Virus record (IMG/VR): IMGVR_UViG_3300025137_005045
Reading direction: 5' to 3' (one strand)
Origin: a virus
Lineage: Duplodnaviria > Caudoviricetes
Length of the DNA: 64,000 nt
Position numbers and translations under genes: made by a program. Shown piece after piece: positions 1 to 64,000 of the stretch. How positions within the stretch are numbered: the first letter of the stretch is position 1; the number at the start of each line of letters is the position of its first letter. The notes beneath the pieces were generated by a model. The model was not told where the DNA came from. It ran no database searches and saw nothing but the letters and a program-made list of their open reading frames with translations.

Positions 1-2
1 GA

Positions 3-503
3 CAACAAAGACAATCAACTGTGCAACTTAGCTTGTGGATAACTTTAGAAGATGTCAATACTGGTGGAGAAAGAACTGTAAAACTTCAAGGTAATGAAGG
101 ACCTCAAATAGTTAATATTACCATACCTAGAGGTGTATTGGACAATACCCATGTTCGATATCCTGATTTGGGTCCTAGTGGTCAAGATCTGGTAGTAGTA
201 TTTCGTGTACGGGACCATCAGAAGTTTGTTAGAATTAAATCAATTGATCTTGCTTGTGAACAACAGGTTGATATATGGACGTTGTTATTAGGTGGCAACA
301 TCAAAGTTACTACATTATCAGGTGATATCAAGACTTTAAAAATACAACCCAAGACTGATTTTAATACTCAATTAAGATTAAAAGGTTATGGTATTCAAAA
401 TACTAGGCAAACCGGTGATCTTTATGTTAAAATTAAAGCTACAATGCCAGATAACATCTCAGATGATTTACTGGAAATATTAAGACAACATTTAAACAAA
501 TAA
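3..503 (+). CDS. dnaJ: DnaJ-class chaperone, C-terminal domain (5'-truncated by window edge)
   Basis: Frame is open from position 3. DnaJ_C-type motifs ITIPRG, GDLVVVFRV, TQLRLKGYGI and TGDLYVKIK; adjacent to a Clp ATPase. Confidence 0.8.
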   Translation, partial: QQRQSTVQLSLWITLEDVNTGGERTVKLQGNEGPQIVNITIPRGVLDNTHVRYPDLGPSGQDLVVVFRVRDHQKFVRIKSIDLACEQQVDIWTLLLGGNIKVTTLSGDIKTLKIQPKTDFNTQLRLKGYGIQNTRQTGDLYVKIKATMPDNISDDLLEILRQHLNK

Positions 504-534
504 GTACTAATAACAATAACGAATTAGGTGAACA

Positions 535-2844
535 ATGCAGAATAACCCAGAAATAGAACAAATCATTGATGACGCTGTTAAGAGTGCTCAACAGATGAAT
601 CATCAATACGTAACTGTTGAACATTTAAGTCTTGCACTAATAAGATTTGCCAGTTTCCGTAAGGTATTAATTACGTTTGGCATCAACTGTGCCCAACTTG
701 AAAAAGAGTTAGAGAGTTACGTTAACGGCATGGCACATCTGATTAAAATAAGTGACGACAAAGAAAAACCTGTTGTAAAACCAAAAAAAACTAACGCATT
801 AGAAAGAATATTTAATAGAGCAGGTACGCAGGTATTATTCTCAGGTAGACGTTTTGTTACAACACTTGATTTATATCTTGCTATTATGAGCGAAGGGCAA
901 AGTCATGCTCATTATTTCTTTTTAAAGTACGGAGTTAATCGTAAAGAATTTACTACACATTGGAATAGTTCATATCCCAAAGAGCGTGAAGTTAAACTCA
1001 GTGAAAAACAAGCCACAATGGTATTAGACGAACATTGTACTGACTTAACTAATCTTGCCAAAGAACAAAAATTAGAACCAATGATTGGTAGAACACAAGA
1101 ATTGGATGACATGGTTAACGTGTTAGCTAAAAAGTTTAAAGCTAATGTACTGTTGGTCGGAGACCCTGGTGTGGGTAAAACTGCAATTGTTGAAGGTCTA
1201 GCACAATTATTATCTAACAATGATGTTCCTAAATTTTTACATGATCATAAACTATATTCACTAGAGATAGGTAGCTTGCTAGCAGGTAGTAAGTATCGAG
1301 GTGAGTTTGAAGAAAAAGTTAAAGAAGTTCTTGATGCACTCAGTGCAAAAGGAAAATGTGTCCTATTCATTGATGAAGCACATCAAATGAAAGGCGCTGG
1401 AGCGGGAAGCGGTAGTTCAGTAGATTTTGCTAACATGATTAAACCAGCAATCACTAGCGGTAATCTAAAAGTTATAGCATCAACTACTTGGGAGGAATAC
1501 TACGAGTCGTTCGAAAAAGAACGTGCTCTAATGCGTAGATTCTTTAGAGTAACTGTAGACGAACCTGATAAAGCAAGTACTGAAAAAATACTTACTGGTG
1601 TAGCACGTCGACTTGAAGCATTTCATGAAGTTGAAATCAAAGATGATGCACTAGAAGCCGCAGTTGAAATGACTGCTAGGTATATGACAGATAAGAAAAA
1701 TCCAGATAAGTCAATTGACGTTGTTGATGCCGCCTGTGCTAGAGAACGTGCTCGTAACGAAACTGGAGCAATAATTGATAGAAATAAGGTTATGGTTGAA
1801 GTTTCAAAGTTAGCTAATGTTCCTGTTGATAGACTTAAAAATGAACAAAGCGAAAAAATTAAAAACTTAGAATCAAACATTAAAGATAAATTATACGGAC
1901 AAGAACATGTTATTACTGACGTGCTAGATCGTATATATGTTAGCTTTTCAGGTATTAAACAAGAAAATAGACCAGTAGCTAGTTTCTTATTCCTAGGACC
2001 AACTGGTACAGGTAAAACAGAAATGGCCAAACTATTAAGTGAGAATTTGGATATGAAGTTACTAAAATATGACATGAGTGAATATCAAGAACGTCATACA
2101 GTATCCAGTCTTATTGGTGCCCCTCCGGGATATGTTGGATTTGAAGATGGTAATGTGGGTGGTGGTAGACTAATATCAGATCTGACTAAAAATCCATTCT
2201 CAATTATATTATTTGATGAAATTGAAAAAGCACATCCAGATGTGTCAAACATATTACTTGCAATGATGGATGAAGGTATTGTTACTAGCTCTGCAGGTAA
2301 ATCAGTAGATATCAAAAATTGTATTATTATTTTAACATCAAACTTAGGTGCTAGGGAAAACGAAGCAAATAACATTGGCTTTGGTCAAGAGTTAGATAAA
2401 ATAGGAAGTGAAGATAAAGCTGTTAAAGACTTCTTCAAACCTGAGCTTAGAAATAGACTTGACATGATTTGTAAGTTTAAAAAACTAGATAATCTAGCTG
2501 TTAAGAAAATTGTAGTTAAATTTATCGATGAACTTAAACAGGGTCTTAAAGATAAGAATATTACCATTGGCACCACTGAAGAATTGATCGATCATCTGGT
2601 CAAAGTAGGTTATGATCCTAAAATGGGTGCAAGACCATTAAACAGAAAAATAGATCAACTTATACGTGTTCCTCTCAGTAAAAAAATATTGTTTGATAAT
2701 ATGCAATCCTGTGAACTTGTGTTAGATTGGAAAAACGAAAATCTAGATATCAAACAGGTAGGACAGAAACAGTTAGTGTCTCCTCAACCTAAAGTAACCG
2801 ACGACGGTTTTATAGTTCTTGATCAGTTCAAACCAAAGAACTAA
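535..2844 (+). CDS. clpA: ClpA-type Clp protease ATP-binding subunit
   Basis: Clp N-domain (HQYVTVEHL), two AAA+ modules (GDPGVGKT/LFIDEAH and GPTGTGKT/LFDEIEKAH), IGF ClpP-docking loop, C-terminal MGARPL; no ClpB middle domain. Confidence 0.92.
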   Translation: MQNNPEIEQIIDDAVKSAQQMNHQYVTVEHLSLALIRFASFRKVLITFGINCAQLEKELESYVNGMAHLIKISDDKEKPVVKPKKTNALERIFNRAGTQVLFSGRRFVTTLDLYLAIMSEGQSHAHYFFLKYGVNRKEFTTHWNSSYPKEREVKLSEKQATMVLDEHCTDLTNLAKEQKLEPMIGRTQELDDMVNVLAKKFKANVLLVGDPGVGKTAIVEGLAQLLSNNDVPKFLHDHKLYSLEIGSLLAGSKYRGEFEEKVKEVLDALSAKGKCVLFIDEAHQMKGAGAGSGSSVDFANMIKPAITSGNLKVIASTTWEEYYESFEKERALMRRFFRVTVDEPDKASTEKILTGVARRLEAFHEVEIKDDALEAAVEMTARYMTDKKNPDKSIDVVDAACARERARNETGAIIDRNKVMVEVSKLANVPVDRLKNEQSEKIKNLESNIKDKLYGQEHVITDVLDRIYVSFSGIKQENRPVASFLFLGPTGTGKTEMAKLLSENLDMKLLKYDMSEYQERHTVSSLIGAPPGYVGFEDGNVGGGRLISDLTKNPFSIILFDEIEKAHPDVSNILLAMMDEGIVTSSAGKSVDIKNCIIILTSNLGARENEANNIGFGQELDKIGSEDKAVKDFFKPELRNRLDMICKFKKLDNLAVKKIVVKFIDELKQGLKDKNITIGTTEELIDHLVKVGYDPKMGARPLNRKIDQLIRVPLSKKILFDNMQSCELVLDWKNENLDIKQVGQKQLVSPQPKVTDDGFIVLDQFKPKN

Positions 2845-3523
2845 ACACTCAGATCGATTGTACTACGATCAGTATCGTTACTGTTTCCGGGTAATACTTC
2901 CTCACATCGAAACAATAGGACAGAAGTTGGATCACGATCATATCAATCAAATAGTTGTACTAAAAGAAAATATGGAGTTCTTTGCCCGTAAAATTAATTT
3001 TGGCGGATCTTGGAGAGAAAGAGACGATAAAATTTCTCAACATGATGTAGACAATCTTCATATCTTATGCGACTTCTTTATTGACAATCAGCAACTAATT
3101 AAATTACAATTCTCAAGAAGTAAATGTTTTATCTACACAAATAGACTAGAGTTAAGCGAACAACTAGATCAATTAGGAATATTTGAAGAAGTTAGAGTTA
3201 ATGAAATAATATTGGCTCGGCCAAAGAACACAGTAAAATCAAGATATCCTGGATATAAATTGCGTATATATTTTAAACCTATTAGTATTACTGAAATGGA
3301 CAGATGGAATATTCTAAAATTCATTGACAATAATGATCACGCTATTAAAATGAATATTGGAATGGAAAGATTTCATGGTGGAGGACAGTCAGGAGGTAGA
3401 CATCTGACATTACGTGATTACTATTTTATTGACTTTAAAGACGAAAGACTAGCCAGTGTGTTAGAATTAACATGTCCTGGAGTAATTAGAAAGACCATGG
3501 ATATTATCTACGACGATAAATAA
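2819..3523 (+). CDS. hypothetical protein
   Basis: 234-aa ORF overlapping the clpA end; no recognised motif. Confidence 0.65.
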   Translation: MISSNQRTKHSDRLYYDQYRYCFRVILPHIETIGQKLDHDHINQIVVLKENMEFFARKINFGGSWRERDDKISQHDVDNLHILCDFFIDNQQLIKLQFSRSKCFIYTNRLELSEQLDQLGIFEEVRVNEIILARPKNTVKSRYPGYKLRIYFKPISITEMDRWNILKFIDNNDHAIKMNIGMERFHGGGQSGGRHLTLRDYYFIDFKDERLASVLELTCPGVIRKTMDIIYDDK

Positions 3524-3527
3524 TAGC

Positions 3528-3692
3528 ATGGCAAAAATAAACTCAACAAATTTAGTTATTTCATTAAGTAAATTGGTCAAGGACACTGATCCTATTGAAC
3601 CAGTATTAAACGACGAAACCCGATCACAGTTAGAAGTAATACTAACTGAACTTGCCGGTGCAGGCGTTCTTGTAGAAATACAGGAGGCTTAA
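3528..3692 (+). CDS. small hypothetical protein (54 aa, MAKINSTNLVISLSKLVKD...)
   Basis: Read by hand: ATG 3528 to TAA 3692 fills the gap exactly, overlaps the next start (TAATG) and is preceded by TAAATA-N5. Confidence 0.7.
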   Translation: MAKINSTNLVISLSKLVKDTDPIEPVLNDETRSQLEVILTELAGAGVLVEIQEA

Positions 3693-4075
3693 TGAAAACT
3701 TCTAGCTTACAATTATTACCGTTTACAGATTTTGGTGCGGCAAGTGGAAACTATAATGGCACTAGTTCTAGTTTTAGTGGAACAGAAGTAAAGGCCGCGG
3801 CTTATTCAAGTAGTATCGGTGACAATCAAACCGTTGGTATATTTACTGAAGACTTTATTGGTACTATGACTATTGAAGCTACTTTAGATACAACAGTTGC
3901 AGATTCAAGTTGGTTTACTGTACATACCTTTAGCGGTGACGGTTCATCAGCAAATGACTCAACATTAAGATTTTTTAATACTTCCCAAAACATCACAGGA
4001 CGTTTTACCTGGATGCGAGTAACAATCACAGGTTTCACTCAAGGTACAATTCATAAAGTAACACTCAGCTATTAG
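3692..4075 (+). CDS. hypothetical protein, possibly virion structural (beta-rich)
   Basis: S/T/G/F-rich 127-aa ORF in a late (TAAATA) operon; RBS ggagg. Confidence 0.6.
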   Translation: MKTSSLQLLPFTDFGAASGNYNGTSSSFSGTEVKAAAYSSSIGDNQTVGIFTEDFIGTMTIEATLDTTVADSSWFTVHTFSGDGSSANDSTLRFFNTSQNITGRFTWMRVTITGFTQGTIHKVTLSY

Positions 4076-4515
4076 TGGAAACAGTAAACATTAAATTTAC
4101 CTTAGAACCTGAATGGTTCAACAATGCTCCCAAAATAAAAGTAGCTGTCGACAATCAAGTTTTATTAGATACTCAAATCGAAAATAAGTTAGATTTTGAA
4201 CAGACTGTTGACTTAGAAGATAACAGCAATCATCAGTTAACCTTTACATTGTATAATAAAAGCAAATACGACACTGTAATTAAAGATGATGTTATACAAA
4301 AAGATACTCTAATTAAAATATCAAATATAGAATTAGAAGAAATTGATCTTATGTCAATACTATCCTTAAAAAAAGACTTATTTTATTACGAACACAACAA
4401 TAATGGTAGCACAGAATTAGAAAGATATACATTATACGATACTTTAGGATGTAACGGAACTGCTACCATTAATTTCTCAACTCCATGTTACGTATGGCTG
4501 TTAGAAAATTTATAG
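4075..4515 (+). CDS. hypothetical protein
   Basis: 146-aa ORF, GTG start coupled to the upstream stop. Confidence 0.6.
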   Translation: METVNIKFTLEPEWFNNAPKIKVAVDNQVLLDTQIENKLDFEQTVDLEDNSNHQLTFTLYNKSKYDTVIKDDVIQKDTLIKISNIELEEIDLMSILSLKKDLFYYEHNNNGSTELERYTLYDTLGCNGTATINFSTPCYVWLLENL

Positions 4516-4541
4516 AATTAACTATATAGATAAATAGTTGT

Positions 4542-5537
4542 ATGAAAACAATTGCAATATACGCAGGTAGGTTCCACCCGTTCCATAAAGGACATAAGGC
4601 CAGTTACGACTTTTTAACTAAGCAGTTTGGCACAGACAATGTTTACGTTGCTACATCGAACGCACAGGCACCTTTAACCAGTCCATTTAGCTTTGAAGAA
4701 AAGAAAAAAATGGCTGAACTGACCGGCATACCAGCAGACAAGGTTGTAATGGTTAAGAATCCATATCAAGCTAAAGAAATTACCAGTAAACTTAAACCTG
4801 AGGATACTAATTTAGTATTTGCATTGAGTGAAAAAGATATAGATAGATTTACATTCACTAAGAAAGATGGCACTCCGGGTTATATACAACCATATCCAAA
4901 GAATGATGCACATCTTGCTCCAATGGACAAACATGCTTACGCTTTTTTAACACCAACAATTAAATTTAAAGTAGCAGGTAAAGATGCTGATTCAGCAAGT
5001 GCCATACGTAAGGCATACATTGATGCCGATAAACAAGGCCGTAAGAAAATTGTAGCTGACCTTTACGGAACAGTAAATAAAGACATAGAAGTAATATTTG
5101 ATAAAAAATTAAGTATTACAGAAGAACTATCAAAAATTATGACAATGCTCAAAGAAGGTACTGTAGATAAGCATGATAAGAACATGCGTAAGATACAAGT
5201 AGCACTTGAGATGGAGAGAGAAGTGAAAGCAATCGAAGAAGCAGATTTAACACATGCCAAAGTAATTAATACATCTAAAGGCCATAGGATTGTTCCAAGT
5301 GGCGGAATTGGATCCTGGGATTTTGATGGCTTAAGAAAATCAGTTGTTTCTCAACTTGATCAAATGAATACCATGGTCAAGAGTGGTAATCTTGCATCAG
5401 CTTACTATACTTTGTATCAAAACGGTGCCTTAGAGAAAAAACTACAAGCACTTGAGTTGTATCAGCAATGGCTAGACGCACATGGCGATAAACCTTTACC
5501 GCTAGATCAAGAAATAGATCTTATTCCTGAAAAATAA
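4542..5537 (+). CDS. HIGH-family nucleotidyltransferase (NadM/NMNAT-like) with C-terminal extension
   Basis: GRFHPFHKGH (HxGH) motif at the N-terminus and SASAIRKA (SxS/TxIR-like) motif. Confidence 0.75.
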   Translation: MKTIAIYAGRFHPFHKGHKASYDFLTKQFGTDNVYVATSNAQAPLTSPFSFEEKKKMAELTGIPADKVVMVKNPYQAKEITSKLKPEDTNLVFALSEKDIDRFTFTKKDGTPGYIQPYPKNDAHLAPMDKHAYAFLTPTIKFKVAGKDADSASAIRKAYIDADKQGRKKIVADLYGTVNKDIEVIFDKKLSITEELSKIMTMLKEGTVDKHDKNMRKIQVALEMEREVKAIEEADLTHAKVINTSKGHRIVPSGGIGSWDFDGLRKSVVSQLDQMNTMVKSGNLASAYYTLYQNGALEKKLQALELYQQWLDAHGDKPLPLDQEIDLIPEK

Positions 5538-5549
5538 TTTCCACCTGGC

Positions 5550-5578
5550 TTGACAAAGCTATTAAATATCCGTATAAT
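5550..5578 (+). promoter_or_regulatory. sigma70-type promoter with nested TAAATA late motif
   Basis: TTGACA(5550)-N17-TATAAT(5573), a perfect consensus; TAAATA at 5563-5568. Confidence 0.8.
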
Positions 5579-5607
5579 ATAATAAACAATTTAACTTAGG
5601 ATATATA

Positions 5608-6453
5608 ATGGCCGACGCTCCAAAAGAAATAAGAATAAATTCACCAATACCAATGTCAATAAACTTAGCTGACCTTAAAAAAAGAGTCTTGCACTTTGCT
5701 ATACCTTGTTATGGAGGTATGATCACAGAGTCTACCATGATGAGTATGATTAAATGGGCCAACCAGGCAAAAGACCTAGGACTAAGTTGGACAGTAGAAA
5801 CATTGGTTAACGAAAGTCTTATTACACGTGGACGTAATACACTTGTTGCAAAATTTTTAGAGAATTCAGACACAACTGATTTATTTTTTGTAGACAGCGA
5901 TATTGGATTTGAACCTTGGCATGTAATAGCTCTTATGGCTATGGACAAGGATGTAGCATGTGGATTATATCCTATGAAAACTGTTCCCGTGCAATGGGTA
6001 GTTAACAATGTTCTAGGTACCAAGGCTGAAAATGATGGTAATTGGATGGAGGTTACCAAATCAGGCACAGGATTTATGATGATTAAAAAACATGTATTTG
6101 AAAAACTTAAAGATCATCCAGCAGTAAAACCATTTACAAACGATATTGGACTACCTAAAGAATTAGATCCTCATATGCGTACTTACTTCGACACTGCTGT
6201 TAGAGAAGGACGTTACTATTCAGAAGATTGGACATTCTGTGAAAACTGGAGAGATATAGGTGGAGAAATATGGATTGACCGTCGCGTACATCTCAGACAT
6301 TCAGGTTCATTTGTATTTTGTGCTGAAGCAGATGATGCTATTAAACAACAAATGAAAGACCATGTGCCAACAATGAAGCTAGAGCAAATACCTGAAAAAC
6401 CTAAAACAGCAAAAGTTTTAGCTAAATCAAAGTCCAAGTCTAAAAAGAAGTAA
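5608..6453 (+). CDS. GT-A fold glycosyltransferase-like protein
   Basis: ESLITRGRN, LFFVDSDIGF (DxD), GTGFMMIK and YYSEDWTFC motifs. Confidence 0.7.
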   Translation: MADAPKEIRINSPIPMSINLADLKKRVLHFAIPCYGGMITESTMMSMIKWANQAKDLGLSWTVETLVNESLITRGRNTLVAKFLENSDTTDLFFVDSDIGFEPWHVIALMAMDKDVACGLYPMKTVPVQWVVNNVLGTKAENDGNWMEVTKSGTGFMMIKKHVFEKLKDHPAVKPFTNDIGLPKELDPHMRTYFDTAVREGRYYSEDWTFCENWRDIGGEIWIDRRVHLRHSGSFVFCAEADDAIKQQMKDHVPTMKLEQIPEKPKTAKVLAKSKSKSKKK

Positions 6454-6485
6454 TGATAAATACTAGCCTACATTAAGGAATACTT

Positions 6486-7283
6486 ATGAAAGCTAGTGAA
6501 TTTATTACAGACGCCGGTGTTGGCATTATTACAAAACAAAATACGACTGCTGACGTCAAGCCTGGCGAAACAAAAAGACAAGCCAAGAAATTAGGGATGA
6601 CGTTGGACAAGAAGAACCGTCCGCCCTTACTGCATAAAAAAGCAGTTAAGAACTCTTCACCCAATACCCTTTTTAATCTTGGCCTCAGTGAAAGTAATGC
6701 CGACGATCTTATGGCCTATGCCGACAAAATGGATCCGACGGACATAGACTATAAAAAATTTATCCGTGCCGCAAAGATAGCTAGAACAGGCAAAAAGATA
6801 CACATGGATAACTTTTTAAACACAATAGATACAGACCCTAGAGATAAAATTATTAGTATGCTAGGTGAAACCAAAGAAGCACCCAAGGGAACTTACTTCA
6901 CCAAGACAGGTAATTTGGTCAAGGGCAAACTGACCAAGGATGCCAAGACCAAGGGTGCCAGAGAAACTGACCCCAAGGACAAGATAAGAAAAAAAGTACC
7001 CAAGGTCACACAGTACAATGAGGAAGAAGACAAAGAATTTGAAACGGATCTAAAACTGCCCAATGGTAAGAAGATGGTGCTACAGGCAGATGACCCAAAA
7101 TATGTCAGAGGCATAGTGGTCAGGAGCAACAAGGATGGATCCTACGATTCATACTATTGGATTGATCATCCTGACAATGTTATGGCTATTGAAATCAAGT
7201 TGGATGATGAGAGTGTAAAGAAAGATGCCAAGATGATACATTGGGCATATCACCCTGAACTGGAAGAGCATAGGGTAAAATGA
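6486..7283 (+). CDS. modular hypothetical protein, putative internal head protein
   Basis: N-terminus MKASEFITD resembles the T4 capsid-targeting sequence; short Lys-rich modules separated by Glu; TAAATA upstream at 6457. Confidence 0.6.
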   Translation: MKASEFITDAGVGIITKQNTTADVKPGETKRQAKKLGMTLDKKNRPPLLHKKAVKNSSPNTLFNLGLSESNADDLMAYADKMDPTDIDYKKFIRAAKIARTGKKIHMDNFLNTIDTDPRDKIISMLGETKEAPKGTYFTKTGNLVKGKLTKDAKTKGARETDPKDKIRKKVPKVTQYNEEEDKEFETDLKLPNGKKMVLQADDPKYVRGIVVRSNKDGSYDSYYWIDHPDNVMAIEIKLDDESVKKDAKMIHWAYHPELEEHRVK

Positions 7284-8101
7284 GAGCAACTGACTTTACA
7301 AAAAAAGCCACGGAGCGATCTAAAATTTATCTAGATATGGATGGTGTACTTGCTGATTTCTTTTCTGAATATGCTAAATTGGCTAATGTTAAATCATATA
7401 GAGATATCCCCCCAGCTAAGGTAGATCCAATACTTAACTCTATTGCTGGCACAAATTTCTTTGCTAAGTTACCTAAGTTTCCAACAACAGACAAACTAGT
7501 TAACCTTGCTGTATCACATGCAGGTAGTTACAGTATTTGTTCAAGTCCTTTACGTAATGATTATAATAATTCAGAGTACTGGAAAAAGATTTGGATTAAA
7601 GCTAAACTAACACCACAACCAAGCACTGTAAAAATAACATCAAACAAATCTTACTACGCAGTATCAGACGGCACACCTAATATTTTAATCGACGACAAAG
7701 GTTCAAACATTATAGGATGGAGAGAAGCAGGTGGTATTGGCATTAAGTATCAAGCAGATGAAGATAGTTTAGAAGTTGTCAAGCAAGCATTAGAACTAAT
7801 ATTCTGTGATGTCAAGGATACATGTGACACGGATGAGGTAGAAGAAGACTGGTCAGAAAAATATAAAAAATCTATAGATTGTAATAGTCCAAAAGGATTT
7901 AGTCAGAAGGCACATTGTGCTGGTAAAAAGAAAAAAGCAAACGAAAACTTTGCGGATGGCAAAAAGCCTGGACGCAAAGGTTTAGCAAAACGTATGGGTG
8001 TTGACTGTAGTAAGTCAAAAACAGCATTACGTAAAATTGCCAAAAATAGCACAGGTGAGAAACAACGTATGGCCCATTTCTGTGCTAACATGAAGAAGTA
8101 G
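7280..8101 (+). CDS. HAD-family 5'(3')-deoxyribonucleotidase-like protein with basic Cys-containing C-terminal modules
   Basis: YLDMDGVLADF (DxD) and NILIDD motifs; tail modules WSEKYKKSIDCNSPKGFSQKAHCAG and NFADGKKPGRKG. Confidence 0.8.
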   Translation: MRATDFTKKATERSKIYLDMDGVLADFFSEYAKLANVKSYRDIPPAKVDPILNSIAGTNFFAKLPKFPTTDKLVNLAVSHAGSYSICSSPLRNDYNNSEYWKKIWIKAKLTPQPSTVKITSNKSYYAVSDGTPNILIDDKGSNIIGWREAGGIGIKYQADEDSLEVVKQALELIFCDVKDTCDTDEVEEDWSEKYKKSIDCNSPKGFSQKAHCAGKKKKANENFADGKKPGRKGLAKRMGVDCSKSKTALRKIAKNSTGEKQRMAHFCANMKK

Positions 8102-8109
8102 TATAAGAG

Positions 8110-8405
8110 ACAAAAAGGATCGTACACGATGAAAGTTAACGAAATTATAGTAGAAAAGAAAGAGTCCTTAGAAGAATTAGATTCTTTAATGGGAGTCAAA
8201 GATCCTGTGATATCAATTTATGATACCAAGGGTAAGTATCTTGACAGACTTAAGATGAGTATTGCGGCTAAGAAATATAAGTTTGATATGAAAACTATCA
8301 GACCACAGTTTCAAAATCAAGACAGAGTCGATCATGGCGAATACACATTAATGGCACCAGTTGCTGGTCAACCATCATAACAAAAAGGATCGTACACAAT
8401 GAAAG
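8110..8405 (+). repeat. 26-nt direct repeat (8110-8135 and 8380-8405) containing RBS and start codon
   Basis: acaaaaaggatcgtacac[g/a]atgaaag occurs twice, 270 nt apart, with one mismatch. Confidence 0.9.
8129..8380 (+). CDS. hypothetical protein with capsid-targeting-like N-terminus
   Basis: Starts MKVNEIIVE; 83 aa; bracketed by the 26-nt repeat. Confidence 0.7.
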   Translation: MKVNEIIVEKKESLEELDSLMGVKDPVISIYDTKGKYLDRLKMSIAAKKYKFDMKTIRPQFQNQDRVDHGEYTLMAPVAGQPS

Positions 8406-8944
8406 CAATTGATATTTTAACGGAAGTTAAAAAGGAACAATCACTGACACTCGAAAAATTACCCTATGGTACCGACGAATTATCTCCTGTACTGTCTAAG
8501 GAAAACGTGGAATATCATTATAATATATTGTCAAAAGGTTATGTTGATCGATATAACAACAACGAAGGCGATCCTGATTTTAATTATGGAGGAGCAAAGT
8601 TGCACAATCTGTGGTGGACACAATTGCGTAAACCGAGTGGAGCAAACTTACCAGTAGGACCTATAAAAGAATTTATTAATACCAACTTCAAAGATTATGA
8701 TAATTTTAAAGATGAAGTGTTATCAGCAGGACTGAAATTACAGGGTTCGGGTTGGATTTACCTTTCAAAAAAGGGAGAAGTAAAAACTACGCCAAATCAA
8801 TCTTATAAAACAGAGATAATGATGCCAATAGACATGTGGGAACATTCATATTCGGATTATGTTCCTGATAAAAGTGCTAAGAAAAAATACATAGAAAATG
8901 TAATGAAAATAATTAATTGGGATATTGTCAATCAGAGACTTTAA
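8399..8944 (+). CDS. sod: Fe/Mn superoxide dismutase
   Basis: LEKLPY, YH...GYV, LHNLWW, GSGWIYL and DMWEHSY; all four metal ligands are present. Confidence 0.9.
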   Translation: MKAIDILTEVKKEQSLTLEKLPYGTDELSPVLSKENVEYHYNILSKGYVDRYNNNEGDPDFNYGGAKLHNLWWTQLRKPSGANLPVGPIKEFINTNFKDYDNFKDEVLSAGLKLQGSGWIYLSKKGEVKTTPNQSYKTEIMMPIDMWEHSYSDYVPDKSAKKKYIENVMKIINWDIVNQRL

Positions 8945-8946
8945 AT

Positions 8947-9249
8947 ATGAGAGCAATCGATCTGACAGCAACACAAGGAAAAGAGCCACCTCAGGTCAGA
9001 CCTGGGCAGTATCCTGGTGAATATCTTGACCTGTCAGTTAAAGACCTAGTACCTGTACAAAAGGTTAGACACGTACATAAAACTATTAAAGCAAACAAAA
9101 AAGTTAAACAGGGAGACTATACTCCTATTGTCATTGATCGAGATAATCGTATTGTAAATGGACATCATAGATATGATGCTCTTAAAAATGCGGGTCATCA
9201 TCAAGCAAAAGTATATAAGTTAGAAAAGGATATAGAAGAGATAGTATGA
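8947..9249 (+). CDS. ParB/sulfiredoxin-like nuclease domain protein
   Basis: PIVIDRDNRIVNGHHRYDA motif; ATG 8947 is preferred over the track start 8917. Confidence 0.75.
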   Translation: MRAIDLTATQGKEPPQVRPGQYPGEYLDLSVKDLVPVQKVRHVHKTIKANKKVKQGDYTPIVIDRDNRIVNGHHRYDALKNAGHHQAKVYKLEKDIEEIV

Positions 9250-9980
9250 AAAAATTACTAATAATACTATTACTATTCACAACAACATCATTTGCATATG
9301 ATCCTAAAAACTTTAATCCAGACTTATGGCCATACATACAAGAAAGAATGTTCGGTGTTAGACCAGTTGTTGTATTAGATGCTAACGATGAGTTGATGGT
9401 GTCAGGACCTATAAGAGCTTCAAGTGGAGCACAGGTTCCAGTAAATATAAAAATTAATACAGAACGTTTTGTAAAAATACATCTGATCATCGATTCTAAT
9501 CCAACACAGCTTGCGGCCACATTTAAATTAACTAAAAATACTCAGAACACAGAAATAACGACCCGTATCAGAATGGAAACAGATAGTTACGTTCGTGTGG
9601 TAGGAGAAACTATCCGTGGAGAGCTATACACACACAAGACAGGTATCAGAGCCAGTGGCGGCTGTTCGGGTTACATGGATGTACATGATCCAGAACTTAC
9701 TCGAGACTTAGGCAAGATATTATATAAAAAGAAAGACAATGCTCATACTACCAGGATTAAACATCCTATGTTTACTGGTTTACAAAAAGATTTAGAGTCA
9801 GGTGGTTATATACCATTATGGACTGTTAAAACTATTACATGGATCGACGATGAAAATAATATTATAATGCAAGCGGATACTTACATTTCAATTTCAAAAG
9901 ATCCATATATTAAATTTAAATACAATGGTGATGTTAAAATTGTTGCCGATGATACAAAAGGAAATTCATTTAAAAAATGA
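9246..9980 (+). CDS. secreted SoxY-SoxZ-like fusion (quinoprotein dehydrogenase-associated carrier type)
   Basis: Signal peptide; TRIRMETDSYVRVVGET...IRASGGCSG (SoxY GGC arm) followed by TRIKHPMFTGLQKD (SoxZ-like). Confidence 0.75.
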   Translation: MKKLLIILLLFTTTSFAYDPKNFNPDLWPYIQERMFGVRPVVVLDANDELMVSGPIRASSGAQVPVNIKINTERFVKIHLIIDSNPTQLAATFKLTKNTQNTEITTRIRMETDSYVRVVGETIRGELYTHKTGIRASGGCSGYMDVHDPELTRDLGKILYKKKDNAHTTRIKHPMFTGLQKDLESGGYIPLWTVKTITWIDDENNIIMQADTYISISKDPYIKFKYNGDVKIVADDTKGNSFKK

Positions 9981-11299
9981 GAGCAAGACAATTTATACGA
10001 GAGTACTCCAGAGAAAAAACTCAGCAGGTGCATGGCGAGAAAATCATACAAGCACTACAGAGAGATAAGCAACCTCGTGCCGATTTAGATATATGGAACT
10101 TGCATTCAAGTAGTGGCAGTTGGAAAGACATGCACCCAAATTCCAAACAAGAGTTGTTAAACAAGATATTTGCTCAAATTGAATCAGGAGATCCTAGTAA
10201 AAACAAAGAATACAGTCAATGGTTAGCACGTATGTATTCAAAAGGTGATACACCGCTAGAAGATATTAAAAGTAAGACACGAGACGATTTAGAAAAATAT
10301 ATAGCTCTCAAGTTAAGAAAGAAACTAAAGCCCGAACACAAAGATATTAATCAAATAAAAGCACCCATTAATCTATCACAGGCAATGGCTAACTACAGTG
10401 ATGAAGAACTAGAAGCACCTGTTACAGACAAAGGTAGCAGTCGTGAAATTTATCGTGACAGTGCAATTAGAGTTATAGTGCCTAAGGATACAGCGGCGGC
10501 TTGTTATTATGGTCAAGGGACTAAATGGTGTACTGCGGCACGCAGTAACAACATGTTTGATCAGTATCACAAGATGGGAGATATGTATATCATAATGCCT
10601 ACTAAACCCAAGTACGAAGGCGAAAAGTATCAGTTCCATTTCCAAAGTGGACAGTTTATGGACGAGCAAGATCGTGATGTAGATATGTATAAGGTACTAA
10701 GACAGTATCCTTCAATACGTAATATTAAAACAATAACTGATTGGGCTAAACGTAAAACGGTACCAGCACTAATGACTGATGAAGATTATGCTGAGTGGAA
10801 AGACGAAAGCAATACACAGATACTTAACAATCGTGTAATGTACGGTGATATGTATACCTTAAGTTTAAATCAACCAGGCACTTCAATGGATTCCTGGACA
10901 ATTAGTAGTAGTACTATTAAAATGTTAACTGAAAAAAGCATGATGAAAGAATCAGAATGGTCTCAGCTAGCAGGTACAGACTACATAGCCTATGGTTGGT
11001 TTGACACAACCAGTAATACTTGTTTGGGTGTAACATATGCTGAACTAGGTGAAGATCCTGGATTTGCAGTTCAGACCATTGATAATGATCAGTTTGAAGA
11101 GGCAGTCGGGTTAAATGTTGAACCCGAAGTTGTAAAGCTAGAAAAATTCTTAAAAGGTATGGTACGAATAGAAAATGAAGCAATGGGGGATGGTTTAGCT
11201 AAAGAACAGTATGACAAAGCAGTTAACCAACTGTTGGATAGTTATGGTTACCCAATGTCAGTAACAGGATATGTAGGTGGAGAGCCAGAGAGAGCATAA
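9977..11299 (+). CDS. WCTA-motif hypothetical protein, paralog 1
   Basis: Starts MRARQFIRE; core AACYYGQGTKWCTAA...EKYQFHFQSGQFMDEQD; acidic C-terminus. Confidence 0.75.
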   Translation: MRARQFIREYSREKTQQVHGEKIIQALQRDKQPRADLDIWNLHSSSGSWKDMHPNSKQELLNKIFAQIESGDPSKNKEYSQWLARMYSKGDTPLEDIKSKTRDDLEKYIALKLRKKLKPEHKDINQIKAPINLSQAMANYSDEELEAPVTDKGSSREIYRDSAIRVIVPKDTAAACYYGQGTKWCTAARSNNMFDQYHKMGDMYIIMPTKPKYEGEKYQFHFQSGQFMDEQDRDVDMYKVLRQYPSIRNIKTITDWAKRKTVPALMTDEDYAEWKDESNTQILNNRVMYGDMYTLSLNQPGTSMDSWTISSSTIKMLTEKSMMKESEWSQLAGTDYIAYGWFDTTSNTCLGVTYAELGEDPGFAVQTIDNDQFEEAVGLNVEPEVVKLEKFLKGMVRIENEAMGDGLAKEQYDKAVNQLLDSYGYPMSVTGYVGGEPERA

Positions 11300-12516
11300 T
11301 GAGAGCAAAACAATTTATAATAGAATACGATAGAACTAAAACTGCACAGGCATTTGCCGCAAAGCTAGTTAATACTGCTATGCAAGACAACACTGTTCCG
11401 GGTGCTGTTAGAAAAAATATACAGGATAACATGACTCCTGTAGAAGCCGCTGAGATGATACTTAAAAATCAAATTGAAGTGGGTGATCCTACCAAACAGA
11501 AAAAGTATTCACAAGCCCTAGCAAAGATGTATGCCAACGGTTTAATCAAATGGGAAGACATAGGTAGCACAATGCGTGACTACTTGACTAAGTTTGCTAC
11601 TCTGGCAGTTAAAAAATTACTTAAACCTGAACACTCAGACTTTAATAGATTTAAAGATTTAAAATCATTCTATGATGTAGTTGATCAATATGAAGAGCCC
11701 GAAGGCAAAGAAAAGAGATCAAAAGGTGATGCCAAGGAAGTTTACAGAGATGCGAATGTGCGTGTCATACAGCCCGAGGACATGAATGCCGCTTGCTACT
11801 ATGGACAGGGTACACGTTGGTGTACAGCCGCAGATAGTAATAATATGTTTGATAGATATAATCAAGATGGTGATATGTATATCATAATACCCACCAAAGC
11901 CACCCACGAAGGTGAGAAGTATCAGATACATCCTGCGTCAGGACAATACATGGACGAACAAGATCGTGATGTAGAAGCAGACGATTTAATAAAACGTTTT
12001 GGTCAAGACTTCAGAACATGGTGGTTAACTATAGACCCAGACCTAGGCGGACGTATAATATTTTTCCCTAATGAAGATGAACTTAGAAAAGCCTGTGAAG
12101 AAATTAAACAGATGAGTTTAGAATTCTTAAATGACGTTATGATAGATTGGGAAATGGATGATGAAACATATTATCAGTATCTTCAGGACGAGGGGTATGT
12201 TGATGAAGAAGGTGAGTACCAGGGTGATTATCCTTCATACACAGCATACAATGATTCTGCTGGTGCATATTATGGTAATGTTTACGGTGCCCTTGATATA
12301 ACTGTAGATGAAGTGCGTGAACTAGCTAGACAAATTGAAGAAGATGACGGACGTAATCAATACATAGGCGATTTAGAAAATGTGTTTAGTATTAGTGTAG
12401 AAAACGCAATAGATAGACAAGATGGATTACCAACTACAATATACAGACAGATACAAGTAACGCTTAAAAACGGTAAAATAACTGTAGAGTACATTCCACC
12501 ACCTAAAAAAGATTAA
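11299..12516 (+). CDS. WCTA-motif hypothetical protein, paralog 2
   Basis: Starts MRAKQFIIE; core AACYYGQGTRWCTAA...EKYQIHPASGQYMDEQD; different acidic C-terminus. Confidence 0.75.
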   Translation: MRAKQFIIEYDRTKTAQAFAAKLVNTAMQDNTVPGAVRKNIQDNMTPVEAAEMILKNQIEVGDPTKQKKYSQALAKMYANGLIKWEDIGSTMRDYLTKFATLAVKKLLKPEHSDFNRFKDLKSFYDVVDQYEEPEGKEKRSKGDAKEVYRDANVRVIQPEDMNAACYYGQGTRWCTAADSNNMFDRYNQDGDMYIIIPTKATHEGEKYQIHPASGQYMDEQDRDVEADDLIKRFGQDFRTWWLTIDPDLGGRIIFFPNEDELRKACEEIKQMSLEFLNDVMIDWEMDDETYYQYLQDEGYVDEEGEYQGDYPSYTAYNDSAGAYYGNVYGALDITVDEVRELARQIEEDDGRNQYIGDLENVFSISVENAIDRQDGLPTTIYRQIQVTLKNGKITVEYIPPPKKD

Positions 12517-12549
12517 TAAATATTAGTATATAATACTCGGGGGAGTAAA

Positions 12550-12873
12550 GTGGCAGAAGATAAAAAAGTTGCAGTCCAAGCAACAGAAAAAAAACAAACA
12601 AAAAAAGTTAATTTAGAACTAGAAGTAGATGCTACAGCAAAAGATCTAGGTGTTAGTCCTTATATAAATTGGGTACATATGGCTCGTGCTGTTGATGCAT
12701 GGAGAATATTTCCAAGATTATTCTTAACTGTTTACATCATCTTATTATATAAATGTGTAATTTGGTATATGGCATTGCCTTTACCTACAATGGAACAATC
12801 AGGTTTAATCAGTATTGTAGTTGGTGCTGGTGCGGCATGGTTTGGACTTTACACAGGTTCAAGCAAAAAATAG
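12550..12873 (+). CDS. small two-TM membrane protein (holin-like candidate)
   Basis: WRIFPRLFLTVYIILLY and GLISIVVGAGAAWFGLY hydrophobic segments; RBS ggggag; TAAATA at 12517. Confidence 0.6.
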   Translation: MAEDKKVAVQATEKKQTKKVNLELEVDATAKDLGVSPYINWVHMARAVDAWRIFPRLFLTVYIILLYKCVIWYMALPLPTMEQSGLISIVVGAGAAWFGLYTGSSKK

Positions 12874-12902
12874 AACACTCCTTCCTTAGGACCGTGTAGC
12901 TT

Positions 12903-12946
12903 TGCTCCTGGCTTTAATTATTAGGAACAATAATTTAAAAGGAGCA
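12903..12946. terminator. long imperfect hairpin between convergent genes
   Basis: TGCTCC(12903)/GGAGCA(12941) outer stem and AATTATT(12916)/AATAATT(12929) inner stem. Confidence 0.5.
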
Positions 12947-12950
12947 CTAC

Positions 12951-13946
12951 TCATTTCCAACCTAATTTATCAATACGATCTAAAATATTTTTACTGTACA
13001 TCTCGTGAGTAAGTGGACCAGGATGGAGATCATCTGTGCCAAAATCTAAAAAGTTCGAATCAAAATCTGTGCCTGATCTCCCATTTATCATTATAAAATT
13101 TTTCCTGGAAGATAACATAGCACTAATTTCTACGCTATTGTGTAGTCCTACTAATAGCAAATCTACGCCAATTTTATCACAAACATTTTCTACTCTGTAT
13201 ATTGCTGATAGTGCTTCAAAAGTCCAATGATCTTCTAATAGACTAATTTCGGGTATTATTTTATCAAATTCTTTATTAGATTGATAATATCCACTGTTTA
13301 TCATTTTAATTGATTTGTTACGATACCAATAAAATCTTTCTGTACCGGTTAACCCCCATATTATTTTGTCGCCTTTTTTTAAATCAGCTCTTAAAAGTTG
13401 ATCACTAGCATACGATATACTACTACCTCCCATTGCTAAATCTATTGCAGGGAGATTAAGGTGTTTGCATACAGACTTCCAATATACTTTATCTTTATCT
13501 ACTCCAACAGAAGCAGTTGTACTACATCCTGCTATCCATATATTTGAAGAATTAGAAACTCGACGTTGAGGAACTTCGGGCTTAAATTTGTAATTTTCTT
13601 CTGAAAAAGGAATATGTAAAGGTATGTTACTAGCATTAGAAGCTATTACAGAATAGTATAGAGAAAACCATGCCATGGAGTATTTTTTGTTTATAGTCTG
13701 TTTATCTGACCAAAGATCATTGGCATTTTCAGACGGAGGATGAAATATAATTTCTGAAGATTTGAATAAAAGATTTATAAAACTTTTTAAATCAACATAT
13801 CCGAGACTTACATATACAACTCCACGATGTGTATCATTTACATTATTGGAATCTATCAAATATGCATCACTGTCTATATTTTTCGCATATTTACTGAGAT
13901 ATTCAGTGGTATCACCGACTACTATTGTTAAATTTTTACTATACAC
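12951..13946 (-). CDS. SGNH/GDSL hydrolase-like protein
   Basis: IWIAGCSTT (block I), LAMGGSS (block II) and DDLHPG (block V). Confidence 0.6.
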   Translation of the reverse strand: MYSKNLTIVVGDTTEYLSKYAKNIDSDAYLIDSNNVNDTHRGVVYVSLGYVDLKSFINLLFKSSEIIFHPPSENANDLWSDKQTINKKYSMAWFSLYYSVIASNASNIPLHIPFSEENYKFKPEVPQRRVSNSSNIWIAGCSTTASVGVDKDKVYWKSVCKHLNLPAIDLAMGGSSISYASDQLLRADLKKGDKIIWGLTGTERFYWYRNKSIKMINSGYYQSNKEFDKIIPEISLLEDHWTFEALSAIYRVENVCDKIGVDLLLVGLHNSVEISAMLSSRKNFIMINGRSGTDFDSNFLDFGTDDLHPGPLTHEMYSKNILDRIDKLGWK

Positions 13947-15891
13947 AATGTAATTGTTTCATTTTTGTTTCTTTAGTGATAAATGCTTTACCGAAATTAC
14001 GTTTACGTCCATACCAAAAGTCTTGTAAGAAACGATCAAATGTCATATCTTTATTTTCACGGAAGTCAAACTTGACCATGGTGGTTGAATCCAATGGTTC
14101 CTCATTGACAATGTATCCAAAGAAGTCATAGTCAAATGTTTTTGCTAACGGATACTGCGTTAGTTTATCGTAGTTTAATACATATGTTCTATTGTAATCT
14201 AATAGTTGTGTCATTAACTTCTCAGGTAAGTCAAACGTTTTTCTAACAAATTGTTCTATTAGATCAAACACACGATCATGCTGATGATCTGCGTGCATGG
14301 TCATCGCTGTTCTGTGTATTAGATTCCAACCATGGATAGGAACTGTTCCACCAATTAACGGATGATTAATTCTACCTTTGTCTTTCCAATTATCGTAATA
14401 TTTTCTAATTTCATCTTCTTCTTTTTTAAACCAATCATCTTGCTGTAAGAAAGGTATAAGTTTTTCATAAAATTCAGAATAGTCAATACTTTGATGTTTA
14501 TGCAGGAATCTAGCTATCCAAGTTGTAAGTCCATTCATATGAAACGTGTTTATAAACCAATTGAATACTTGCGTGTCTACCATAATGTTTCTTGGCATTG
14601 TTCCTGTTGACATAACAACTTCCACTGATTCTGCTAGACTATCATAGTTATAACTACCACTCATATAATCATATATAGGAACAGCTTCTAGTTTGTTCAT
14701 TTTACGCTGTAGTAAATTCATTTCAGCATTTTCTAATAGCTGACACTGATGTATGGTAACACCTGTATGATTTCCTAAACGAAATAACGACCAAAGATTT
14801 TCTTTCCAGGTTTCCTGTGTTTCTCCAGGTAATCCTAATATAACTTCTGTGTCAACTGGTATACCATTCTTGTTACATAGATCAAATATTTCTGTAATAT
14901 TATGTTGTCCTAGATTTTTACGTTTAATATTTTCTAAAACATCTAAGTTCATTGATTGTACTGATACTGTTAAACCTTGATTAAAGGATCCAGCTTTGAA
15001 TAATTTTTGTACTATTTTATATACATCTGCTTTTTGATTTTTAGCCCAAGTCATGCTTACACCTTGAGGAAATTTATACTTGGATTGAACTTCTAGTATT
15101 TTATCTGCTATTTCATTGTCGCGATCACGGAACATACCAAAGTTAGCATCAGCAATAGTTATATAACCACATTTATTTTTACCTATCCATTCTATTTCGT
15201 CAAGCACACGACTGTATTCAAACTTTTTAACTTTACCATATGTTAGACTACCCCAATCACAGAATGTACATTGATACGGACAACCTCTATTAGTTTCGAT
15301 AGTGGCATTCCATTCTACTTTGCCCAATGTTTCTTTCATAAGTTTATCAAATACTCCTGTCAGATAAGGGCTAGGTACATCTTCGAGATCTTTTATTCTA
15401 GGAGCGTCTGGTGTTGCTACCCGTACTCCGTTTTTATTAAGTACAACACCGTTAATTTCTTCAAGGTCAGTGCCTTGATGTAATGCTACTAGTAAATTTC
15501 TAAATGTTATTTCACCTTCTCGAACTACAACAAGATCCATGAAAGGATAAGTTTCAAAAACATTTTTCTTTTCATGTGGTATTTCTGGACCACCAAAAAA
15601 TAGAAATACATCTGGATTAACTTCTTTTAGTCGACGAGCAAGAGCATATATGTAATTACGATTCCACACATATGTTGAAAATCCAACTACTTTGTTATCT
15701 TTTAGCTGTTCAACATATTCTTCTATATCACGTCTTTCCCATATTAACTGATCTAACTCGTAATTATCTTTAACAACATCATCCTGCTGTGCATAACTCC
15801 ATAGGATACCTGCACTATAGGGAAGATAGTGGGCATTAAGCTCTATAGGGCCTTGTTGAAAATTTGGTTGACACAGACTGACTTTTTTCAT
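13939..15891 (-). CDS. B12-binding radical SAM protein
   Basis: N-terminal cobalamin-binding-type domain (LPYSAGIL, FFGGPE, VVREGE); ETNRGCPYQCTFC; IADANFG. Confidence 0.88.
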   Translation of the reverse strand: MKKVSLCQPNFQQGPIELNAHYLPYSAGILWSYAQQDDVVKDNYELDQLIWERRDIEEYVEQLKDNKVVGFSTYVWNRNYIYALARRLKEVNPDVFLFFGGPEIPHEKKNVFETYPFMDLVVVREGEITFRNLLVALHQGTDLEEINGVVLNKNGVRVATPDAPRIKDLEDVPSPYLTGVFDKLMKETLGKVEWNATIETNRGCPYQCTFCDWGSLTYGKVKKFEYSRVLDEIEWIGKNKCGYITIADANFGMFRDRDNEIADKILEVQSKYKFPQGVSMTWAKNQKADVYKIVQKLFKAGSFNQGLTVSVQSMNLDVLENIKRKNLGQHNITEIFDLCNKNGIPVDTEVILGLPGETQETWKENLWSLFRLGNHTGVTIHQCQLLENAEMNLLQRKMNKLEAVPIYDYMSGSYNYDSLAESVEVVMSTGTMPRNIMVDTQVFNWFINTFHMNGLTTWIARFLHKHQSIDYSEFYEKLIPFLQQDDWFKKEEDEIRKYYDNWKDKGRINHPLIGGTVPIHGWNLIHRTAMTMHADHQHDRVFDLIEQFVRKTFDLPEKLMTQLLDYNRTYVLNYDKLTQYPLAKTFDYDFFGYIVNEEPLDSTTMVKFDFRENKDMTFDRFLQDFWYGRKRNFGKAFITKETKMKQLHCV

Positions 15892-15916
15892 AATTTAATT
15901 ATACTTGGTTAGCTAG

Positions 15917-15954
15917 TATTTAACAAGACCTAGCTTTATCAATATAAATATTTA
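15917..15954. promoter_or_regulatory. divergent late-type promoters
   Basis: TAAATA on the - strand at 15922-15917; TATAAATA on the + strand at 15943-15950, within the palindrome TAAATATTTA. Confidence 0.6.
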
Positions 15955-15955
15955 T

Positions 15956-16246
15956 ATGGAAGAAAAATTTATTAAAGTTCATTTTAACCTCAACGTTGCA
16001 CGTCTTAAAAAGCAAACAGCCGGATATCGATTATATGTTAACGATGAGCTATTTAACGAACGCACCTGGCGATGGGACACCTTTGTTTATCTAGAAGAAA
16101 TGTTACAAATCAAGGCAGTTCCTGGTAAATATAAAGTAACAATAGAAAAATATCATCCTAGCAAGGCAAGATTTGATATAAGCAATATGAGAGTTGAGCT
16201 AGGTAATGCTCGAATTATTGAAAACAATACTATAGAGATATTATAA
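15956..16246 (+). CDS. hypothetical protein
   Basis: 96 aa (YRLYVNDELFNERTW); TAAATA-N5-ATG start. Confidence 0.7.
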   Translation: MEEKFIKVHFNLNVARLKKQTAGYRLYVNDELFNERTWRWDTFVYLEEMLQIKAVPGKYKVTIEKYHPSKARFDISNMRVELGNARIIENNTIEIL

Positions 16247-16247
16247 A

Positions 16248-16436
16248 ATGAAAATATTTGAAATTATTAAAGAAACTGCATCAGCTGGTACGACCACTGC
16301 TGGAAATATCGCTAGTGTTGCTAACCCACATGTGACCAAATACAAAGGTCCAAAGCCTAAAAAACAAAAACCCACAGACAACGCTCTAGATATGAAGGGA
16401 ACTTCGATCTTTGGTGGCCCGCTCAAAAGAGTCTAA
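16248..16436 (+). CDS. small basic protein with capsid-targeting-like N-terminus
   Basis: MKIFEIIKE followed by TASAGTTTAGNIASV. Confidence 0.65.
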   Translation: MKIFEIIKETASAGTTTAGNIASVANPHVTKYKGPKPKKQKPTDNALDMKGTSIFGGPLKRV

Positions 16437-16485
16437 TACTTTTCCTTAGTGATAAATATACTTAACGAAAAGGTTTAGGTATATT

Positions 16486-16716
16486 ATGAACATCAATGAC
16501 TTTAATGAAGACCAATTGGACCACGAGGTTCAAATGGCAAAATCAGATCTATTAGAACTAGCTAAGAATGCAATGCAAACTTACAAATTACTAGCAGAAC
16601 ACTATAACGAAGAGCGTGGGCTACCAGGCTGGGTACAATCAAAAGTAACCAAAGCCGACGACTATATGAGATCAGTACGTAAGTATCTTGAACATAAAGA
16701 AGATCACATGCTATGA
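16486..16716 (+). CDS. hypothetical protein
   Basis: MNINDFNE N-terminus; LPGWVQSKVTKADDY motif; TAAATA at 16453. Confidence 0.7.
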   Translation: MNINDFNEDQLDHEVQMAKSDLLELAKNAMQTYKLLAEHYNEERGLPGWVQSKVTKADDYMRSVRKYLEHKEDHML

Positions 16717-17150
16717 TTGTAGAAGATTTAAAAGTATTGCTAGCAAGCTCATACAGCTACTCACTGAAAGCTCAATACTTTCATTGGAATGTGGAGGGAC
16801 GTAGCTTTTCACAATTGCATGAATTTTTTGGTGATGTGTATCATGAAGTATATGACAGCATTGACACCAATGCTGAATTAATAAGACAATTAGACAGTTA
16901 TGCTCCTGGAAGTTACAATCGTTTCAGAGAATTATCAACAGTTGCTGATCAAACTAAAGTACCTAGAGCAAGCATGATGATCGAAGAATTACTTGAAGAT
17001 ACTAACAAGATGTTAGACTTAACTAAACGTATGTTTACCGTAGCTGAACAAGAAAACGAGCAAGGTATAGCAGATTTTATAGCGGACCGTATAGATGCTT
17101 TCGCAAAACACGCATGGATGATGCGTAGCTTTTTAAAGGCAAGAGATTGA
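16713..17150 (+). CDS. dps: Dps / DNA-protecting ferritin
   Basis: HWNVEGRSFSQLHEFF and IDTNAELIRQL ferroxidase signatures; KHAWMM at the C-terminus. Confidence 0.92.
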   Translation: MIVEDLKVLLASSYSYSLKAQYFHWNVEGRSFSQLHEFFGDVYHEVYDSIDTNAELIRQLDSYAPGSYNRFRELSTVADQTKVPRASMMIEELLEDTNKMLDLTKRMFTVAEQENEQGIADFIADRIDAFAKHAWMMRSFLKARD

Positions 17151-17151
17151 T

Positions 17152-18474
17152 ATGATATTAAACAATTTATTTGAATCAAAATATGGGGCGGCGGCAGGCG
17201 TAGAAACAATACGTCAATTATTGCATGCTGTGAAAAATTCAAAGGACATAGATCTTAAAGTAGGTCCGGAAATGTTTCCGTTGACATACGGTGATGCACG
17301 ATACTTGCTACAATATTTTAAAGCAAACAGAGAAGGTGGTGATGCTACTGCTGAATACTTTGGTGATGCTAACTGGATTGAAGGTATGTTAGCTAAACGT
17401 GATCACGCCATGAGTCCAGATAGATTAAAAGACATGGATCAGGAGCGTATGAAATCAAAAGACTACGATCGTATGCTAGACATACAAGAAGGTGAAGTAA
17501 GAGATACACATTGTTCACCCAAGTGTTGTGGAGCAGATGTAAAGGCAGAAGACTGTGGTTGTGCACCAGACTGTTCACATTGTAATTGTAATAAAGAAGA
17601 ATTAGAAGAATATTCACTTCAAGCTACTAATCAACAAGACAGAGAAGCAAAAATGAAATCATTGCAAGCATTGCTTACTGATCCTAACACCTCAAAAGAT
17701 CCAGATTTAAAACGAGCAGTTATGCGTAGAATGGCACAACTATCAGAAGATCAGAAGTGGCCAGCAGAATACAAAGGTTGGAAGTATAGTGAAGACGTAG
17801 AGCAGTATGATGATGTTAGTAAAAAATTCCATTATGCTACTAAAGATGGCAAGCAAGTGCCAATTGATTGGTCACCATATTCAACCATGAGCGATACACA
17901 ATTTAAAACCTGGATTGACCTAGACATGCCAACACGTAAAGCAGTTAAGGGCATTGGTCCATTAGGTGCAACTGATCTAGAACAGTTAATGAAAACTAAA
18001 CTAGGTACTCGAGCAAGACTAGCCCAAGAAGACAAACCAATGGATATTGAATTAGATGTGTTAAAATACACACGAGATGACATTGCCAAGGCAATTGCTA
18101 TAGCAAGAGGAAGTAGTGGCGATATGACCGGTGCTACTGAGCGTATTGAAGCAATGGCAGACGGTTTATCAAATCATTCAGACGTGGCAAAAGTACTAAA
18201 AATTGCAAATGAACAAAAAGAAGATGATATCACTAAAAAATTAGATCCTAAAACTAAACTAGCACTTAAAAAAGCACAAATGAGAACTGCTGGTGTTACC
18301 AAAGGCGACCCAATAGCCGCACTGGCAATGGGTTTAGAAAAAGATGTTGATCGTTTGGATAAAGAAAATGATCAAGAAGAAGCTGATATTGCAGGTCAGG
18401 CACTAGTTGACAAGTATCACAATCAAGAGTTAGAACAACTTAAAAAAAGCCTAACCAATTTACTCAGAAAGTAA
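17152..18474 (+). CDS. modular acidic protein, putative internal head polyprotein with Cys-rich module
   Basis: MILNNLFE N-terminus; modules separated by xxE; HCSPKCCGADVKAEDCGCAPDCSHCNCN segment. Confidence 0.65.
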   Translation: MILNNLFESKYGAAAGVETIRQLLHAVKNSKDIDLKVGPEMFPLTYGDARYLLQYFKANREGGDATAEYFGDANWIEGMLAKRDHAMSPDRLKDMDQERMKSKDYDRMLDIQEGEVRDTHCSPKCCGADVKAEDCGCAPDCSHCNCNKEELEEYSLQATNQQDREAKMKSLQALLTDPNTSKDPDLKRAVMRRMAQLSEDQKWPAEYKGWKYSEDVEQYDDVSKKFHYATKDGKQVPIDWSPYSTMSDTQFKTWIDLDMPTRKAVKGIGPLGATDLEQLMKTKLGTRARLAQEDKPMDIELDVLKYTRDDIAKAIAIARGSSGDMTGATERIEAMADGLSNHSDVAKVLKIANEQKEDDITKKLDPKTKLALKKAQMRTAGVTKGDPIAALAMGLEKDVDRLDKENDQEEADIAGQALVDKYHNQELEQLKKSLTNLLRK

Positions 18475-18487
18475 CCTACGCCAATTA

Positions 18488-19534
18488 ATGAAGGTTACAA
18501 TATGCAATAGTTGGCAACTTGATCCTGTCAGGAATTATGATTCAGACTTTGAGATTAAAAGAATCTACCAGAGCATAATACTTGCTGAGATATTTAAACA
18601 ATATAATCCCGCTGATCGAAAGTTAGATTTATATTTCACTGACAATCAATTCTCAAATCTTCTTTGTTTAGACATAGAAGAACTTAAAGGTATTCTCAAT
18701 GATAAATTTGATGAGATTACCTTTTACAGTGACAATCCATTAGACTGCTGTTCCGGCGAATTTAAATTAATAAAAACACTCGCAATTGAAGCAGATCATC
18801 TCTTTGTAGCAAGTACTGTGGAATCAAAGTTAGAATGCTCCTCCCCAAAATATAAATTTGGATTCTGCATACAACGTCCAGATCAACATAGATTAAGTTT
18901 GTTAGTTGGGCTATCAGATTTAAAAGAGTTAGACTTATTTTCTAAAATTGGCTTTAACGAACACACGTTAAACACCATTGACTATTGGAGACAATCGTGT
19001 GGAGATCAGGTATTAAGGCGTCATGGAATATCATATCTGGACTTTATAAAAAAGTTACAACACTTTAATCAAAGCGATTTAATTGATTTTATGAATCCAA
19101 CTGTTGATGGACACGAGCTGGATAACTTAGCACACAATCAAACTTGTCTTAATTTTTGTTTAGACATAGTGTGCGAATCAGCAGTCAGTGACAAAGTTTT
19201 TATACCAAGCGAAAAAGTATTAAGACCTATGCTGTTAAAACAACCTTTTGTTGTTTATTCTAGTCAATATTTTTACAAAAATTTACACAAATTAGGATTT
19301 AAAACGTTTAGCAGTCTCTGGAATGAAAGCTGGGACGAACTTGATCAACATTCGTTGTTTGACAAAACTAGACAAATAGTTGACACTATAACAGATATTA
19401 ACAGTCGATACACTATAGATCAATTATTTGAGTGTACTAAAGATATTAGAGAACATAACTATCAGAGATGTGTTGATCTATATACCAATGACATTGAATG
19501 GAATAAAGCAATGCGAGAAATCATCAATGGTTGA
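18488..19534 (+). CDS. conserved hypothetical protein, possibly glycosyltransferase-related
   Basis: C-terminal DIVCES...SEKVLRPML...LGFKTF..LWNESWD pattern; function is inferred only. Confidence 0.5.
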   Translation: MKVTICNSWQLDPVRNYDSDFEIKRIYQSIILAEIFKQYNPADRKLDLYFTDNQFSNLLCLDIEELKGILNDKFDEITFYSDNPLDCCSGEFKLIKTLAIEADHLFVASTVESKLECSSPKYKFGFCIQRPDQHRLSLLVGLSDLKELDLFSKIGFNEHTLNTIDYWRQSCGDQVLRRHGISYLDFIKKLQHFNQSDLIDFMNPTVDGHELDNLAHNQTCLNFCLDIVCESAVSDKVFIPSEKVLRPMLLKQPFVVYSSQYFYKNLHKLGFKTFSSLWNESWDELDQHSLFDKTRQIVDTITDINSRYTIDQLFECTKDIREHNYQRCVDLYTNDIEWNKAMREIING

Positions 19535-20309
19535 TGTTTATAAAGATATTATTACAGACGATGATATTGCTAGTCTGCTAGAGTATTTTAGATTAGTTGA
19601 TGATAGAACAGACAGCCGACCTGATGTTGTTAGTAAGCATCCTCATTGGGATAAAGATCATTGGCCGCAGGGCATTATTAAAAGAATACTTAATCAGGTA
19701 CTAGATAAAGAATATCTAGTAGAAGAAGTAATCTTTAATCATTCTAAGATTAGTTTTGGATTACATGCTGATAGCGGAGTACTTGATCAACCTATATATA
19801 AAGCCATATTGATTCCATTGGAAGTGACAGCAAACAGTGGAACAGCATTTTTTAATAATCATTGGTTGTTTCCAAGTGCTAAGTTTACACGTCAAAAATT
19901 TAATCCTTTAGATTATACAGTGTTTGACTGCGACAATAATCCTGTAAAAGTTAATCTTAAAGAATTTTTACAGAATAGAAATTTAAGTTTATTCTCAAAT
20001 TATACAGATGCATACATTAAAAATCTCATCGAGACTCGATTAAACAATACAGGTTATACTAAAACTGATGTTCGAACTAATCAATATGAAAAAATCAAAG
20101 GATACGATCCCAAAAAAACTATAGATCAAAAGGTCTATAACCAACATCTTAATCATATTGTTTATGATGATCTACAGGGACTTAGCCTAGATCAAATCGT
20201 TCCTTGGGTAACCGGAGAAGCTATAGTGTTTGACAGGACACAATTACATTGTGCTACCAGTGGACATACATCTAAGACTGGCATAACGATATTTACTGAT
20301 CTGGTTTAA
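19527..20309 (+). CDS. 2OG-Fe(II) oxygenase-like protein
   Basis: FGLHADS (HxD) and FDRTQLHCA (distal His); ATG 19527 is preferred. Confidence 0.55.
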   Translation: MVDVYKDIITDDDIASLLEYFRLVDDRTDSRPDVVSKHPHWDKDHWPQGIIKRILNQVLDKEYLVEEVIFNHSKISFGLHADSGVLDQPIYKAILIPLEVTANSGTAFFNNHWLFPSAKFTRQKFNPLDYTVFDCDNNPVKVNLKEFLQNRNLSLFSNYTDAYIKNLIETRLNNTGYTKTDVRTNQYEKIKGYDPKKTIDQKVYNQHLNHIVYDDLQGLSLDQIVPWVTGEAIVFDRTQLHCATSGHTSKTGITIFTDLV

Positions 20310-22188
20310 CATTACATTTCCAGTATCTATTTTTTCGTTGATAATGGTATGCTACATGACAAAATTCTTTGTCATCGGTTATTAAATTATCCCAATGATC
20401 AATGACTAAATTATCAGCATCGATACCTAATACTGTGTTAGCTAGGTTACGGTCAACATCTATCTTTATAGGATACTCAACTCTCCAGTCAGCACACAGT
20501 GACAAATTAAGATCAACTAACTCTTTTGCCTTGGGAAACTTAAAAGTCAATTCAACGAATTCTGTAAGTTCTTTTGCTAAATCAGTTCTATTATGGTGAA
20601 ACGCAATACAACTAGCGGATTTATATTCCCAATAAACTCCATCAATGTATGTTCCCCAGAAGCTATTATCATCGAATACATTTTTAATTCCTGATTCAGT
20701 GATGGTATGCTGTTCCCATAACAATCCTTTTCGTTTATTAACTACATAATCCATTAACAATTTAACCACTTCTGTTTGTTTTATATTTTCATGTTTGGCT
20801 AAAGTCTCTATTATGTAATGTCCCCAACCATAGTAATAAAGTAATATCAACCAAAAACTAAACATGTGACCTTCCAGCATGCTGTCAAAAGTAGCAGTAT
20901 TTGTTGAATAGACTGCGTCGACACTTTCCATAATATAACTCTTAACGTCTTTGATCTCTAACCAAAATATGTCAAGTGGAACATTTTTATATTTTAATTT
21001 ATTTTTTTCTATATAATCCGGTTGTGCCATAGGAGAATTGTTAGTGAGCACCAATGGATGGACCATTAAAAAGTCTTTTTGGTCGTAGTCTATTAATTGT
21101 TGTATACTTTCCTGAAGAGTGTCTACTGTTTCATGTGGTAAAGGCCATATAAGTTCACTATATGTTGGAATATTTTCTTCTTGGTACTTTTGTAAATAAT
21201 CTTTAACGACATCGTCCTTGAGGTTAAATCTATTAGTAGCTGTGAGAGTGTCCTTATTAAGGCTTTGCATGGAGAAGGTGATTCCTTTGAATAATCTTGT
21301 GCCAGCTTGTTTGTCTAACATCGCAATTTCATAGATACGTTCACTATTGCTTTTTGCCCAAGTAATGTCCCAAAATTTAGGATACCCGTACTTTAATTTT
21401 GTAGCAATAACATGTTTGGTTATGTCAACATCTCTAGGTAGCATACCCCAATTACTGTCACAAACAGTAACATACTCGATTTTATTTTTTCCCATCCAAG
21501 TAATTTCTTCATAGACACGTTCTAGATCAAACTTAGTGATCTTATTCCAGTAGTCATCTCCTATGTCGCAGAATGAACACTTATAAGGACATCCCCTAAG
21601 TGTTTCAAATGTAACTTGCCAAAATACATCTTCTTTATGTGTATCTTTATATTTTTTAATTATAGTGTCATAAAATCCAGTCAGTATAGGACTAGGTATT
21701 TCGTCTAGTTGTCTTGTACGAGCAGGAGGGGATAATTTATTTTTTCTAGTAACTACATGTGGTATATTCTCATAGTTTCCGGAAGGGTATCTATCTAATA
21801 TATCAGCGAATGCTAATTCACCCTCACCTAAAATAGCTAGATCAAAATACGGATATTTTTTAAAAAATTCTAAATCATATTTGCTGACCTGAGGACCACC
21901 TACTACTATCAAACAGTTAGGGTATTTTTCTTTAATAGCCGAAGCTAATTGTTTGTTATATTCCCAGGTCCAAACATAACAACTCAAAGTTACCACCTTA
22001 GGTTCTTTAAGAGTTGATACTATTTTTTTAATTGGTAACTTTTCAAAAATAACATCTTTGACTTGCCAGTTCTGTTTGATCTTAGCATTTTTCTGAGCAT
22101 AAGTCCATAGATAACTAACAGCCAATGGTAAAAACTTATTTGGACCATAGCTATCAGAAACTTGAATTAAATAGAGGTTATTTTTCAT
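20293..22188 (-). CDS. B12-binding radical SAM protein (paralog of 13939-15891)
   Basis: LPLAVSYLW, VVGGPQ, ILGEGE; ETLRGCPYKCSFC; VCDSNWG. Confidence 0.88.
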   Translation of the reverse strand: MKNNLYLIQVSDSYGPNKFLPLAVSYLWTYAQKNAKIKQNWQVKDVIFEKLPIKKIVSTLKEPKVVTLSCYVWTWEYNKQLASAIKEKYPNCLIVVGGPQVSKYDLEFFKKYPYFDLAILGEGELAFADILDRYPSGNYENIPHVVTRKNKLSPPARTRQLDEIPSPILTGFYDTIIKKYKDTHKEDVFWQVTFETLRGCPYKCSFCDIGDDYWNKITKFDLERVYEEITWMGKNKIEYVTVCDSNWGMLPRDVDITKHVIATKLKYGYPKFWDITWAKSNSERIYEIAMLDKQAGTRLFKGITFSMQSLNKDTLTATNRFNLKDDVVKDYLQKYQEENIPTYSELIWPLPHETVDTLQESIQQLIDYDQKDFLMVHPLVLTNNSPMAQPDYIEKNKLKYKNVPLDIFWLEIKDVKSYIMESVDAVYSTNTATFDSMLEGHMFSFWLILLYYYGWGHYIIETLAKHENIKQTEVVKLLMDYVVNKRKGLLWEQHTITESGIKNVFDDNSFWGTYIDGVYWEYKSASCIAFHHNRTDLAKELTEFVELTFKFPKAKELVDLNLSLCADWRVEYPIKIDVDRNLANTVLGIDADNLVIDHWDNLITDDKEFCHVAYHYQRKNRYWKCNVKPDQ

Positions 22189-23018
22189 TTAAATGTCACT
22201 GTTGATATATGATTAACTGTTGCTTCTTCAGGGCACATTCTACATATTGAGTGAGGTTTTCCAAAGTTGTTAATAAACTTGTTAATGCTACCCAGACCAG
22301 ACTGCGGAGTAATCATAGTATCAGGTTGATCTAAATACGGACTCCAACTTTCATTATTCTGTTGTCCAACTTTATCTAATACGTCGTTGAGTAGCCCCCT
22401 GGTGCTACATTTATATATTATACCATTATATAATAGAGGACACTGTTGCTGGCAACAAGCGTCAAACGCAGTAGATGGATTGGAATTATGCGGTTCCATA
22501 TTGTCGTATGTTCCTTTATAGCTTTTAGTAAAATGTGTAGGTCTATTGATCTGAAATCTAAAAGTACCCGATTTCCATCTATCTATGCCATATTCGGTAA
22601 CAGACTCCCAATCGTATCTCTTAAAAATTTTATCAATGGCCGAATTTATTCTTTGGTCATCAACGTGAACTGTTATTTTAAATACCGAATTCCCAATCTC
22701 TTTCATTAGATCTACTACATCAAAATGTTTTTCAAGTAATAAGCCGTTGGTAGTAAAGCGTACTTGACTATCTGGTAAGAGTTCTCTGGTGCCAGAGATC
22801 CATTCTCGAACTTGAGGATTGATCAACGGTTCTCCACCCATGAGTCCAAAGTCAGAAATATTAATCTTTTTTAACCATTTAGATAGATCTTCTTTACCTT
22901 GTTCCCAGGGAACAAATCCTCCAAATTTTAAATCTGAGTAGTTAGTACACCCAGTGCAACTTAGATTGCATACTTGGGTCAGCATTGTTTCAACAAAGGG
23001 TAAAGTAGGTTTAATCAT
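22185..23018 (-). CDS. radical SAM protein
   Basis: CNLSCTGC, LMGGEPLINP and FTTNGLLL; C-terminal Cys cluster (CCQQQC, CS, ICRMC). Confidence 0.88.
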   Translation of the reverse strand: MIKPTLPFVETMLTQVCNLSCTGCTNYSDLKFGGFVPWEQGKEDLSKWLKKINISDFGLMGGEPLINPQVREWISGTRELLPDSQVRFTTNGLLLEKHFDVVDLMKEIGNSVFKITVHVDDQRINSAIDKIFKRYDWESVTEYGIDRWKSGTFRFQINRPTHFTKSYKGTYDNMEPHNSNPSTAFDACCQQQCPLLYNGIIYKCSTRGLLNDVLDKVGQQNNESWSPYLDQPDTMITPQSGLGSINKFINNFGKPHSICRMCPEEATVNHISTVTFK

Positions 23019-23023
23019 CTAAG

Positions 23024-23068
23024 TATTTAACCAGAATAATTTGACTCTCCAATGAACGATGCTATAAT
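23024..23068. promoter_or_regulatory. divergent promoter pair: late TAAATA (-) and sigma70-type (+)
   Basis: TAAATA on the - strand at 23029-23024; TTGACT(23041)-N16-TATAAT(23063) on the + strand. Confidence 0.7.
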
Positions 23069-23100
23069 TAATAGTAGTATTGTTAACAAGGAGATTCACA

Positions 23101-23358
23101 ATGAGTACAGTATTCAATTCAGACCAACAAGCAAAACTTAAAAATCTTATCAATGAAGGTTTAGGTGTTATGACTGAGGTCGAAACATTACAAGGCGGGC
23201 TAAAAGACACGGTTAGAGCAGTAGCTGAAGAATTAAATGTTAAGCCTAGTATATTAAACAAAGCATTAAGAATAGCATACAAGTCAGAATTTCAACAAGA
23301 GCAACAAGATCATGAAACACTAGAAACTATACTTACTACTGTTGGACGCACTCTTTAG
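23101..23358 (+). CDS. small DNA-binding protein (T4 DsbA/GapR-like)
   Basis: Helical pattern LKDTVRAVAEELNVKPSILNKALRIAYK; RBS aaggag; ATG 23101. Confidence 0.6.
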   Translation: MSTVFNSDQQAKLKNLINEGLGVMTEVETLQGGLKDTVRAVAEELNVKPSILNKALRIAYKSEFQQEQQDHETLETILTTVGRTL

Positions 23359-23440
23359 CAAACAGTAGTTGGTTGGTGGTAACAGGTTTCGCTCACCTAA
23401 GAGCATGTAGAGGTTGATCAGCCATAAGTGATTAGGACAA

Positions 23441-24109
23441 ATGAAAATAAAAAATTGGCAAACATATTGGAAGTCTCATAACCTATGGTTTGATGCACAC
23501 GTCTACGGTGAGTGTTTAATTAACCATAATACCAAACAGTTTTATGTATTAATACCCAAAAATGCAAGCACCTGGCTTAGAGAAAAATTACCAAAGTATA
23601 ATTTTGTTTTAGGAAACTATCACACAGACAATTTATTAGAAAAAAATTACACTCCTGTAATAGTATTGAGAGATCCTGTTAGTAGATGGACAAGTGGAAT
23701 ATCTGAGTTTTTATTACGTCGATCAATAATTTCAATGACATCTTGGAAAGATCATATCACACAACCTTTAATAAATTTAATTTTTGCAAGAATAGCTCTA
23801 GACGAACATACAGAAAGTCAATCAATGTATCTTGAGGGGATTGATACAGAACATGGTATATTCTTTGAACATAATGATGATCTTAACGCTAATATAAGCT
23901 ACCATCTAAAGACACAAGACATTACAAATACATTAGATACAAGTGAAAAGAAATATCAATCTACTGGTATTAAACGAGAAGTTATCAACTATTTTACTAA
24001 TCTTCTGAGACATAATAAACAGTTAAGACAAAAGGTAAACGACTACTGCCAGGTTGACACTGACCTTATTACGAGTGTAAAATACTACAAACAACAAGGA
24101 AATGAATGA
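23441..24109 (+). CDS. sulfotransferase family protein
   Basis: IPKNASTW (PAPS 5'-binding loop) and VLRDPVSRWTSG (3'-binding) motifs. Confidence 0.75.
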   Translation: MKIKNWQTYWKSHNLWFDAHVYGECLINHNTKQFYVLIPKNASTWLREKLPKYNFVLGNYHTDNLLEKNYTPVIVLRDPVSRWTSGISEFLLRRSIISMTSWKDHITQPLINLIFARIALDEHTESQSMYLEGIDTEHGIFFEHNDDLNANISYHLKTQDITNTLDTSEKKYQSTGIKREVINYFTNLLRHNKQLRQKVNDYCQVDTDLITSVKYYKQQGNE

Positions 24110-26763
24110 GTTATATAGACGCATTATTTGATCGCAACGGCGACAAGATACATATCGTAGAAAGAATAGACGGGGAACGTAAGTTTACCGAGTTTCCTGC
24201 TAGTTATGTGTTTTATTATGAAGATCAAAAAGGAAAGCATAAGTCAATTTACGGCACACCAGTGAGTCGCTTTGCTACACGTTCAGCTAAAGAGTTTCAT
24301 AGAGAAGTTAAAATACAAAGTGATAAGAAACTGTTTGAAAGTGATATCAATCCTGTATTCCGTTGTTTAGCAGATAACTATCAAGGTGTTGACGCACCTA
24401 AACTTAATATAGCGTTTTTTGATATTGAGGTTGACTTTGATCCCGAAAAAGGATACAGTCGTCCAGAAGATCCGTTCAATCCAATTACGGCTATATCAAT
24501 ATATCTAGATTGGATGGAGAAAATGGTTACCCTAGCACTACCACCCAAAGGTATGAGTTGGGAAGAAGCACAGACCATTTGTGATAAATTTGACGATACA
24601 TTTTTGTTTGAACGTGAGCAAGATCTATTAGGTACATTCCTAGATCTAATAGAAGATGCTGATATATTATCTGGATGGAACAGCGAAGGATATGATATTC
24701 CTTATTGTATTAATAGGGTAACAAAAGTGTTATCAAAAGATGATACCAGACGTTTTTGTTTATGGAATCAACTGCCTAAGAAGCGTGAGTTTGAACGTTT
24801 TGGTGCTAGCAATTTAACCTTTGATACGATAGGTCGTGTACATATGGATTATATGCAACTGTATCGTAAGTACACATATGAAGAACGTCATTCGTATTCG
24901 TTGGATGCTATTGGTGAACATGAACTACAAGAACGTAAAACAAATTATGAAGGAACATTAGACCAACTGTATAACAATGACTTTGAAACATTCATTGAGT
25001 ACAACAGACAAGATACTCTACTGCTTAAAAAACTAGATGACAAACTTAAATTTATTGACCTAGCCAATGAACTTGCACACGCAAACACAGTGTTACTGCA
25101 AACAACAATGGGTGCTGTGGCTGTTACAGAGAGTGCCATTATCAATGAAGCACATGAACGTGGGCTTGTGGTACCAAACAGAAGAGAACGCTTAACAGGA
25201 GAGGATACACAAGCCGCAGGTGCCTATGTAGCGTTTCCAAAGAAAGGACTACATGATTGGATAGGATCCGTTGATATTAATTCACTATATCCGTCAGCTA
25301 TTCAAGCATTAAATATGGGTAATGAAAGTATTGTCGGACAACTGCAACCTATAATGACTGATCGTTATATCAAAGAGAAAATGGCTAAAGGCAACTCATT
25401 TGCATCAGCATGGGAGGGTTTGTTTGGTAGCTTAGAATACGAAGCGGTTATGGCCAAAGAAGTAGGTACAGAAATAACTGTTGAGTGGGCAAATGGTAAA
25501 GAAGATACATACTCAGCGGCTAATATATGGAAAATGATATTTGATAATAATAATCCTTGGATACTAAGTGCAAATGGCACTATCTTTACATATGAAACTG
25601 AAGCAGTAGTGCCTGGACTGCTAAAACGCTGGTACAAAGAACGTAAAGAATTACAAGCAACAATGAGAGAAACAACTGATCCTAAACAACGAGCATTTTG
25701 GGATAAACGACAGTTGGTTAAAAAGATTAACTTGAACAGTTTGTATGGTGCTATTCTTAATCCTGGTTGTAGATTCTTTGACAAACGTATTGGACAATCA
25801 ACTACGCTAACAGGGCGTGCTATTGCTAAACACATGGACGCACATATCAATGAAGCACTAACAGGCAAGTACGATCACACTGGAGACACAATTATATATG
25901 GTGATACTGATAGTTGTTACTTTAGTGCGTGGCCTGTATTAAAAGATGATATTGAAAGCGGTAAGATGGAATGGAACAAGGAATCTGCAATACAGTTGTA
26001 TGATAAATTGTCAGACTCAGTCAATGAAAGTTTTCCTAACTTTATGAAACAAGCATTTCATGTTCCATCAAGCATGGGTACTATCATTAAAGGTGGTAGA
26101 GAAATTGTAGCCAGTAAAGGATTGTTTATTACTAAAAAACGTTATGCTGTTATGACATATGATGTTGAGGGCAGACGTTTTGATCTTGAAGGTAAACCTG
26201 GAAAGATTAAAGCAATGGGCTTAGATCTTAAACGTTCAGATACTCCAGTAGTAATACAGAACTTCTTAAGTGATGTACTTGAGCAAGTTCTACAAGGTGC
26301 AGATCGTGCAGAGATCATTGAAAAGATATTAAAGTTCAAACATGAATTTAAAGAACGACCAGGTTGGGAAAAAGGTACTCCTAAACGTGTCAACAACTTG
26401 ACCAAGTATACCAAAGAAGAAAAACGACTAGGTAAAGCCAACATGCCAGGGCATGTTAGAGCAGGCATGAACTGGAATACCATGCGTAGAATGAATTCAG
26501 ATAATTATAGTATTAATATTGTTGATGGTATGAAGATTATTGTGTGTAAACTAAAAGCGAACCCAATGGGATGGACTTCAATAGGATATCCTACAGATGA
26601 ACAGCATATACCTAAATGGTTTAAGGAATTGCCATTTGATGACACAGCAATGGAAGAAACAGTTGTTGATCAAAAGGTAGATAATTTATTATCAGTACTG
26701 GACTGGAATCTTTCCGGAGCAACACAAACAGCAAATACATTTAATAACTTATTTGAATTCTAA
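24106..26763 (+). CDS. family B DNA polymerase (T4 gp43-like)
   Basis: Exo motifs FFDIEVD, GWNSEGYD and YNRQD; polymerase motifs DINSLYPS, KINLNSLYG and YGDTDS. Confidence 0.96.
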   Translation: MSYIDALFDRNGDKIHIVERIDGERKFTEFPASYVFYYEDQKGKHKSIYGTPVSRFATRSAKEFHREVKIQSDKKLFESDINPVFRCLADNYQGVDAPKLNIAFFDIEVDFDPEKGYSRPEDPFNPITAISIYLDWMEKMVTLALPPKGMSWEEAQTICDKFDDTFLFEREQDLLGTFLDLIEDADILSGWNSEGYDIPYCINRVTKVLSKDDTRRFCLWNQLPKKREFERFGASNLTFDTIGRVHMDYMQLYRKYTYEERHSYSLDAIGEHELQERKTNYEGTLDQLYNNDFETFIEYNRQDTLLLKKLDDKLKFIDLANELAHANTVLLQTTMGAVAVTESAIINEAHERGLVVPNRRERLTGEDTQAAGAYVAFPKKGLHDWIGSVDINSLYPSAIQALNMGNESIVGQLQPIMTDRYIKEKMAKGNSFASAWEGLFGSLEYEAVMAKEVGTEITVEWANGKEDTYSAANIWKMIFDNNNPWILSANGTIFTYETEAVVPGLLKRWYKERKELQATMRETTDPKQRAFWDKRQLVKKINLNSLYGAILNPGCRFFDKRIGQSTTLTGRAIAKHMDAHINEALTGKYDHTGDTIIYGDTDSCYFSAWPVLKDDIESGKMEWNKESAIQLYDKLSDSVNESFPNFMKQAFHVPSSMGTIIKGGREIVASKGLFITKKRYAVMTYDVEGRRFDLEGKPGKIKAMGLDLKRSDTPVVIQNFLSDVLEQVLQGADRAEIIEKILKFKHEFKERPGWEKGTPKRVNNLTKYTKEEKRLGKANMPGHVRAGMNWNTMRRMNSDNYSINIVDGMKIIVCKLKANPMGWTSIGYPTDEQHIPKWFKELPFDDTAMEETVVDQKVDNLLSVLDWNLSGATQTANTFNNLFEF

Positions 26764-28046
26764 TGAAACTTAGTGAACTAGTTGCGTATAAAACAAGTTT
26801 AGATCAATACGATTTTATTCGTAGCAGTAAAAGTTTGGTTAAGAAAATTAACGAATCGCAAACTGATATAGAGGGAGCCAGGGGAGCAGATAGTAATATT
26901 AGATTTGGCGATGGTGTTTATAAAGAACAACTAGCCAATGACTTAATCATGTTACAAAATCAAATCAATAATCTACAAAATAATTATAGCTACTATAGAG
27001 ATCAAGTTAACAAATTGATATTGGATCAAGAACATGAATACCTCTCTCGTTGTGAAAAAAAATTCGTAAGTCGTGTATTAGGTGAAGACATAAAAGCAAT
27101 ACAAAATAGACGTTTGTCATTAACAAATAATCAAAAGAAACAATTTATATCTAGAATAAATCTTTATGTTGATTGGAGATGGCCCGGACTAATTATTCGT
27201 CCTGAAGATCAAGATATTGTAGAGTCTATGTGTGCTTTTGATCCTTTGTATCTAGCTGACATTTATCAAGAGCTATTGGATCCCTACATTAAGAAATTTA
27301 ATCCTGTGTATCAAAATAGATTACGACCTTATCAACTATCTAAATTTATTCCTAGAAAGAAAACCTTAGATGTACTTCCGCAACAACAGTTTGGCTTTGT
27401 TACAGCATATAACTTAATTGATCATTATCCTCTATATATGATTAAACAGATATTAATTGAAGTAGAAAAATTATTAAAGCCAGGTGGGGTATTTTTGTTT
27501 ACATTTAATAACTGTGATTTAGCTAGAAATATTGCAACATTTGAAAAAGGGCAACGTAGCTATACTCCATGGAGATTACTACAACCTATTATAGAAGACC
27601 TAGGTTTTAAAATAATACAAACACAGACACAAGAACACAACTGGTGTGAAATACGTAAACCTGGAAAATTAAAAAGCATACGTGGAGGACAAGCAATAGC
27701 TAAAATTTTCAATGACATTGATACACCTCGAATTAAAAAATACACTGCTGATGAAAAAGAACGCATTTATCGAGAGGCTATAGACATACGTATTGATAGT
27801 GAAGAAAGGATCAGAGGGGGTGTGTTATCTATAGGCAAGCTAGAACTAGCAATATTGAGAAAGAAGGAACATCAACGTCTTGAAGAGATAAAAAAGACCT
27901 TGGGAGAACGTATATTTTGGTCAGCAAGTAACAAAGGATATCTTAAAGGGCAACATATTAGCTTCAATGGAAAAAACTATATTGCATTGGTCGACATACA
28001 GCCAAAACAAAAGTTTGAGGACAAAGAATGGGAATTGGTAGAATAA
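26763..28046 (+). CDS. class I SAM-methyltransferase-like domain protein
   Basis: FGFVTAYN...LLKPGGVFLFTF motif; C-terminal YLKGQHISFNGKNYIA...W segment. Confidence 0.55.
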   Translation: MKLSELVAYKTSLDQYDFIRSSKSLVKKINESQTDIEGARGADSNIRFGDGVYKEQLANDLIMLQNQINNLQNNYSYYRDQVNKLILDQEHEYLSRCEKKFVSRVLGEDIKAIQNRRLSLTNNQKKQFISRINLYVDWRWPGLIIRPEDQDIVESMCAFDPLYLADIYQELLDPYIKKFNPVYQNRLRPYQLSKFIPRKKTLDVLPQQQFGFVTAYNLIDHYPLYMIKQILIEVEKLLKPGGVFLFTFNNCDLARNIATFEKGQRSYTPWRLLQPIIEDLGFKIIQTQTQEHNWCEIRKPGKLKSIRGGQAIAKIFNDIDTPRIKKYTADEKERIYREAIDIRIDSEERIRGGVLSIGKLELAILRKKEHQRLEEIKKTLGERIFWSASNKGYLKGQHISFNGKNYIALVDIQPKQKFEDKEWELVE

Positions 28047-28061
28047 AAATATCGAATAAGG

Positions 28062-28090
28062 TTGTATACGGTCTAAATATCATGTATACT
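28062..28090 (+). promoter_or_regulatory. sigma70-type promoter with nested TAAATA
   Basis: TTGTAT(28062)-N17-TATACT(28085); TAAATA at 28074-28079. Confidence 0.6.
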
Positions 28091-28128
28091 AGTTATAGCA
28101 ATTTAATTTTTAACATAAGGAACGGAAT

Positions 28129-28860
28129 ATGAGAGATCATTTATTAGATTTAGTTGAACATACCTATGATCTAGGGTGCATAGACCTAGTTAAGATTACA
28201 GGTGATGATAAAACTACTGTGATTGACGGCTTGGCTGAAGATAGATCAGTGGTTGTGCAAGCGGCATTTAAACAACCTGTAGCAGAGTTTGAAGGAACAT
28301 TCGGCATGCCTAATCTGTCAAAACTTAAGGTGTTGCTAGGACTGGAACCATATAAAGACAAAGCAAAAATTTCAATTAATAAACAAGAACGTAATGGTAG
28401 TCAAGTGCCAGTGGGCTTACACTTTGAAAATGATGCTGGCGACTTTAAAAATGATTATAGATTTATGACATCAGAAATCATTGAAGAGAAACTTAAAGTA
28501 GTTAAGTTTAAAGGTGTTGAATGGAATATTGAATTTGAACCTACCATTGCTGGTGTACAAAGATTAAAATATCAGGCCTTGGCTAACGCTGAAGAACTTA
28601 CATTCAATGCCATGAGTGATGGAAATGATCTTAAACTAGAGTTTGGTGATCATTCAACACACGCAGGTAGTTTTATATTCCAACCAGACGTCAACGGTAA
28701 ACTATCTAGAACATGGTCGTGGCCTGTCAAACAGTTTATTAGTATTTTAGATCTTACTGGTGACAAGACAGTGCATATCTCAGATCAAGGTGCGGCACAG
28801 ATCACAGTGGATAGCGGACTAGCAGTTTATCAATATATTTTACCAGCACAGAGCAAGTAA
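28129..28860 (+). CDS. probable sliding clamp (gp45-like)
   Basis: 243-aa beta-rich protein two genes downstream of PolB; size and pattern fit phage clamps. Confidence 0.6.
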   Translation: MRDHLLDLVEHTYDLGCIDLVKITGDDKTTVIDGLAEDRSVVVQAAFKQPVAEFEGTFGMPNLSKLKVLLGLEPYKDKAKISINKQERNGSQVPVGLHFENDAGDFKNDYRFMTSEIIEEKLKVVKFKGVEWNIEFEPTIAGVQRLKYQALANAEELTFNAMSDGNDLKLEFGDHSTHAGSFIFQPDVNGKLSRTWSWPVKQFISILDLTGDKTVHISDQGAAQITVDSGLAVYQYILPAQSK

Positions 28861-30398
28861 TGGCTAGAGTAGAACACGACGACTTAACAGCAAAACAAAA
28901 CGACTATGCTATATTTTTACCAGCATTAAGTAGTTTCTATGGTACATTTATAGGTAAACAAAGAGTAGCCAACGATTATGTTGATCCTCTTCGTATGCCT
29001 GCTAAGTTACCTGATATGGAAAACTTTAACTGGTTAAACAGTCAAGAAGGAGTGTTCACTTACAAGTGGTCATTATATTCAGCAGGACATGCTAACTTAG
29101 ATGTTACTGTAGATGCACCTAAAGAGGATATGGTTAGAAAAAGAGAGCCCGGTGCTTGGGTATTAGGCGATAGTGGTGGCTTTCAAATTGGTAAAGGTGT
29201 TTGGGAAGGTGATTGGAAAGATCCTGCATGTCCTAAAGCTAAAAAGAAACGTGAACAAGTGCTTAAATGGATGGACACTTACATGGATTATGGTATGATA
29301 CTAGATATACCTGCCTGGGTATGTCGTTCACCAGAAGGTCGTAAAGCAACAAATATTAATAGCTATGAAGAAGCAGTACAAGGTACTTACATCAACAATG
29401 ATTACTTTATTAATAATCGTACAGGTGCATGTAAGTTCTTAAATGTATTACAAGGTGAGAATCATACAGAAGCTGAGGATTGGTATCAACGTATGAAGAA
29501 ATACTGTGATCCAGTACAATATCCAGACAATCACTTTAATGGTTGGTCAATGGGTGGACAAAATATGTGTGACATACATCTGGTATTACATAGACTAGTT
29601 AGTATTATACATGATGGATTACTTGAAGAGGGCAAACAGGATTGGATGCACTTCTTAGGAACCAGTAAACTAGAGTGGGCTACACTATTAACTGACATAC
29701 AGCGTAGTATTAGAAAGCATCATAATCCAAAATTTACAATATCATTTGACTGTGCTTCACCGTTCCTAGCTACAGCAAATGGTCAAATCTATACTGATGT
29801 TGAAACACCAGACAGAGGTAAATGGGTTTATAGAATGCAACCTACTGCTGATGACAAGAAATATAGTACAGATACCAGACAGTTCAGTCAAGGTGTATTA
29901 GCAGATGGGTATCATACATCATTTAAAGATTCACCAATAAGTTGTAACTTAGAAATGAAAGATATTTGTATATACAAGCCAGGTGACCTAAATAAGAATG
30001 GTAAAGAAGGTAAGACATCATGGGATAGCTTTAGTTACGCAATCATGATGGGACACAATGTTTGGCAACATCTTAATGCAGTACAACAAGCTAATAGAGC
30101 ATATGATCAAGGTAACTATCCAGCAATGTTGATACAGGAAACATTTGACACTGTAACATTCAGAGATGTATGCGATGCCATATTTGGAGCAGACACTAAA
30201 GAAGAAAGTATGGCAGTAATTGAACACTACAGTAAATTTTGGATGTCAATAATTGGCACACGTGGTGCTACTGGTAAGAAAACAGTTAACGCAGGTACCA
30301 TGTTCAATAACTTATTTGATGTACAAGAAGTTGATGCAGTAGAAGAAGAAAGTTTGGATGAAGCAAAGTTAGACAAACTTGAAATGGAGGAAGTATGA
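28860..30398 (+). CDS. dpdA: tRNA-guanine transglycosylase-family protein (DpdA-like DNA base-exchange enzyme)
   Basis: TGT core motifs GDSGGFQ, LDIP, NVLQG, GWSMGG, HFLG, SFDCASP and GHNV; start is coupled to the clamp gene stop. Confidence 0.82.
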   Translation: MARVEHDDLTAKQNDYAIFLPALSSFYGTFIGKQRVANDYVDPLRMPAKLPDMENFNWLNSQEGVFTYKWSLYSAGHANLDVTVDAPKEDMVRKREPGAWVLGDSGGFQIGKGVWEGDWKDPACPKAKKKREQVLKWMDTYMDYGMILDIPAWVCRSPEGRKATNINSYEEAVQGTYINNDYFINNRTGACKFLNVLQGENHTEAEDWYQRMKKYCDPVQYPDNHFNGWSMGGQNMCDIHLVLHRLVSIIHDGLLEEGKQDWMHFLGTSKLEWATLLTDIQRSIRKHHNPKFTISFDCASPFLATANGQIYTDVETPDRGKWVYRMQPTADDKKYSTDTRQFSQGVLADGYHTSFKDSPISCNLEMKDICIYKPGDLNKNGKEGKTSWDSFSYAIMMGHNVWQHLNAVQQANRAYDQGNYPAMLIQETFDTVTFRDVCDAIFGADTKEESMAVIEHYSKFWMSIIGTRGATGKKTVNAGTMFNNLFDVQEVDAVEEESLDEAKLDKLEMEEV

Positions 30399-30580
30399 GT
30401 AACTTAGATCATTTAGAAGCACTTAAAATTAAACATCGAGATTTGGACAAACAGTGTAGTTTAGGATATACTAATTATCTAAACGATACTGAATTAAACA
30501 AAATAAAGATGGAAAAGGCACACGTTAAATCACAAATACAAACGATTGAAAAACAGATTGACATTAAATCTAAAAACTAG
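30395..30580 (+). CDS. small coiled-coil protein (DUF465/YdcH-like)
   Basis: LKIKHRDLDKQ...LNKIKMEK pattern. Confidence 0.55.
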   Translation: MSNLDHLEALKIKHRDLDKQCSLGYTNYLNDTELNKIKMEKAHVKSQIQTIEKQIDIKSKN

Positions 30581-30586
30581 TATAAT
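30559..30586 (+). promoter_or_regulatory. sigma70-type promoter
   Basis: TTGACA(30559)-N16-TATAAT(30581). Confidence 0.7.
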
Positions 30587-30592
30587 GATATT

Positions 30593-31123
30593 ATGAAAAG
30601 AGATTACGCAACAGGCAAAGCAGAAAAAATAACCTACTTTACAGGCATTGAGATTGAAAAGACACCTGCGTTTGGGTTGAAAACCTTGTTTGTTGTTGGA
30701 GTTCAGGCTCCGGAGAAAATAATCGATCTCGCCACACATGAGAAATGCGAGCACTTATACTTCGGAGCCAACCAATCATTTGATGGTGACAATGTTGGTA
30801 ATTGGGACCAAATGATATTACACTGTTTACGTTTAGGATATAAATGTACTCTAGACTTTGACATCAAGTTTTGCACCTGGAATCAAAAATGGTTGCGATC
30901 GCTGTCAGTGTTTGAAGATACATTTATTCCGCAAATATCAGTTAAGATACCAGGATTAACAGACTATAATTCAAATGCCACTGTTAAGATTGATGACATA
31001 GACTTTCAAGCTACAAACCAAGGTGTATGGTGTCATAATTTAGAAAAATTACAGTCCAATGATCAGTTTACTGATTGGATTGAATATGGCAACGATGAAA
31101 TTATTAAGGGAGAATCATCATGA
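30593..31123 (+). CDS. conserved hypothetical protein in the dpdA cluster
   Basis: 176 aa (YFTGIEIEKTP, HLYFGANQSF, KIDDIDF..TNQGVWCH). Confidence 0.7.
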   Translation: MKRDYATGKAEKITYFTGIEIEKTPAFGLKTLFVVGVQAPEKIIDLATHEKCEHLYFGANQSFDGDNVGNWDQMILHCLRLGYKCTLDFDIKFCTWNQKWLRSLSVFEDTFIPQISVKIPGLTDYNSNATVKIDDIDFQATNQGVWCHNLEKLQSNDQFTDWIEYGNDEIIKGESS

Positions 31124-31314
31124 GTCAGGCACTAAAGAACAATCTTAAAGACAAATATCAAAATCAAATTGATATAGCAAAAACTAATATTAACTTATTT
31201 TTAGCAAGTCCGCAGGGTGTTGCTGAGCATATTGATTATGTAGAAACCATTGAAAAAGAATTAGAAAAAATTGCACATGCACATGATATGTTAGAGGCAT
31301 TAGAACTAATATAA
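31120..31314 (+). CDS. hypothetical protein
   Basis: 64 aa (PQGVAEHIDY); RBS ggag; coupled to both neighbours. Confidence 0.65.
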   Translation: MSQALKNNLKDKYQNQIDIAKTNINLFLASPQGVAEHIDYVETIEKELEKIAHAHDMLEALELI

Positions 31315-31754
31315 TGAGTAATGAACAAAGAAAAATAGCATTAGCTGAACAACAAATTCGTATAAAAGATCGAGCTAACCGTATGATTTGGGTGACTTTT
31401 CGTAAGGAAGGCATCCATTGCTATCCGGCGGCAAAGACGGATCCAAAGCTAAATACTAACGATGAATACGATGTGTCATTTTTGGCACACCCCCATAGAC
31501 ACATATTCCACTTTCGAGTGGCAATACAGGTGTTGCATAATGACAGGGATATTGAATTCATTCAATTTAAACGATGGCTTGAAAGTTTGTATAATCAATC
31601 TATTCTTGAGTTGGATTATAAATCATGTGAAATGATTGCCGATGATCTCTATACGCAGATCGCGGTCAGATATCCTAACAGAAAGATCACAATTAACGTT
31701 TCAGAAGATGGCGAGAACGGTTGTGAAATCGATTATACTTTAGAGTTGTCTTAA
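31314..31754 (+). CDS. QueD-like T-fold protein (DpdL-like, putative CDG decarboxylase)
   Basis: EGIH, LAHPHRHIF (LxxxHRHxF in place of QueD CxxxHGH), SCEMIA and VSEDGENG. Confidence 0.75.
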   Translation: MSNEQRKIALAEQQIRIKDRANRMIWVTFRKEGIHCYPAAKTDPKLNTNDEYDVSFLAHPHRHIFHFRVAIQVLHNDRDIEFIQFKRWLESLYNQSILELDYKSCEMIADDLYTQIAVRYPNRKITINVSEDGENGCEIDYTLELS

Positions 31755-31782
31755 TGTTAAATTTAAATATTAGGAACACACG

Positions 31783-32013
31783 ATGGCAGATAGAGTTAAT
31801 CCAAGAAGATTGTCTACCAGACAAGTCTTTGACCAACTTGAAGAACTTGAACAATTCTGTAGAGAACAGGGTTTTAGATATAATCCTGCAGACTGCTGGA
31901 ATCTTCGCAGTTTCATCTGGCAACAATACACCAAAAAACAACTTGGCAAAAACTTCCGCAACAACTGGCTTGAGGACATTTCTCGTATAAATGGGAGACG
32001 ATCGTTCATATGA
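31783..32013 (+). CDS. hypothetical protein
   Basis: 76 aa; RBS agga upstream. Confidence 0.65.
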   Translation: MADRVNPRRLSTRQVFDQLEELEQFCREQGFRYNPADCWNLRSFIWQQYTKKQLGKNFRNNWLEDISRINGRRSFI

Positions 32014-32302
32014 GTATGATTATGATCAAGAGTTTAATTGGTTAGACCAGGATGACGGAACTGAAAAAACTGCAAACCAAATACTTAAAGAACACATCAC
32101 ACAGTTAACTCAAGCATGTAACACTTCAAGAATAGACGGGCATGAAGATTCTGCCGCAAGCTACAAAAAACAAATTTACCAAATAAAGTGCTGGATCGAT
32201 GAAATCTATGCTATACTACCTACATTCGAGGAAGAGACTGATTGGGAAAAAGAAAGAGTATTTGATAAACTAAAAGGTAATGACAATGGCCGCAAAAAAT
32301 GA
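31991..32302 (+). CDS. hypothetical protein
   Basis: 103-aa acidic ORF in the operon. Confidence 0.55.
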   Translation: MGDDRSYEYDYDQEFNWLDQDDGTEKTANQILKEHITQLTQACNTSRIDGHEDSAASYKKQIYQIKCWIDEIYAILPTFEEETDWEKERVFDKLKGNDNGRKK

Positions 32303-32690
32303 CATAACAGGTGATGAGTTAATATCAAAAGCAACCACTAACTCATATGCAGATGGATGGGATCGTATCTTTGGCAAAGAAGAAAAAACAATTCAGGACA
32401 TAGCACAAGAGCATCCAAACAGTGATCAATTTAATCAACCAACAGAACGTGATAAAGCTGTTAACAAATTTAATCATCTTAAATGGTGTATGGAAGGTCA
32501 ACTACATATAGATCGACCAGAGTATGTTGACGATGTCATTGACAGTGTTATGAAGTTTGAAAAAGAACTTAATGAAGGTGAGATCGAATATACAACGATA
32601 GCACGACAAAAACTAGAAGACGGTCAAGAGTGGGAATGGGAAATTCCTGAAATAACACGAATCGATGAAGATGACGGGTATGCAGACTAA
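32280..32690 (+). CDS. hypothetical protein
   Basis: KNDITGD...Y.DGWDRIFGK N-terminal motif; coupled to the next gene. Confidence 0.65.
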   Translation: MTMAAKNDITGDELISKATTNSYADGWDRIFGKEEKTIQDIAQEHPNSDQFNQPTERDKAVNKFNHLKWCMEGQLHIDRPEYVDDVIDSVMKFEKELNEGEIEYTTIARQKLEDGQEWEWEIPEITRIDEDDGYAD

Positions 32691-33784
32691 TGGCTAATAT
32701 ATTTTTAGTAGATCTAGAAGCTGTTGAATCCAGATATACCGGACAATGGAAGACTCACGTGCCTAAATTATTAACGGAGGCAGGACACAATGTTACAATT
32801 ATTGAAGGACCTAGTGACATTCCCAATGCTACTACTCCAGGTGCTTTTCTTAACTTTGGCGGTACTAACATATACAAAGCTCGCCAAGTCGAAGAGCTCA
32901 GTCGGTTATTTACCAGTGGTAAAATTGCTAGTGGGGATCATGTTATTTTTACTGACGCTTGGCATCCTGGCATCATTAATTTAAAATATATGAGTGAGTT
33001 ACTTGAAATAAAAGTAACCATACACGCATTATGGCACGCTGGAAGTTACGATCCACAAGACTTTTTAGGTAGGCTAATAGGTGATACTCCGTGGGTGCGT
33101 CATAGTGAGAAAGCATTTTACGAAGCTGTTGATCACAACTATTTTGCCACAGACTTTCATATCGATATGTTCATTGAAAACTTGCTAGGAGTAGATACAA
33201 GAACTGGTCGTATTAGGCACATGACTAATAATAAAATAGTACGTGCAGGATGGCCAATGGAGTATATGGATTCAACTCTTAACTTATACAAGAATATGGA
33301 AAAGAAAGATATTATATTATTTCCACATAGGATAGCACCTGAGAAACAGTTAGATATATTTCTAGATCTTAAGAAACATCTAAACAACTTTGAGTTTATA
33401 GTATGTCAAGACAAAACGTTAACTAAAAACGAATATCATAATTTACTAGGAGAAAGTAAAGTAGTGTTTAGTGCTAACTTACAAGAAACTCTTGGTATCT
33501 CCTGGTATGAAGGTGCCATGGTAGATGCTATACCAATGGTACCAGATAGATTAAGTTATTCAGAAATGGCATTGCCAGAGTTTAAGTATCCGAGTGAATG
33601 GACTGAAAGTTGGGAAGCCTATGAAAAAAATAAAGATAAAGTTATAGAACGTATTAAAAACTATGTTAAAAACTATGATACTTACATTCCTGCTATAAGA
33701 AAACAGACTAAGAAATTATCTGAAGAGTTCTTTTCAGCAAATAGTATACTGGAAAACATTAAAGAAGGAGAAAATTTAGAATGA
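32690..33784 (+). CDS. GT-B fold glycosyltransferase
   Basis: FTDAWHPG, HAGSYDPQD, FPHRIAPEKQ and QETLGISWYEG (GT-B E-x7-E-like) motifs. Confidence 0.78.
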   Translation: MANIFLVDLEAVESRYTGQWKTHVPKLLTEAGHNVTIIEGPSDIPNATTPGAFLNFGGTNIYKARQVEELSRLFTSGKIASGDHVIFTDAWHPGIINLKYMSELLEIKVTIHALWHAGSYDPQDFLGRLIGDTPWVRHSEKAFYEAVDHNYFATDFHIDMFIENLLGVDTRTGRIRHMTNNKIVRAGWPMEYMDSTLNLYKNMEKKDIILFPHRIAPEKQLDIFLDLKKHLNNFEFIVCQDKTLTKNEYHNLLGESKVVFSANLQETLGISWYEGAMVDAIPMVPDRLSYSEMALPEFKYPSEWTESWEAYEKNKDKVIERIKNYVKNYDTYIPAIRKQTKKLSEEFFSANSILENIKEGENLE

Positions 33785-34088
33785 CTACAGAAGATAAAAT
33801 AAACAACCTTATTAGCGAAAATAAAGTTTTACTATTCATGAAAGGTAATCCCAAATTTCCTCAATGTGGGTTTTCCAGCACTGCATGTCAAATTCTTGAT
33901 GCATCGGGAATATCATACGAGACCATTGATGTTTTACAAGACCCAGATATTAGAGAAGGCATTAAAACTTTTTCCGATTGGCCAACAATACCTCAACTCT
34001 ATATTAATAAGGAATTTGTTGGTGGGGCAGATATACTTAGAGAGATGTATGAATCTGGAGAGCTAGAAAACATTAAAGAAGGAGAAAA
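33752..34088 (+). repeat. 23-nt exact direct repeat (33752-33774 and 34066-34088) flanking the glutaredoxin gene
   Basis: gaaaacattaaagaaggagaaaa occurs twice, 314 nt apart, and contains the RBS aaggag. Confidence 0.92.
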
Positions 34089-34098
34089 AGATGACTGA
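33781..34098 (+). CDS. grxD: monothiol glutaredoxin (Grx4)
   Basis: FMKG.PKFPQCGFS, WPTIPQLYI and FVGGADI. Confidence 0.93.
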   Translation: MTTEDKINNLISENKVLLFMKGNPKFPQCGFSSTACQILDASGISYETIDVLQDPDIREGIKTFSDWPTIPQLYINKEFVGGADILREMYESGELENIKEGEKDD

Positions 34099-34336
34099 AT
34101 TTACTAAAGGCATACAAACAGTATTTGTAGAAAGTAGTTTAGCACTTGCATTGGTGTATACACTAGGACACATATGTATAGCAATGTTAGTAGTAACTAA
34201 CTTCACAGGTGCAAGTTTATTTGAAGCAGGAACAGTAGCATTAGTTGAGCCAGCTATCAATGGTGTTTGGTTTTTTATATTACACAAAATATATAAAAAG
34301 TTAAAGGCAGATGTGGTGGTTGCCAATCCTGAATAA
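34091..34336 (+). CDS. small membrane protein (DUF2061-like)
   Basis: YTLGHICIA...ALVEPAINGVWFFILHK. Confidence 0.6.
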   Translation: MTEFTKGIQTVFVESSLALALVYTLGHICIAMLVVTNFTGASLFEAGTVALVEPAINGVWFFILHKIYKKLKADVVVANPE

Positions 34337-34379
34337 TCCATTAAACTACAGCAAGAGTCCGTGTCACGGTAAATAATGT

Positions 34380-35864
34380 GTGGACGGAATAATATTTGCA
34401 GACAATAAGTATCAACCAATAAGGCATGGTGTACTCAGAGCTCCTGGGGCACACCGTATCGCCACACATCTACGAAAACAAGGTTACAAAATAGAAGTTT
34501 TTGACTTCTATCTCGATTGGACCTTGGATGAACTCAAAAAGATATTAGATAATCGTATTACGGATAAAACATTATTTGTTGGGTTTTCATGTTCATTGAT
34601 GTTTGAGGGTGTTGACAATTTTAGTGGAATACGAGATTACATTAGAGAGAAGTATCCTCATGTTGCTATCACAGTTGGTGGTAATAAAACTTTGCATAAA
34701 GGATTTATTGATGCTGATTATTATCTTGAAGGAGTAGGTGAAGCGGCTACTGATGCCTTAGTTAGATTTCTAACAGGACAAGACAAAGAACTAATCTATC
34801 AAACGGTCAATGGTAATAAATTATTAAACGGATTAACTGATTATAAGTTAGATTCTGTTAAGGGAATTAATATTGCATACCAGTCAGATGATTACATTGG
34901 ATCTGATGAATGTTTAAGTTTAGAAACAGCTCGAGGCTGTATTTTTAAATGTGCTTTCTGTGACTTTCCTGGAATTGGTAAGAAAAAAGTTGATTATCTA
35001 AGAGATAAACAAGAAGTCATTGAAGAACTGATTGAAAATTACAAACGTTGGGGAGTAACCAAATACTTTATAGTTGAAGATACCATCAATGATACTGAAA
35101 TGAAATGTAATATGCTAGGTGAAATTGGAAGAGAGCTACCGTTTGATATTACATTAATGGGTTATATGCGAGCTGACCTATTAGTACGTAGACCTGAAAC
35201 TGTACAACAATTGTGGGATGCTGGTTTCCGTGGCATGCACTTTGGTATAGAAACCTTTCATCCAGAAGCTGGTAAGATAATTGGTAAAGGAATGCCAGCA
35301 GAAAAACTTAAACAAGGTCTTACTCAGATAAAAAATAAATTTCCAGGATTTCATTGGACCAGCACATTTATTGTTGGATTACCTTATGAATCAGAGGAAG
35401 ATGTAAGAAAAACTGTTAAATGGTTAATTGATAGTCAGGTAATAGACTTTTGGTCATTTAATCCTCTAATGATACCTAAAGTTGAACCAACTATTCATCA
35501 TTCATATTTTACTGAGAACTATATGATGTACGGTTATAAAAAAATGTCAGCTCAAGATATTGAAGATGCACGCAATACCGATAAAGAAACTAGCTATGGA
35601 CTTAAATGGTGGAAACACGTAATGCCTTGGAAAAATAATCATTTTAACTCATCAACTGCGGCTAAATTAGCTAGTGATATTAATAATATGAGTAACGAAC
35701 ATCGCAAAATTGATGCCTGGCATGCGTGGGCACTAAGTGCATTAGGAGATCCATTGGAAGATCTTGTTAAAATGCAATACAATCACAGTTTTAACGGTGA
35801 GCTATATGAAAGACTCACCCAAGAATATATCGACGATTACAAATCCAAAAAACTTTTGATTTAA
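34380..35864 (+). CDS. B12-binding radical SAM protein
   Basis: ITVGG, YYLEGVGE; ETARGCIFKCAFC; VEDTIND; FGIETF. Confidence 0.85.
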   Translation: MDGIIFADNKYQPIRHGVLRAPGAHRIATHLRKQGYKIEVFDFYLDWTLDELKKILDNRITDKTLFVGFSCSLMFEGVDNFSGIRDYIREKYPHVAITVGGNKTLHKGFIDADYYLEGVGEAATDALVRFLTGQDKELIYQTVNGNKLLNGLTDYKLDSVKGINIAYQSDDYIGSDECLSLETARGCIFKCAFCDFPGIGKKKVDYLRDKQEVIEELIENYKRWGVTKYFIVEDTINDTEMKCNMLGEIGRELPFDITLMGYMRADLLVRRPETVQQLWDAGFRGMHFGIETFHPEAGKIIGKGMPAEKLKQGLTQIKNKFPGFHWTSTFIVGLPYESEEDVRKTVKWLIDSQVIDFWSFNPLMIPKVEPTIHHSYFTENYMMYGYKKMSAQDIEDARNTDKETSYGLKWWKHVMPWKNNHFNSSTAAKLASDINNMSNEHRKIDAWHAWALSALGDPLEDLVKMQYNHSFNGELYERLTQEYIDDYKSKKLLI

Positions 35865-35896
35865 ATATGTTTTGGACAATATTGAATAATAATATG

Positions 35897-35925
35897 TTGC
35901 AAATTGATAAAAACATTGTTATACT
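35897..35925 (+). promoter_or_regulatory. sigma70-type promoter upstream of folE
   Basis: TTGCAA(35897)-N17-TATACT(35920). Confidence 0.55.
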
Positions 35926-36004
35926 GTATAGACAGAAGTGTTACTAAAAGTGTTAAAATAATATTATTAAAAGGCAATCCACTGCCTTAACATCGGAGAA
36001 ATAA

Positions 36005-36688
36005 ATGAGTAAAAGTGAAGAAATAAAAGCAAAGTTAGAACAAGAAGGCGTAAGGTATTGGGCTAACGATAACATTGCTGATTACATTGAAGAAGGTGAT
36101 AAGCAACAGTTAATTGATGAAGCAATACCTGCTTTTGAAAATGTATTACAAAAATTATTAATTGATACTAAAACAGATCCCAACAGTATGGATACTGCAA
36201 GACGTATGGCTAAAATGTACATCAATGAGATTATGGCAGGACGTTATGATCCAATGCCTAACCCAAGTGCATTTCCTAACTATATTGAAGGCGGTTATGA
36301 AGGTATGTTAGTAGTGCGAAGTGAACTTACAAGTTTGTGTTCGCATCATCACCAGACAGTAAAAGGTGTAGCATACATTGGTATCATTGCAGGACCTAAA
36401 CTACTAGGCTTGAGTAAGTATACACGTATTGCACAATGGTGTGCTACAAGAGGTACACTACAAGAAGAACTGAATGTTATGATTGCAAACGCAATACAAG
36501 AACAAACAGGTAGTGAACACGTAGGTGTATATGTACAAGCAACACATGGTTGTTGTGAGAACAGGGGTATTAGAGCCCACAGTTCATTAACACAAACTAC
36601 AGTGTTACGTGGTGCGTTTAAAGACGATCCTGCAACTAAAAAAGAATTTATTGATAACGTTAAACTGCAACAACAGTTTGCATGTTAG
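36005..36688 (+). CDS. folE: GTP cyclohydrolase I
   Basis: TARRMAKMY, SLCSHHH, GLSKYTR, LQEEL and HGCCENRG. Confidence 0.95.
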   Translation: MSKSEEIKAKLEQEGVRYWANDNIADYIEEGDKQQLIDEAIPAFENVLQKLLIDTKTDPNSMDTARRMAKMYINEIMAGRYDPMPNPSAFPNYIEGGYEGMLVVRSELTSLCSHHHQTVKGVAYIGIIAGPKLLGLSKYTRIAQWCATRGTLQEELNVMIANAIQEQTGSEHVGVYVQATHGCCENRGIRAHSSLTQTTVLRGAFKDDPATKKEFIDNVKLQQQFAC

Positions 36689-36696
36689 GAGTTTTT

Positions 36697-37008
36697 ATGA
36701 AAAAAATTATTGGAATTTTTTTATTATTTGTTAGTTTAAATAGTTTTGCTGTAACTCAAAAAATTGAGGTTTTAGGAATGGTCTGTGCCTATTGTGCCCA
36801 AGGGATCGAAAAAAGTCTTAAATCTCTCATTGAGGTAAATGACGTCTATATTAATTTAGAAAAGTTTTTTGTACTTGTTGAGTCAAACAATGATTTTGGT
36901 ATTGATGAAAAGACACTTAAATCGATTATTGTAGATGCAGGCTACAATGTCCAAAAAATTGAAAATTTCAATGGAACAATTAAAAGTTATACAGAGGCTA
37001 CTAGATGA
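36697..37008 (+). CDS. secreted heavy-metal-associated (HMA) domain protein
   Basis: Signal peptide MKKIIGIFLLFVSLNSFA; GMVCAYCAQG (CxxC); RBS ggag. Confidence 0.8.
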   Translation: MKKIIGIFLLFVSLNSFAVTQKIEVLGMVCAYCAQGIEKSLKSLIEVNDVYINLEKFFVLVESNNDFGIDEKTLKSIIVDAGYNVQKIENFNGTIKSYTEATR

Positions 37009-37085
37009 AACCAATAACAGCATTTATCTGGGTCATGATTATATTTTTCTTTGGTTGGCGGATTGTTGAAATATTATTCAGTTGA
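37005..37085 (+). CDS. possible 26-aa membrane peptide
   Basis: Read by hand: MKPITAFIWVMIIFFFGWRIVEILFS, with ATGA overlap with the HMA gene stop. Confidence 0.35.
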   Translation: MKPITAFIWVMIIFFFGWRIVEILFS

Positions 37086-37816
37086 CCAAAAAATCCGTTT
37101 ATATTAGATAATTATAGGAGAACAAAATGACATCAGCCATTTTTAAACCAACATCGCAGATTATTAGTGCTATGAATCGTGTTTACGGACACATGACACT
37201 AGCAGTTATTACATCAATGATGGTCAGCTTATTAGTAAGCTCGAGTCCAGCATTAATGACATTTTTCTTTACGGGCAGTATGAAGTGGATTGTTATTTTT
37301 GCACCATTGGTAGCAATATTTGCAATTGGTGCTAAGATGCACAGAGTAAATTATGCCAAAGCACAACTGATGCTACACGGCTTTGCGGCACTTATGGGTT
37401 TAAGTTTTGCAACTATCTTTATTGTGTACACCTTGGGCAGTATCTTTACAGCTTTTATAGGAGCGGCAGTACTGTTTGGTACCATGAGCCTCTATGGTTA
37501 TGTAACCAAGAAAGACCTAAAATCAATGGGACAGTTTATGTTCGTTGGATTGATTGCAATCATCATTGTCAGCATTATTAATCTCTTTATCGGTAGTACT
37601 GCAATGCAGATGGTTATTTCAGCACTTGCTGTTGTAATCTTCTTAGGACTTACGGCATATGATACACAAAAAATTAGAAAGATTGTAAGCATGAGCGGTG
37701 ACACACGTTCGCAAGAGGTTGCAGGTGCTCTTACCCTATACCTAGACTTTATCAATCTGTTTATTGCATTGCTACACCTATTCGGTGGCAGGAGATAACG
37801 GTTGACCAAAAAATCC
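37081..37816 (+). repeat. 16-nt exact direct repeat (37081-37096 and 37801-37816) containing a -35 box
   Basis: gttgaccaaaaaatcc occurs twice, 720 nt apart, flanking the BI-1 gene. Confidence 0.85.
37127..37798 (+). CDS. Bax inhibitor-1 / YccA family membrane protein
   Basis: Seven hydrophobic segments; FLGLTAYDTQKI and LTLYLDFINLF. Confidence 0.9.
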   Translation: MTSAIFKPTSQIISAMNRVYGHMTLAVITSMMVSLLVSSSPALMTFFFTGSMKWIVIFAPLVAIFAIGAKMHRVNYAKAQLMLHGFAALMGLSFATIFIVYTLGSIFTAFIGAAVLFGTMSLYGYVTKKDLKSMGQFMFVGLIAIIIVSIINLFIGSTAMQMVISALAVVIFLGLTAYDTQKIRKIVSMSGDTRSQEVAGALTLYLDFINLFIALLHLFGGRR

Positions 37817-37830
37817 TTTTATTATATAAT
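37802..37830 (+). promoter_or_regulatory. sigma70-type promoter
   Basis: TTGACC(37802)-N17-TATAAT(37825). Confidence 0.75.
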
Positions 37831-37863
37831 ACATTTGTATTAAATTTAATATCTGAGGGAACC

Positions 37864-40800
37864 ATGAATAGATTCTTTTTACGTTTATTATCGGTACTAT
37901 TTTTACTTGTCTTACTAGGATTTTCTGTCAACTCTTATTCGGCGGCACCTGGTCATTGGAGAGTATTAGAAACTTGGTCTACTGTAGATGTACTTGACAT
38001 TGAGAAAAGAACAACATTCAGCAGTCGTACAGAACCTAAAACAGTTACAACTGTTAACAGTGACGGTAATACAGTAATTAGTAATTACAATAGTATATTC
38101 ACTGTTAAAACTGAATCTTGGCTGGAACAGACCACAACTATCGTATATGAACGTGCTACAGCCTACGGTCGTGAAAGAATATGGAGAGGTGTACCATCAA
38201 ACGTTCGAGTTCCAAAAACTAGTGCTATAGAGTATTGGGCAAGAGACGTACTAGTTAGTAGTAAGGTTGTAATAGATGAAGAAGCATTACGTTTGGCAGA
38301 AGAAGAAAGACTTGCAGAAGTTGCACGATTAGAGTCTCTAGAAAAGGCTAGATTAGCAGAACTTGCTAGAATCGCAGAAGAAGAGAGATTAGCAGAACTT
38401 GCTAGAATCGCAGAAGAAGCTCGTGTAGCTGAGGAAAAAAGATTAGCAGAAATTGCAAGATTGGCTGAAGAAGAACGGTTAGCTGAAATTGCAAGGTTGG
38501 CTGAAGAAGCTCGTCTTAAAGAAATTGCCCGTGTAGCAGAAGAGGCTCGTCTTAAAGAAATTGCCCGTGTAGCAGAAGAGGCTCGTCTTAAAGAAATTGC
38601 CCGTGTAGCAGAAGAGAAAAGATTAGCTGAAATAGCCAAGCTAGCTGAAGAAAAAAGATTAGCAGAAGAGAGACGATTAGCAGAAGAAAAAAGATTAGCA
38701 GAAGAGAGACGATTAGCAAAAGAGGCTCGTGTTGCAGAAGAGGCCCGTTTAGCTGAAGAGGCTAGGGTAGCAGAAGAAGCTCGTTTAGCTGAAATAGCCC
38801 GTCTTAAAGAACTTGCTCGTATAGCTGAAGAAAAAAGATTGGCGGCCTTAGCAGAGGAAGAAAGATTAGCTGAGGAGGCACGTTTACTAGCTATTGCTGA
38901 AGAAGAGGCTCGTGTTGCAGAACTTGCTAGAATAGCAGAAGAGAAAAGAATAGCTGAAGAAAAAAAATTAGCCGAGGAGGCACGATTAGCTGAAATAGCA
39001 AGATTAGCTGAAGAGGCACGATTAGCTGAAATAGCAAGATTAGCAGAAGAGAAAAGATTAGCAGAAATTGCAAGGTTAGCTGAAGAGGCACGTTTAGCCG
39101 AAGAGGCTCGTTTAGCTGAAATAGCAAGGTTGGCCGAAGAAGCTCGTTTAGCTGAAATAGCAAGGTTGGCATTGCTTGAAAAAGAAAGATTAGCAGAAGA
39201 GGATCGTTTAGCTGAAATAGCAAGGTTAGCTGAAATAGCAAGATTAGCTGAAGAAGCTCGATTATTAGCCATTGCAGAGGAAGAAGCTAGAGTAGCAGAA
39301 GAGAGACGATTAGCAGATGAAAAAGAAGATAGACGATTAGCACTGTTAGAAAAAGAACGGTTGGCTAGAGTAGCGGAAGAAGAAAGATTAGCACTGTTAG
39401 AAAAAGAAAGATTAGCACTGTTAGAAAAAGAAAGATTAGCAAAATTAGAAGAGGAAAGATTAGCAAAATTAGAAGAGGAAGAGAAAGAAAAATTAGCTAA
39501 AGAAACTCCAGTAGAAACAGACGGGACTCCTACAGTTGTGGTATCTACTGATCCAAATTATTACACTTCCTTACCAGAGTTCTCAGACAAGTTTAATGCA
39601 ATAATTAATCAAGAGTGGGCATTGTCAAGAGGATGGACCGGTAAAGGATCAACCATTGGTATACTAGATAGTGGTATTGATTTAGACAATCCAGAGTTTG
39701 CTGGACGTATCAAATACACACACGACACAATATTTGGCTTAGGAGATATAGAAGATGTTGTTGGTCACGGTACTCACGTAACAGGTATAGCGGCATCAGG
39801 TATGGACGGTAAGGGCATAATGGGAGTGGCTCCGGATGCTGATCTAGCTATAGTTAGAGTTACCAATAGTTTTTCATATTCCATGTCCAGAGCTTTGAAA
39901 GGTCTTAAATGGCTAGTAGACAATACTGACACAGTTGTTGCTAATATTTCAGCTAACACTAATTATATGAGTAGCTATAAATCCAGCATAACTGATCAGG
40001 GAGATGGTTTGTTTACGAGCAATCATGTTTACTATGGCGGAAGTAACTATTATAATATGGAAACTCCGACAGGTTGGGATACTGCATTAGGTGATAGTGA
40101 AATGGTACTAGTGGTTGCCGCAGGAAATCAAGATATTGGATATGTGCAAAATCCTGCAACATTTGCATCAGCAACTGACACAGATGGCAATCTCCTACTA
40201 GGTGGTAAAATGATTGTTGCTGGCATGTGGAATACATCATTCAATCAAATTGAAGGTGCTAAATCAGGACACGTATGTAAAGACTGGACAGGCAGTGAGT
40301 GTAATGACAAGTACAGAACCAGTGACTTTTATTTGCTTGCTCCGGGTTCTAGTATTACATCAACTTGGAAAGATGGTACATATAAATCAATGAGCGGAAC
40401 ATCAATGGCGGCACCTATTATTTCAGGTGCAGTTGCAGTATTACATCAGCAATGGCCTTACATGGAAGGTGAAAACTTAGTGAAAGTATTATTGCAAACT
40501 GCTAACAAAGACATTGCAGGATATGATGTTAGAACACACGGACAAGGCTTACTAGATCTTAAGAAAGCTACAGAGCCAATTGGCGGTTTAGGTATTTCAA
40601 CTACAGGCAGAACAGGAGCAGTAAGTGAAATATCAGGTAGCCTAAGTTTTGCAGGCGATGCTGAGTTATCAGCACTGACAGATATTAAAGCTGTTGACTC
40701 AATGGGTAGAGATTATTCAGTTAATTTAAGTAGCATGAAACAGACAAGAGATTTGGTTCCTATACACCAATTAAGTCATCAAGCTGGTAACTCGTGGTCA

Positions 40801-41466
40801 AGCAAGTTTGTCGGTGGCACTCAAGAATACAAGGGCATGAGTTTTAATGCTTACCAGTCTGATGACGGTATTAATACATTTAATAACATTACTCTAGGAT
40901 TTGATAGTTCCATGTTTGAAACAAGGAATCAATATACCGGAGAAATTATTAACAAGTCATCATTCACAGAAAAATGGACAATGACAAACAGCCAGTATTC
41001 ACCGTTCATATCATTTAATGGTATGTTTGGTAGTGTTAATTCAACAACAACATTTGAATACTCAACACTGTATCAACCTAAGAACTTTTATGCACAAGGT
41101 GGTGTAATGTATTCACTAACTGACTTTGATGCAGGATTGGTCAAAGATGTTACACCGATTACTAGTGTATATGCGATGGCTGGATGGGCTAATGATAATG
41201 TAAATTTATATACTGGTATTAAGCCAATGATAGTAGACGGTCAAGTTGATTTAAGATTACCAACCAGTGTTAGTGCAGACGGTACCATGAACTATACTAA
41301 TCACAGTGTGCAAATGAATAGCAATCCGATAAGTTTTGTAGGTGCTGAATACAAAACCAATCTAGTAGAAGACAAGTTCGGACAAACACACAGTTTAAAA
41401 ATGAACGGTATTATTGATCAAAATAATCAATATCAAGTTGGTACGTTTTATGAGTTTACATTTTAA
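37864..41466 (+). CDS. secreted S8 subtilisin-like protease with long E/R/A repeat stalk and beta-rich C-terminus
   Basis: Signal peptide; catalytic triad GILDSGID, GHGTHVTG and GTSMAAP; ends YEFTF. Confidence 0.9.
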   Translation: MNRFFLRLLSVLFLLVLLGFSVNSYSAAPGHWRVLETWSTVDVLDIEKRTTFSSRTEPKTVTTVNSDGNTVISNYNSIFTVKTESWLEQTTTIVYERATAYGRERIWRGVPSNVRVPKTSAIEYWARDVLVSSKVVIDEEALRLAEEERLAEVARLESLEKARLAELARIAEEERLAELARIAEEARVAEEKRLAEIARLAEEERLAEIARLAEEARLKEIARVAEEARLKEIARVAEEARLKEIARVAEEKRLAEIAKLAEEKRLAEERRLAEEKRLAEERRLAKEARVAEEARLAEEARVAEEARLAEIARLKELARIAEEKRLAALAEEERLAEEARLLAIAEEEARVAELARIAEEKRIAEEKKLAEEARLAEIARLAEEARLAEIARLAEEKRLAEIARLAEEARLAEEARLAEIARLAEEARLAEIARLALLEKERLAEEDRLAEIARLAEIARLAEEARLLAIAEEEARVAEERRLADEKEDRRLALLEKERLARVAEEERLALLEKERLALLEKERLAKLEEERLAKLEEEEKEKLAKETPVETDGTPTVVVSTDPNYYTSLPEFSDKFNAIINQEWALSRGWTGKGSTIGILDSGIDLDNPEFAGRIKYTHDTIFGLGDIEDVVGHGTHVTGIAASGMDGKGIMGVAPDADLAIVRVTNSFSYSMSRALKGLKWLVDNTDTVVANISANTNYMSSYKSSITDQGDGLFTSNHVYYGGSNYYNMETPTGWDTALGDSEMVLVVAAGNQDIGYVQNPATFASATDTDGNLLLGGKMIVAGMWNTSFNQIEGAKSGHVCKDWTGSECNDKYRTSDFYLLAPGSSITSTWKDGTYKSMSGTSMAAPIISGAVAVLHQQWPYMEGENLVKVLLQTANKDIAGYDVRTHGQGLLDLKKATEPIGGLGISTTGRTGAVSEISGSLSFAGDAELSALTDIKAVDSMGRDYSVNLSSMKQTRDLVPIHQLSHQAGNSWSSKFVGGTQEYKGMSFNAYQSDDGINTFNNITLGFDSSMFETRNQYTGEIINKSSFTEKWTMTNSQYSPFISFNGMFGSVNSTTTFEYSTLYQPKNFYAQGGVMYSLTDFDAGLVKDVTPITSVYAMAGWANDNVNLYTGIKPMIVDGQVDLRLPTSVSADGTMNYTNHSVQMNSNPISFVGAEYKTNLVEDKFGQTHSLKMNGIIDQNNQYQVGTFYEFTF
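38275..39500 (+). repeat. coding tandem repeats (ARLAEIARLAEE-type units)
   Basis: Degenerate 18- and 36-nt units; three exact 36-nt copies at 38509-38616. Confidence 0.92.
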
Positions 41467-41927
41467 TGATATTTGATAAAGTAAAAGATCTTAAAGAGAA
41501 AGGATTGAGGATAGGTATTACATTTTCAACCTTTGATCTATTACATGCAGGACATGTTGCTATGTTAAGCGAATGTAAAAATCATTGTGATTACTTAATA
41601 GCAGGACTACAAACGGATCCAACATTAGATAGAGCAAGTAAAAATACACCAATACAAACAGTAGTAGAAAGACAGATACAATTGGGCTGTAATCGTTTTG
41701 TTGATGAAATTGTGGTATATCAAACTGAAAAAGATCTCCAAGATATCTTGCTCACCTTGCCAATTGATGTTAGAATATTAGGTGTAGAGTATAAAAACAA
41801 AGACTTTACAGGTAAAGATATATGCAGTACAAGAGGAATTGAAATAGTGTATAACGGTAGAGATCATAGTTTTAGTTCTAGTAATTTACGCAAAAGAGTA
41901 GCTAATGCGGAAGGTAACGATAAATAA
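41466..41927 (+). CDS. cytidylyltransferase (TagD-like)
   Basis: TFDLLHAGH, ILGVEY and RDHSFSSSNLR. Confidence 0.85.
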   Translation: MIFDKVKDLKEKGLRIGITFSTFDLLHAGHVAMLSECKNHCDYLIAGLQTDPTLDRASKNTPIQTVVERQIQLGCNRFVDEIVVYQTEKDLQDILLTLPIDVRILGVEYKNKDFTGKDICSTRGIEIVYNGRDHSFSSSNLRKRVANAEGNDK

Positions 41928-42008
41928 AACTCTACAAGACGTCTCGAAACAGTCACCCGTCTTTAAATATTCTGCCTGTTATCAAACTTACTATTAGAGG
42001 CAAGAGAT

Positions 42009-42458
42009 ATGGCAAAGTTCTATTCAACAAAAACATACGGTCACAATATTGGTCTGTCAGCATGCTTTAGACAACCTAATGCTGATCATTCACACTGTCA
42101 TTTACTACACGGTTATAGCTTACAGTTTAAATTTACATTTGGTTGTAATGAGTTAGACAACAAAAACTGGGCAGTAGATTTTGGCGGACTTAAACCGATT
42201 AAGAAATGGTTAGAAGATCATTTTGATCATAAAACAGCAATCGACAAGGATGACCCACATCTAGACAAATTTATGGAACTTGAAGAAATGGATCTGGCAG
42301 AAATTGTTGTAATGGATGGTGTTGGGGCTGAGAAATTTGCAGAACACGCATTTAATTTTGCAGACAATTTAATTAGATCGCAATCAAACAATCGTTGTTG
42401 GGTACATTCAGTAGAGTGTGCAGAACACGGTGCTAATTCAGCAATATACGAGAGGTAA
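42009..42458 (+). CDS. queD: 6-carboxytetrahydropterin synthase
   Basis: HCHLLHGY (CxxxHGY), VDFGGLK, DH, GAEKFAE and ECAEH. Confidence 0.9.
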   Translation: MAKFYSTKTYGHNIGLSACFRQPNADHSHCHLLHGYSLQFKFTFGCNELDNKNWAVDFGGLKPIKKWLEDHFDHKTAIDKDDPHLDKFMELEEMDLAEIVVMDGVGAEKFAEHAFNFADNLIRSQSNNRCWVHSVECAEHGANSAIYER

Positions 42459-42460
42459 TA

Positions 42461-42916
42461 ATGACCAAGAAAGCGTTTTATAATTGGCAAGATGTCGAAG
42501 GACTTACACAGGATGTCATACGTCAGATAACAGTAGATAACAAGAAGTTTGATGCAGTAGTAGGACTTACAAGGGGTGGTTTAACGCCCGCTGTGCTGGT
42601 TTCACAGTATCTAGATATACCAATGCACACCTTAAAGGTAAGTTTACGTGACCATATAGGCCAGGATAATCTTAAAGATATAAAAGATAGTTTGGGTGTA
42701 GGCTTTGGTAAAAACATATTAGTAATAGATGATATCAATGATACCGGCGCCACCATAAATGCTATTAAAGATGCGTGGGGTGATAGCTATGTTGACTATG
42801 CTGTTTTAATTAACAATGATGCAAGTGAAGCCACTGTAGACTATTCAGCTGTTGATATTAATAAACACGAAGAAGATATCTGGATAGTATTTCCTTGGGA
42901 GGATTGGTGGCAATGA
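42461..42916 (+). CDS. type I phosphoribosyltransferase (purine salvage-like)
   Basis: VGLTRGG, ILVIDDINDTGAT (PRPP loop) and WIVFPWE. Confidence 0.9.
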   Translation: MTKKAFYNWQDVEGLTQDVIRQITVDNKKFDAVVGLTRGGLTPAVLVSQYLDIPMHTLKVSLRDHIGQDNLKDIKDSLGVGFGKNILVIDDINDTGATINAIKDAWGDSYVDYAVLINNDASEATVDYSAVDINKHEEDIWIVFPWEDWWQ

Positions 42917-43830
42917 GTAGAGTAGAATTAAATCAAGTTTGTGTAAACATTATGGAACCTACTAAAAGAGTCAGTGTGTTAGTACCTACACGTGGCCGTC
43001 CAGAGATGATGTTTGAAGCATTAAAGAGTTTATGGACTACACAAAGCAAACAAGATGGTGTCGAATATATGATTGCATTAGACGACGATGACCAGGAATC
43101 AATTGAATACTTTGAAAAAACTATTATTCCATACATGGAAAAGAAAGACATAGACTATGAAATACATGTAGTACCAAGATGGGGATACACTAGATTAAAT
43201 GAGTATCTAAACTATTTGGCCGCCAGAGCTAACGGTGCTTGGTATTTGTTCTTCAATGATGATGCCAGAATGAAAACTAAAGATTGGGATAAAATCATTG
43301 ATAGGCACGGTAGAGATTTTAAAATATTACGTGTTAAAGATAATCACGAACACCCTTATGCAATCTTTCCTATTATACCACATGACTATTATGTATTAAC
43401 TGGATCTATTAGTCCTCAACAAATGACAGATGCTTGGGTAAGTCAGATTGCGTATCTTTGTGATATTATGGAAAATGAATACGATATTGAAATATTCCAC
43501 GATAGACACGATATTACAGGTAATCCAGAAACCAACGATGATGTATTTAAAGGTAGAGAACAGCTTGAAGGTAATCCAGGAAATCAAATGGATTTGAATA
43601 GTCCGCAAATGATTGCTATTAGATATCAAACTTGTGCTAAAATTATGTGGTATCTAAAAAAACAAGGTTGTGATAATAGCCATTTTAAAAAAGTAATGGA
43701 CGGTACAGGTCCAGCTTGGGATCTATTGGAATCAAACGATCCGCATGGGTTAACACAATCAAGAAAAGCTGATGCCAGCTATACTCCTTCCCAATCAACA
43801 TCTAAAGAGGAAGTAGCTAGACGTGGGTAA
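42913..43830 (+). CDS. GT-A (family 2-like) glycosyltransferase
   Basis: VSVLVPTRGRP, ALDDDD and FFNDDA; ATG 42913 follows ggagga. Confidence 0.75.
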   Translation: MSRVELNQVCVNIMEPTKRVSVLVPTRGRPEMMFEALKSLWTTQSKQDGVEYMIALDDDDQESIEYFEKTIIPYMEKKDIDYEIHVVPRWGYTRLNEYLNYLAARANGAWYLFFNDDARMKTKDWDKIIDRHGRDFKILRVKDNHEHPYAIFPIIPHDYYVLTGSISPQQMTDAWVSQIAYLCDIMENEYDIEIFHDRHDITGNPETNDDVFKGREQLEGNPGNQMDLNSPQMIAIRYQTCAKIMWYLKKQGCDNSHFKKVMDGTGPAWDLLESNDPHGLTQSRKADASYTPSQSTSKEEVARRG

Positions 43831-44605
43831 AAATGATATAATAACTGACATCATTGACTATTGGGATAATCAACCTTGTGGTATTAAAAAAGGTCAAGGT
43901 GATATTGGTACTTTAGAATATTTTAAGACTGGCAGTAAAAGACGATACCAAGTAGAACCTCATATCAGAGACTTTGCAGGCTTCCACCAATGGCGAGGTA
44001 AGCGTGTATTGGAAATTGGATGCGGTATGGGATGGGACGCTGTTGAATTTGCTAAACACGGAGCTCACTATGTCGGAGTGGATATTAGTAAAGAAAGTGT
44101 TAATCTAGCAAAACAACAGTTTGAAGCATATGGTCTAGAGGGAGAGTTCCATGTGTTAGATGCAGGAGATAGTGAAGCACTTAAACAGCTAGGAGAATTT
44201 GATCTAGTTTACTCGTTAGGTGTAATACATCATTATCCAGACATTAGAGACACAATTAAAAACATACATCAATGTGTAACCGATAATGGTGAATTCCGTT
44301 TTATGGTATATGCTAAAGAATCGTGGAAGTATGCTATGATACAAAAAGGACTAGATCAATTTGAGGCACAAAGTAATTGTCCCTATGCAGAAGCATTTAC
44401 TAGAGATGATATTTATAAATTCTCAGATGGTTATTTTGATATATTAAGGTTGCGTCAATCACACTGTTTCATGTATAATGTAGATATGTATAAACAAGGA
44501 AAACATGAATTGGAACCTTGGTTTGAAGCGATGACTAAGGAGATTCGTGACGCAGTCAGTGAATATCTAGGTTGGCATTTACTAGTTAAATCGAGAAAGA
44601 TATAA
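43823..44605 (+). CDS. class I SAM-dependent methyltransferase
   Basis: VLEIGCGMG, GVDIS and FDLVYSLGVIHH. Confidence 0.9.
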   Translation: MGKNDIITDIIDYWDNQPCGIKKGQGDIGTLEYFKTGSKRRYQVEPHIRDFAGFHQWRGKRVLEIGCGMGWDAVEFAKHGAHYVGVDISKESVNLAKQQFEAYGLEGEFHVLDAGDSEALKQLGEFDLVYSLGVIHHYPDIRDTIKNIHQCVTDNGEFRFMVYAKESWKYAMIQKGLDQFEAQSNCPYAEAFTRDDIYKFSDGYFDILRLRQSHCFMYNVDMYKQGKHELEPWFEAMTKEIRDAVSEYLGWHLLVKSRKI

Positions 44606-45472
44606 ATGAGAAAACTTAAAATAGCAGAGATATTTTACAGCTTACAGGGAGAGGGTAAATGGGCAGGTGTGCCTAGTGTATTCTTGAGAACATTTGGCTG
44701 TAACTTTCAATGTAGAGGTTTTGGTATGCCTAGAGGTGAATCTACTAAATTACCTGAAGAGATAGCAGAGAAAGTAACTCAGTTTAAGATATATGAGGAA
44801 CTGCCTTTGGCTCCAACAGGTTGTGACAGTTATGCATCATGGCATCCAAAGTTTAAGCACTTGTCACCAGTATTAGAAACTGGTGCAGTTCGTGAACGCA
44901 TGGAAGATATTATTCCTCATAATACATGGACTCAAGATAATTTTGAAGATATCCATTTAGTAATTACAGGTGGCGAACCTTTGCTAGGTTGGCAACGTAG
45001 CTATCCAGAACTACTTGAATCATGTATGGGCAACGGATTACAAAACATTACATTTGAAACTAACGGTACACAACCGCTACATGAAGATCTTAAAACATTC
45101 TTTAAAACAGTATGGAATGAAGAACGTGGCTATCAAAAACTAACATTTTCAGTAAGTGCTAAACTACCAGACAGTGGCGAGAAATGGGAGAAAGCAATAC
45201 TACCTAAAGTAGTTGCAGAGTATGAACAATATGGATATACATACTTAAAGTTTGTGGTAGCAACTAAAGAGGATGTTGAGGATGTTGACCGTGCAGTAAA
45301 AGAATATAGAGATGCAGGATTCAGAGGTCCGGTATATTTAATGCCAATAGGTGGACTACCAGAAGACTATCATTTAAATACATCAGATGTAGCAGAAATG
45401 GCAATGAAAAAAGGGTATAGGTATTCGCCTAGACTACAAGTAGATATTTGGCGTAACGCCTGGGGAACATAA
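44606..45472 (+). CDS. queE: 7-carboxy-7-deazaguanine synthase (radical SAM)
   Basis: EIFYSLQGEG...PSVFLRTFGCNFQC...GCDS, ITGGEPL, FETNGT and SPRLQVDIW. Confidence 0.9.
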   Translation: MRKLKIAEIFYSLQGEGKWAGVPSVFLRTFGCNFQCRGFGMPRGESTKLPEEIAEKVTQFKIYEELPLAPTGCDSYASWHPKFKHLSPVLETGAVRERMEDIIPHNTWTQDNFEDIHLVITGGEPLLGWQRSYPELLESCMGNGLQNITFETNGTQPLHEDLKTFFKTVWNEERGYQKLTFSVSAKLPDSGEKWEKAILPKVVAEYEQYGYTYLKFVVATKEDVEDVDRAVKEYRDAGFRGPVYLMPIGGLPEDYHLNTSDVAEMAMKKGYRYSPRLQVDIWRNAWGT

Positions 45473-46561
45473 TTGGACAAGTATATATTTACAAGTGAAT
45501 CAGTATCAGACGGGCATCCAGATAAAGTAGCAGATCAAATATCTGATGCACTAGTTGATGCTGGATTAGCAAACGGTGATCGTACAACAAGAGTAGCTAT
45601 CGAAACACTGGTAGCAACAAATCATGTTACACTAGCTGGTGAAGTTAAAAACTTTAATGTTGTTGACATTAATCAAATAGTTAGAGATACAGTAAAAAAA
45701 ATTGGTTATGAACAGAAGGGATTCCATTGGAATACACTAGAGATAGATAATCACATACACAGTCAATCAAATGACATTGCATTAGGTACTGATAATTTTG
45801 GTGCAGGCGATCAAGGTATTATGTTTGGATACGCATGTAATCACAACAGTGCTTATATGCCAGCACCTGCATATTACAGTCACGAAATATTAAAAAAATT
45901 AAAACTGTTACGCAAAGAGTTTGGTAATATATTGTTACCTGATGCTAAAAGCCAAGTGTCAGTAGAATATCTTGGTGATCAAGTACAACGTATCGATCAA
46001 GTAGTTGTTAGTACACAACATACACAAGATAATTGTGGTCACGCTAGGATACTTAGTAAAGATGTCGCCATGTCAGTATTAGGCGATCTAGTAGATGATA
46101 AAACTATTTGGCATCTTAATCCAACAGGTAATTTTGTAGTAGGCGGACCAGACGGTGACTCAGGATTAACAGGACGTAAAATCATTGTTGACACTTATGG
46201 CGGATGGGCTCCGCACGGTGGTGGAGCATTTAGTGGTAAGGATCCAACCAAAGTAGATCGCTCGGCGGCTTATATGGCTAGATGGTTAGCAAAAAATGTA
46301 GTAGCTGATCAAATGGCTGATTGGTGTCAAATACAGTTAAGTTATGCCATTGGTGTTAAAGAACCTACATCAATTTATATAGAGTCAAATGGACATAATA
46401 GATCAATTGAAAAGTTCATTAGAAATAATGTTGATCTAACACCACTAGGCATCATTGACAGATTTAATTTATTCAAGTATACTAACTATAGTGACAATTG
46501 TGTTTACGGACACTTTGGCGATAAAAATGTACCATGGGAGAAAATAGGATGGGATTATTAG
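45473..46561 (+). CDS. metK: S-adenosylmethionine synthetase
   Basis: FTSESVSDGHPDK, GAGDQG, GLTGRKII and GGGAFSGKDPTKVDRS; TTG start. Confidence 0.96.
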   Translation: MDKYIFTSESVSDGHPDKVADQISDALVDAGLANGDRTTRVAIETLVATNHVTLAGEVKNFNVVDINQIVRDTVKKIGYEQKGFHWNTLEIDNHIHSQSNDIALGTDNFGAGDQGIMFGYACNHNSAYMPAPAYYSHEILKKLKLLRKEFGNILLPDAKSQVSVEYLGDQVQRIDQVVVSTQHTQDNCGHARILSKDVAMSVLGDLVDDKTIWHLNPTGNFVVGGPDGDSGLTGRKIIVDTYGGWAPHGGGAFSGKDPTKVDRSAAYMARWLAKNVVADQMADWCQIQLSYAIGVKEPTSIYIESNGHNRSIEKFIRNNVDLTPLGIIDRFNLFKYTNYSDNCVYGHFGDKNVPWEKIGWDY

Positions 46562-46917
46562 ACAATATTAAGAAAGCAGTAGGTGCAAAGCCTAAAGCTA
46601 AGACATCTACTAAAAAACTATCTGGCAAAGCACTAGCAGATAAAAATAAAGAACCGTATGTTAATATTTTAAGTATGGATGTAAATCCAGAAAATCTTAG
46701 CGAAGGTAGTTTTGAATTAGATTGGAATGATGTGTTTGTTGCCAGATTAATGAAAGCAGGATATCAAGGCAAAACAGATCAAGATTTAGTAGACCAATGG
46801 TTTCAAAATATTTGCAGGAATGTAGTGATGGAAACGTATCAGCAAGAACAAGCTATGAATCCTGGAATGAAAACCAACAAGCGTGACTTAGGCGACGGTA
46901 AATCAGAGATATCCTAA
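46549..46917 (+). CDS. conserved hypothetical protein
   Basis: EPYVNIL...FELDWN...VDQWF pattern; ATG 46549 is preferred. Confidence 0.7.
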   Translation: MGLLDNIKKAVGAKPKAKTSTKKLSGKALADKNKEPYVNILSMDVNPENLSEGSFELDWNDVFVARLMKAGYQGKTDQDLVDQWFQNICRNVVMETYQQEQAMNPGMKTNKRDLGDGKSEIS

Positions 46918-55900: not shown

Positions 55901-56201
55901 AATTTGGATATATCTACCAGTTGTGATACTTATTGCAATAGGTGGGTATCATAACTATCAAAACTGGATTAATCCTTTAGGACTAAGACCAGAAGTAGAT
56001 CCTAAACAACATGACGGTAGTCAAGCATTCCAAGTTCAGGAACAATTCAAATCAAGTATTACCAGGGAAGATGGCCTTCCAATATATATTCCTGAAACCA
56101 AAGACATTGTCATTGATGATACTTTCAATGAAAAAGAACAAGCAATATTTGATGAACTTAGAAAAAAAGATCCATATGAGGGTCAAATACTGGTTGACTA
56201 A
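55854..56201 (+). CDS. hypothetical membrane-anchored protein
   Basis: One TM segment near the N-terminus. Confidence 0.55.
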   Translation: MKLKMKIIKKQHLRYRIWIYLPVVILIAIGGYHNYQNWINPLGLRPEVDPKQHDGSQAFQVQEQFKSSITREDGLPIYIPETKDIVIDDTFNEKEQAIFDELRKKDPYEGQILVD

Positions 56202-56222
56202 TAAATCATTTAGTCATATAAT
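56194..56222 (+). promoter_or_regulatory. sigma70-type promoter
   Basis: TTGACT(56194)-N17-TATAAT(56217). Confidence 0.8.
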
Positions 56223-56265
56223 GTTTGTAAGTTAGAAATTTATTAACAACACGGGGGTGTAAAAC

Positions 56266-57354
56266 ATGACAGATACAAGAACAATTAATTCGCAAGATGC
56301 AAGAGCAGGACTTAAAAAATGCTTTGATAAAAAACGTCCTGTATTCCTTTGGGGTCCTCCAGGAATTGGTAAATCTGAACTAGTAGCAGACATTGCACAA
56401 GAACTAAAAGGTCATATGATTGATCTACGGTTAGGACAGATGGATCCAACAGACATTCGTGGTATTCCTTTTTACAATAAAGATAACGGTTTAATGGATT
56501 GGGCACCTCCAATTGATTTACCTAGTGTAGAGATGGCAAAAGAACATCCAGTAGTTGTTTTGTTCCTGGATGAAATGAACTCATCGGCTCCAGCAGTACA
56601 GGCCGCGGCATATCAATTAATATTAAACAGACGTGTTGGTAAGTATAAACTTCCAGACAACGTAGTTATTGTTGCCGCAGGTAATAGAGAATCAGATAAA
56701 GGTGTTACATACAGAATGCCTACTCCACTTGCTAACAGATTTATTCACTTAGAAATGAAAGTGGATTTTGAATCGTGGGAACAATGGGCAGTTAAAAACA
56801 AAATACACAAAGACGTTATCGGTTATCTTGCATATAGCAAGCAAGATTTATACGATTTCGATCCTAAGAGTTCGAGTAGGGCGTTCGCTACCCCCCGTTC
56901 GTGGACCTTCGTATCAGAATTGCTAACAGACGAAGATTCAGACAAGAGCGTTCTACTCAACCTAATCGCTGGAAGTGTTGGAGAAGGACTTGCAGTTAAG
57001 TTTATGGCACACAGAAAAGTAGCTAGCCAAATGCCTAATCCAGAAGACATACTTGCAGGTAAGGTAAAAGAGTTAGAAATTAAAGATATATCAGCTATGT
57101 ATTCGTTAGTAGTTTCAATGTGTTATGAGCTTAAAGACAGACAAGACAATGGTATTAAAGAACCAGAGTTTAATAAAAATCTTGATTGTTTCTTTGAGTA
57201 CATGATGAACAACTTTGAAACAGAGATAGTGGTAATGGGTGCCAGAACTGCTCTTACCACATATGATTTAAAATTTAGTCCTACTAAACTTAAATCTTTT
57301 GATAAATTTCATGATAAGTACGGGAAGTATATACTAAAAGCAAGCCAGGGATAA
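56266..57354 (+). CDS. MoxR-like AAA+ ATPase
   Basis: GPPGIGKS, LFLDEMN, AAGNR and LANRF. Confidence 0.9.
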   Translation: MTDTRTINSQDARAGLKKCFDKKRPVFLWGPPGIGKSELVADIAQELKGHMIDLRLGQMDPTDIRGIPFYNKDNGLMDWAPPIDLPSVEMAKEHPVVVLFLDEMNSSAPAVQAAAYQLILNRRVGKYKLPDNVVIVAAGNRESDKGVTYRMPTPLANRFIHLEMKVDFESWEQWAVKNKIHKDVIGYLAYSKQDLYDFDPKSSSRAFATPRSWTFVSELLTDEDSDKSVLLNLIAGSVGEGLAVKFMAHRKVASQMPNPEDILAGKVKELEIKDISAMYSLVVSMCYELKDRQDNGIKEPEFNKNLDCFFEYMMNNFETEIVVMGARTALTTYDLKFSPTKLKSFDKFHDKYGKYILKASQG

Positions 57355-57654
57355 ATGCGTACCTTTAAGGTAAGAAAGACATCAGTGCAATGGAATGCAC
57401 ACCCAAAATTCCTCTACTCAATTGAATTTGATAGGATTAGTTATCAACAGGCAGTAGAGGATTTTGCTATGGCATTAGATTGGTGTTGGTCAACTTGGGG
57501 GAATTCAGTAGATTTACAAAGTTGGCTACACCTAAATAGACGAAAGAAAAGTAATCAGTATTGGTGCTGGGATAATCAAACCAGTGTTCACAGTAACAGA
57601 ATATATTTGTCATCAGGTAAGGAAGTTGATGTATTTTTATTAAAATGGAAATGA
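57355..57654 (+). CDS. hypothetical protein
   Basis: Trp-rich, 99 aa. Confidence 0.6.
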   Translation: MRTFKVRKTSVQWNAHPKFLYSIEFDRISYQQAVEDFAMALDWCWSTWGNSVDLQSWLHLNRRKKSNQYWCWDNQTSVHSNRIYLSSGKEVDVFLLKWK

Positions 57655-57896
57655 TGATTGACATAGAGAACGTTGGACCTGATGATCAGCTTATGATCAT
57701 CAAGTTGGAGGCTCCATTGGATACCACTGAAAAAATATTCCAATGGAATGATCGTATGGATATTATTTCAAAAGATCTTGAGGATGTTCCGTTCGCTGAA
57801 AGAGTAAGTTACGATAAATGGAAATGGTCTAATAGTCACGAACTTAATAGATACTTGACCTATTACTTTATGAGATTTGAAGGCAATGAAAGTTAA
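57645..57896 (+). CDS. hypothetical protein
   Basis: 83-aa ORF overlapping both neighbours. Confidence 0.55.
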   Translation: MEMMIDIENVGPDDQLMIIKLEAPLDTTEKIFQWNDRMDIISKDLEDVPFAERVSYDKWKWSNSHELNRYLTYYFMRFEGNES

Positions 57897-58365
57897 AATA
57901 CCAAACAAGTTTAAATTTATTGATACCGTATTGTACAAAGTTGCTAAACCTTTTGACTTTGGTAAACCAGAAAAGAATTTACACCTAGCAAAAAAGATGT
58001 TAGACTTTATGAAAAAGTCAAAAGGTATTGGGATTGCGGCCCCGCAAGTTGGAATATCTGCCAGAGTGTTTGTTATGCAAACTAAGTTTGACGAGTGTGG
58101 TATGAGCATGTTCTGTTTTAATCCTCGTATCATTGAATACGGAAAAACTCTTTGTGAAACTGAGGAAGGGTGTTTAAGTTTTCCTGGTGAAACTATGAAG
58201 ATAAAACGATCAGCATCAATACATGTAGAATATCATAACCACAAAGGCGAAAAGATTGAAGCAAGATTTTGGGGACTTAATGCAATCTGTTTTCAACATG
58301 AACTAGATCATTTAGATGGAATAGTCATTCACGATCGTTACAAAGAACAAAATGAAATTAACTAA
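57886..58365 (+). CDS. def: peptide deformylase
   Basis: GIGIAAPQVG, EGCLS and QHELDHLDG. Confidence 0.95.
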   Translation: MKVKIPNKFKFIDTVLYKVAKPFDFGKPEKNLHLAKKMLDFMKKSKGIGIAAPQVGISARVFVMQTKFDECGMSMFCFNPRIIEYGKTLCETEEGCLSFPGETMKIKRSASIHVEYHNHKGEKIEARFWGLNAICFQHELDHLDGIVIHDRYKEQNEIN

Positions 58366-58960
58366 AACACTAGCAGGATGTATTGATGTCTGGGAAGATT
58401 GTTGGGAATACTCTGCCAATACCGTTACTTTAGCTGAAGCCGTTTGTCAGAACACCGAACTACCAAATATTAGATGGCGACCAGCACCATATCTGGGCAA
58501 GAGTGCTAAACGCCAATCAGAATACCTAAACCTAACATCTATACACAAACAGCATCCTCATCCAATTACATCTAAACTGTATGAAGACTTTCATATGGTT
58601 ATCACTGATGCTACCCAAGAATACATGAAGCGTTACGGAATTAGAGAGGACTGTTATAATAACTCTAGCTATCAACTATTAAAATATCAAGAAGGCGGTG
58701 AATACCCTAATCATTATGATGGCCCTACAGAAACAGGAAGACACATAAGTGCTATACTTTACATCAATGATGAGTACGAAGGCGGTGAACTAGTTTTTCC
58801 TTTACACAATATTTGGATTAAACCCAAAGCAGGAATGTTAGTTATGTTTCCTAGTTCATGGGCGTATCAACATCAAGCTGAGCCAATAACTAACGGCACC
58901 AAGTACGCTATTGTTACTTGGTTACACGATAGACCAAATGACAATGCCATACCTAGTTAA
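58352..58960 (+). CDS. 2OG-Fe(II) oxygenase (prolyl-4-hydroxylase-like)
   Basis: YPNHYD, YINDEYEGGEL and YQHQAEPITNGTKY. Confidence 0.88.
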   Translation: MKLTKTLAGCIDVWEDCWEYSANTVTLAEAVCQNTELPNIRWRPAPYLGKSAKRQSEYLNLTSIHKQHPHPITSKLYEDFHMVITDATQEYMKRYGIREDCYNNSSYQLLKYQEGGEYPNHYDGPTETGRHISAILYINDEYEGGELVFPLHNIWIKPKAGMLVMFPSSWAYQHQAEPITNGTKYAIVTWLHDRPNDNAIPS

Positions 58961-59138
58961 AGTATACTGGAGAGATGGTGATACCATACGTCAATGGAAT
59001 GAAGACATGGCGTGGATAACTGACCAATTTGGTCTGCCTGGACATAATTGGCATGCAAATGTAACCACAGACTGGATGGAAATATCATTTAATGACGAAG
59101 TAGATGCTACATTAGCAAGATTAAAATTAGGACACTAA
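58938..59138 (+). CDS. hypothetical protein
   Basis: About 66 aa (W..D.FGLPG..W). Confidence 0.55.
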   Translation: MTMPYLVKVYWRDGDTIRQWNEDMAWITDQFGLPGHNWHANVTTDWMEISFNDEVDATLARLKLGH

Positions 59139-59140
59139 CT

Positions 59141-59743
59141 ATGAGTAACCCATTTGAATATATAACAGAGTTTGAATCTGCACTAGCTTCATACACCGGT
59201 GCCAAATATTCTGTAATGACTGACTGTTGTACCCATGCACTTGAGCTTGCATTTCTGGCAACTGGCTTTAAAAAGACAGAGTTTACTCCTAAAACATATA
59301 TTAGCATTCCAATGATGTTAACTAAAATCGGAGTTGATTGGAAATATGGTAATCAAATTGATTGGTCAGGTGAATATTATTTTTCAGACACGAACATTTG
59401 GGATTCAGCTCGTGCATTATATCCTTCTATGTATAAAGAAAAACAGATACAATGTCTAAGTTTTGGCCATGGCAAGCCTTTACAGTTAGGTCGTGGTGGT
59501 GCTATCTTGTTAGATGACTATGAACTTTATAAGCGACTTAAACTAATGTGTTACGATGGTAGAGACTTATCTATAACACCTTGGGAAAAACAGGAAGTGT
59601 TTGAACTAGGTTATCACTACAAGCCCACACCTGAAGAAGCAGAACTAGGATTAAAAATGTTAGGAACTCATAACGAACAGCCTAAATACAAGGATATCAC
59701 TAGTTATCAATATCCAGACTTAAGAAAAATTACAATAAAATAA
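59141..59743 (+). CDS. short DegT/DnrJ/EryC1/StrS-family PLP aminotransferase-like protein
   Basis: EFESALASYTG, WDSA, CLSFGHGKPL..GRGGAIL and GYHYK. Confidence 0.75.
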   Translation: MSNPFEYITEFESALASYTGAKYSVMTDCCTHALELAFLATGFKKTEFTPKTYISIPMMLTKIGVDWKYGNQIDWSGEYYFSDTNIWDSARALYPSMYKEKQIQCLSFGHGKPLQLGRGGAILLDDYELYKRLKLMCYDGRDLSITPWEKQEVFELGYHYKPTPEEAELGLKMLGTHNEQPKYKDITSYQYPDLRKITIK

Positions 59744-59746
59744 CAG

Positions 59747-59775
59747 TTGACCAATAATTCATTTTATCATATAAT
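59747..59775 (+). promoter_or_regulatory. sigma70-type promoter
   Basis: TTGACC(59747)-N17-TATAAT(59770). Confidence 0.8.
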
Positions 59776-59781
59776 ACTTGT

Positions 59782-61092
59782 ATGACTACAGCAACCACAA
59801 CAGAAAATAAAGATAAAGAACTAGCAGAAAAATTTAAAGATATTCTTGGTCCTACAGACCGAGCAGTAGATGCAGAAGCACGTGAACGTTTAGTTACTGC
59901 ACGTATTGGTCTGCTACTTAAACAACCGTTCTTTGGTAATTTAGCTACAAGACTTAAACTAGTAAATGCAGACGAATGGTGTCAAACAGCGGCTACAGAT
60001 GGTCGTAACTTTTATTACAATTCACGTTTTATCATGATGTTGTCAGGGGAAAAAGAATGTGAATTCTTGTTTGGTCATGAGGTACTACATTGTGTATATG
60101 AGCATATTGGACGTAGAGATGACAACGATCATCAAGCTCAACTTTCAAATGTGGCCGCTGACTATTGTGTCAATGGTGATCTGGTACAACACAAAGTAGG
60201 CGAGATGATTACCAGTGTTCCTTGCTTACATGATACAAAATATTATGGTTGGAACTATGAGCGTGTATATGATGATTTATATGAGAATGCTGACAAAATT
60301 GACATACAGGACCTAGTCGACCAATTGTTAGATGAACATTTAGAAAATGAGGAATCAACTACATCAGAAACTGCTGAAAGCGACAAAGATAAAAAAGATG
60401 ATAAAACAGGTAAAGGTAAACCTAAATTATCAAAACAAGAATTACAAGATATCAAAGATGAATTAAAAGAAGCAATGGTAAGTGCCGCCAAACAAACAGG
60501 TGCTAGTAATCTTCCTGGTGGTGTTAAAAGAATAATAGAAGAAATTACAGATCCTAAGATGGATTGGAGAGAACTTCTAAGACAACAACTAGAAAGTACT
60601 CAAAAAAGCGATTATACTTTTGCTCGTCCTAGTCGACGAGGTTGGCATTTAGATGCTATACTTCCAGGTACAGACCATGAAGAAATGATTGATATTGCCA
60701 TTGCTTTTGACTCATCTGGGTCAATGGGAAATAAGATGCTAAGTGATCTTAAAGGTGAGGTTAAAGGTATCACTGAAGAATTTAACAATTACAGAATACA
60801 TATGTTCTCATTTGATACAGAAGTTTATAACCCACAAGACTATACCAGTGATAACTTAGATGATATCATGGAGTATGAAATAGAAGGCGGAGGTGGAACA
60901 GACTTTGTTTCCATGTTCAACTATCTTAAAGAGAATGAAATTTCACCAAAAAGATTAGTGGTATTTACAGATGGTTATCCTTGGGGTTCCTGGGGAGATT
61001 CCAACTATTGCGAAACTGTATGGATTATACATAGCAATAGTAACCCTAATCCACCGTTTGGTCAGTGGGCACTCTACGAGGATGACCAGTAA
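59782..61092 (+). CDS. metallopeptidase-like plus vWA domain protein (MoxR partner)
   Basis: TAATDG, HEVLH, MIDAS-type AFDSSGSM (DxSxS), GGGGTDF and VFTDGY. Confidence 0.88.
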   Translation: MTTATTTENKDKELAEKFKDILGPTDRAVDAEARERLVTARIGLLLKQPFFGNLATRLKLVNADEWCQTAATDGRNFYYNSRFIMMLSGEKECEFLFGHEVLHCVYEHIGRRDDNDHQAQLSNVAADYCVNGDLVQHKVGEMITSVPCLHDTKYYGWNYERVYDDLYENADKIDIQDLVDQLLDEHLENEESTTSETAESDKDKKDDKTGKGKPKLSKQELQDIKDELKEAMVSAAKQTGASNLPGGVKRIIEEITDPKMDWRELLRQQLESTQKSDYTFARPSRRGWHLDAILPGTDHEEMIDIAIAFDSSGSMGNKMLSDLKGEVKGITEEFNNYRIHMFSFDTEVYNPQDYTSDNLDDIMEYEIEGGGGTDFVSMFNYLKENEISPKRLVVFTDGYPWGSWGDSNYCETVWIIHSNSNPNPPFGQWALYEDDQ

Positions 61093-61160
61093 AAAATTTA
61101 CCCCTACCCAGCGTAGACCATTAAATATTAGTAGAAACTATTCGAATAGGAGTTAATGAT

Positions 61161-61445
61161 ATGGCGAAAGCTAAAGAAACAAAGAAAGAAGAAGTAGCAA
61201 CACCTGAAGCACCTGCTACAGAAAATGCTACAGAAAACCCTGCACCACAATTAACAGTACAAGATTTAGTTGTATTGCGTAGTTGTATTGAAATGGGTTC
61301 ACAAAGAGGTGCTTGGCGTGCTAACGAGTTAACACAAGTTGGTGCAGTATACGAAAAGCTATCAGCTTTTTTACAAACACTTTTACCACCAAAAGAAGCA
61401 GAGGCTGACGAGCCAACTGCTGATAAAGGAGAAACAAATGATTAA
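61161..61445 (+). CDS. hypothetical protein
   Basis: LTVQDL...SQRGAWRANEL..VG.VY.KL; TAAATA at 61122; RBS aggag. Confidence 0.7.
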   Translation: MAKAKETKKEEVATPEAPATENATENPAPQLTVQDLVVLRSCIEMGSQRGAWRANELTQVGAVYEKLSAFLQTLLPPKEAEADEPTADKGETND

Positions 61446-62082
61446 GCACGTTGGGCAACATAATGAACGTAAGATTGTTATCGTTTATAGAGAAGTTCCT
61501 GATCAAGACCACATGGCTTTGGTTGTATATTCCGATGTACTGCCTGGAGCAATTCATGACCCTGTTATGAAAGTGTTAGAAGATGAAGGACAAGCTCAAA
61601 AATCACTAGCAGATGCATTCCATAAGGCAACATTACCAGATGGTAGAAACATGCTAGGAGCATTGCATTCAGAAGGTTACCTCAAGAAAGTTCAAACTAA
61701 TCAAATTGTTGTTACAGCAAATAAATCTTCAAGCGTTAGATTAGATGAACTTAACAAGATTATCAACGAAATGGAACAAGGTGCTGATGCACAAGAACGT
61801 TTAGCAAAATTAGATGAGAGTAGAGGTCTGGTAGATCCTGCCGTAGGTCGTGAGCTAGGTGCTCCTCCTCCAACTACTGCTCCAGCAGGTAGTGCTTTAA
61901 CTGATGCAGATATTGCAAATAATCTATTAGATCAAGCAAACACTATGGAAAGGAATGCTAAATCAATGCTTGCAGAATCAAAACGTTTAAAAGCAGAAGC
62001 AAAAGAAATGGCACCCAAAAAGAAGGCCGCACCTAAAGCAACTGGCGTGAAAAAGACGACAGCAAAAAAGACCGTAGCATAA
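61438..62082 (+). CDS. hypothetical protein with basic C-terminal tail
   Basis: MIKHVG start at 61438; KKAAPKA tail. Confidence 0.7.
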   Translation: MIKHVGQHNERKIVIVYREVPDQDHMALVVYSDVLPGAIHDPVMKVLEDEGQAQKSLADAFHKATLPDGRNMLGALHSEGYLKKVQTNQIVVTANKSSSVRLDELNKIINEMEQGADAQERLAKLDESRGLVDPAVGRELGAPPPTTAPAGSALTDADIANNLLDQANTMERNAKSMLAESKRLKAEAKEMAPKKKAAPKATGVKKTTAKKTVA

Positions 62083-62098
62083 TTAGAAAAGGAAAACC

Positions 62099-62401
62099 AT
62101 GCTCCTCAGTGAAGAATTCCTCTCTCGATGGGAGGACCTGGTTGAAGGCGTTGACAAAACTGATGTTCCGGTAGACTGCATTAAAAGAGTTGTAATTAAA
62201 CTTAAAGACGGTAGACGCCGCTATTTAAATATGGCAACACTGCGTAAAAAAGGATTAGATCCTTATGAGCTCGAAGGCGTACTTAATCAGAAACTTGAAG
62301 AATATGATAAAGATATCGCTAATGTTGACTTCTTTGTTGATGTTGATCAAGTAGCAGAACTAATACAACCAGAGACGGATAAAATACTAGGTGGTCTATG
62401 A
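62099..62401 (+). CDS. hypothetical protein
   Basis: 100 aa; RBS aagga. Confidence 0.65.
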   Translation: MLLSEEFLSRWEDLVEGVDKTDVPVDCIKRVVIKLKDGRRRYLNMATLRKKGLDPYELEGVLNQKLEEYDKDIANVDFFVDVDQVAELIQPETDKILGGL

Positions 62402-62859
62402 AGGCCATCCTAGCATGTGACAGCCAAGGAGGTATTGGGAAAGATAACCAGTTACCTTGGAAAAAACTAGAGGGAGATCTCCCTCGCTTTAAAGAACTAA
62501 CAGAAAATCAAATAATAGTTATGGGACGCAATACCTGGGAAAGTTTACCAGAAAAGTTTCGTCCTCTTCCAAATCGGATAAACGTTGTAGTTAGTAGTCA
62601 ACAACTCAAATTACCCGAAGGTGTTGGACTAATCAATGATATCAGTATGGTTGATACTAGTCCAGTAGTTTGGTGCATAGGCGGAGCAAGTTTATTCAAA
62701 CAATTACTACCTAAAATTACAGAAATACATCTTTCACAAACATGGGAGACATATGATTGTGATACATTTATTGACATCGAACAAATTAAAAAAGACTTTG
62801 AAGTACAAAATCAAATAATACACGAAGGGCACACTTATATGATATTGACAAGAAAATGA
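62398..62859 (+). CDS. folA: dihydrofolate reductase
   Basis: GIGKDNQLPW, DLPRFKELT, VMGRNTWESL, RPLPNR, IGGA and CDTF. Confidence 0.95.
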   Translation: MKAILACDSQGGIGKDNQLPWKKLEGDLPRFKELTENQIIVMGRNTWESLPEKFRPLPNRINVVVSSQQLKLPEGVGLINDISMVDTSPVVWCIGGASLFKQLLPKITEIHLSQTWETYDCDTFIDIEQIKKDFEVQNQIIHEGHTYMILTRK

Positions 62860-63842
62860 AAACATACCTAGATAGCTTGCAATACATATTAGATAACGGA
62901 GAAACACGTAGTGATCGTACCGGAGTAGGTACCATTGGTGTGTTTGGTATGCAACAACGATATGATCTTACTCAAGGCTTTCCTGCTATTACCACAAAAA
63001 AATTAGCATTCAAAGCATGTTTATCTGAACTACTTTGGTTTATAGAAGGTAGCAGTGACGAACGTAGACTAGCTGAAATACTACACGGTACTAGAGATCA
63101 CAAAAAGAAAACTATATGGACTGCCAATGCGTTAAGCAAGGATTGGCAAGATCGTAAACAGGTATTTCCTAAAACTCCTGGAGTTGATGTGTTAGTCAAC
63201 GGCACACTTGGTGGGGTCAATGAAGGTATTGACACACCTGATTATGATCTAGGCCGTGTGTATGGAGTACAGTGGCGGTCGTGGCGTAGAAGTATAGAGC
63301 ATGCTTCGTACAGCCAATTTGAAAATATAGAACAGGAATTTAAACAAGTACCTAATCCTGATTATCATGTAGACCAACTTGTTAATCTGATTAAAGACAT
63401 TAAAAAAGACCCCAATGGTCGCAGACACATTTTAAGTGCATGGAATCCTGGAGAGTTGGAACAGATGGCATTACCCCCTTGTCATTGTTTTGCACAATTT
63501 TATGTAAGTGGTGATGGTAAGTTAAGTTGTCAAATGTATCAACGTTCATGCGATATGTTTTTAGGAGTTCCATTTAACATTGCATCATATAGTTTATTAA
63601 CGCATATGATCGCACAGTGCTGTGATCTTAATGTAGGTGAGCTCATACATACCCTAGGAGATGCACACATATATACGAATCATGTAGATGCTGTTCGAAC
63701 ACAATTGTCTAGAAAACCAAAAGAATTACCAACATTATGGCTAAATCCAGACATAAAAAACATTGACAAGTTCACCATGGATGATGTTAAACTACAAGAT
63801 TATAAACCAATGGGTTCAATCAAAGCGGAGATGGCTGTATGA
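62856..63842 (+). CDS. thyA: thymidylate synthase
   Basis: RTGVGT, ELLWF, LGRVYGVQWR, ALPPCH, QRSCD and PFNIASY. Confidence 0.96.
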   Translation: MKTYLDSLQYILDNGETRSDRTGVGTIGVFGMQQRYDLTQGFPAITTKKLAFKACLSELLWFIEGSSDERRLAEILHGTRDHKKKTIWTANALSKDWQDRKQVFPKTPGVDVLVNGTLGGVNEGIDTPDYDLGRVYGVQWRSWRRSIEHASYSQFENIEQEFKQVPNPDYHVDQLVNLIKDIKKDPNGRRHILSAWNPGELEQMALPPCHCFAQFYVSGDGKLSCQMYQRSCDMFLGVPFNIASYSLLTHMIAQCCDLNVGELIHTLGDAHIYTNHVDAVRTQLSRKPKELPTLWLNPDIKNIDKFTMDDVKLQDYKPMGSIKAEMAV

Positions 63843-64000
63843 AATTAACTGATAAACATAGAGTAAGATTTGCACAACATTCTGAATACGAAATTAGAGA
63901 CGAAGAAAAGATTTTCTGGAAGGTAGCAGACAAGTTTAAAGAGAACACAGAAAAAGCAGAATGGGTAGAACGTAATGGTGTTGAATTACAGTATGATCTA
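63839..64000 (+). CDS. hypothetical protein (3'-truncated by window edge)
   Basis: ATGA overlap with the thyA stop; open to the end of the window. Confidence 0.55.
   Translation, partial: MKLTDKHRVRFAQHSEYEIRDEEKIFWKVADKFKENTEKAEWVERNGVELQYDL

What the first reader, a model, noticed from the sequence alone, without database searches (positions are those of the whole stretch)
6486..18474. Cluster of enzymes and effectors carrying a T4-style capsid-targeting N-terminus
Seen: unrelated ORFs share a short N-terminus: MKASEFITD (6486), MRATDFTKKATE (7280), MKVNEIIVE (8129), MKAIDILTE (8399, SOD), MRARQFIRE (9977), MRAKQFIIE (11299), MKIFEIIKE (16248), MNINDFNE (16486) and MILNNLFE (17152). They lie downstream of TAAATA motifs. 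Established: T4 internal proteins use a roughly 10-aa capsid-targeting sequence (MKTYQEFIAE) that the prohead protease cleaves after Glu. Inference: the phage loads a toolkit (nucleotidase, SOD, ParB-like protein, WCTA paralogs) into the head and injects it with the DNA. This would be a pre-made anti-defence and anti-oxidant payload, extensible by adding a 9-aa tag.
Basis: partly seen in the sequence, partly recalled or inferred. Interest (0 to 1): 0.78.

Follow-up and report, generated by a model that had tools for sequence, protein, structure and literature searches.

The report
T4-like head-targeting leaders on phage enzymes
A marine jumbo phage puts the same roughly 9-residue leader, very like the phage T4 signal that loads proteins into the head, on a cluster of unrelated enzymes, so its injected proteins may be readable from sequence alone, though packaging is not yet shown.

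Summary
All nine N-termini read as reported, and a tenth, MRAIDLTAT at 8947, fits too. In the window a strict pattern matches 6 of 94 gene starts and 0 of 479 internal Met (p=1.7e-5), all inside 6.5-16.3 kb.

The window is part of a marine jumbo myophage with a T4-type DNA polymerase. A relative about 82% identical in one protein carries T4-type portal, S77 prohead protease and gp23 capsid genes.

- The leader is an add-on. The SOD fold starts about 13 residues in.
- 115 of 116 marine SOD homologues with the LPY landmark have a variable leader containing a hydrophobic-x-Glu site. A Vibrio jumbo-phage SOD has no leader.
- A matrix trained only on these leaders ranks T4 ipIII, ipII and gp24 at 1, 2 and 4 of 271 T4 ORFs.
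- PA5oct homologues of the SOD and the WCTA protein were detected in virions.

Best reading (about 0.6): a T4-type capsid-targeting propeptide on late accessory proteins. Packaging, cleavage and injection are untested. The nucleotidase, ParB-like and 6486 leaders lack the Glu site. Only two genes have a late-promoter-like motif directly upstream.

The scan noted similar leaders elsewhere in this genome; I could not check them.

The parts
6455..6462 (+). GATAAATA, a T4-late-promoter-like motif 24 nt upstream of the first tagged gene
   Evidence: [GT]ATAAATA is rarer than base composition predicts, and 5 of 8 copies in the window and 10 of 13 in the relative lie within 50 nt upstream of a start codon on the same strand. 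In the relative these include portal, baseplate and tail-fibre-region genes.
6486..7283 (+). Tagged ORF, 265 aa, Lys-rich (pI 9.3), no known family. The leader MKASEFITD ends in Asp, not Glu.
7280..8101 (+). Tagged 5'(3')-deoxyribonucleotidase (HAD, DMDGV motif) with about 10 extra N-terminal residues and a C-terminal basic Cys-containing module
   Evidence: PHROG 2643, E=6e-22, match starts at residue 12; 118 of 120 homologues keep a 12-28-residue leader, mostly 14-15, without a conserved Glu site; the C-terminal module is the N-terminal module of a separate tagged ORF in the relative.
8129..8380 (+). Tagged ORF, 83 aa, leader MKVNEIIVE, unknown family
   Evidence: The 18 nt upstream are identical to those before 8399.
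8399..8944 (+). Tagged Fe/Mn superoxide dismutase, leader MKAIDILTE. The fold starts near residue 14 and the four metal ligands are kept.
   Evidence: Pfam Sod_Fe_N from residue 17 and Sod_Fe_C; alignment to PDB 1ues, query residue 19 = chain residue 6; leaders across 120 homologues.
8947..9249 (+). ParB-like nuclease-domain ORF, 100 aa. The N-terminus MRAIDLTAT has the seed but no Glu site.
   Evidence: PHROG 620, E=1e-8
9977..11299 (+). WCTA paralogue 1, 440 aa, leader MRARQFIRE then an invariant Tyr. Fold has no solved relative.
   Evidence: PA5oct homologue gp205 is flagged ESI-MS/MS.
11299..12516 (+). WCTA paralogue 2, 405 aa, leader MRAKQFIIE
16248..16436 (+). Tagged small basic ORF, 62 aa, pI 10.1, leader MKIFEIIKE followed by TASAGTTTAGNIASVANP
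   Evidence: A similar ETASAGASSAGGIASVAKP stretch is seen by eye in PA5oct virion protein gp203. tblastn did not report it.
16451..16458 (+). GATAAATA late-promoter-like motif 28 nt upstream of 16486
16486..16716 (+). ORF, 76 aa, with variant leader MNINDFNE. The apparent counterpart ORF in a relative, similar in its first 20 residues, starts with the canonical MKANEFVNE.
   Evidence: L003:6322
17152..18474 (+). ORF, 440 aa, with variant leader MILNNLFE. The apparent counterpart in a relative starts MIVTDLFTE. Unknown family.

Best explanation
The shared N-terminus is a T4-type capsid-targeting leader (CTS).

Proposed mechanism. The phage is a marine jumbo myovirus with a T4-like head-assembly set: gp20 portal, S77 gp21-type prohead protease, an acidic core protein, a scaffold and a gp23 capsid protein. 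Accessory proteins made late with the leader M-[K/R]-x-x-[E/D/Q]-[F/I/L]-[I/L]-x-E are carried into the scaffolding core of the prohead. Where the leader ends in (L/I/V/F)-x-Glu, the prohead protease removes it. The mature protein stays in the head with the DNA and enters the next host at injection.

Cargo in this window: an Fe/Mn SOD, a deoxyribonucleotidase with basic Cys modules, a ParB-like nuclease-domain protein, two PcfJ-like 'WCTA' paralogues and several small basic or unknown proteins.

Shown here: the motif, its clustering, its status as an add-on, its likeness to the T4 CTS, the protease in a close relative, and virion detection of two PA5oct homologues. Inferred: targeting, cleavage and injection.
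For: 1. The motif is confined to a cluster and enriched at true N-termini.

2. It is an extension, not part of the enzyme folds.
- The SOD fold starts about 13 residues in.
- The nucleotidase core starts near residue 12-15.
- The AF2 model of WCTA leaves residues 1-11 without secondary structure, and residues 1-6 score below pLDDT 50.

3. The leader varies while the junction stays fixed.
- 115 of 116 marine SOD homologues with the LPY landmark have a hydrophobic-x-Glu site in the leader.
- The P3 residue is L or I in 101 of those.
- The site lies 9-13 residues before LPY in 106, while propeptide length (to the first such site) runs mostly from 5 to 22 residues.
- The related Vibrio phage 2.275.O SOD has no leader.

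4. The same canonical leader sits on other families in relatives: HicA-like, Amidoligase_2, DUF6321 and SOD.

5. A matrix trained only on the marine leaders, with one inserted residue allowed, ranks T4 ORFs as follows out of 271: ipIII 1st, ipII 2nd, gp24 4th, gp2 8th, ipI 15th. The first, second and fourth are known gp21 substrates (PMC5694885). My hypergeometric estimate for 3 of the top 4 falling in a set of 10 is about 1.4e-4.

6. The close relative G001 encodes Portal_T4, Peptidase_S77 and Gp23.
- Its scaffold-like protein has 22 [LI]xE sites.
- Its capsid protein has 4 such sites in the 42 residues before the Gp23 profile begins.
- The small ORF after the portal gene starts MNILEFFE.

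7. PA5oct, a cultured relative with virion mass spectrometry, gives indirect support.
- SOD homologue gp261 (leader MNDSIKKYISIAE|AA), WCTA homologue gp205 (MKLFEVFTLYE) and the portal-adjacent gp150 (MKINDIITEG) are all flagged ESI-MS/MS.
- Matrix scores of 4 bits or more occur in 4 of 93 MS-positive and 3 of 391 other ORFs (p=0.028).

8. GATAAATA precedes both tagged operons and, in G001, the portal, baseplate and tail-fibre-region genes.

Established T4 facts come from PMC3012670, PMC5694885 and PMC8442874 (CTS = MKTYQEFIAE).
Against: - There are no virion, cleavage or expression data for this phage or any close relative.
- The PA5oct list of 93 proteins also holds ribonucleotide reductase, thymidylate synthase, ligase and others. 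Its authors of the 93 'virion-unrelated enzymes'. Detection there is weak proof of packaging.
- The PA5oct enrichment is marginal, and its overall score distribution does not differ between MS-positive and other ORFs.
- Three of ten leaders in the window lack a Glu site. The nucleotidase family conserves its leader without a conserved hydrophobic-x-Glu.
- In the WCTA family the leader is nearly invariant along with the next residues. There it could simply be part of the protein.
- A perfect sigma-70-type promoter at 5550-5578 could drive early read-through. GATAAATA also precedes non-structural genes at 4542 and 42009.
- The prohead protease was found in a relative, not in the window's own genome, which is not held.
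Confidence: 0.6

Rival explanations
1. The shared start is a by-product of how these genes are made and moved. New cassettes enter a hyperplastic region by recombination at a conserved 5' segment, or by duplication. They inherit the same first codons (ATG AGA GCA ...), which may also favour translation initiation. On this reading the peptide has no targeting role.
For: - Four genes start ATGAGAGCA, and 8129 and 8399 share 18 identical upstream bases.
- The cluster lies just upstream of the DNA polymerase and its gene content differs between relatives.
- Modules move between ORFs.
- Most tagged genes are translationally coupled.
Against: - Conservation is at the residue level, with F/I/L and E/D/Q exchanges, across homologues down to about 35% identity. 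115 of 120 WCTA homologues score 4 bits or more.
- SOD leaders differ completely in sequence and length yet keep a hydrophobic-x-Glu at a fixed distance from the fold.
- The same motif heads a portal-adjacent ORF far from the cluster.
- The marine matrix picks out the proven T4 head propeptides.
- Cassette exchange through a conserved leader is also what is described for T4 internal-protein loci (my own knowledge), so this rival is compatible with targeting rather than opposed to it.
Confidence: 0.2
2. The leader is a recognition tag for a different machine, such as the phage's own AAA+ protease or a chaperone (a Lon-like protease is encoded at 535-2844; PA5oct encodes ClpX, ClpA, ClpS, ClpP and FtsH). 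It would set the stability or timing of these proteins inside the infected cell, not their packaging.
For: - A Lon-like protease is in the window and Clp/FtsH genes are in PA5oct.
- The leader is predicted to be exposed and unstructured.
- The WCTA family keeps an invariant Tyr right after the Glu.
Against: - The motif has no known likeness to Lon or Clp degrons.
- This rival does not explain the match to T4 ipII, ipIII and gp24.
- It does not explain the portal-adjacent tagged ORFs.
- It does not explain the virion detection of PA5oct homologues.
Confidence: 0.1
3. Chance resemblance among AT-rich gene starts that often begin MK or MR.
For: MK and MR starts are common in this 35% GC genome.
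Against: - 0 of 479 internal Met match, against 6-8 of 94 gene starts, all within about 11 kb.
- The motif recurs in six related loci and across hundreds of homologues.
Confidence: 0.02

Closest known systems
Phage T4 capsid-targeting sequence of internal proteins IPI-III (MKTYQEFIAE) and the 10-residue gp24 propeptide (MAKINELLRE), both removed by prohead protease gp21
   Same: - A short N-terminal leader: Met, basic residue, acidic or amide residue, two hydrophobic residues, x, Glu.
- It sits on otherwise unrelated, non-essential-looking proteins.
- The phage has a gp21-family (S77) protease and a gp20/gp22/gp23-type head pathway.
- The marine matrix ranks ipIII, ipII and gp24 at 1, 2 and 4 of 271 T4 ORFs.
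   Different: - The leader is one residue shorter than in T4.
- There are 10 or more tagged genes in this window alone, against three IPs plus Alt in T4.
- The cargo includes recognisable enzymes (SOD, nucleotidase, ParB-like; HicA-like and amidoligase in relatives), not small basic DNA-binding or anti-restriction proteins.
- Several leaders lack the Glu.
- Nothing has been tested experimentally.
Propeptide-bearing ejection and inner-body proteins of phiKZ and SPN3US giant phages
   Same: Many head-internal proteins are processed after Glu by a T4-related prohead protease, and their N-terminal propeptides are thought to target them to the prohead (PMC5694885).
   Different: - Most of those propeptides are longer than 100 residues, and the cleavage motif is A/S/G-x-E.
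- Those phages are a different lineage (virion RNA polymerase, phage nucleus).
- Here the leaders are 8-20 residues, with L/I/V/F at P3.
Pseudomonas phage PA5oct virion-associated proteins gp150, gp205 and gp261 (Lood et al. 2020, PMC7318152)
   Same: - gp205 is a homologue of the WCTA proteins (about 30% identity over about 240 residues).
- gp261 is a homologue of the SOD (37%).
- Both, and the portal-adjacent gp150, start with leaders of the same kind and were detected by ESI-MS/MS of phage particles.
   Different: - The paper does not mention a CTS, propeptides or cleavage in its main text.
- The GenBank record names gp261 only 'hypothetical protein'.
- The particle list also holds clear non-structural enzymes.
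SODs packaged in virions of giant eukaryotic viruses (chlorovirus PBCV-1, Megavirus); from my own knowledge, not checked here
   Same: A virus carries its own superoxide dismutase into the next cell inside the particle.
   Different: Those are Cu,Zn enzymes of eukaryotic viruses with no known short targeting leader. Here the enzyme is a truncated Fe/Mn SOD in a tailed phage, and packaging is only inferred.

Membership tests
T4-type CTS / gp21-processed head-internal proteins | An N-terminal leader of about 10-20 residues resembling the T4 CTS | tested here: met
   A matrix built from the marine leaders ranks T4 ipIII, ipII and gp24 at 1, 2 and 4, and ipI at 15, of 271 T4 ORFs. The T4 CTS sequence is confirmed in PMC8442874 and in the T4 genome.
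T4-type CTS / gp21-processed head-internal proteins | The leader ends in a cleavage site after Glu; for T4 this is (L/I)-x-E (my own knowledge) | tested here: inconclusive
   Present in 8129 (IVE), 8399 (LTE), 9977 (IRE), 11299 (IIE), 16248 (IKE), 17152 (LFE) and 16486 (FNE). Absent in 6486 (ITD), 8947 and, in L/I form, 7280 (ATE only). The nucleotidase family lacks a conserved Glu. The SOD family has the site in 115 of 116.
T4-type CTS / gp21-processed head-internal proteins | The phage encodes a gp21-family prohead protease and a scaffolding core | tested here: met
   Peptidase_S77 at 92 bits (cut-off 27), Portal_T4 and Gp23 in the contig of a close relative. The window's own genome is not held, so this is by proxy.
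T4-type CTS / gp21-processed head-internal proteins | Late expression, together with head assembly | tested here: inconclusive
   GATAAATA stands at both operon heads and before structural genes in the relative. A 12/12 sigma-70-type promoter lies at 5550-5578. No RNA data.
T4-type CTS / gp21-processed head-internal proteins | The protein is present in mature virions with the leader removed | not testable with these tools
   Indirect only: PA5oct gp261, gp205 and gp150 are flagged ESI-MS/MS. Peptide-level data are not held.
T4-type CTS / gp21-processed head-internal proteins | The leader is sufficient to package a foreign protein | not testable with these tools
   Needs a leader-reporter fusion in a cultured relative.
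Fe/Mn superoxide dismutase (ORF 8399-8944) | Both Pfam domains above the curated cut-offs, and the four metal ligands | tested here: met
   Sod_Fe_N 40.4 bits (cut-off 27) and Sod_Fe_C 70.8 bits (cut-off 20.9). His in YHYN, His in LHNLWW, and Asp and His in DMWEH align with the ligand positions of 1ues. The N-terminal domain is shortened: only positions 3-41 of the 82-position profile match.
5'(3')-deoxyribonucleotidase (HAD, NT5C) (ORF 7280-8101) | Family profile match and the DxDxV nucleophile motif | tested here: met
   PHROG 2643, E=6e-22. The sequence reads YLDMDGVLADF. Many homologues carry PF06941. Pfam itself gave no hit for this ORF at E<=0.01.
PcfJ-like (PF14284) (ORFs 9977 and 11299) | A significant profile or fold match | tested here: not met
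   No Pfam hit. Only an Atlas feature lead, in a cluster where 26% of members carry PcfJ, and Foldseek rows at E=0.08-0.17. No PDB match.

The most novel reading that the evidence does not exclude
A widespread clade of marine jumbo myophages, and the PA5oct-like Pseudomonas phages, use a short portable leader as a general address label for the head. If so, the set of proteins injected with the DNA can be read directly from genomes and metagenomes. It would include enzymes not known as phage virion cargo: an Fe/Mn SOD, a nucleotidase carrying swappable C-terminal modules such as HicA-like domains, and amidoligase, ParB-like and PcfJ-like proteins. Some of these would be released from multi-module precursors at internal x-x-Glu junctions.
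Probability: 0.4. Interest if true: 0.75.

Novelty: new variant of a known kind. Interest (0 to 1): 0.62.

Why it matters
- What a phage injects besides DNA is known for only a few model phages and usually needs virion proteomics. If this leader is a working address label, the injected protein set of an uncultured, globally distributed group of marine jumbo phages could be predicted from sequence.
- It would point to pre-made enzymes, with an SOD first among them, acting in the first seconds of infection.
- It would give a short natural tag for loading foreign proteins into large-capsid phages, as the T4 CTS is already used.
- It would also extend the T4 CTS principle well beyond the T-even phages.
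- I found no paper describing it for this lineage.

Tried and rejected
- Whole-genome scan: not possible, because no genome is held for the window. I used the 64-kb window and a 115-kb contig of a relative instead.
- megablast of the cluster against isolated phages: no match.
- tblastn of ORF 17152 against phages: no match.
- Function of the WCTA domain. The AF2 model is good (pLDDT 84.5), but Foldseek against PDB gave nothing at E<=0.001. AFDB clusters gave only uncharacterised proteins and weak PcfJ-like rows. Function stays unknown.
- Atlas searches of ORFs 6486 and 17152: no usable hit, and the Atlas models score pLDDT about 0.52.
- PA5oct supplementary peptide tables, to look for semi-tryptic N-termini: not held.
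- Strict regex on PA5oct. It gave only 8 hits and missed GTG starts, so I replaced it with a matrix test, which was marginal.
- Arch Virol 2025 'moraphage' paper: nothing relevant to these leaders, SOD or PA5oct.
- Complex prediction was not run. The binding partner of the T4 CTS is itself not defined, and protease-substrate or scaffold pairs are poor cases for that test.
- Rejected idea: that the leader is part of the SOD or nucleotidase fold.

Full report
**What the window is.** The 64-kb window is AT-rich (33-40% GC) and densely coded, mostly on the + strand.
- It encodes a T4-type family B DNA polymerase at 24106-26763. The best tblastn hits, at 43-45% identity, are jumbo myophages: Sinorhizobium Phosso, Serratia BF, Yersinia fHe-Yen9-04 and the Erwinia pEa_SNUABM phages.
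- It also encodes a Lon-like protease, a MoxR-type ATPase, radical-SAM enzymes and a SoxYZ fusion.
- No nucleotide match exists among isolated phages, and no whole genome is held.
- IMG/VR holds relatives. The closest is a 115-kb contig, G001, 82% identical in the WCTA protein and estimated at about one third of a genome. So this is an uncultured marine jumbo myophage of the broad Rak2/PA5oct-like, T4-core lineage.

**The observation.** The ParB-like ORF at 8947 (MRAIDLTAT) belongs with them.
- A strict pattern matches 6 of 94 called gene starts and none of 479 internal Met residues (p=1.7e-5). A looser one matches 8 of 94 against 0 (p=4e-7). All hits lie between 6486 and 17152.
- In G001 the same patterns hit only the syntenic cluster upstream of the polymerase and one 74-residue ORF directly after the portal gene, MNILEFFE.
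- Five further related loci show dozens of such starts in the same region, on changing sets of genes.
- The seed M[KR]xx[EDQ][FILMV] and a hydrophobic-x-Glu ending at residue 8-11 occur together far more often than apart: 25 of 39 against 31 of 260.
- These patterns were written after seeing the data, and orthologues inflate the counts. The effect is still far beyond chance.

**The leader is an add-on.**
- For the SOD, Pfam Sod_Fe_N begins at residue 17. Alignment to solved SODs puts chain residue 6 at query residue 19. About 13 residues therefore precede the fold, and the four metal ligands are kept.
- Among 120 marine homologues, 116 contain the LPY landmark, and every one of those has an N-terminal extension. 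The extensions differ widely: MKAIDILTE, MRASDFLTE, MKIRQLFE, MIIMEVTE, MNQDIRKYINLFE, MSLMRQYIDIVE and others.
- 115 of the 116 contain a hydrophobic-x-Glu. P3 is L or I in 101. The site lies 9-13 residues before LPY in 106.
- The SOD of the cultured Vibrio jumbo phage 2.275.O starts directly at the fold and sits among replication and translation genes.
- The nucleotidase carries about 10 extra residues before the YLDMDGV nucleophile motif.
- In the AF2 model of the WCTA protein, residues 1-11 have no secondary structure and residues 1-6 score below pLDDT 50, ahead of a confident fold.

**Likeness to the T4 signal.** The literature gives the following.
- T4 internal proteins carry a roughly 10-residue CTS, MKTYQEFIAE. 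It directs them, or any fused foreign protein, into the scaffolding core.
- gp21 removes it, and gp21 cuts after Glu.
- gp24, gp23 and Alt also lose N-terminal propeptides (PMC3012670, PMC5694885, PMC8442874).

I confirmed MKTYQEFIAE at the starts of ipII and ipIII, and MAKINELLRE at gp24, in the T4 genome.

I built a position matrix only from the marine leaders, allowed one inserted residue at a 2-bit penalty, and ranked 271 T4 ORFs. The results were ipIII 1st, ipII 2nd, gp61.1 3rd (a 54-residue hypothetical, MKTFKEFIKE), gp24 4th, gp2 8th (the DNA-end protector) and ipI 15th. Three of the top four are among the ten or so known gp21 substrates, which I estimate at about 1.4e-4 by chance.

**The machinery.** G001 encodes Portal_T4 (339 bits), Peptidase_S77 (92 bits against a cut-off of 27) and Gp23 (325 bits) in the T4 order. 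Between them lie a 21.6%-Glu core-like protein and a 363-residue scaffold-like protein.
- The scaffold-like protein has 22 [LI]xE sites.
- The capsid protein has four such sites in the 42 residues before the Gp23 profile starts at residue 54, as expected for a removable delta-piece.

**Timing.**
- [GT]ATAAATA, close to the T4 late promoter TATAAATA (my own knowledge), occurs less often than base composition predicts. Yet 10 of 13 copies in G001 and 5 of 8 in the window lie within 50 nt upstream of a start codon on the same strand (p=4e-14 and 3e-6).
- In G001 it precedes the portal gene and genes in the baseplate, tail-fibre and tail regions, as well as the tagged nucleotidase.
- In the window it precedes 6486 and 16486, the first genes of the two tagged operons. 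The other tagged genes are translationally coupled.
- It also precedes genes that do not look structural (4542, 42009). A perfect TTGACA-17-TATAAT lies at 5550-5578, one gene upstream. Late expression is therefore likely but not established.

**Evidence from a cultured relative.** PA5oct (287 kb) has virion ESI-MS/MS flags in its GenBank record.
- Its WCTA homologue gp205 (MKLFEVFTLYE), its SOD homologue gp261 (MNDSIKKYISIAE|AASS, annotated only as hypothetical) and the small ORF after the portal gene, gp150 (MKINDIITEG), are all flagged.
- Further flagged proteins start VKIKDILVE, VRLNEINLIE, MKILEFNLTE and MHLFELFDQIE.
- The marine matrix scores 4 bits or more in 4 of 93 flagged and 3 of 391 other ORFs (p=0.028). 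One of the three others is a 64-residue ORF in the same operon as two flagged proteins.
- This support is modest. The flagged list also contains ribonucleotide reductase, thymidylate synthase, ligase and ClpP, and the authors class 7 of the 93 as virion-unrelated enzymes. Peptide-level data were not available. In its main text the paper does not discuss a CTS or processing.

**Cargo.**
- In the window: a shortened Fe/Mn SOD; a HAD nucleotidase with a basic Cys module; a ParB-like nuclease-domain protein; two WCTA paralogues of unknown fold (weak PcfJ-like leads only); small Lys-rich proteins; and two acidic unknowns.
- The nucleotidase's basic Cys module recurs, directly after a leader, as the start of a separate ORF in G001.
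- In relatives the same leader heads HicA-like, Amidoligase_2 and DUF6321 proteins. Many nucleotidase homologues carry C-terminal HicA fusions.
- An untagged Dps/ferritin-like gene (16713-17150) and a signal-peptide SoxYZ sit in the cluster but do not carry the leader.

**What does not fit.**
- 6486 ends in Asp. 8947 and 7280 lack an (L/I)xE.
- The nucleotidase family keeps a conserved leader, typically M[RQK][AS]x[ED][LF]IRATxNTK or MRAx[ED]FT[RLK]KA..., 14-15 residues long in most of the 118 of 120 homologues that carry the landmark, but with no conserved Glu. Those proteins may be targeted without cleavage, cut elsewhere, or not be cargo.
- In the WCTA family the leader and the following residues are nearly invariant (115 of 120; E9 and Y10 invariant in a 46-sequence alignment). 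That is also what an ordinary conserved N-terminus would look like.

**Verdict.** The feature is real, conserved and non-random. The best explanation, at about 0.6, is a T4-type capsid-targeting propeptide used on an unusually large and enzyme-rich set of accessory proteins in a lineage where it has not been described. The main rival is inheritance of a common 5' cassette end with no targeting role (about 0.2). Earlier notes of this scan report further leader-bearing genes 60-170 kb upstream in the same genome, near head genes. I could not verify them, because that DNA is not held.

Noticed in passing
window:9246-9980: A SoxY-SoxZ fusion protein with a Sec-type signal peptide (MKKLLIILLLFTTTSFA) sits inside the tagged cluster but carries no leader. 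It is present in the relatives too.
   Followed up: partly
window:16713-17150: A Dps/ferritin-like gene (Pfam Ferritin, E=1e-20) lies between tagged ORFs, without the leader. Together with the SOD it gives the cluster an oxidative-stress flavour.
   Followed up: partly
window:5550-5578: A perfect sigma-70-type promoter (TTGACA, 17 nt, TATAAT; 12 of 12) lies upstream of the 281-residue ORF at 5608, one gene before the first tagged operon.
   Followed up: no
window:8108-8128 and 8378-8398: The 18 bases ACAAAAAGGATCGTACAC are identical directly upstream of the start codons of 8129 and 8399, suggesting duplication or cassette exchange of the ribosome-binding region.
   Followed up: partly
T4 genome NC_000866 18966-19130 (L035): T4 gp61.1, a 54-residue hypothetical protein next to the primase gene, starts MKTFKEFIKE. 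It ranks third of 271 T4 ORFs with the marine leader matrix, between the internal proteins and gp24. Whether it is packaged is unknown to me.
   Followed up: partly
P0036, P0087, P0103 (SOD homologues); L001:4729-6225 (PA5oct gp203): A second, different leader type, MD[IL]xxLK[KQ]LAGI..., heads some SOD homologues. It resembles the start of PA5oct virion protein gp203 (MFNINDILRLAGV).
   Followed up: no
window:9977-10009 and homologues P0122-P0241: The WCTA family keeps Glu9-Tyr10 invariant. If cut after Glu9, the mature protein would start with Tyr, a bacterial N-end-rule destabilising residue. That would make an injected protein short-lived. This is speculation.
   Followed up: no
P0243, P0245, P0250-P0253 and others: Many homologues of the tagged nucleotidase carry a C-terminal HicA_toxin domain. 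The window's copy carries a basic Cys module instead.
   Followed up: partly
window:12951-15891 and 20293-23018 (- strand): Minus-strand cassettes interrupt the plus-strand tagged operons: a large 650-residue ORF of radical-SAM type with an SGNH-like partner, and a second 631-residue ORF. Earlier notes of this scan describe them.
   Followed up: no
window:535-2844: A 769-residue Lon-like ATP-dependent protease (PHROG 4871, E=3e-231).
   Followed up: no
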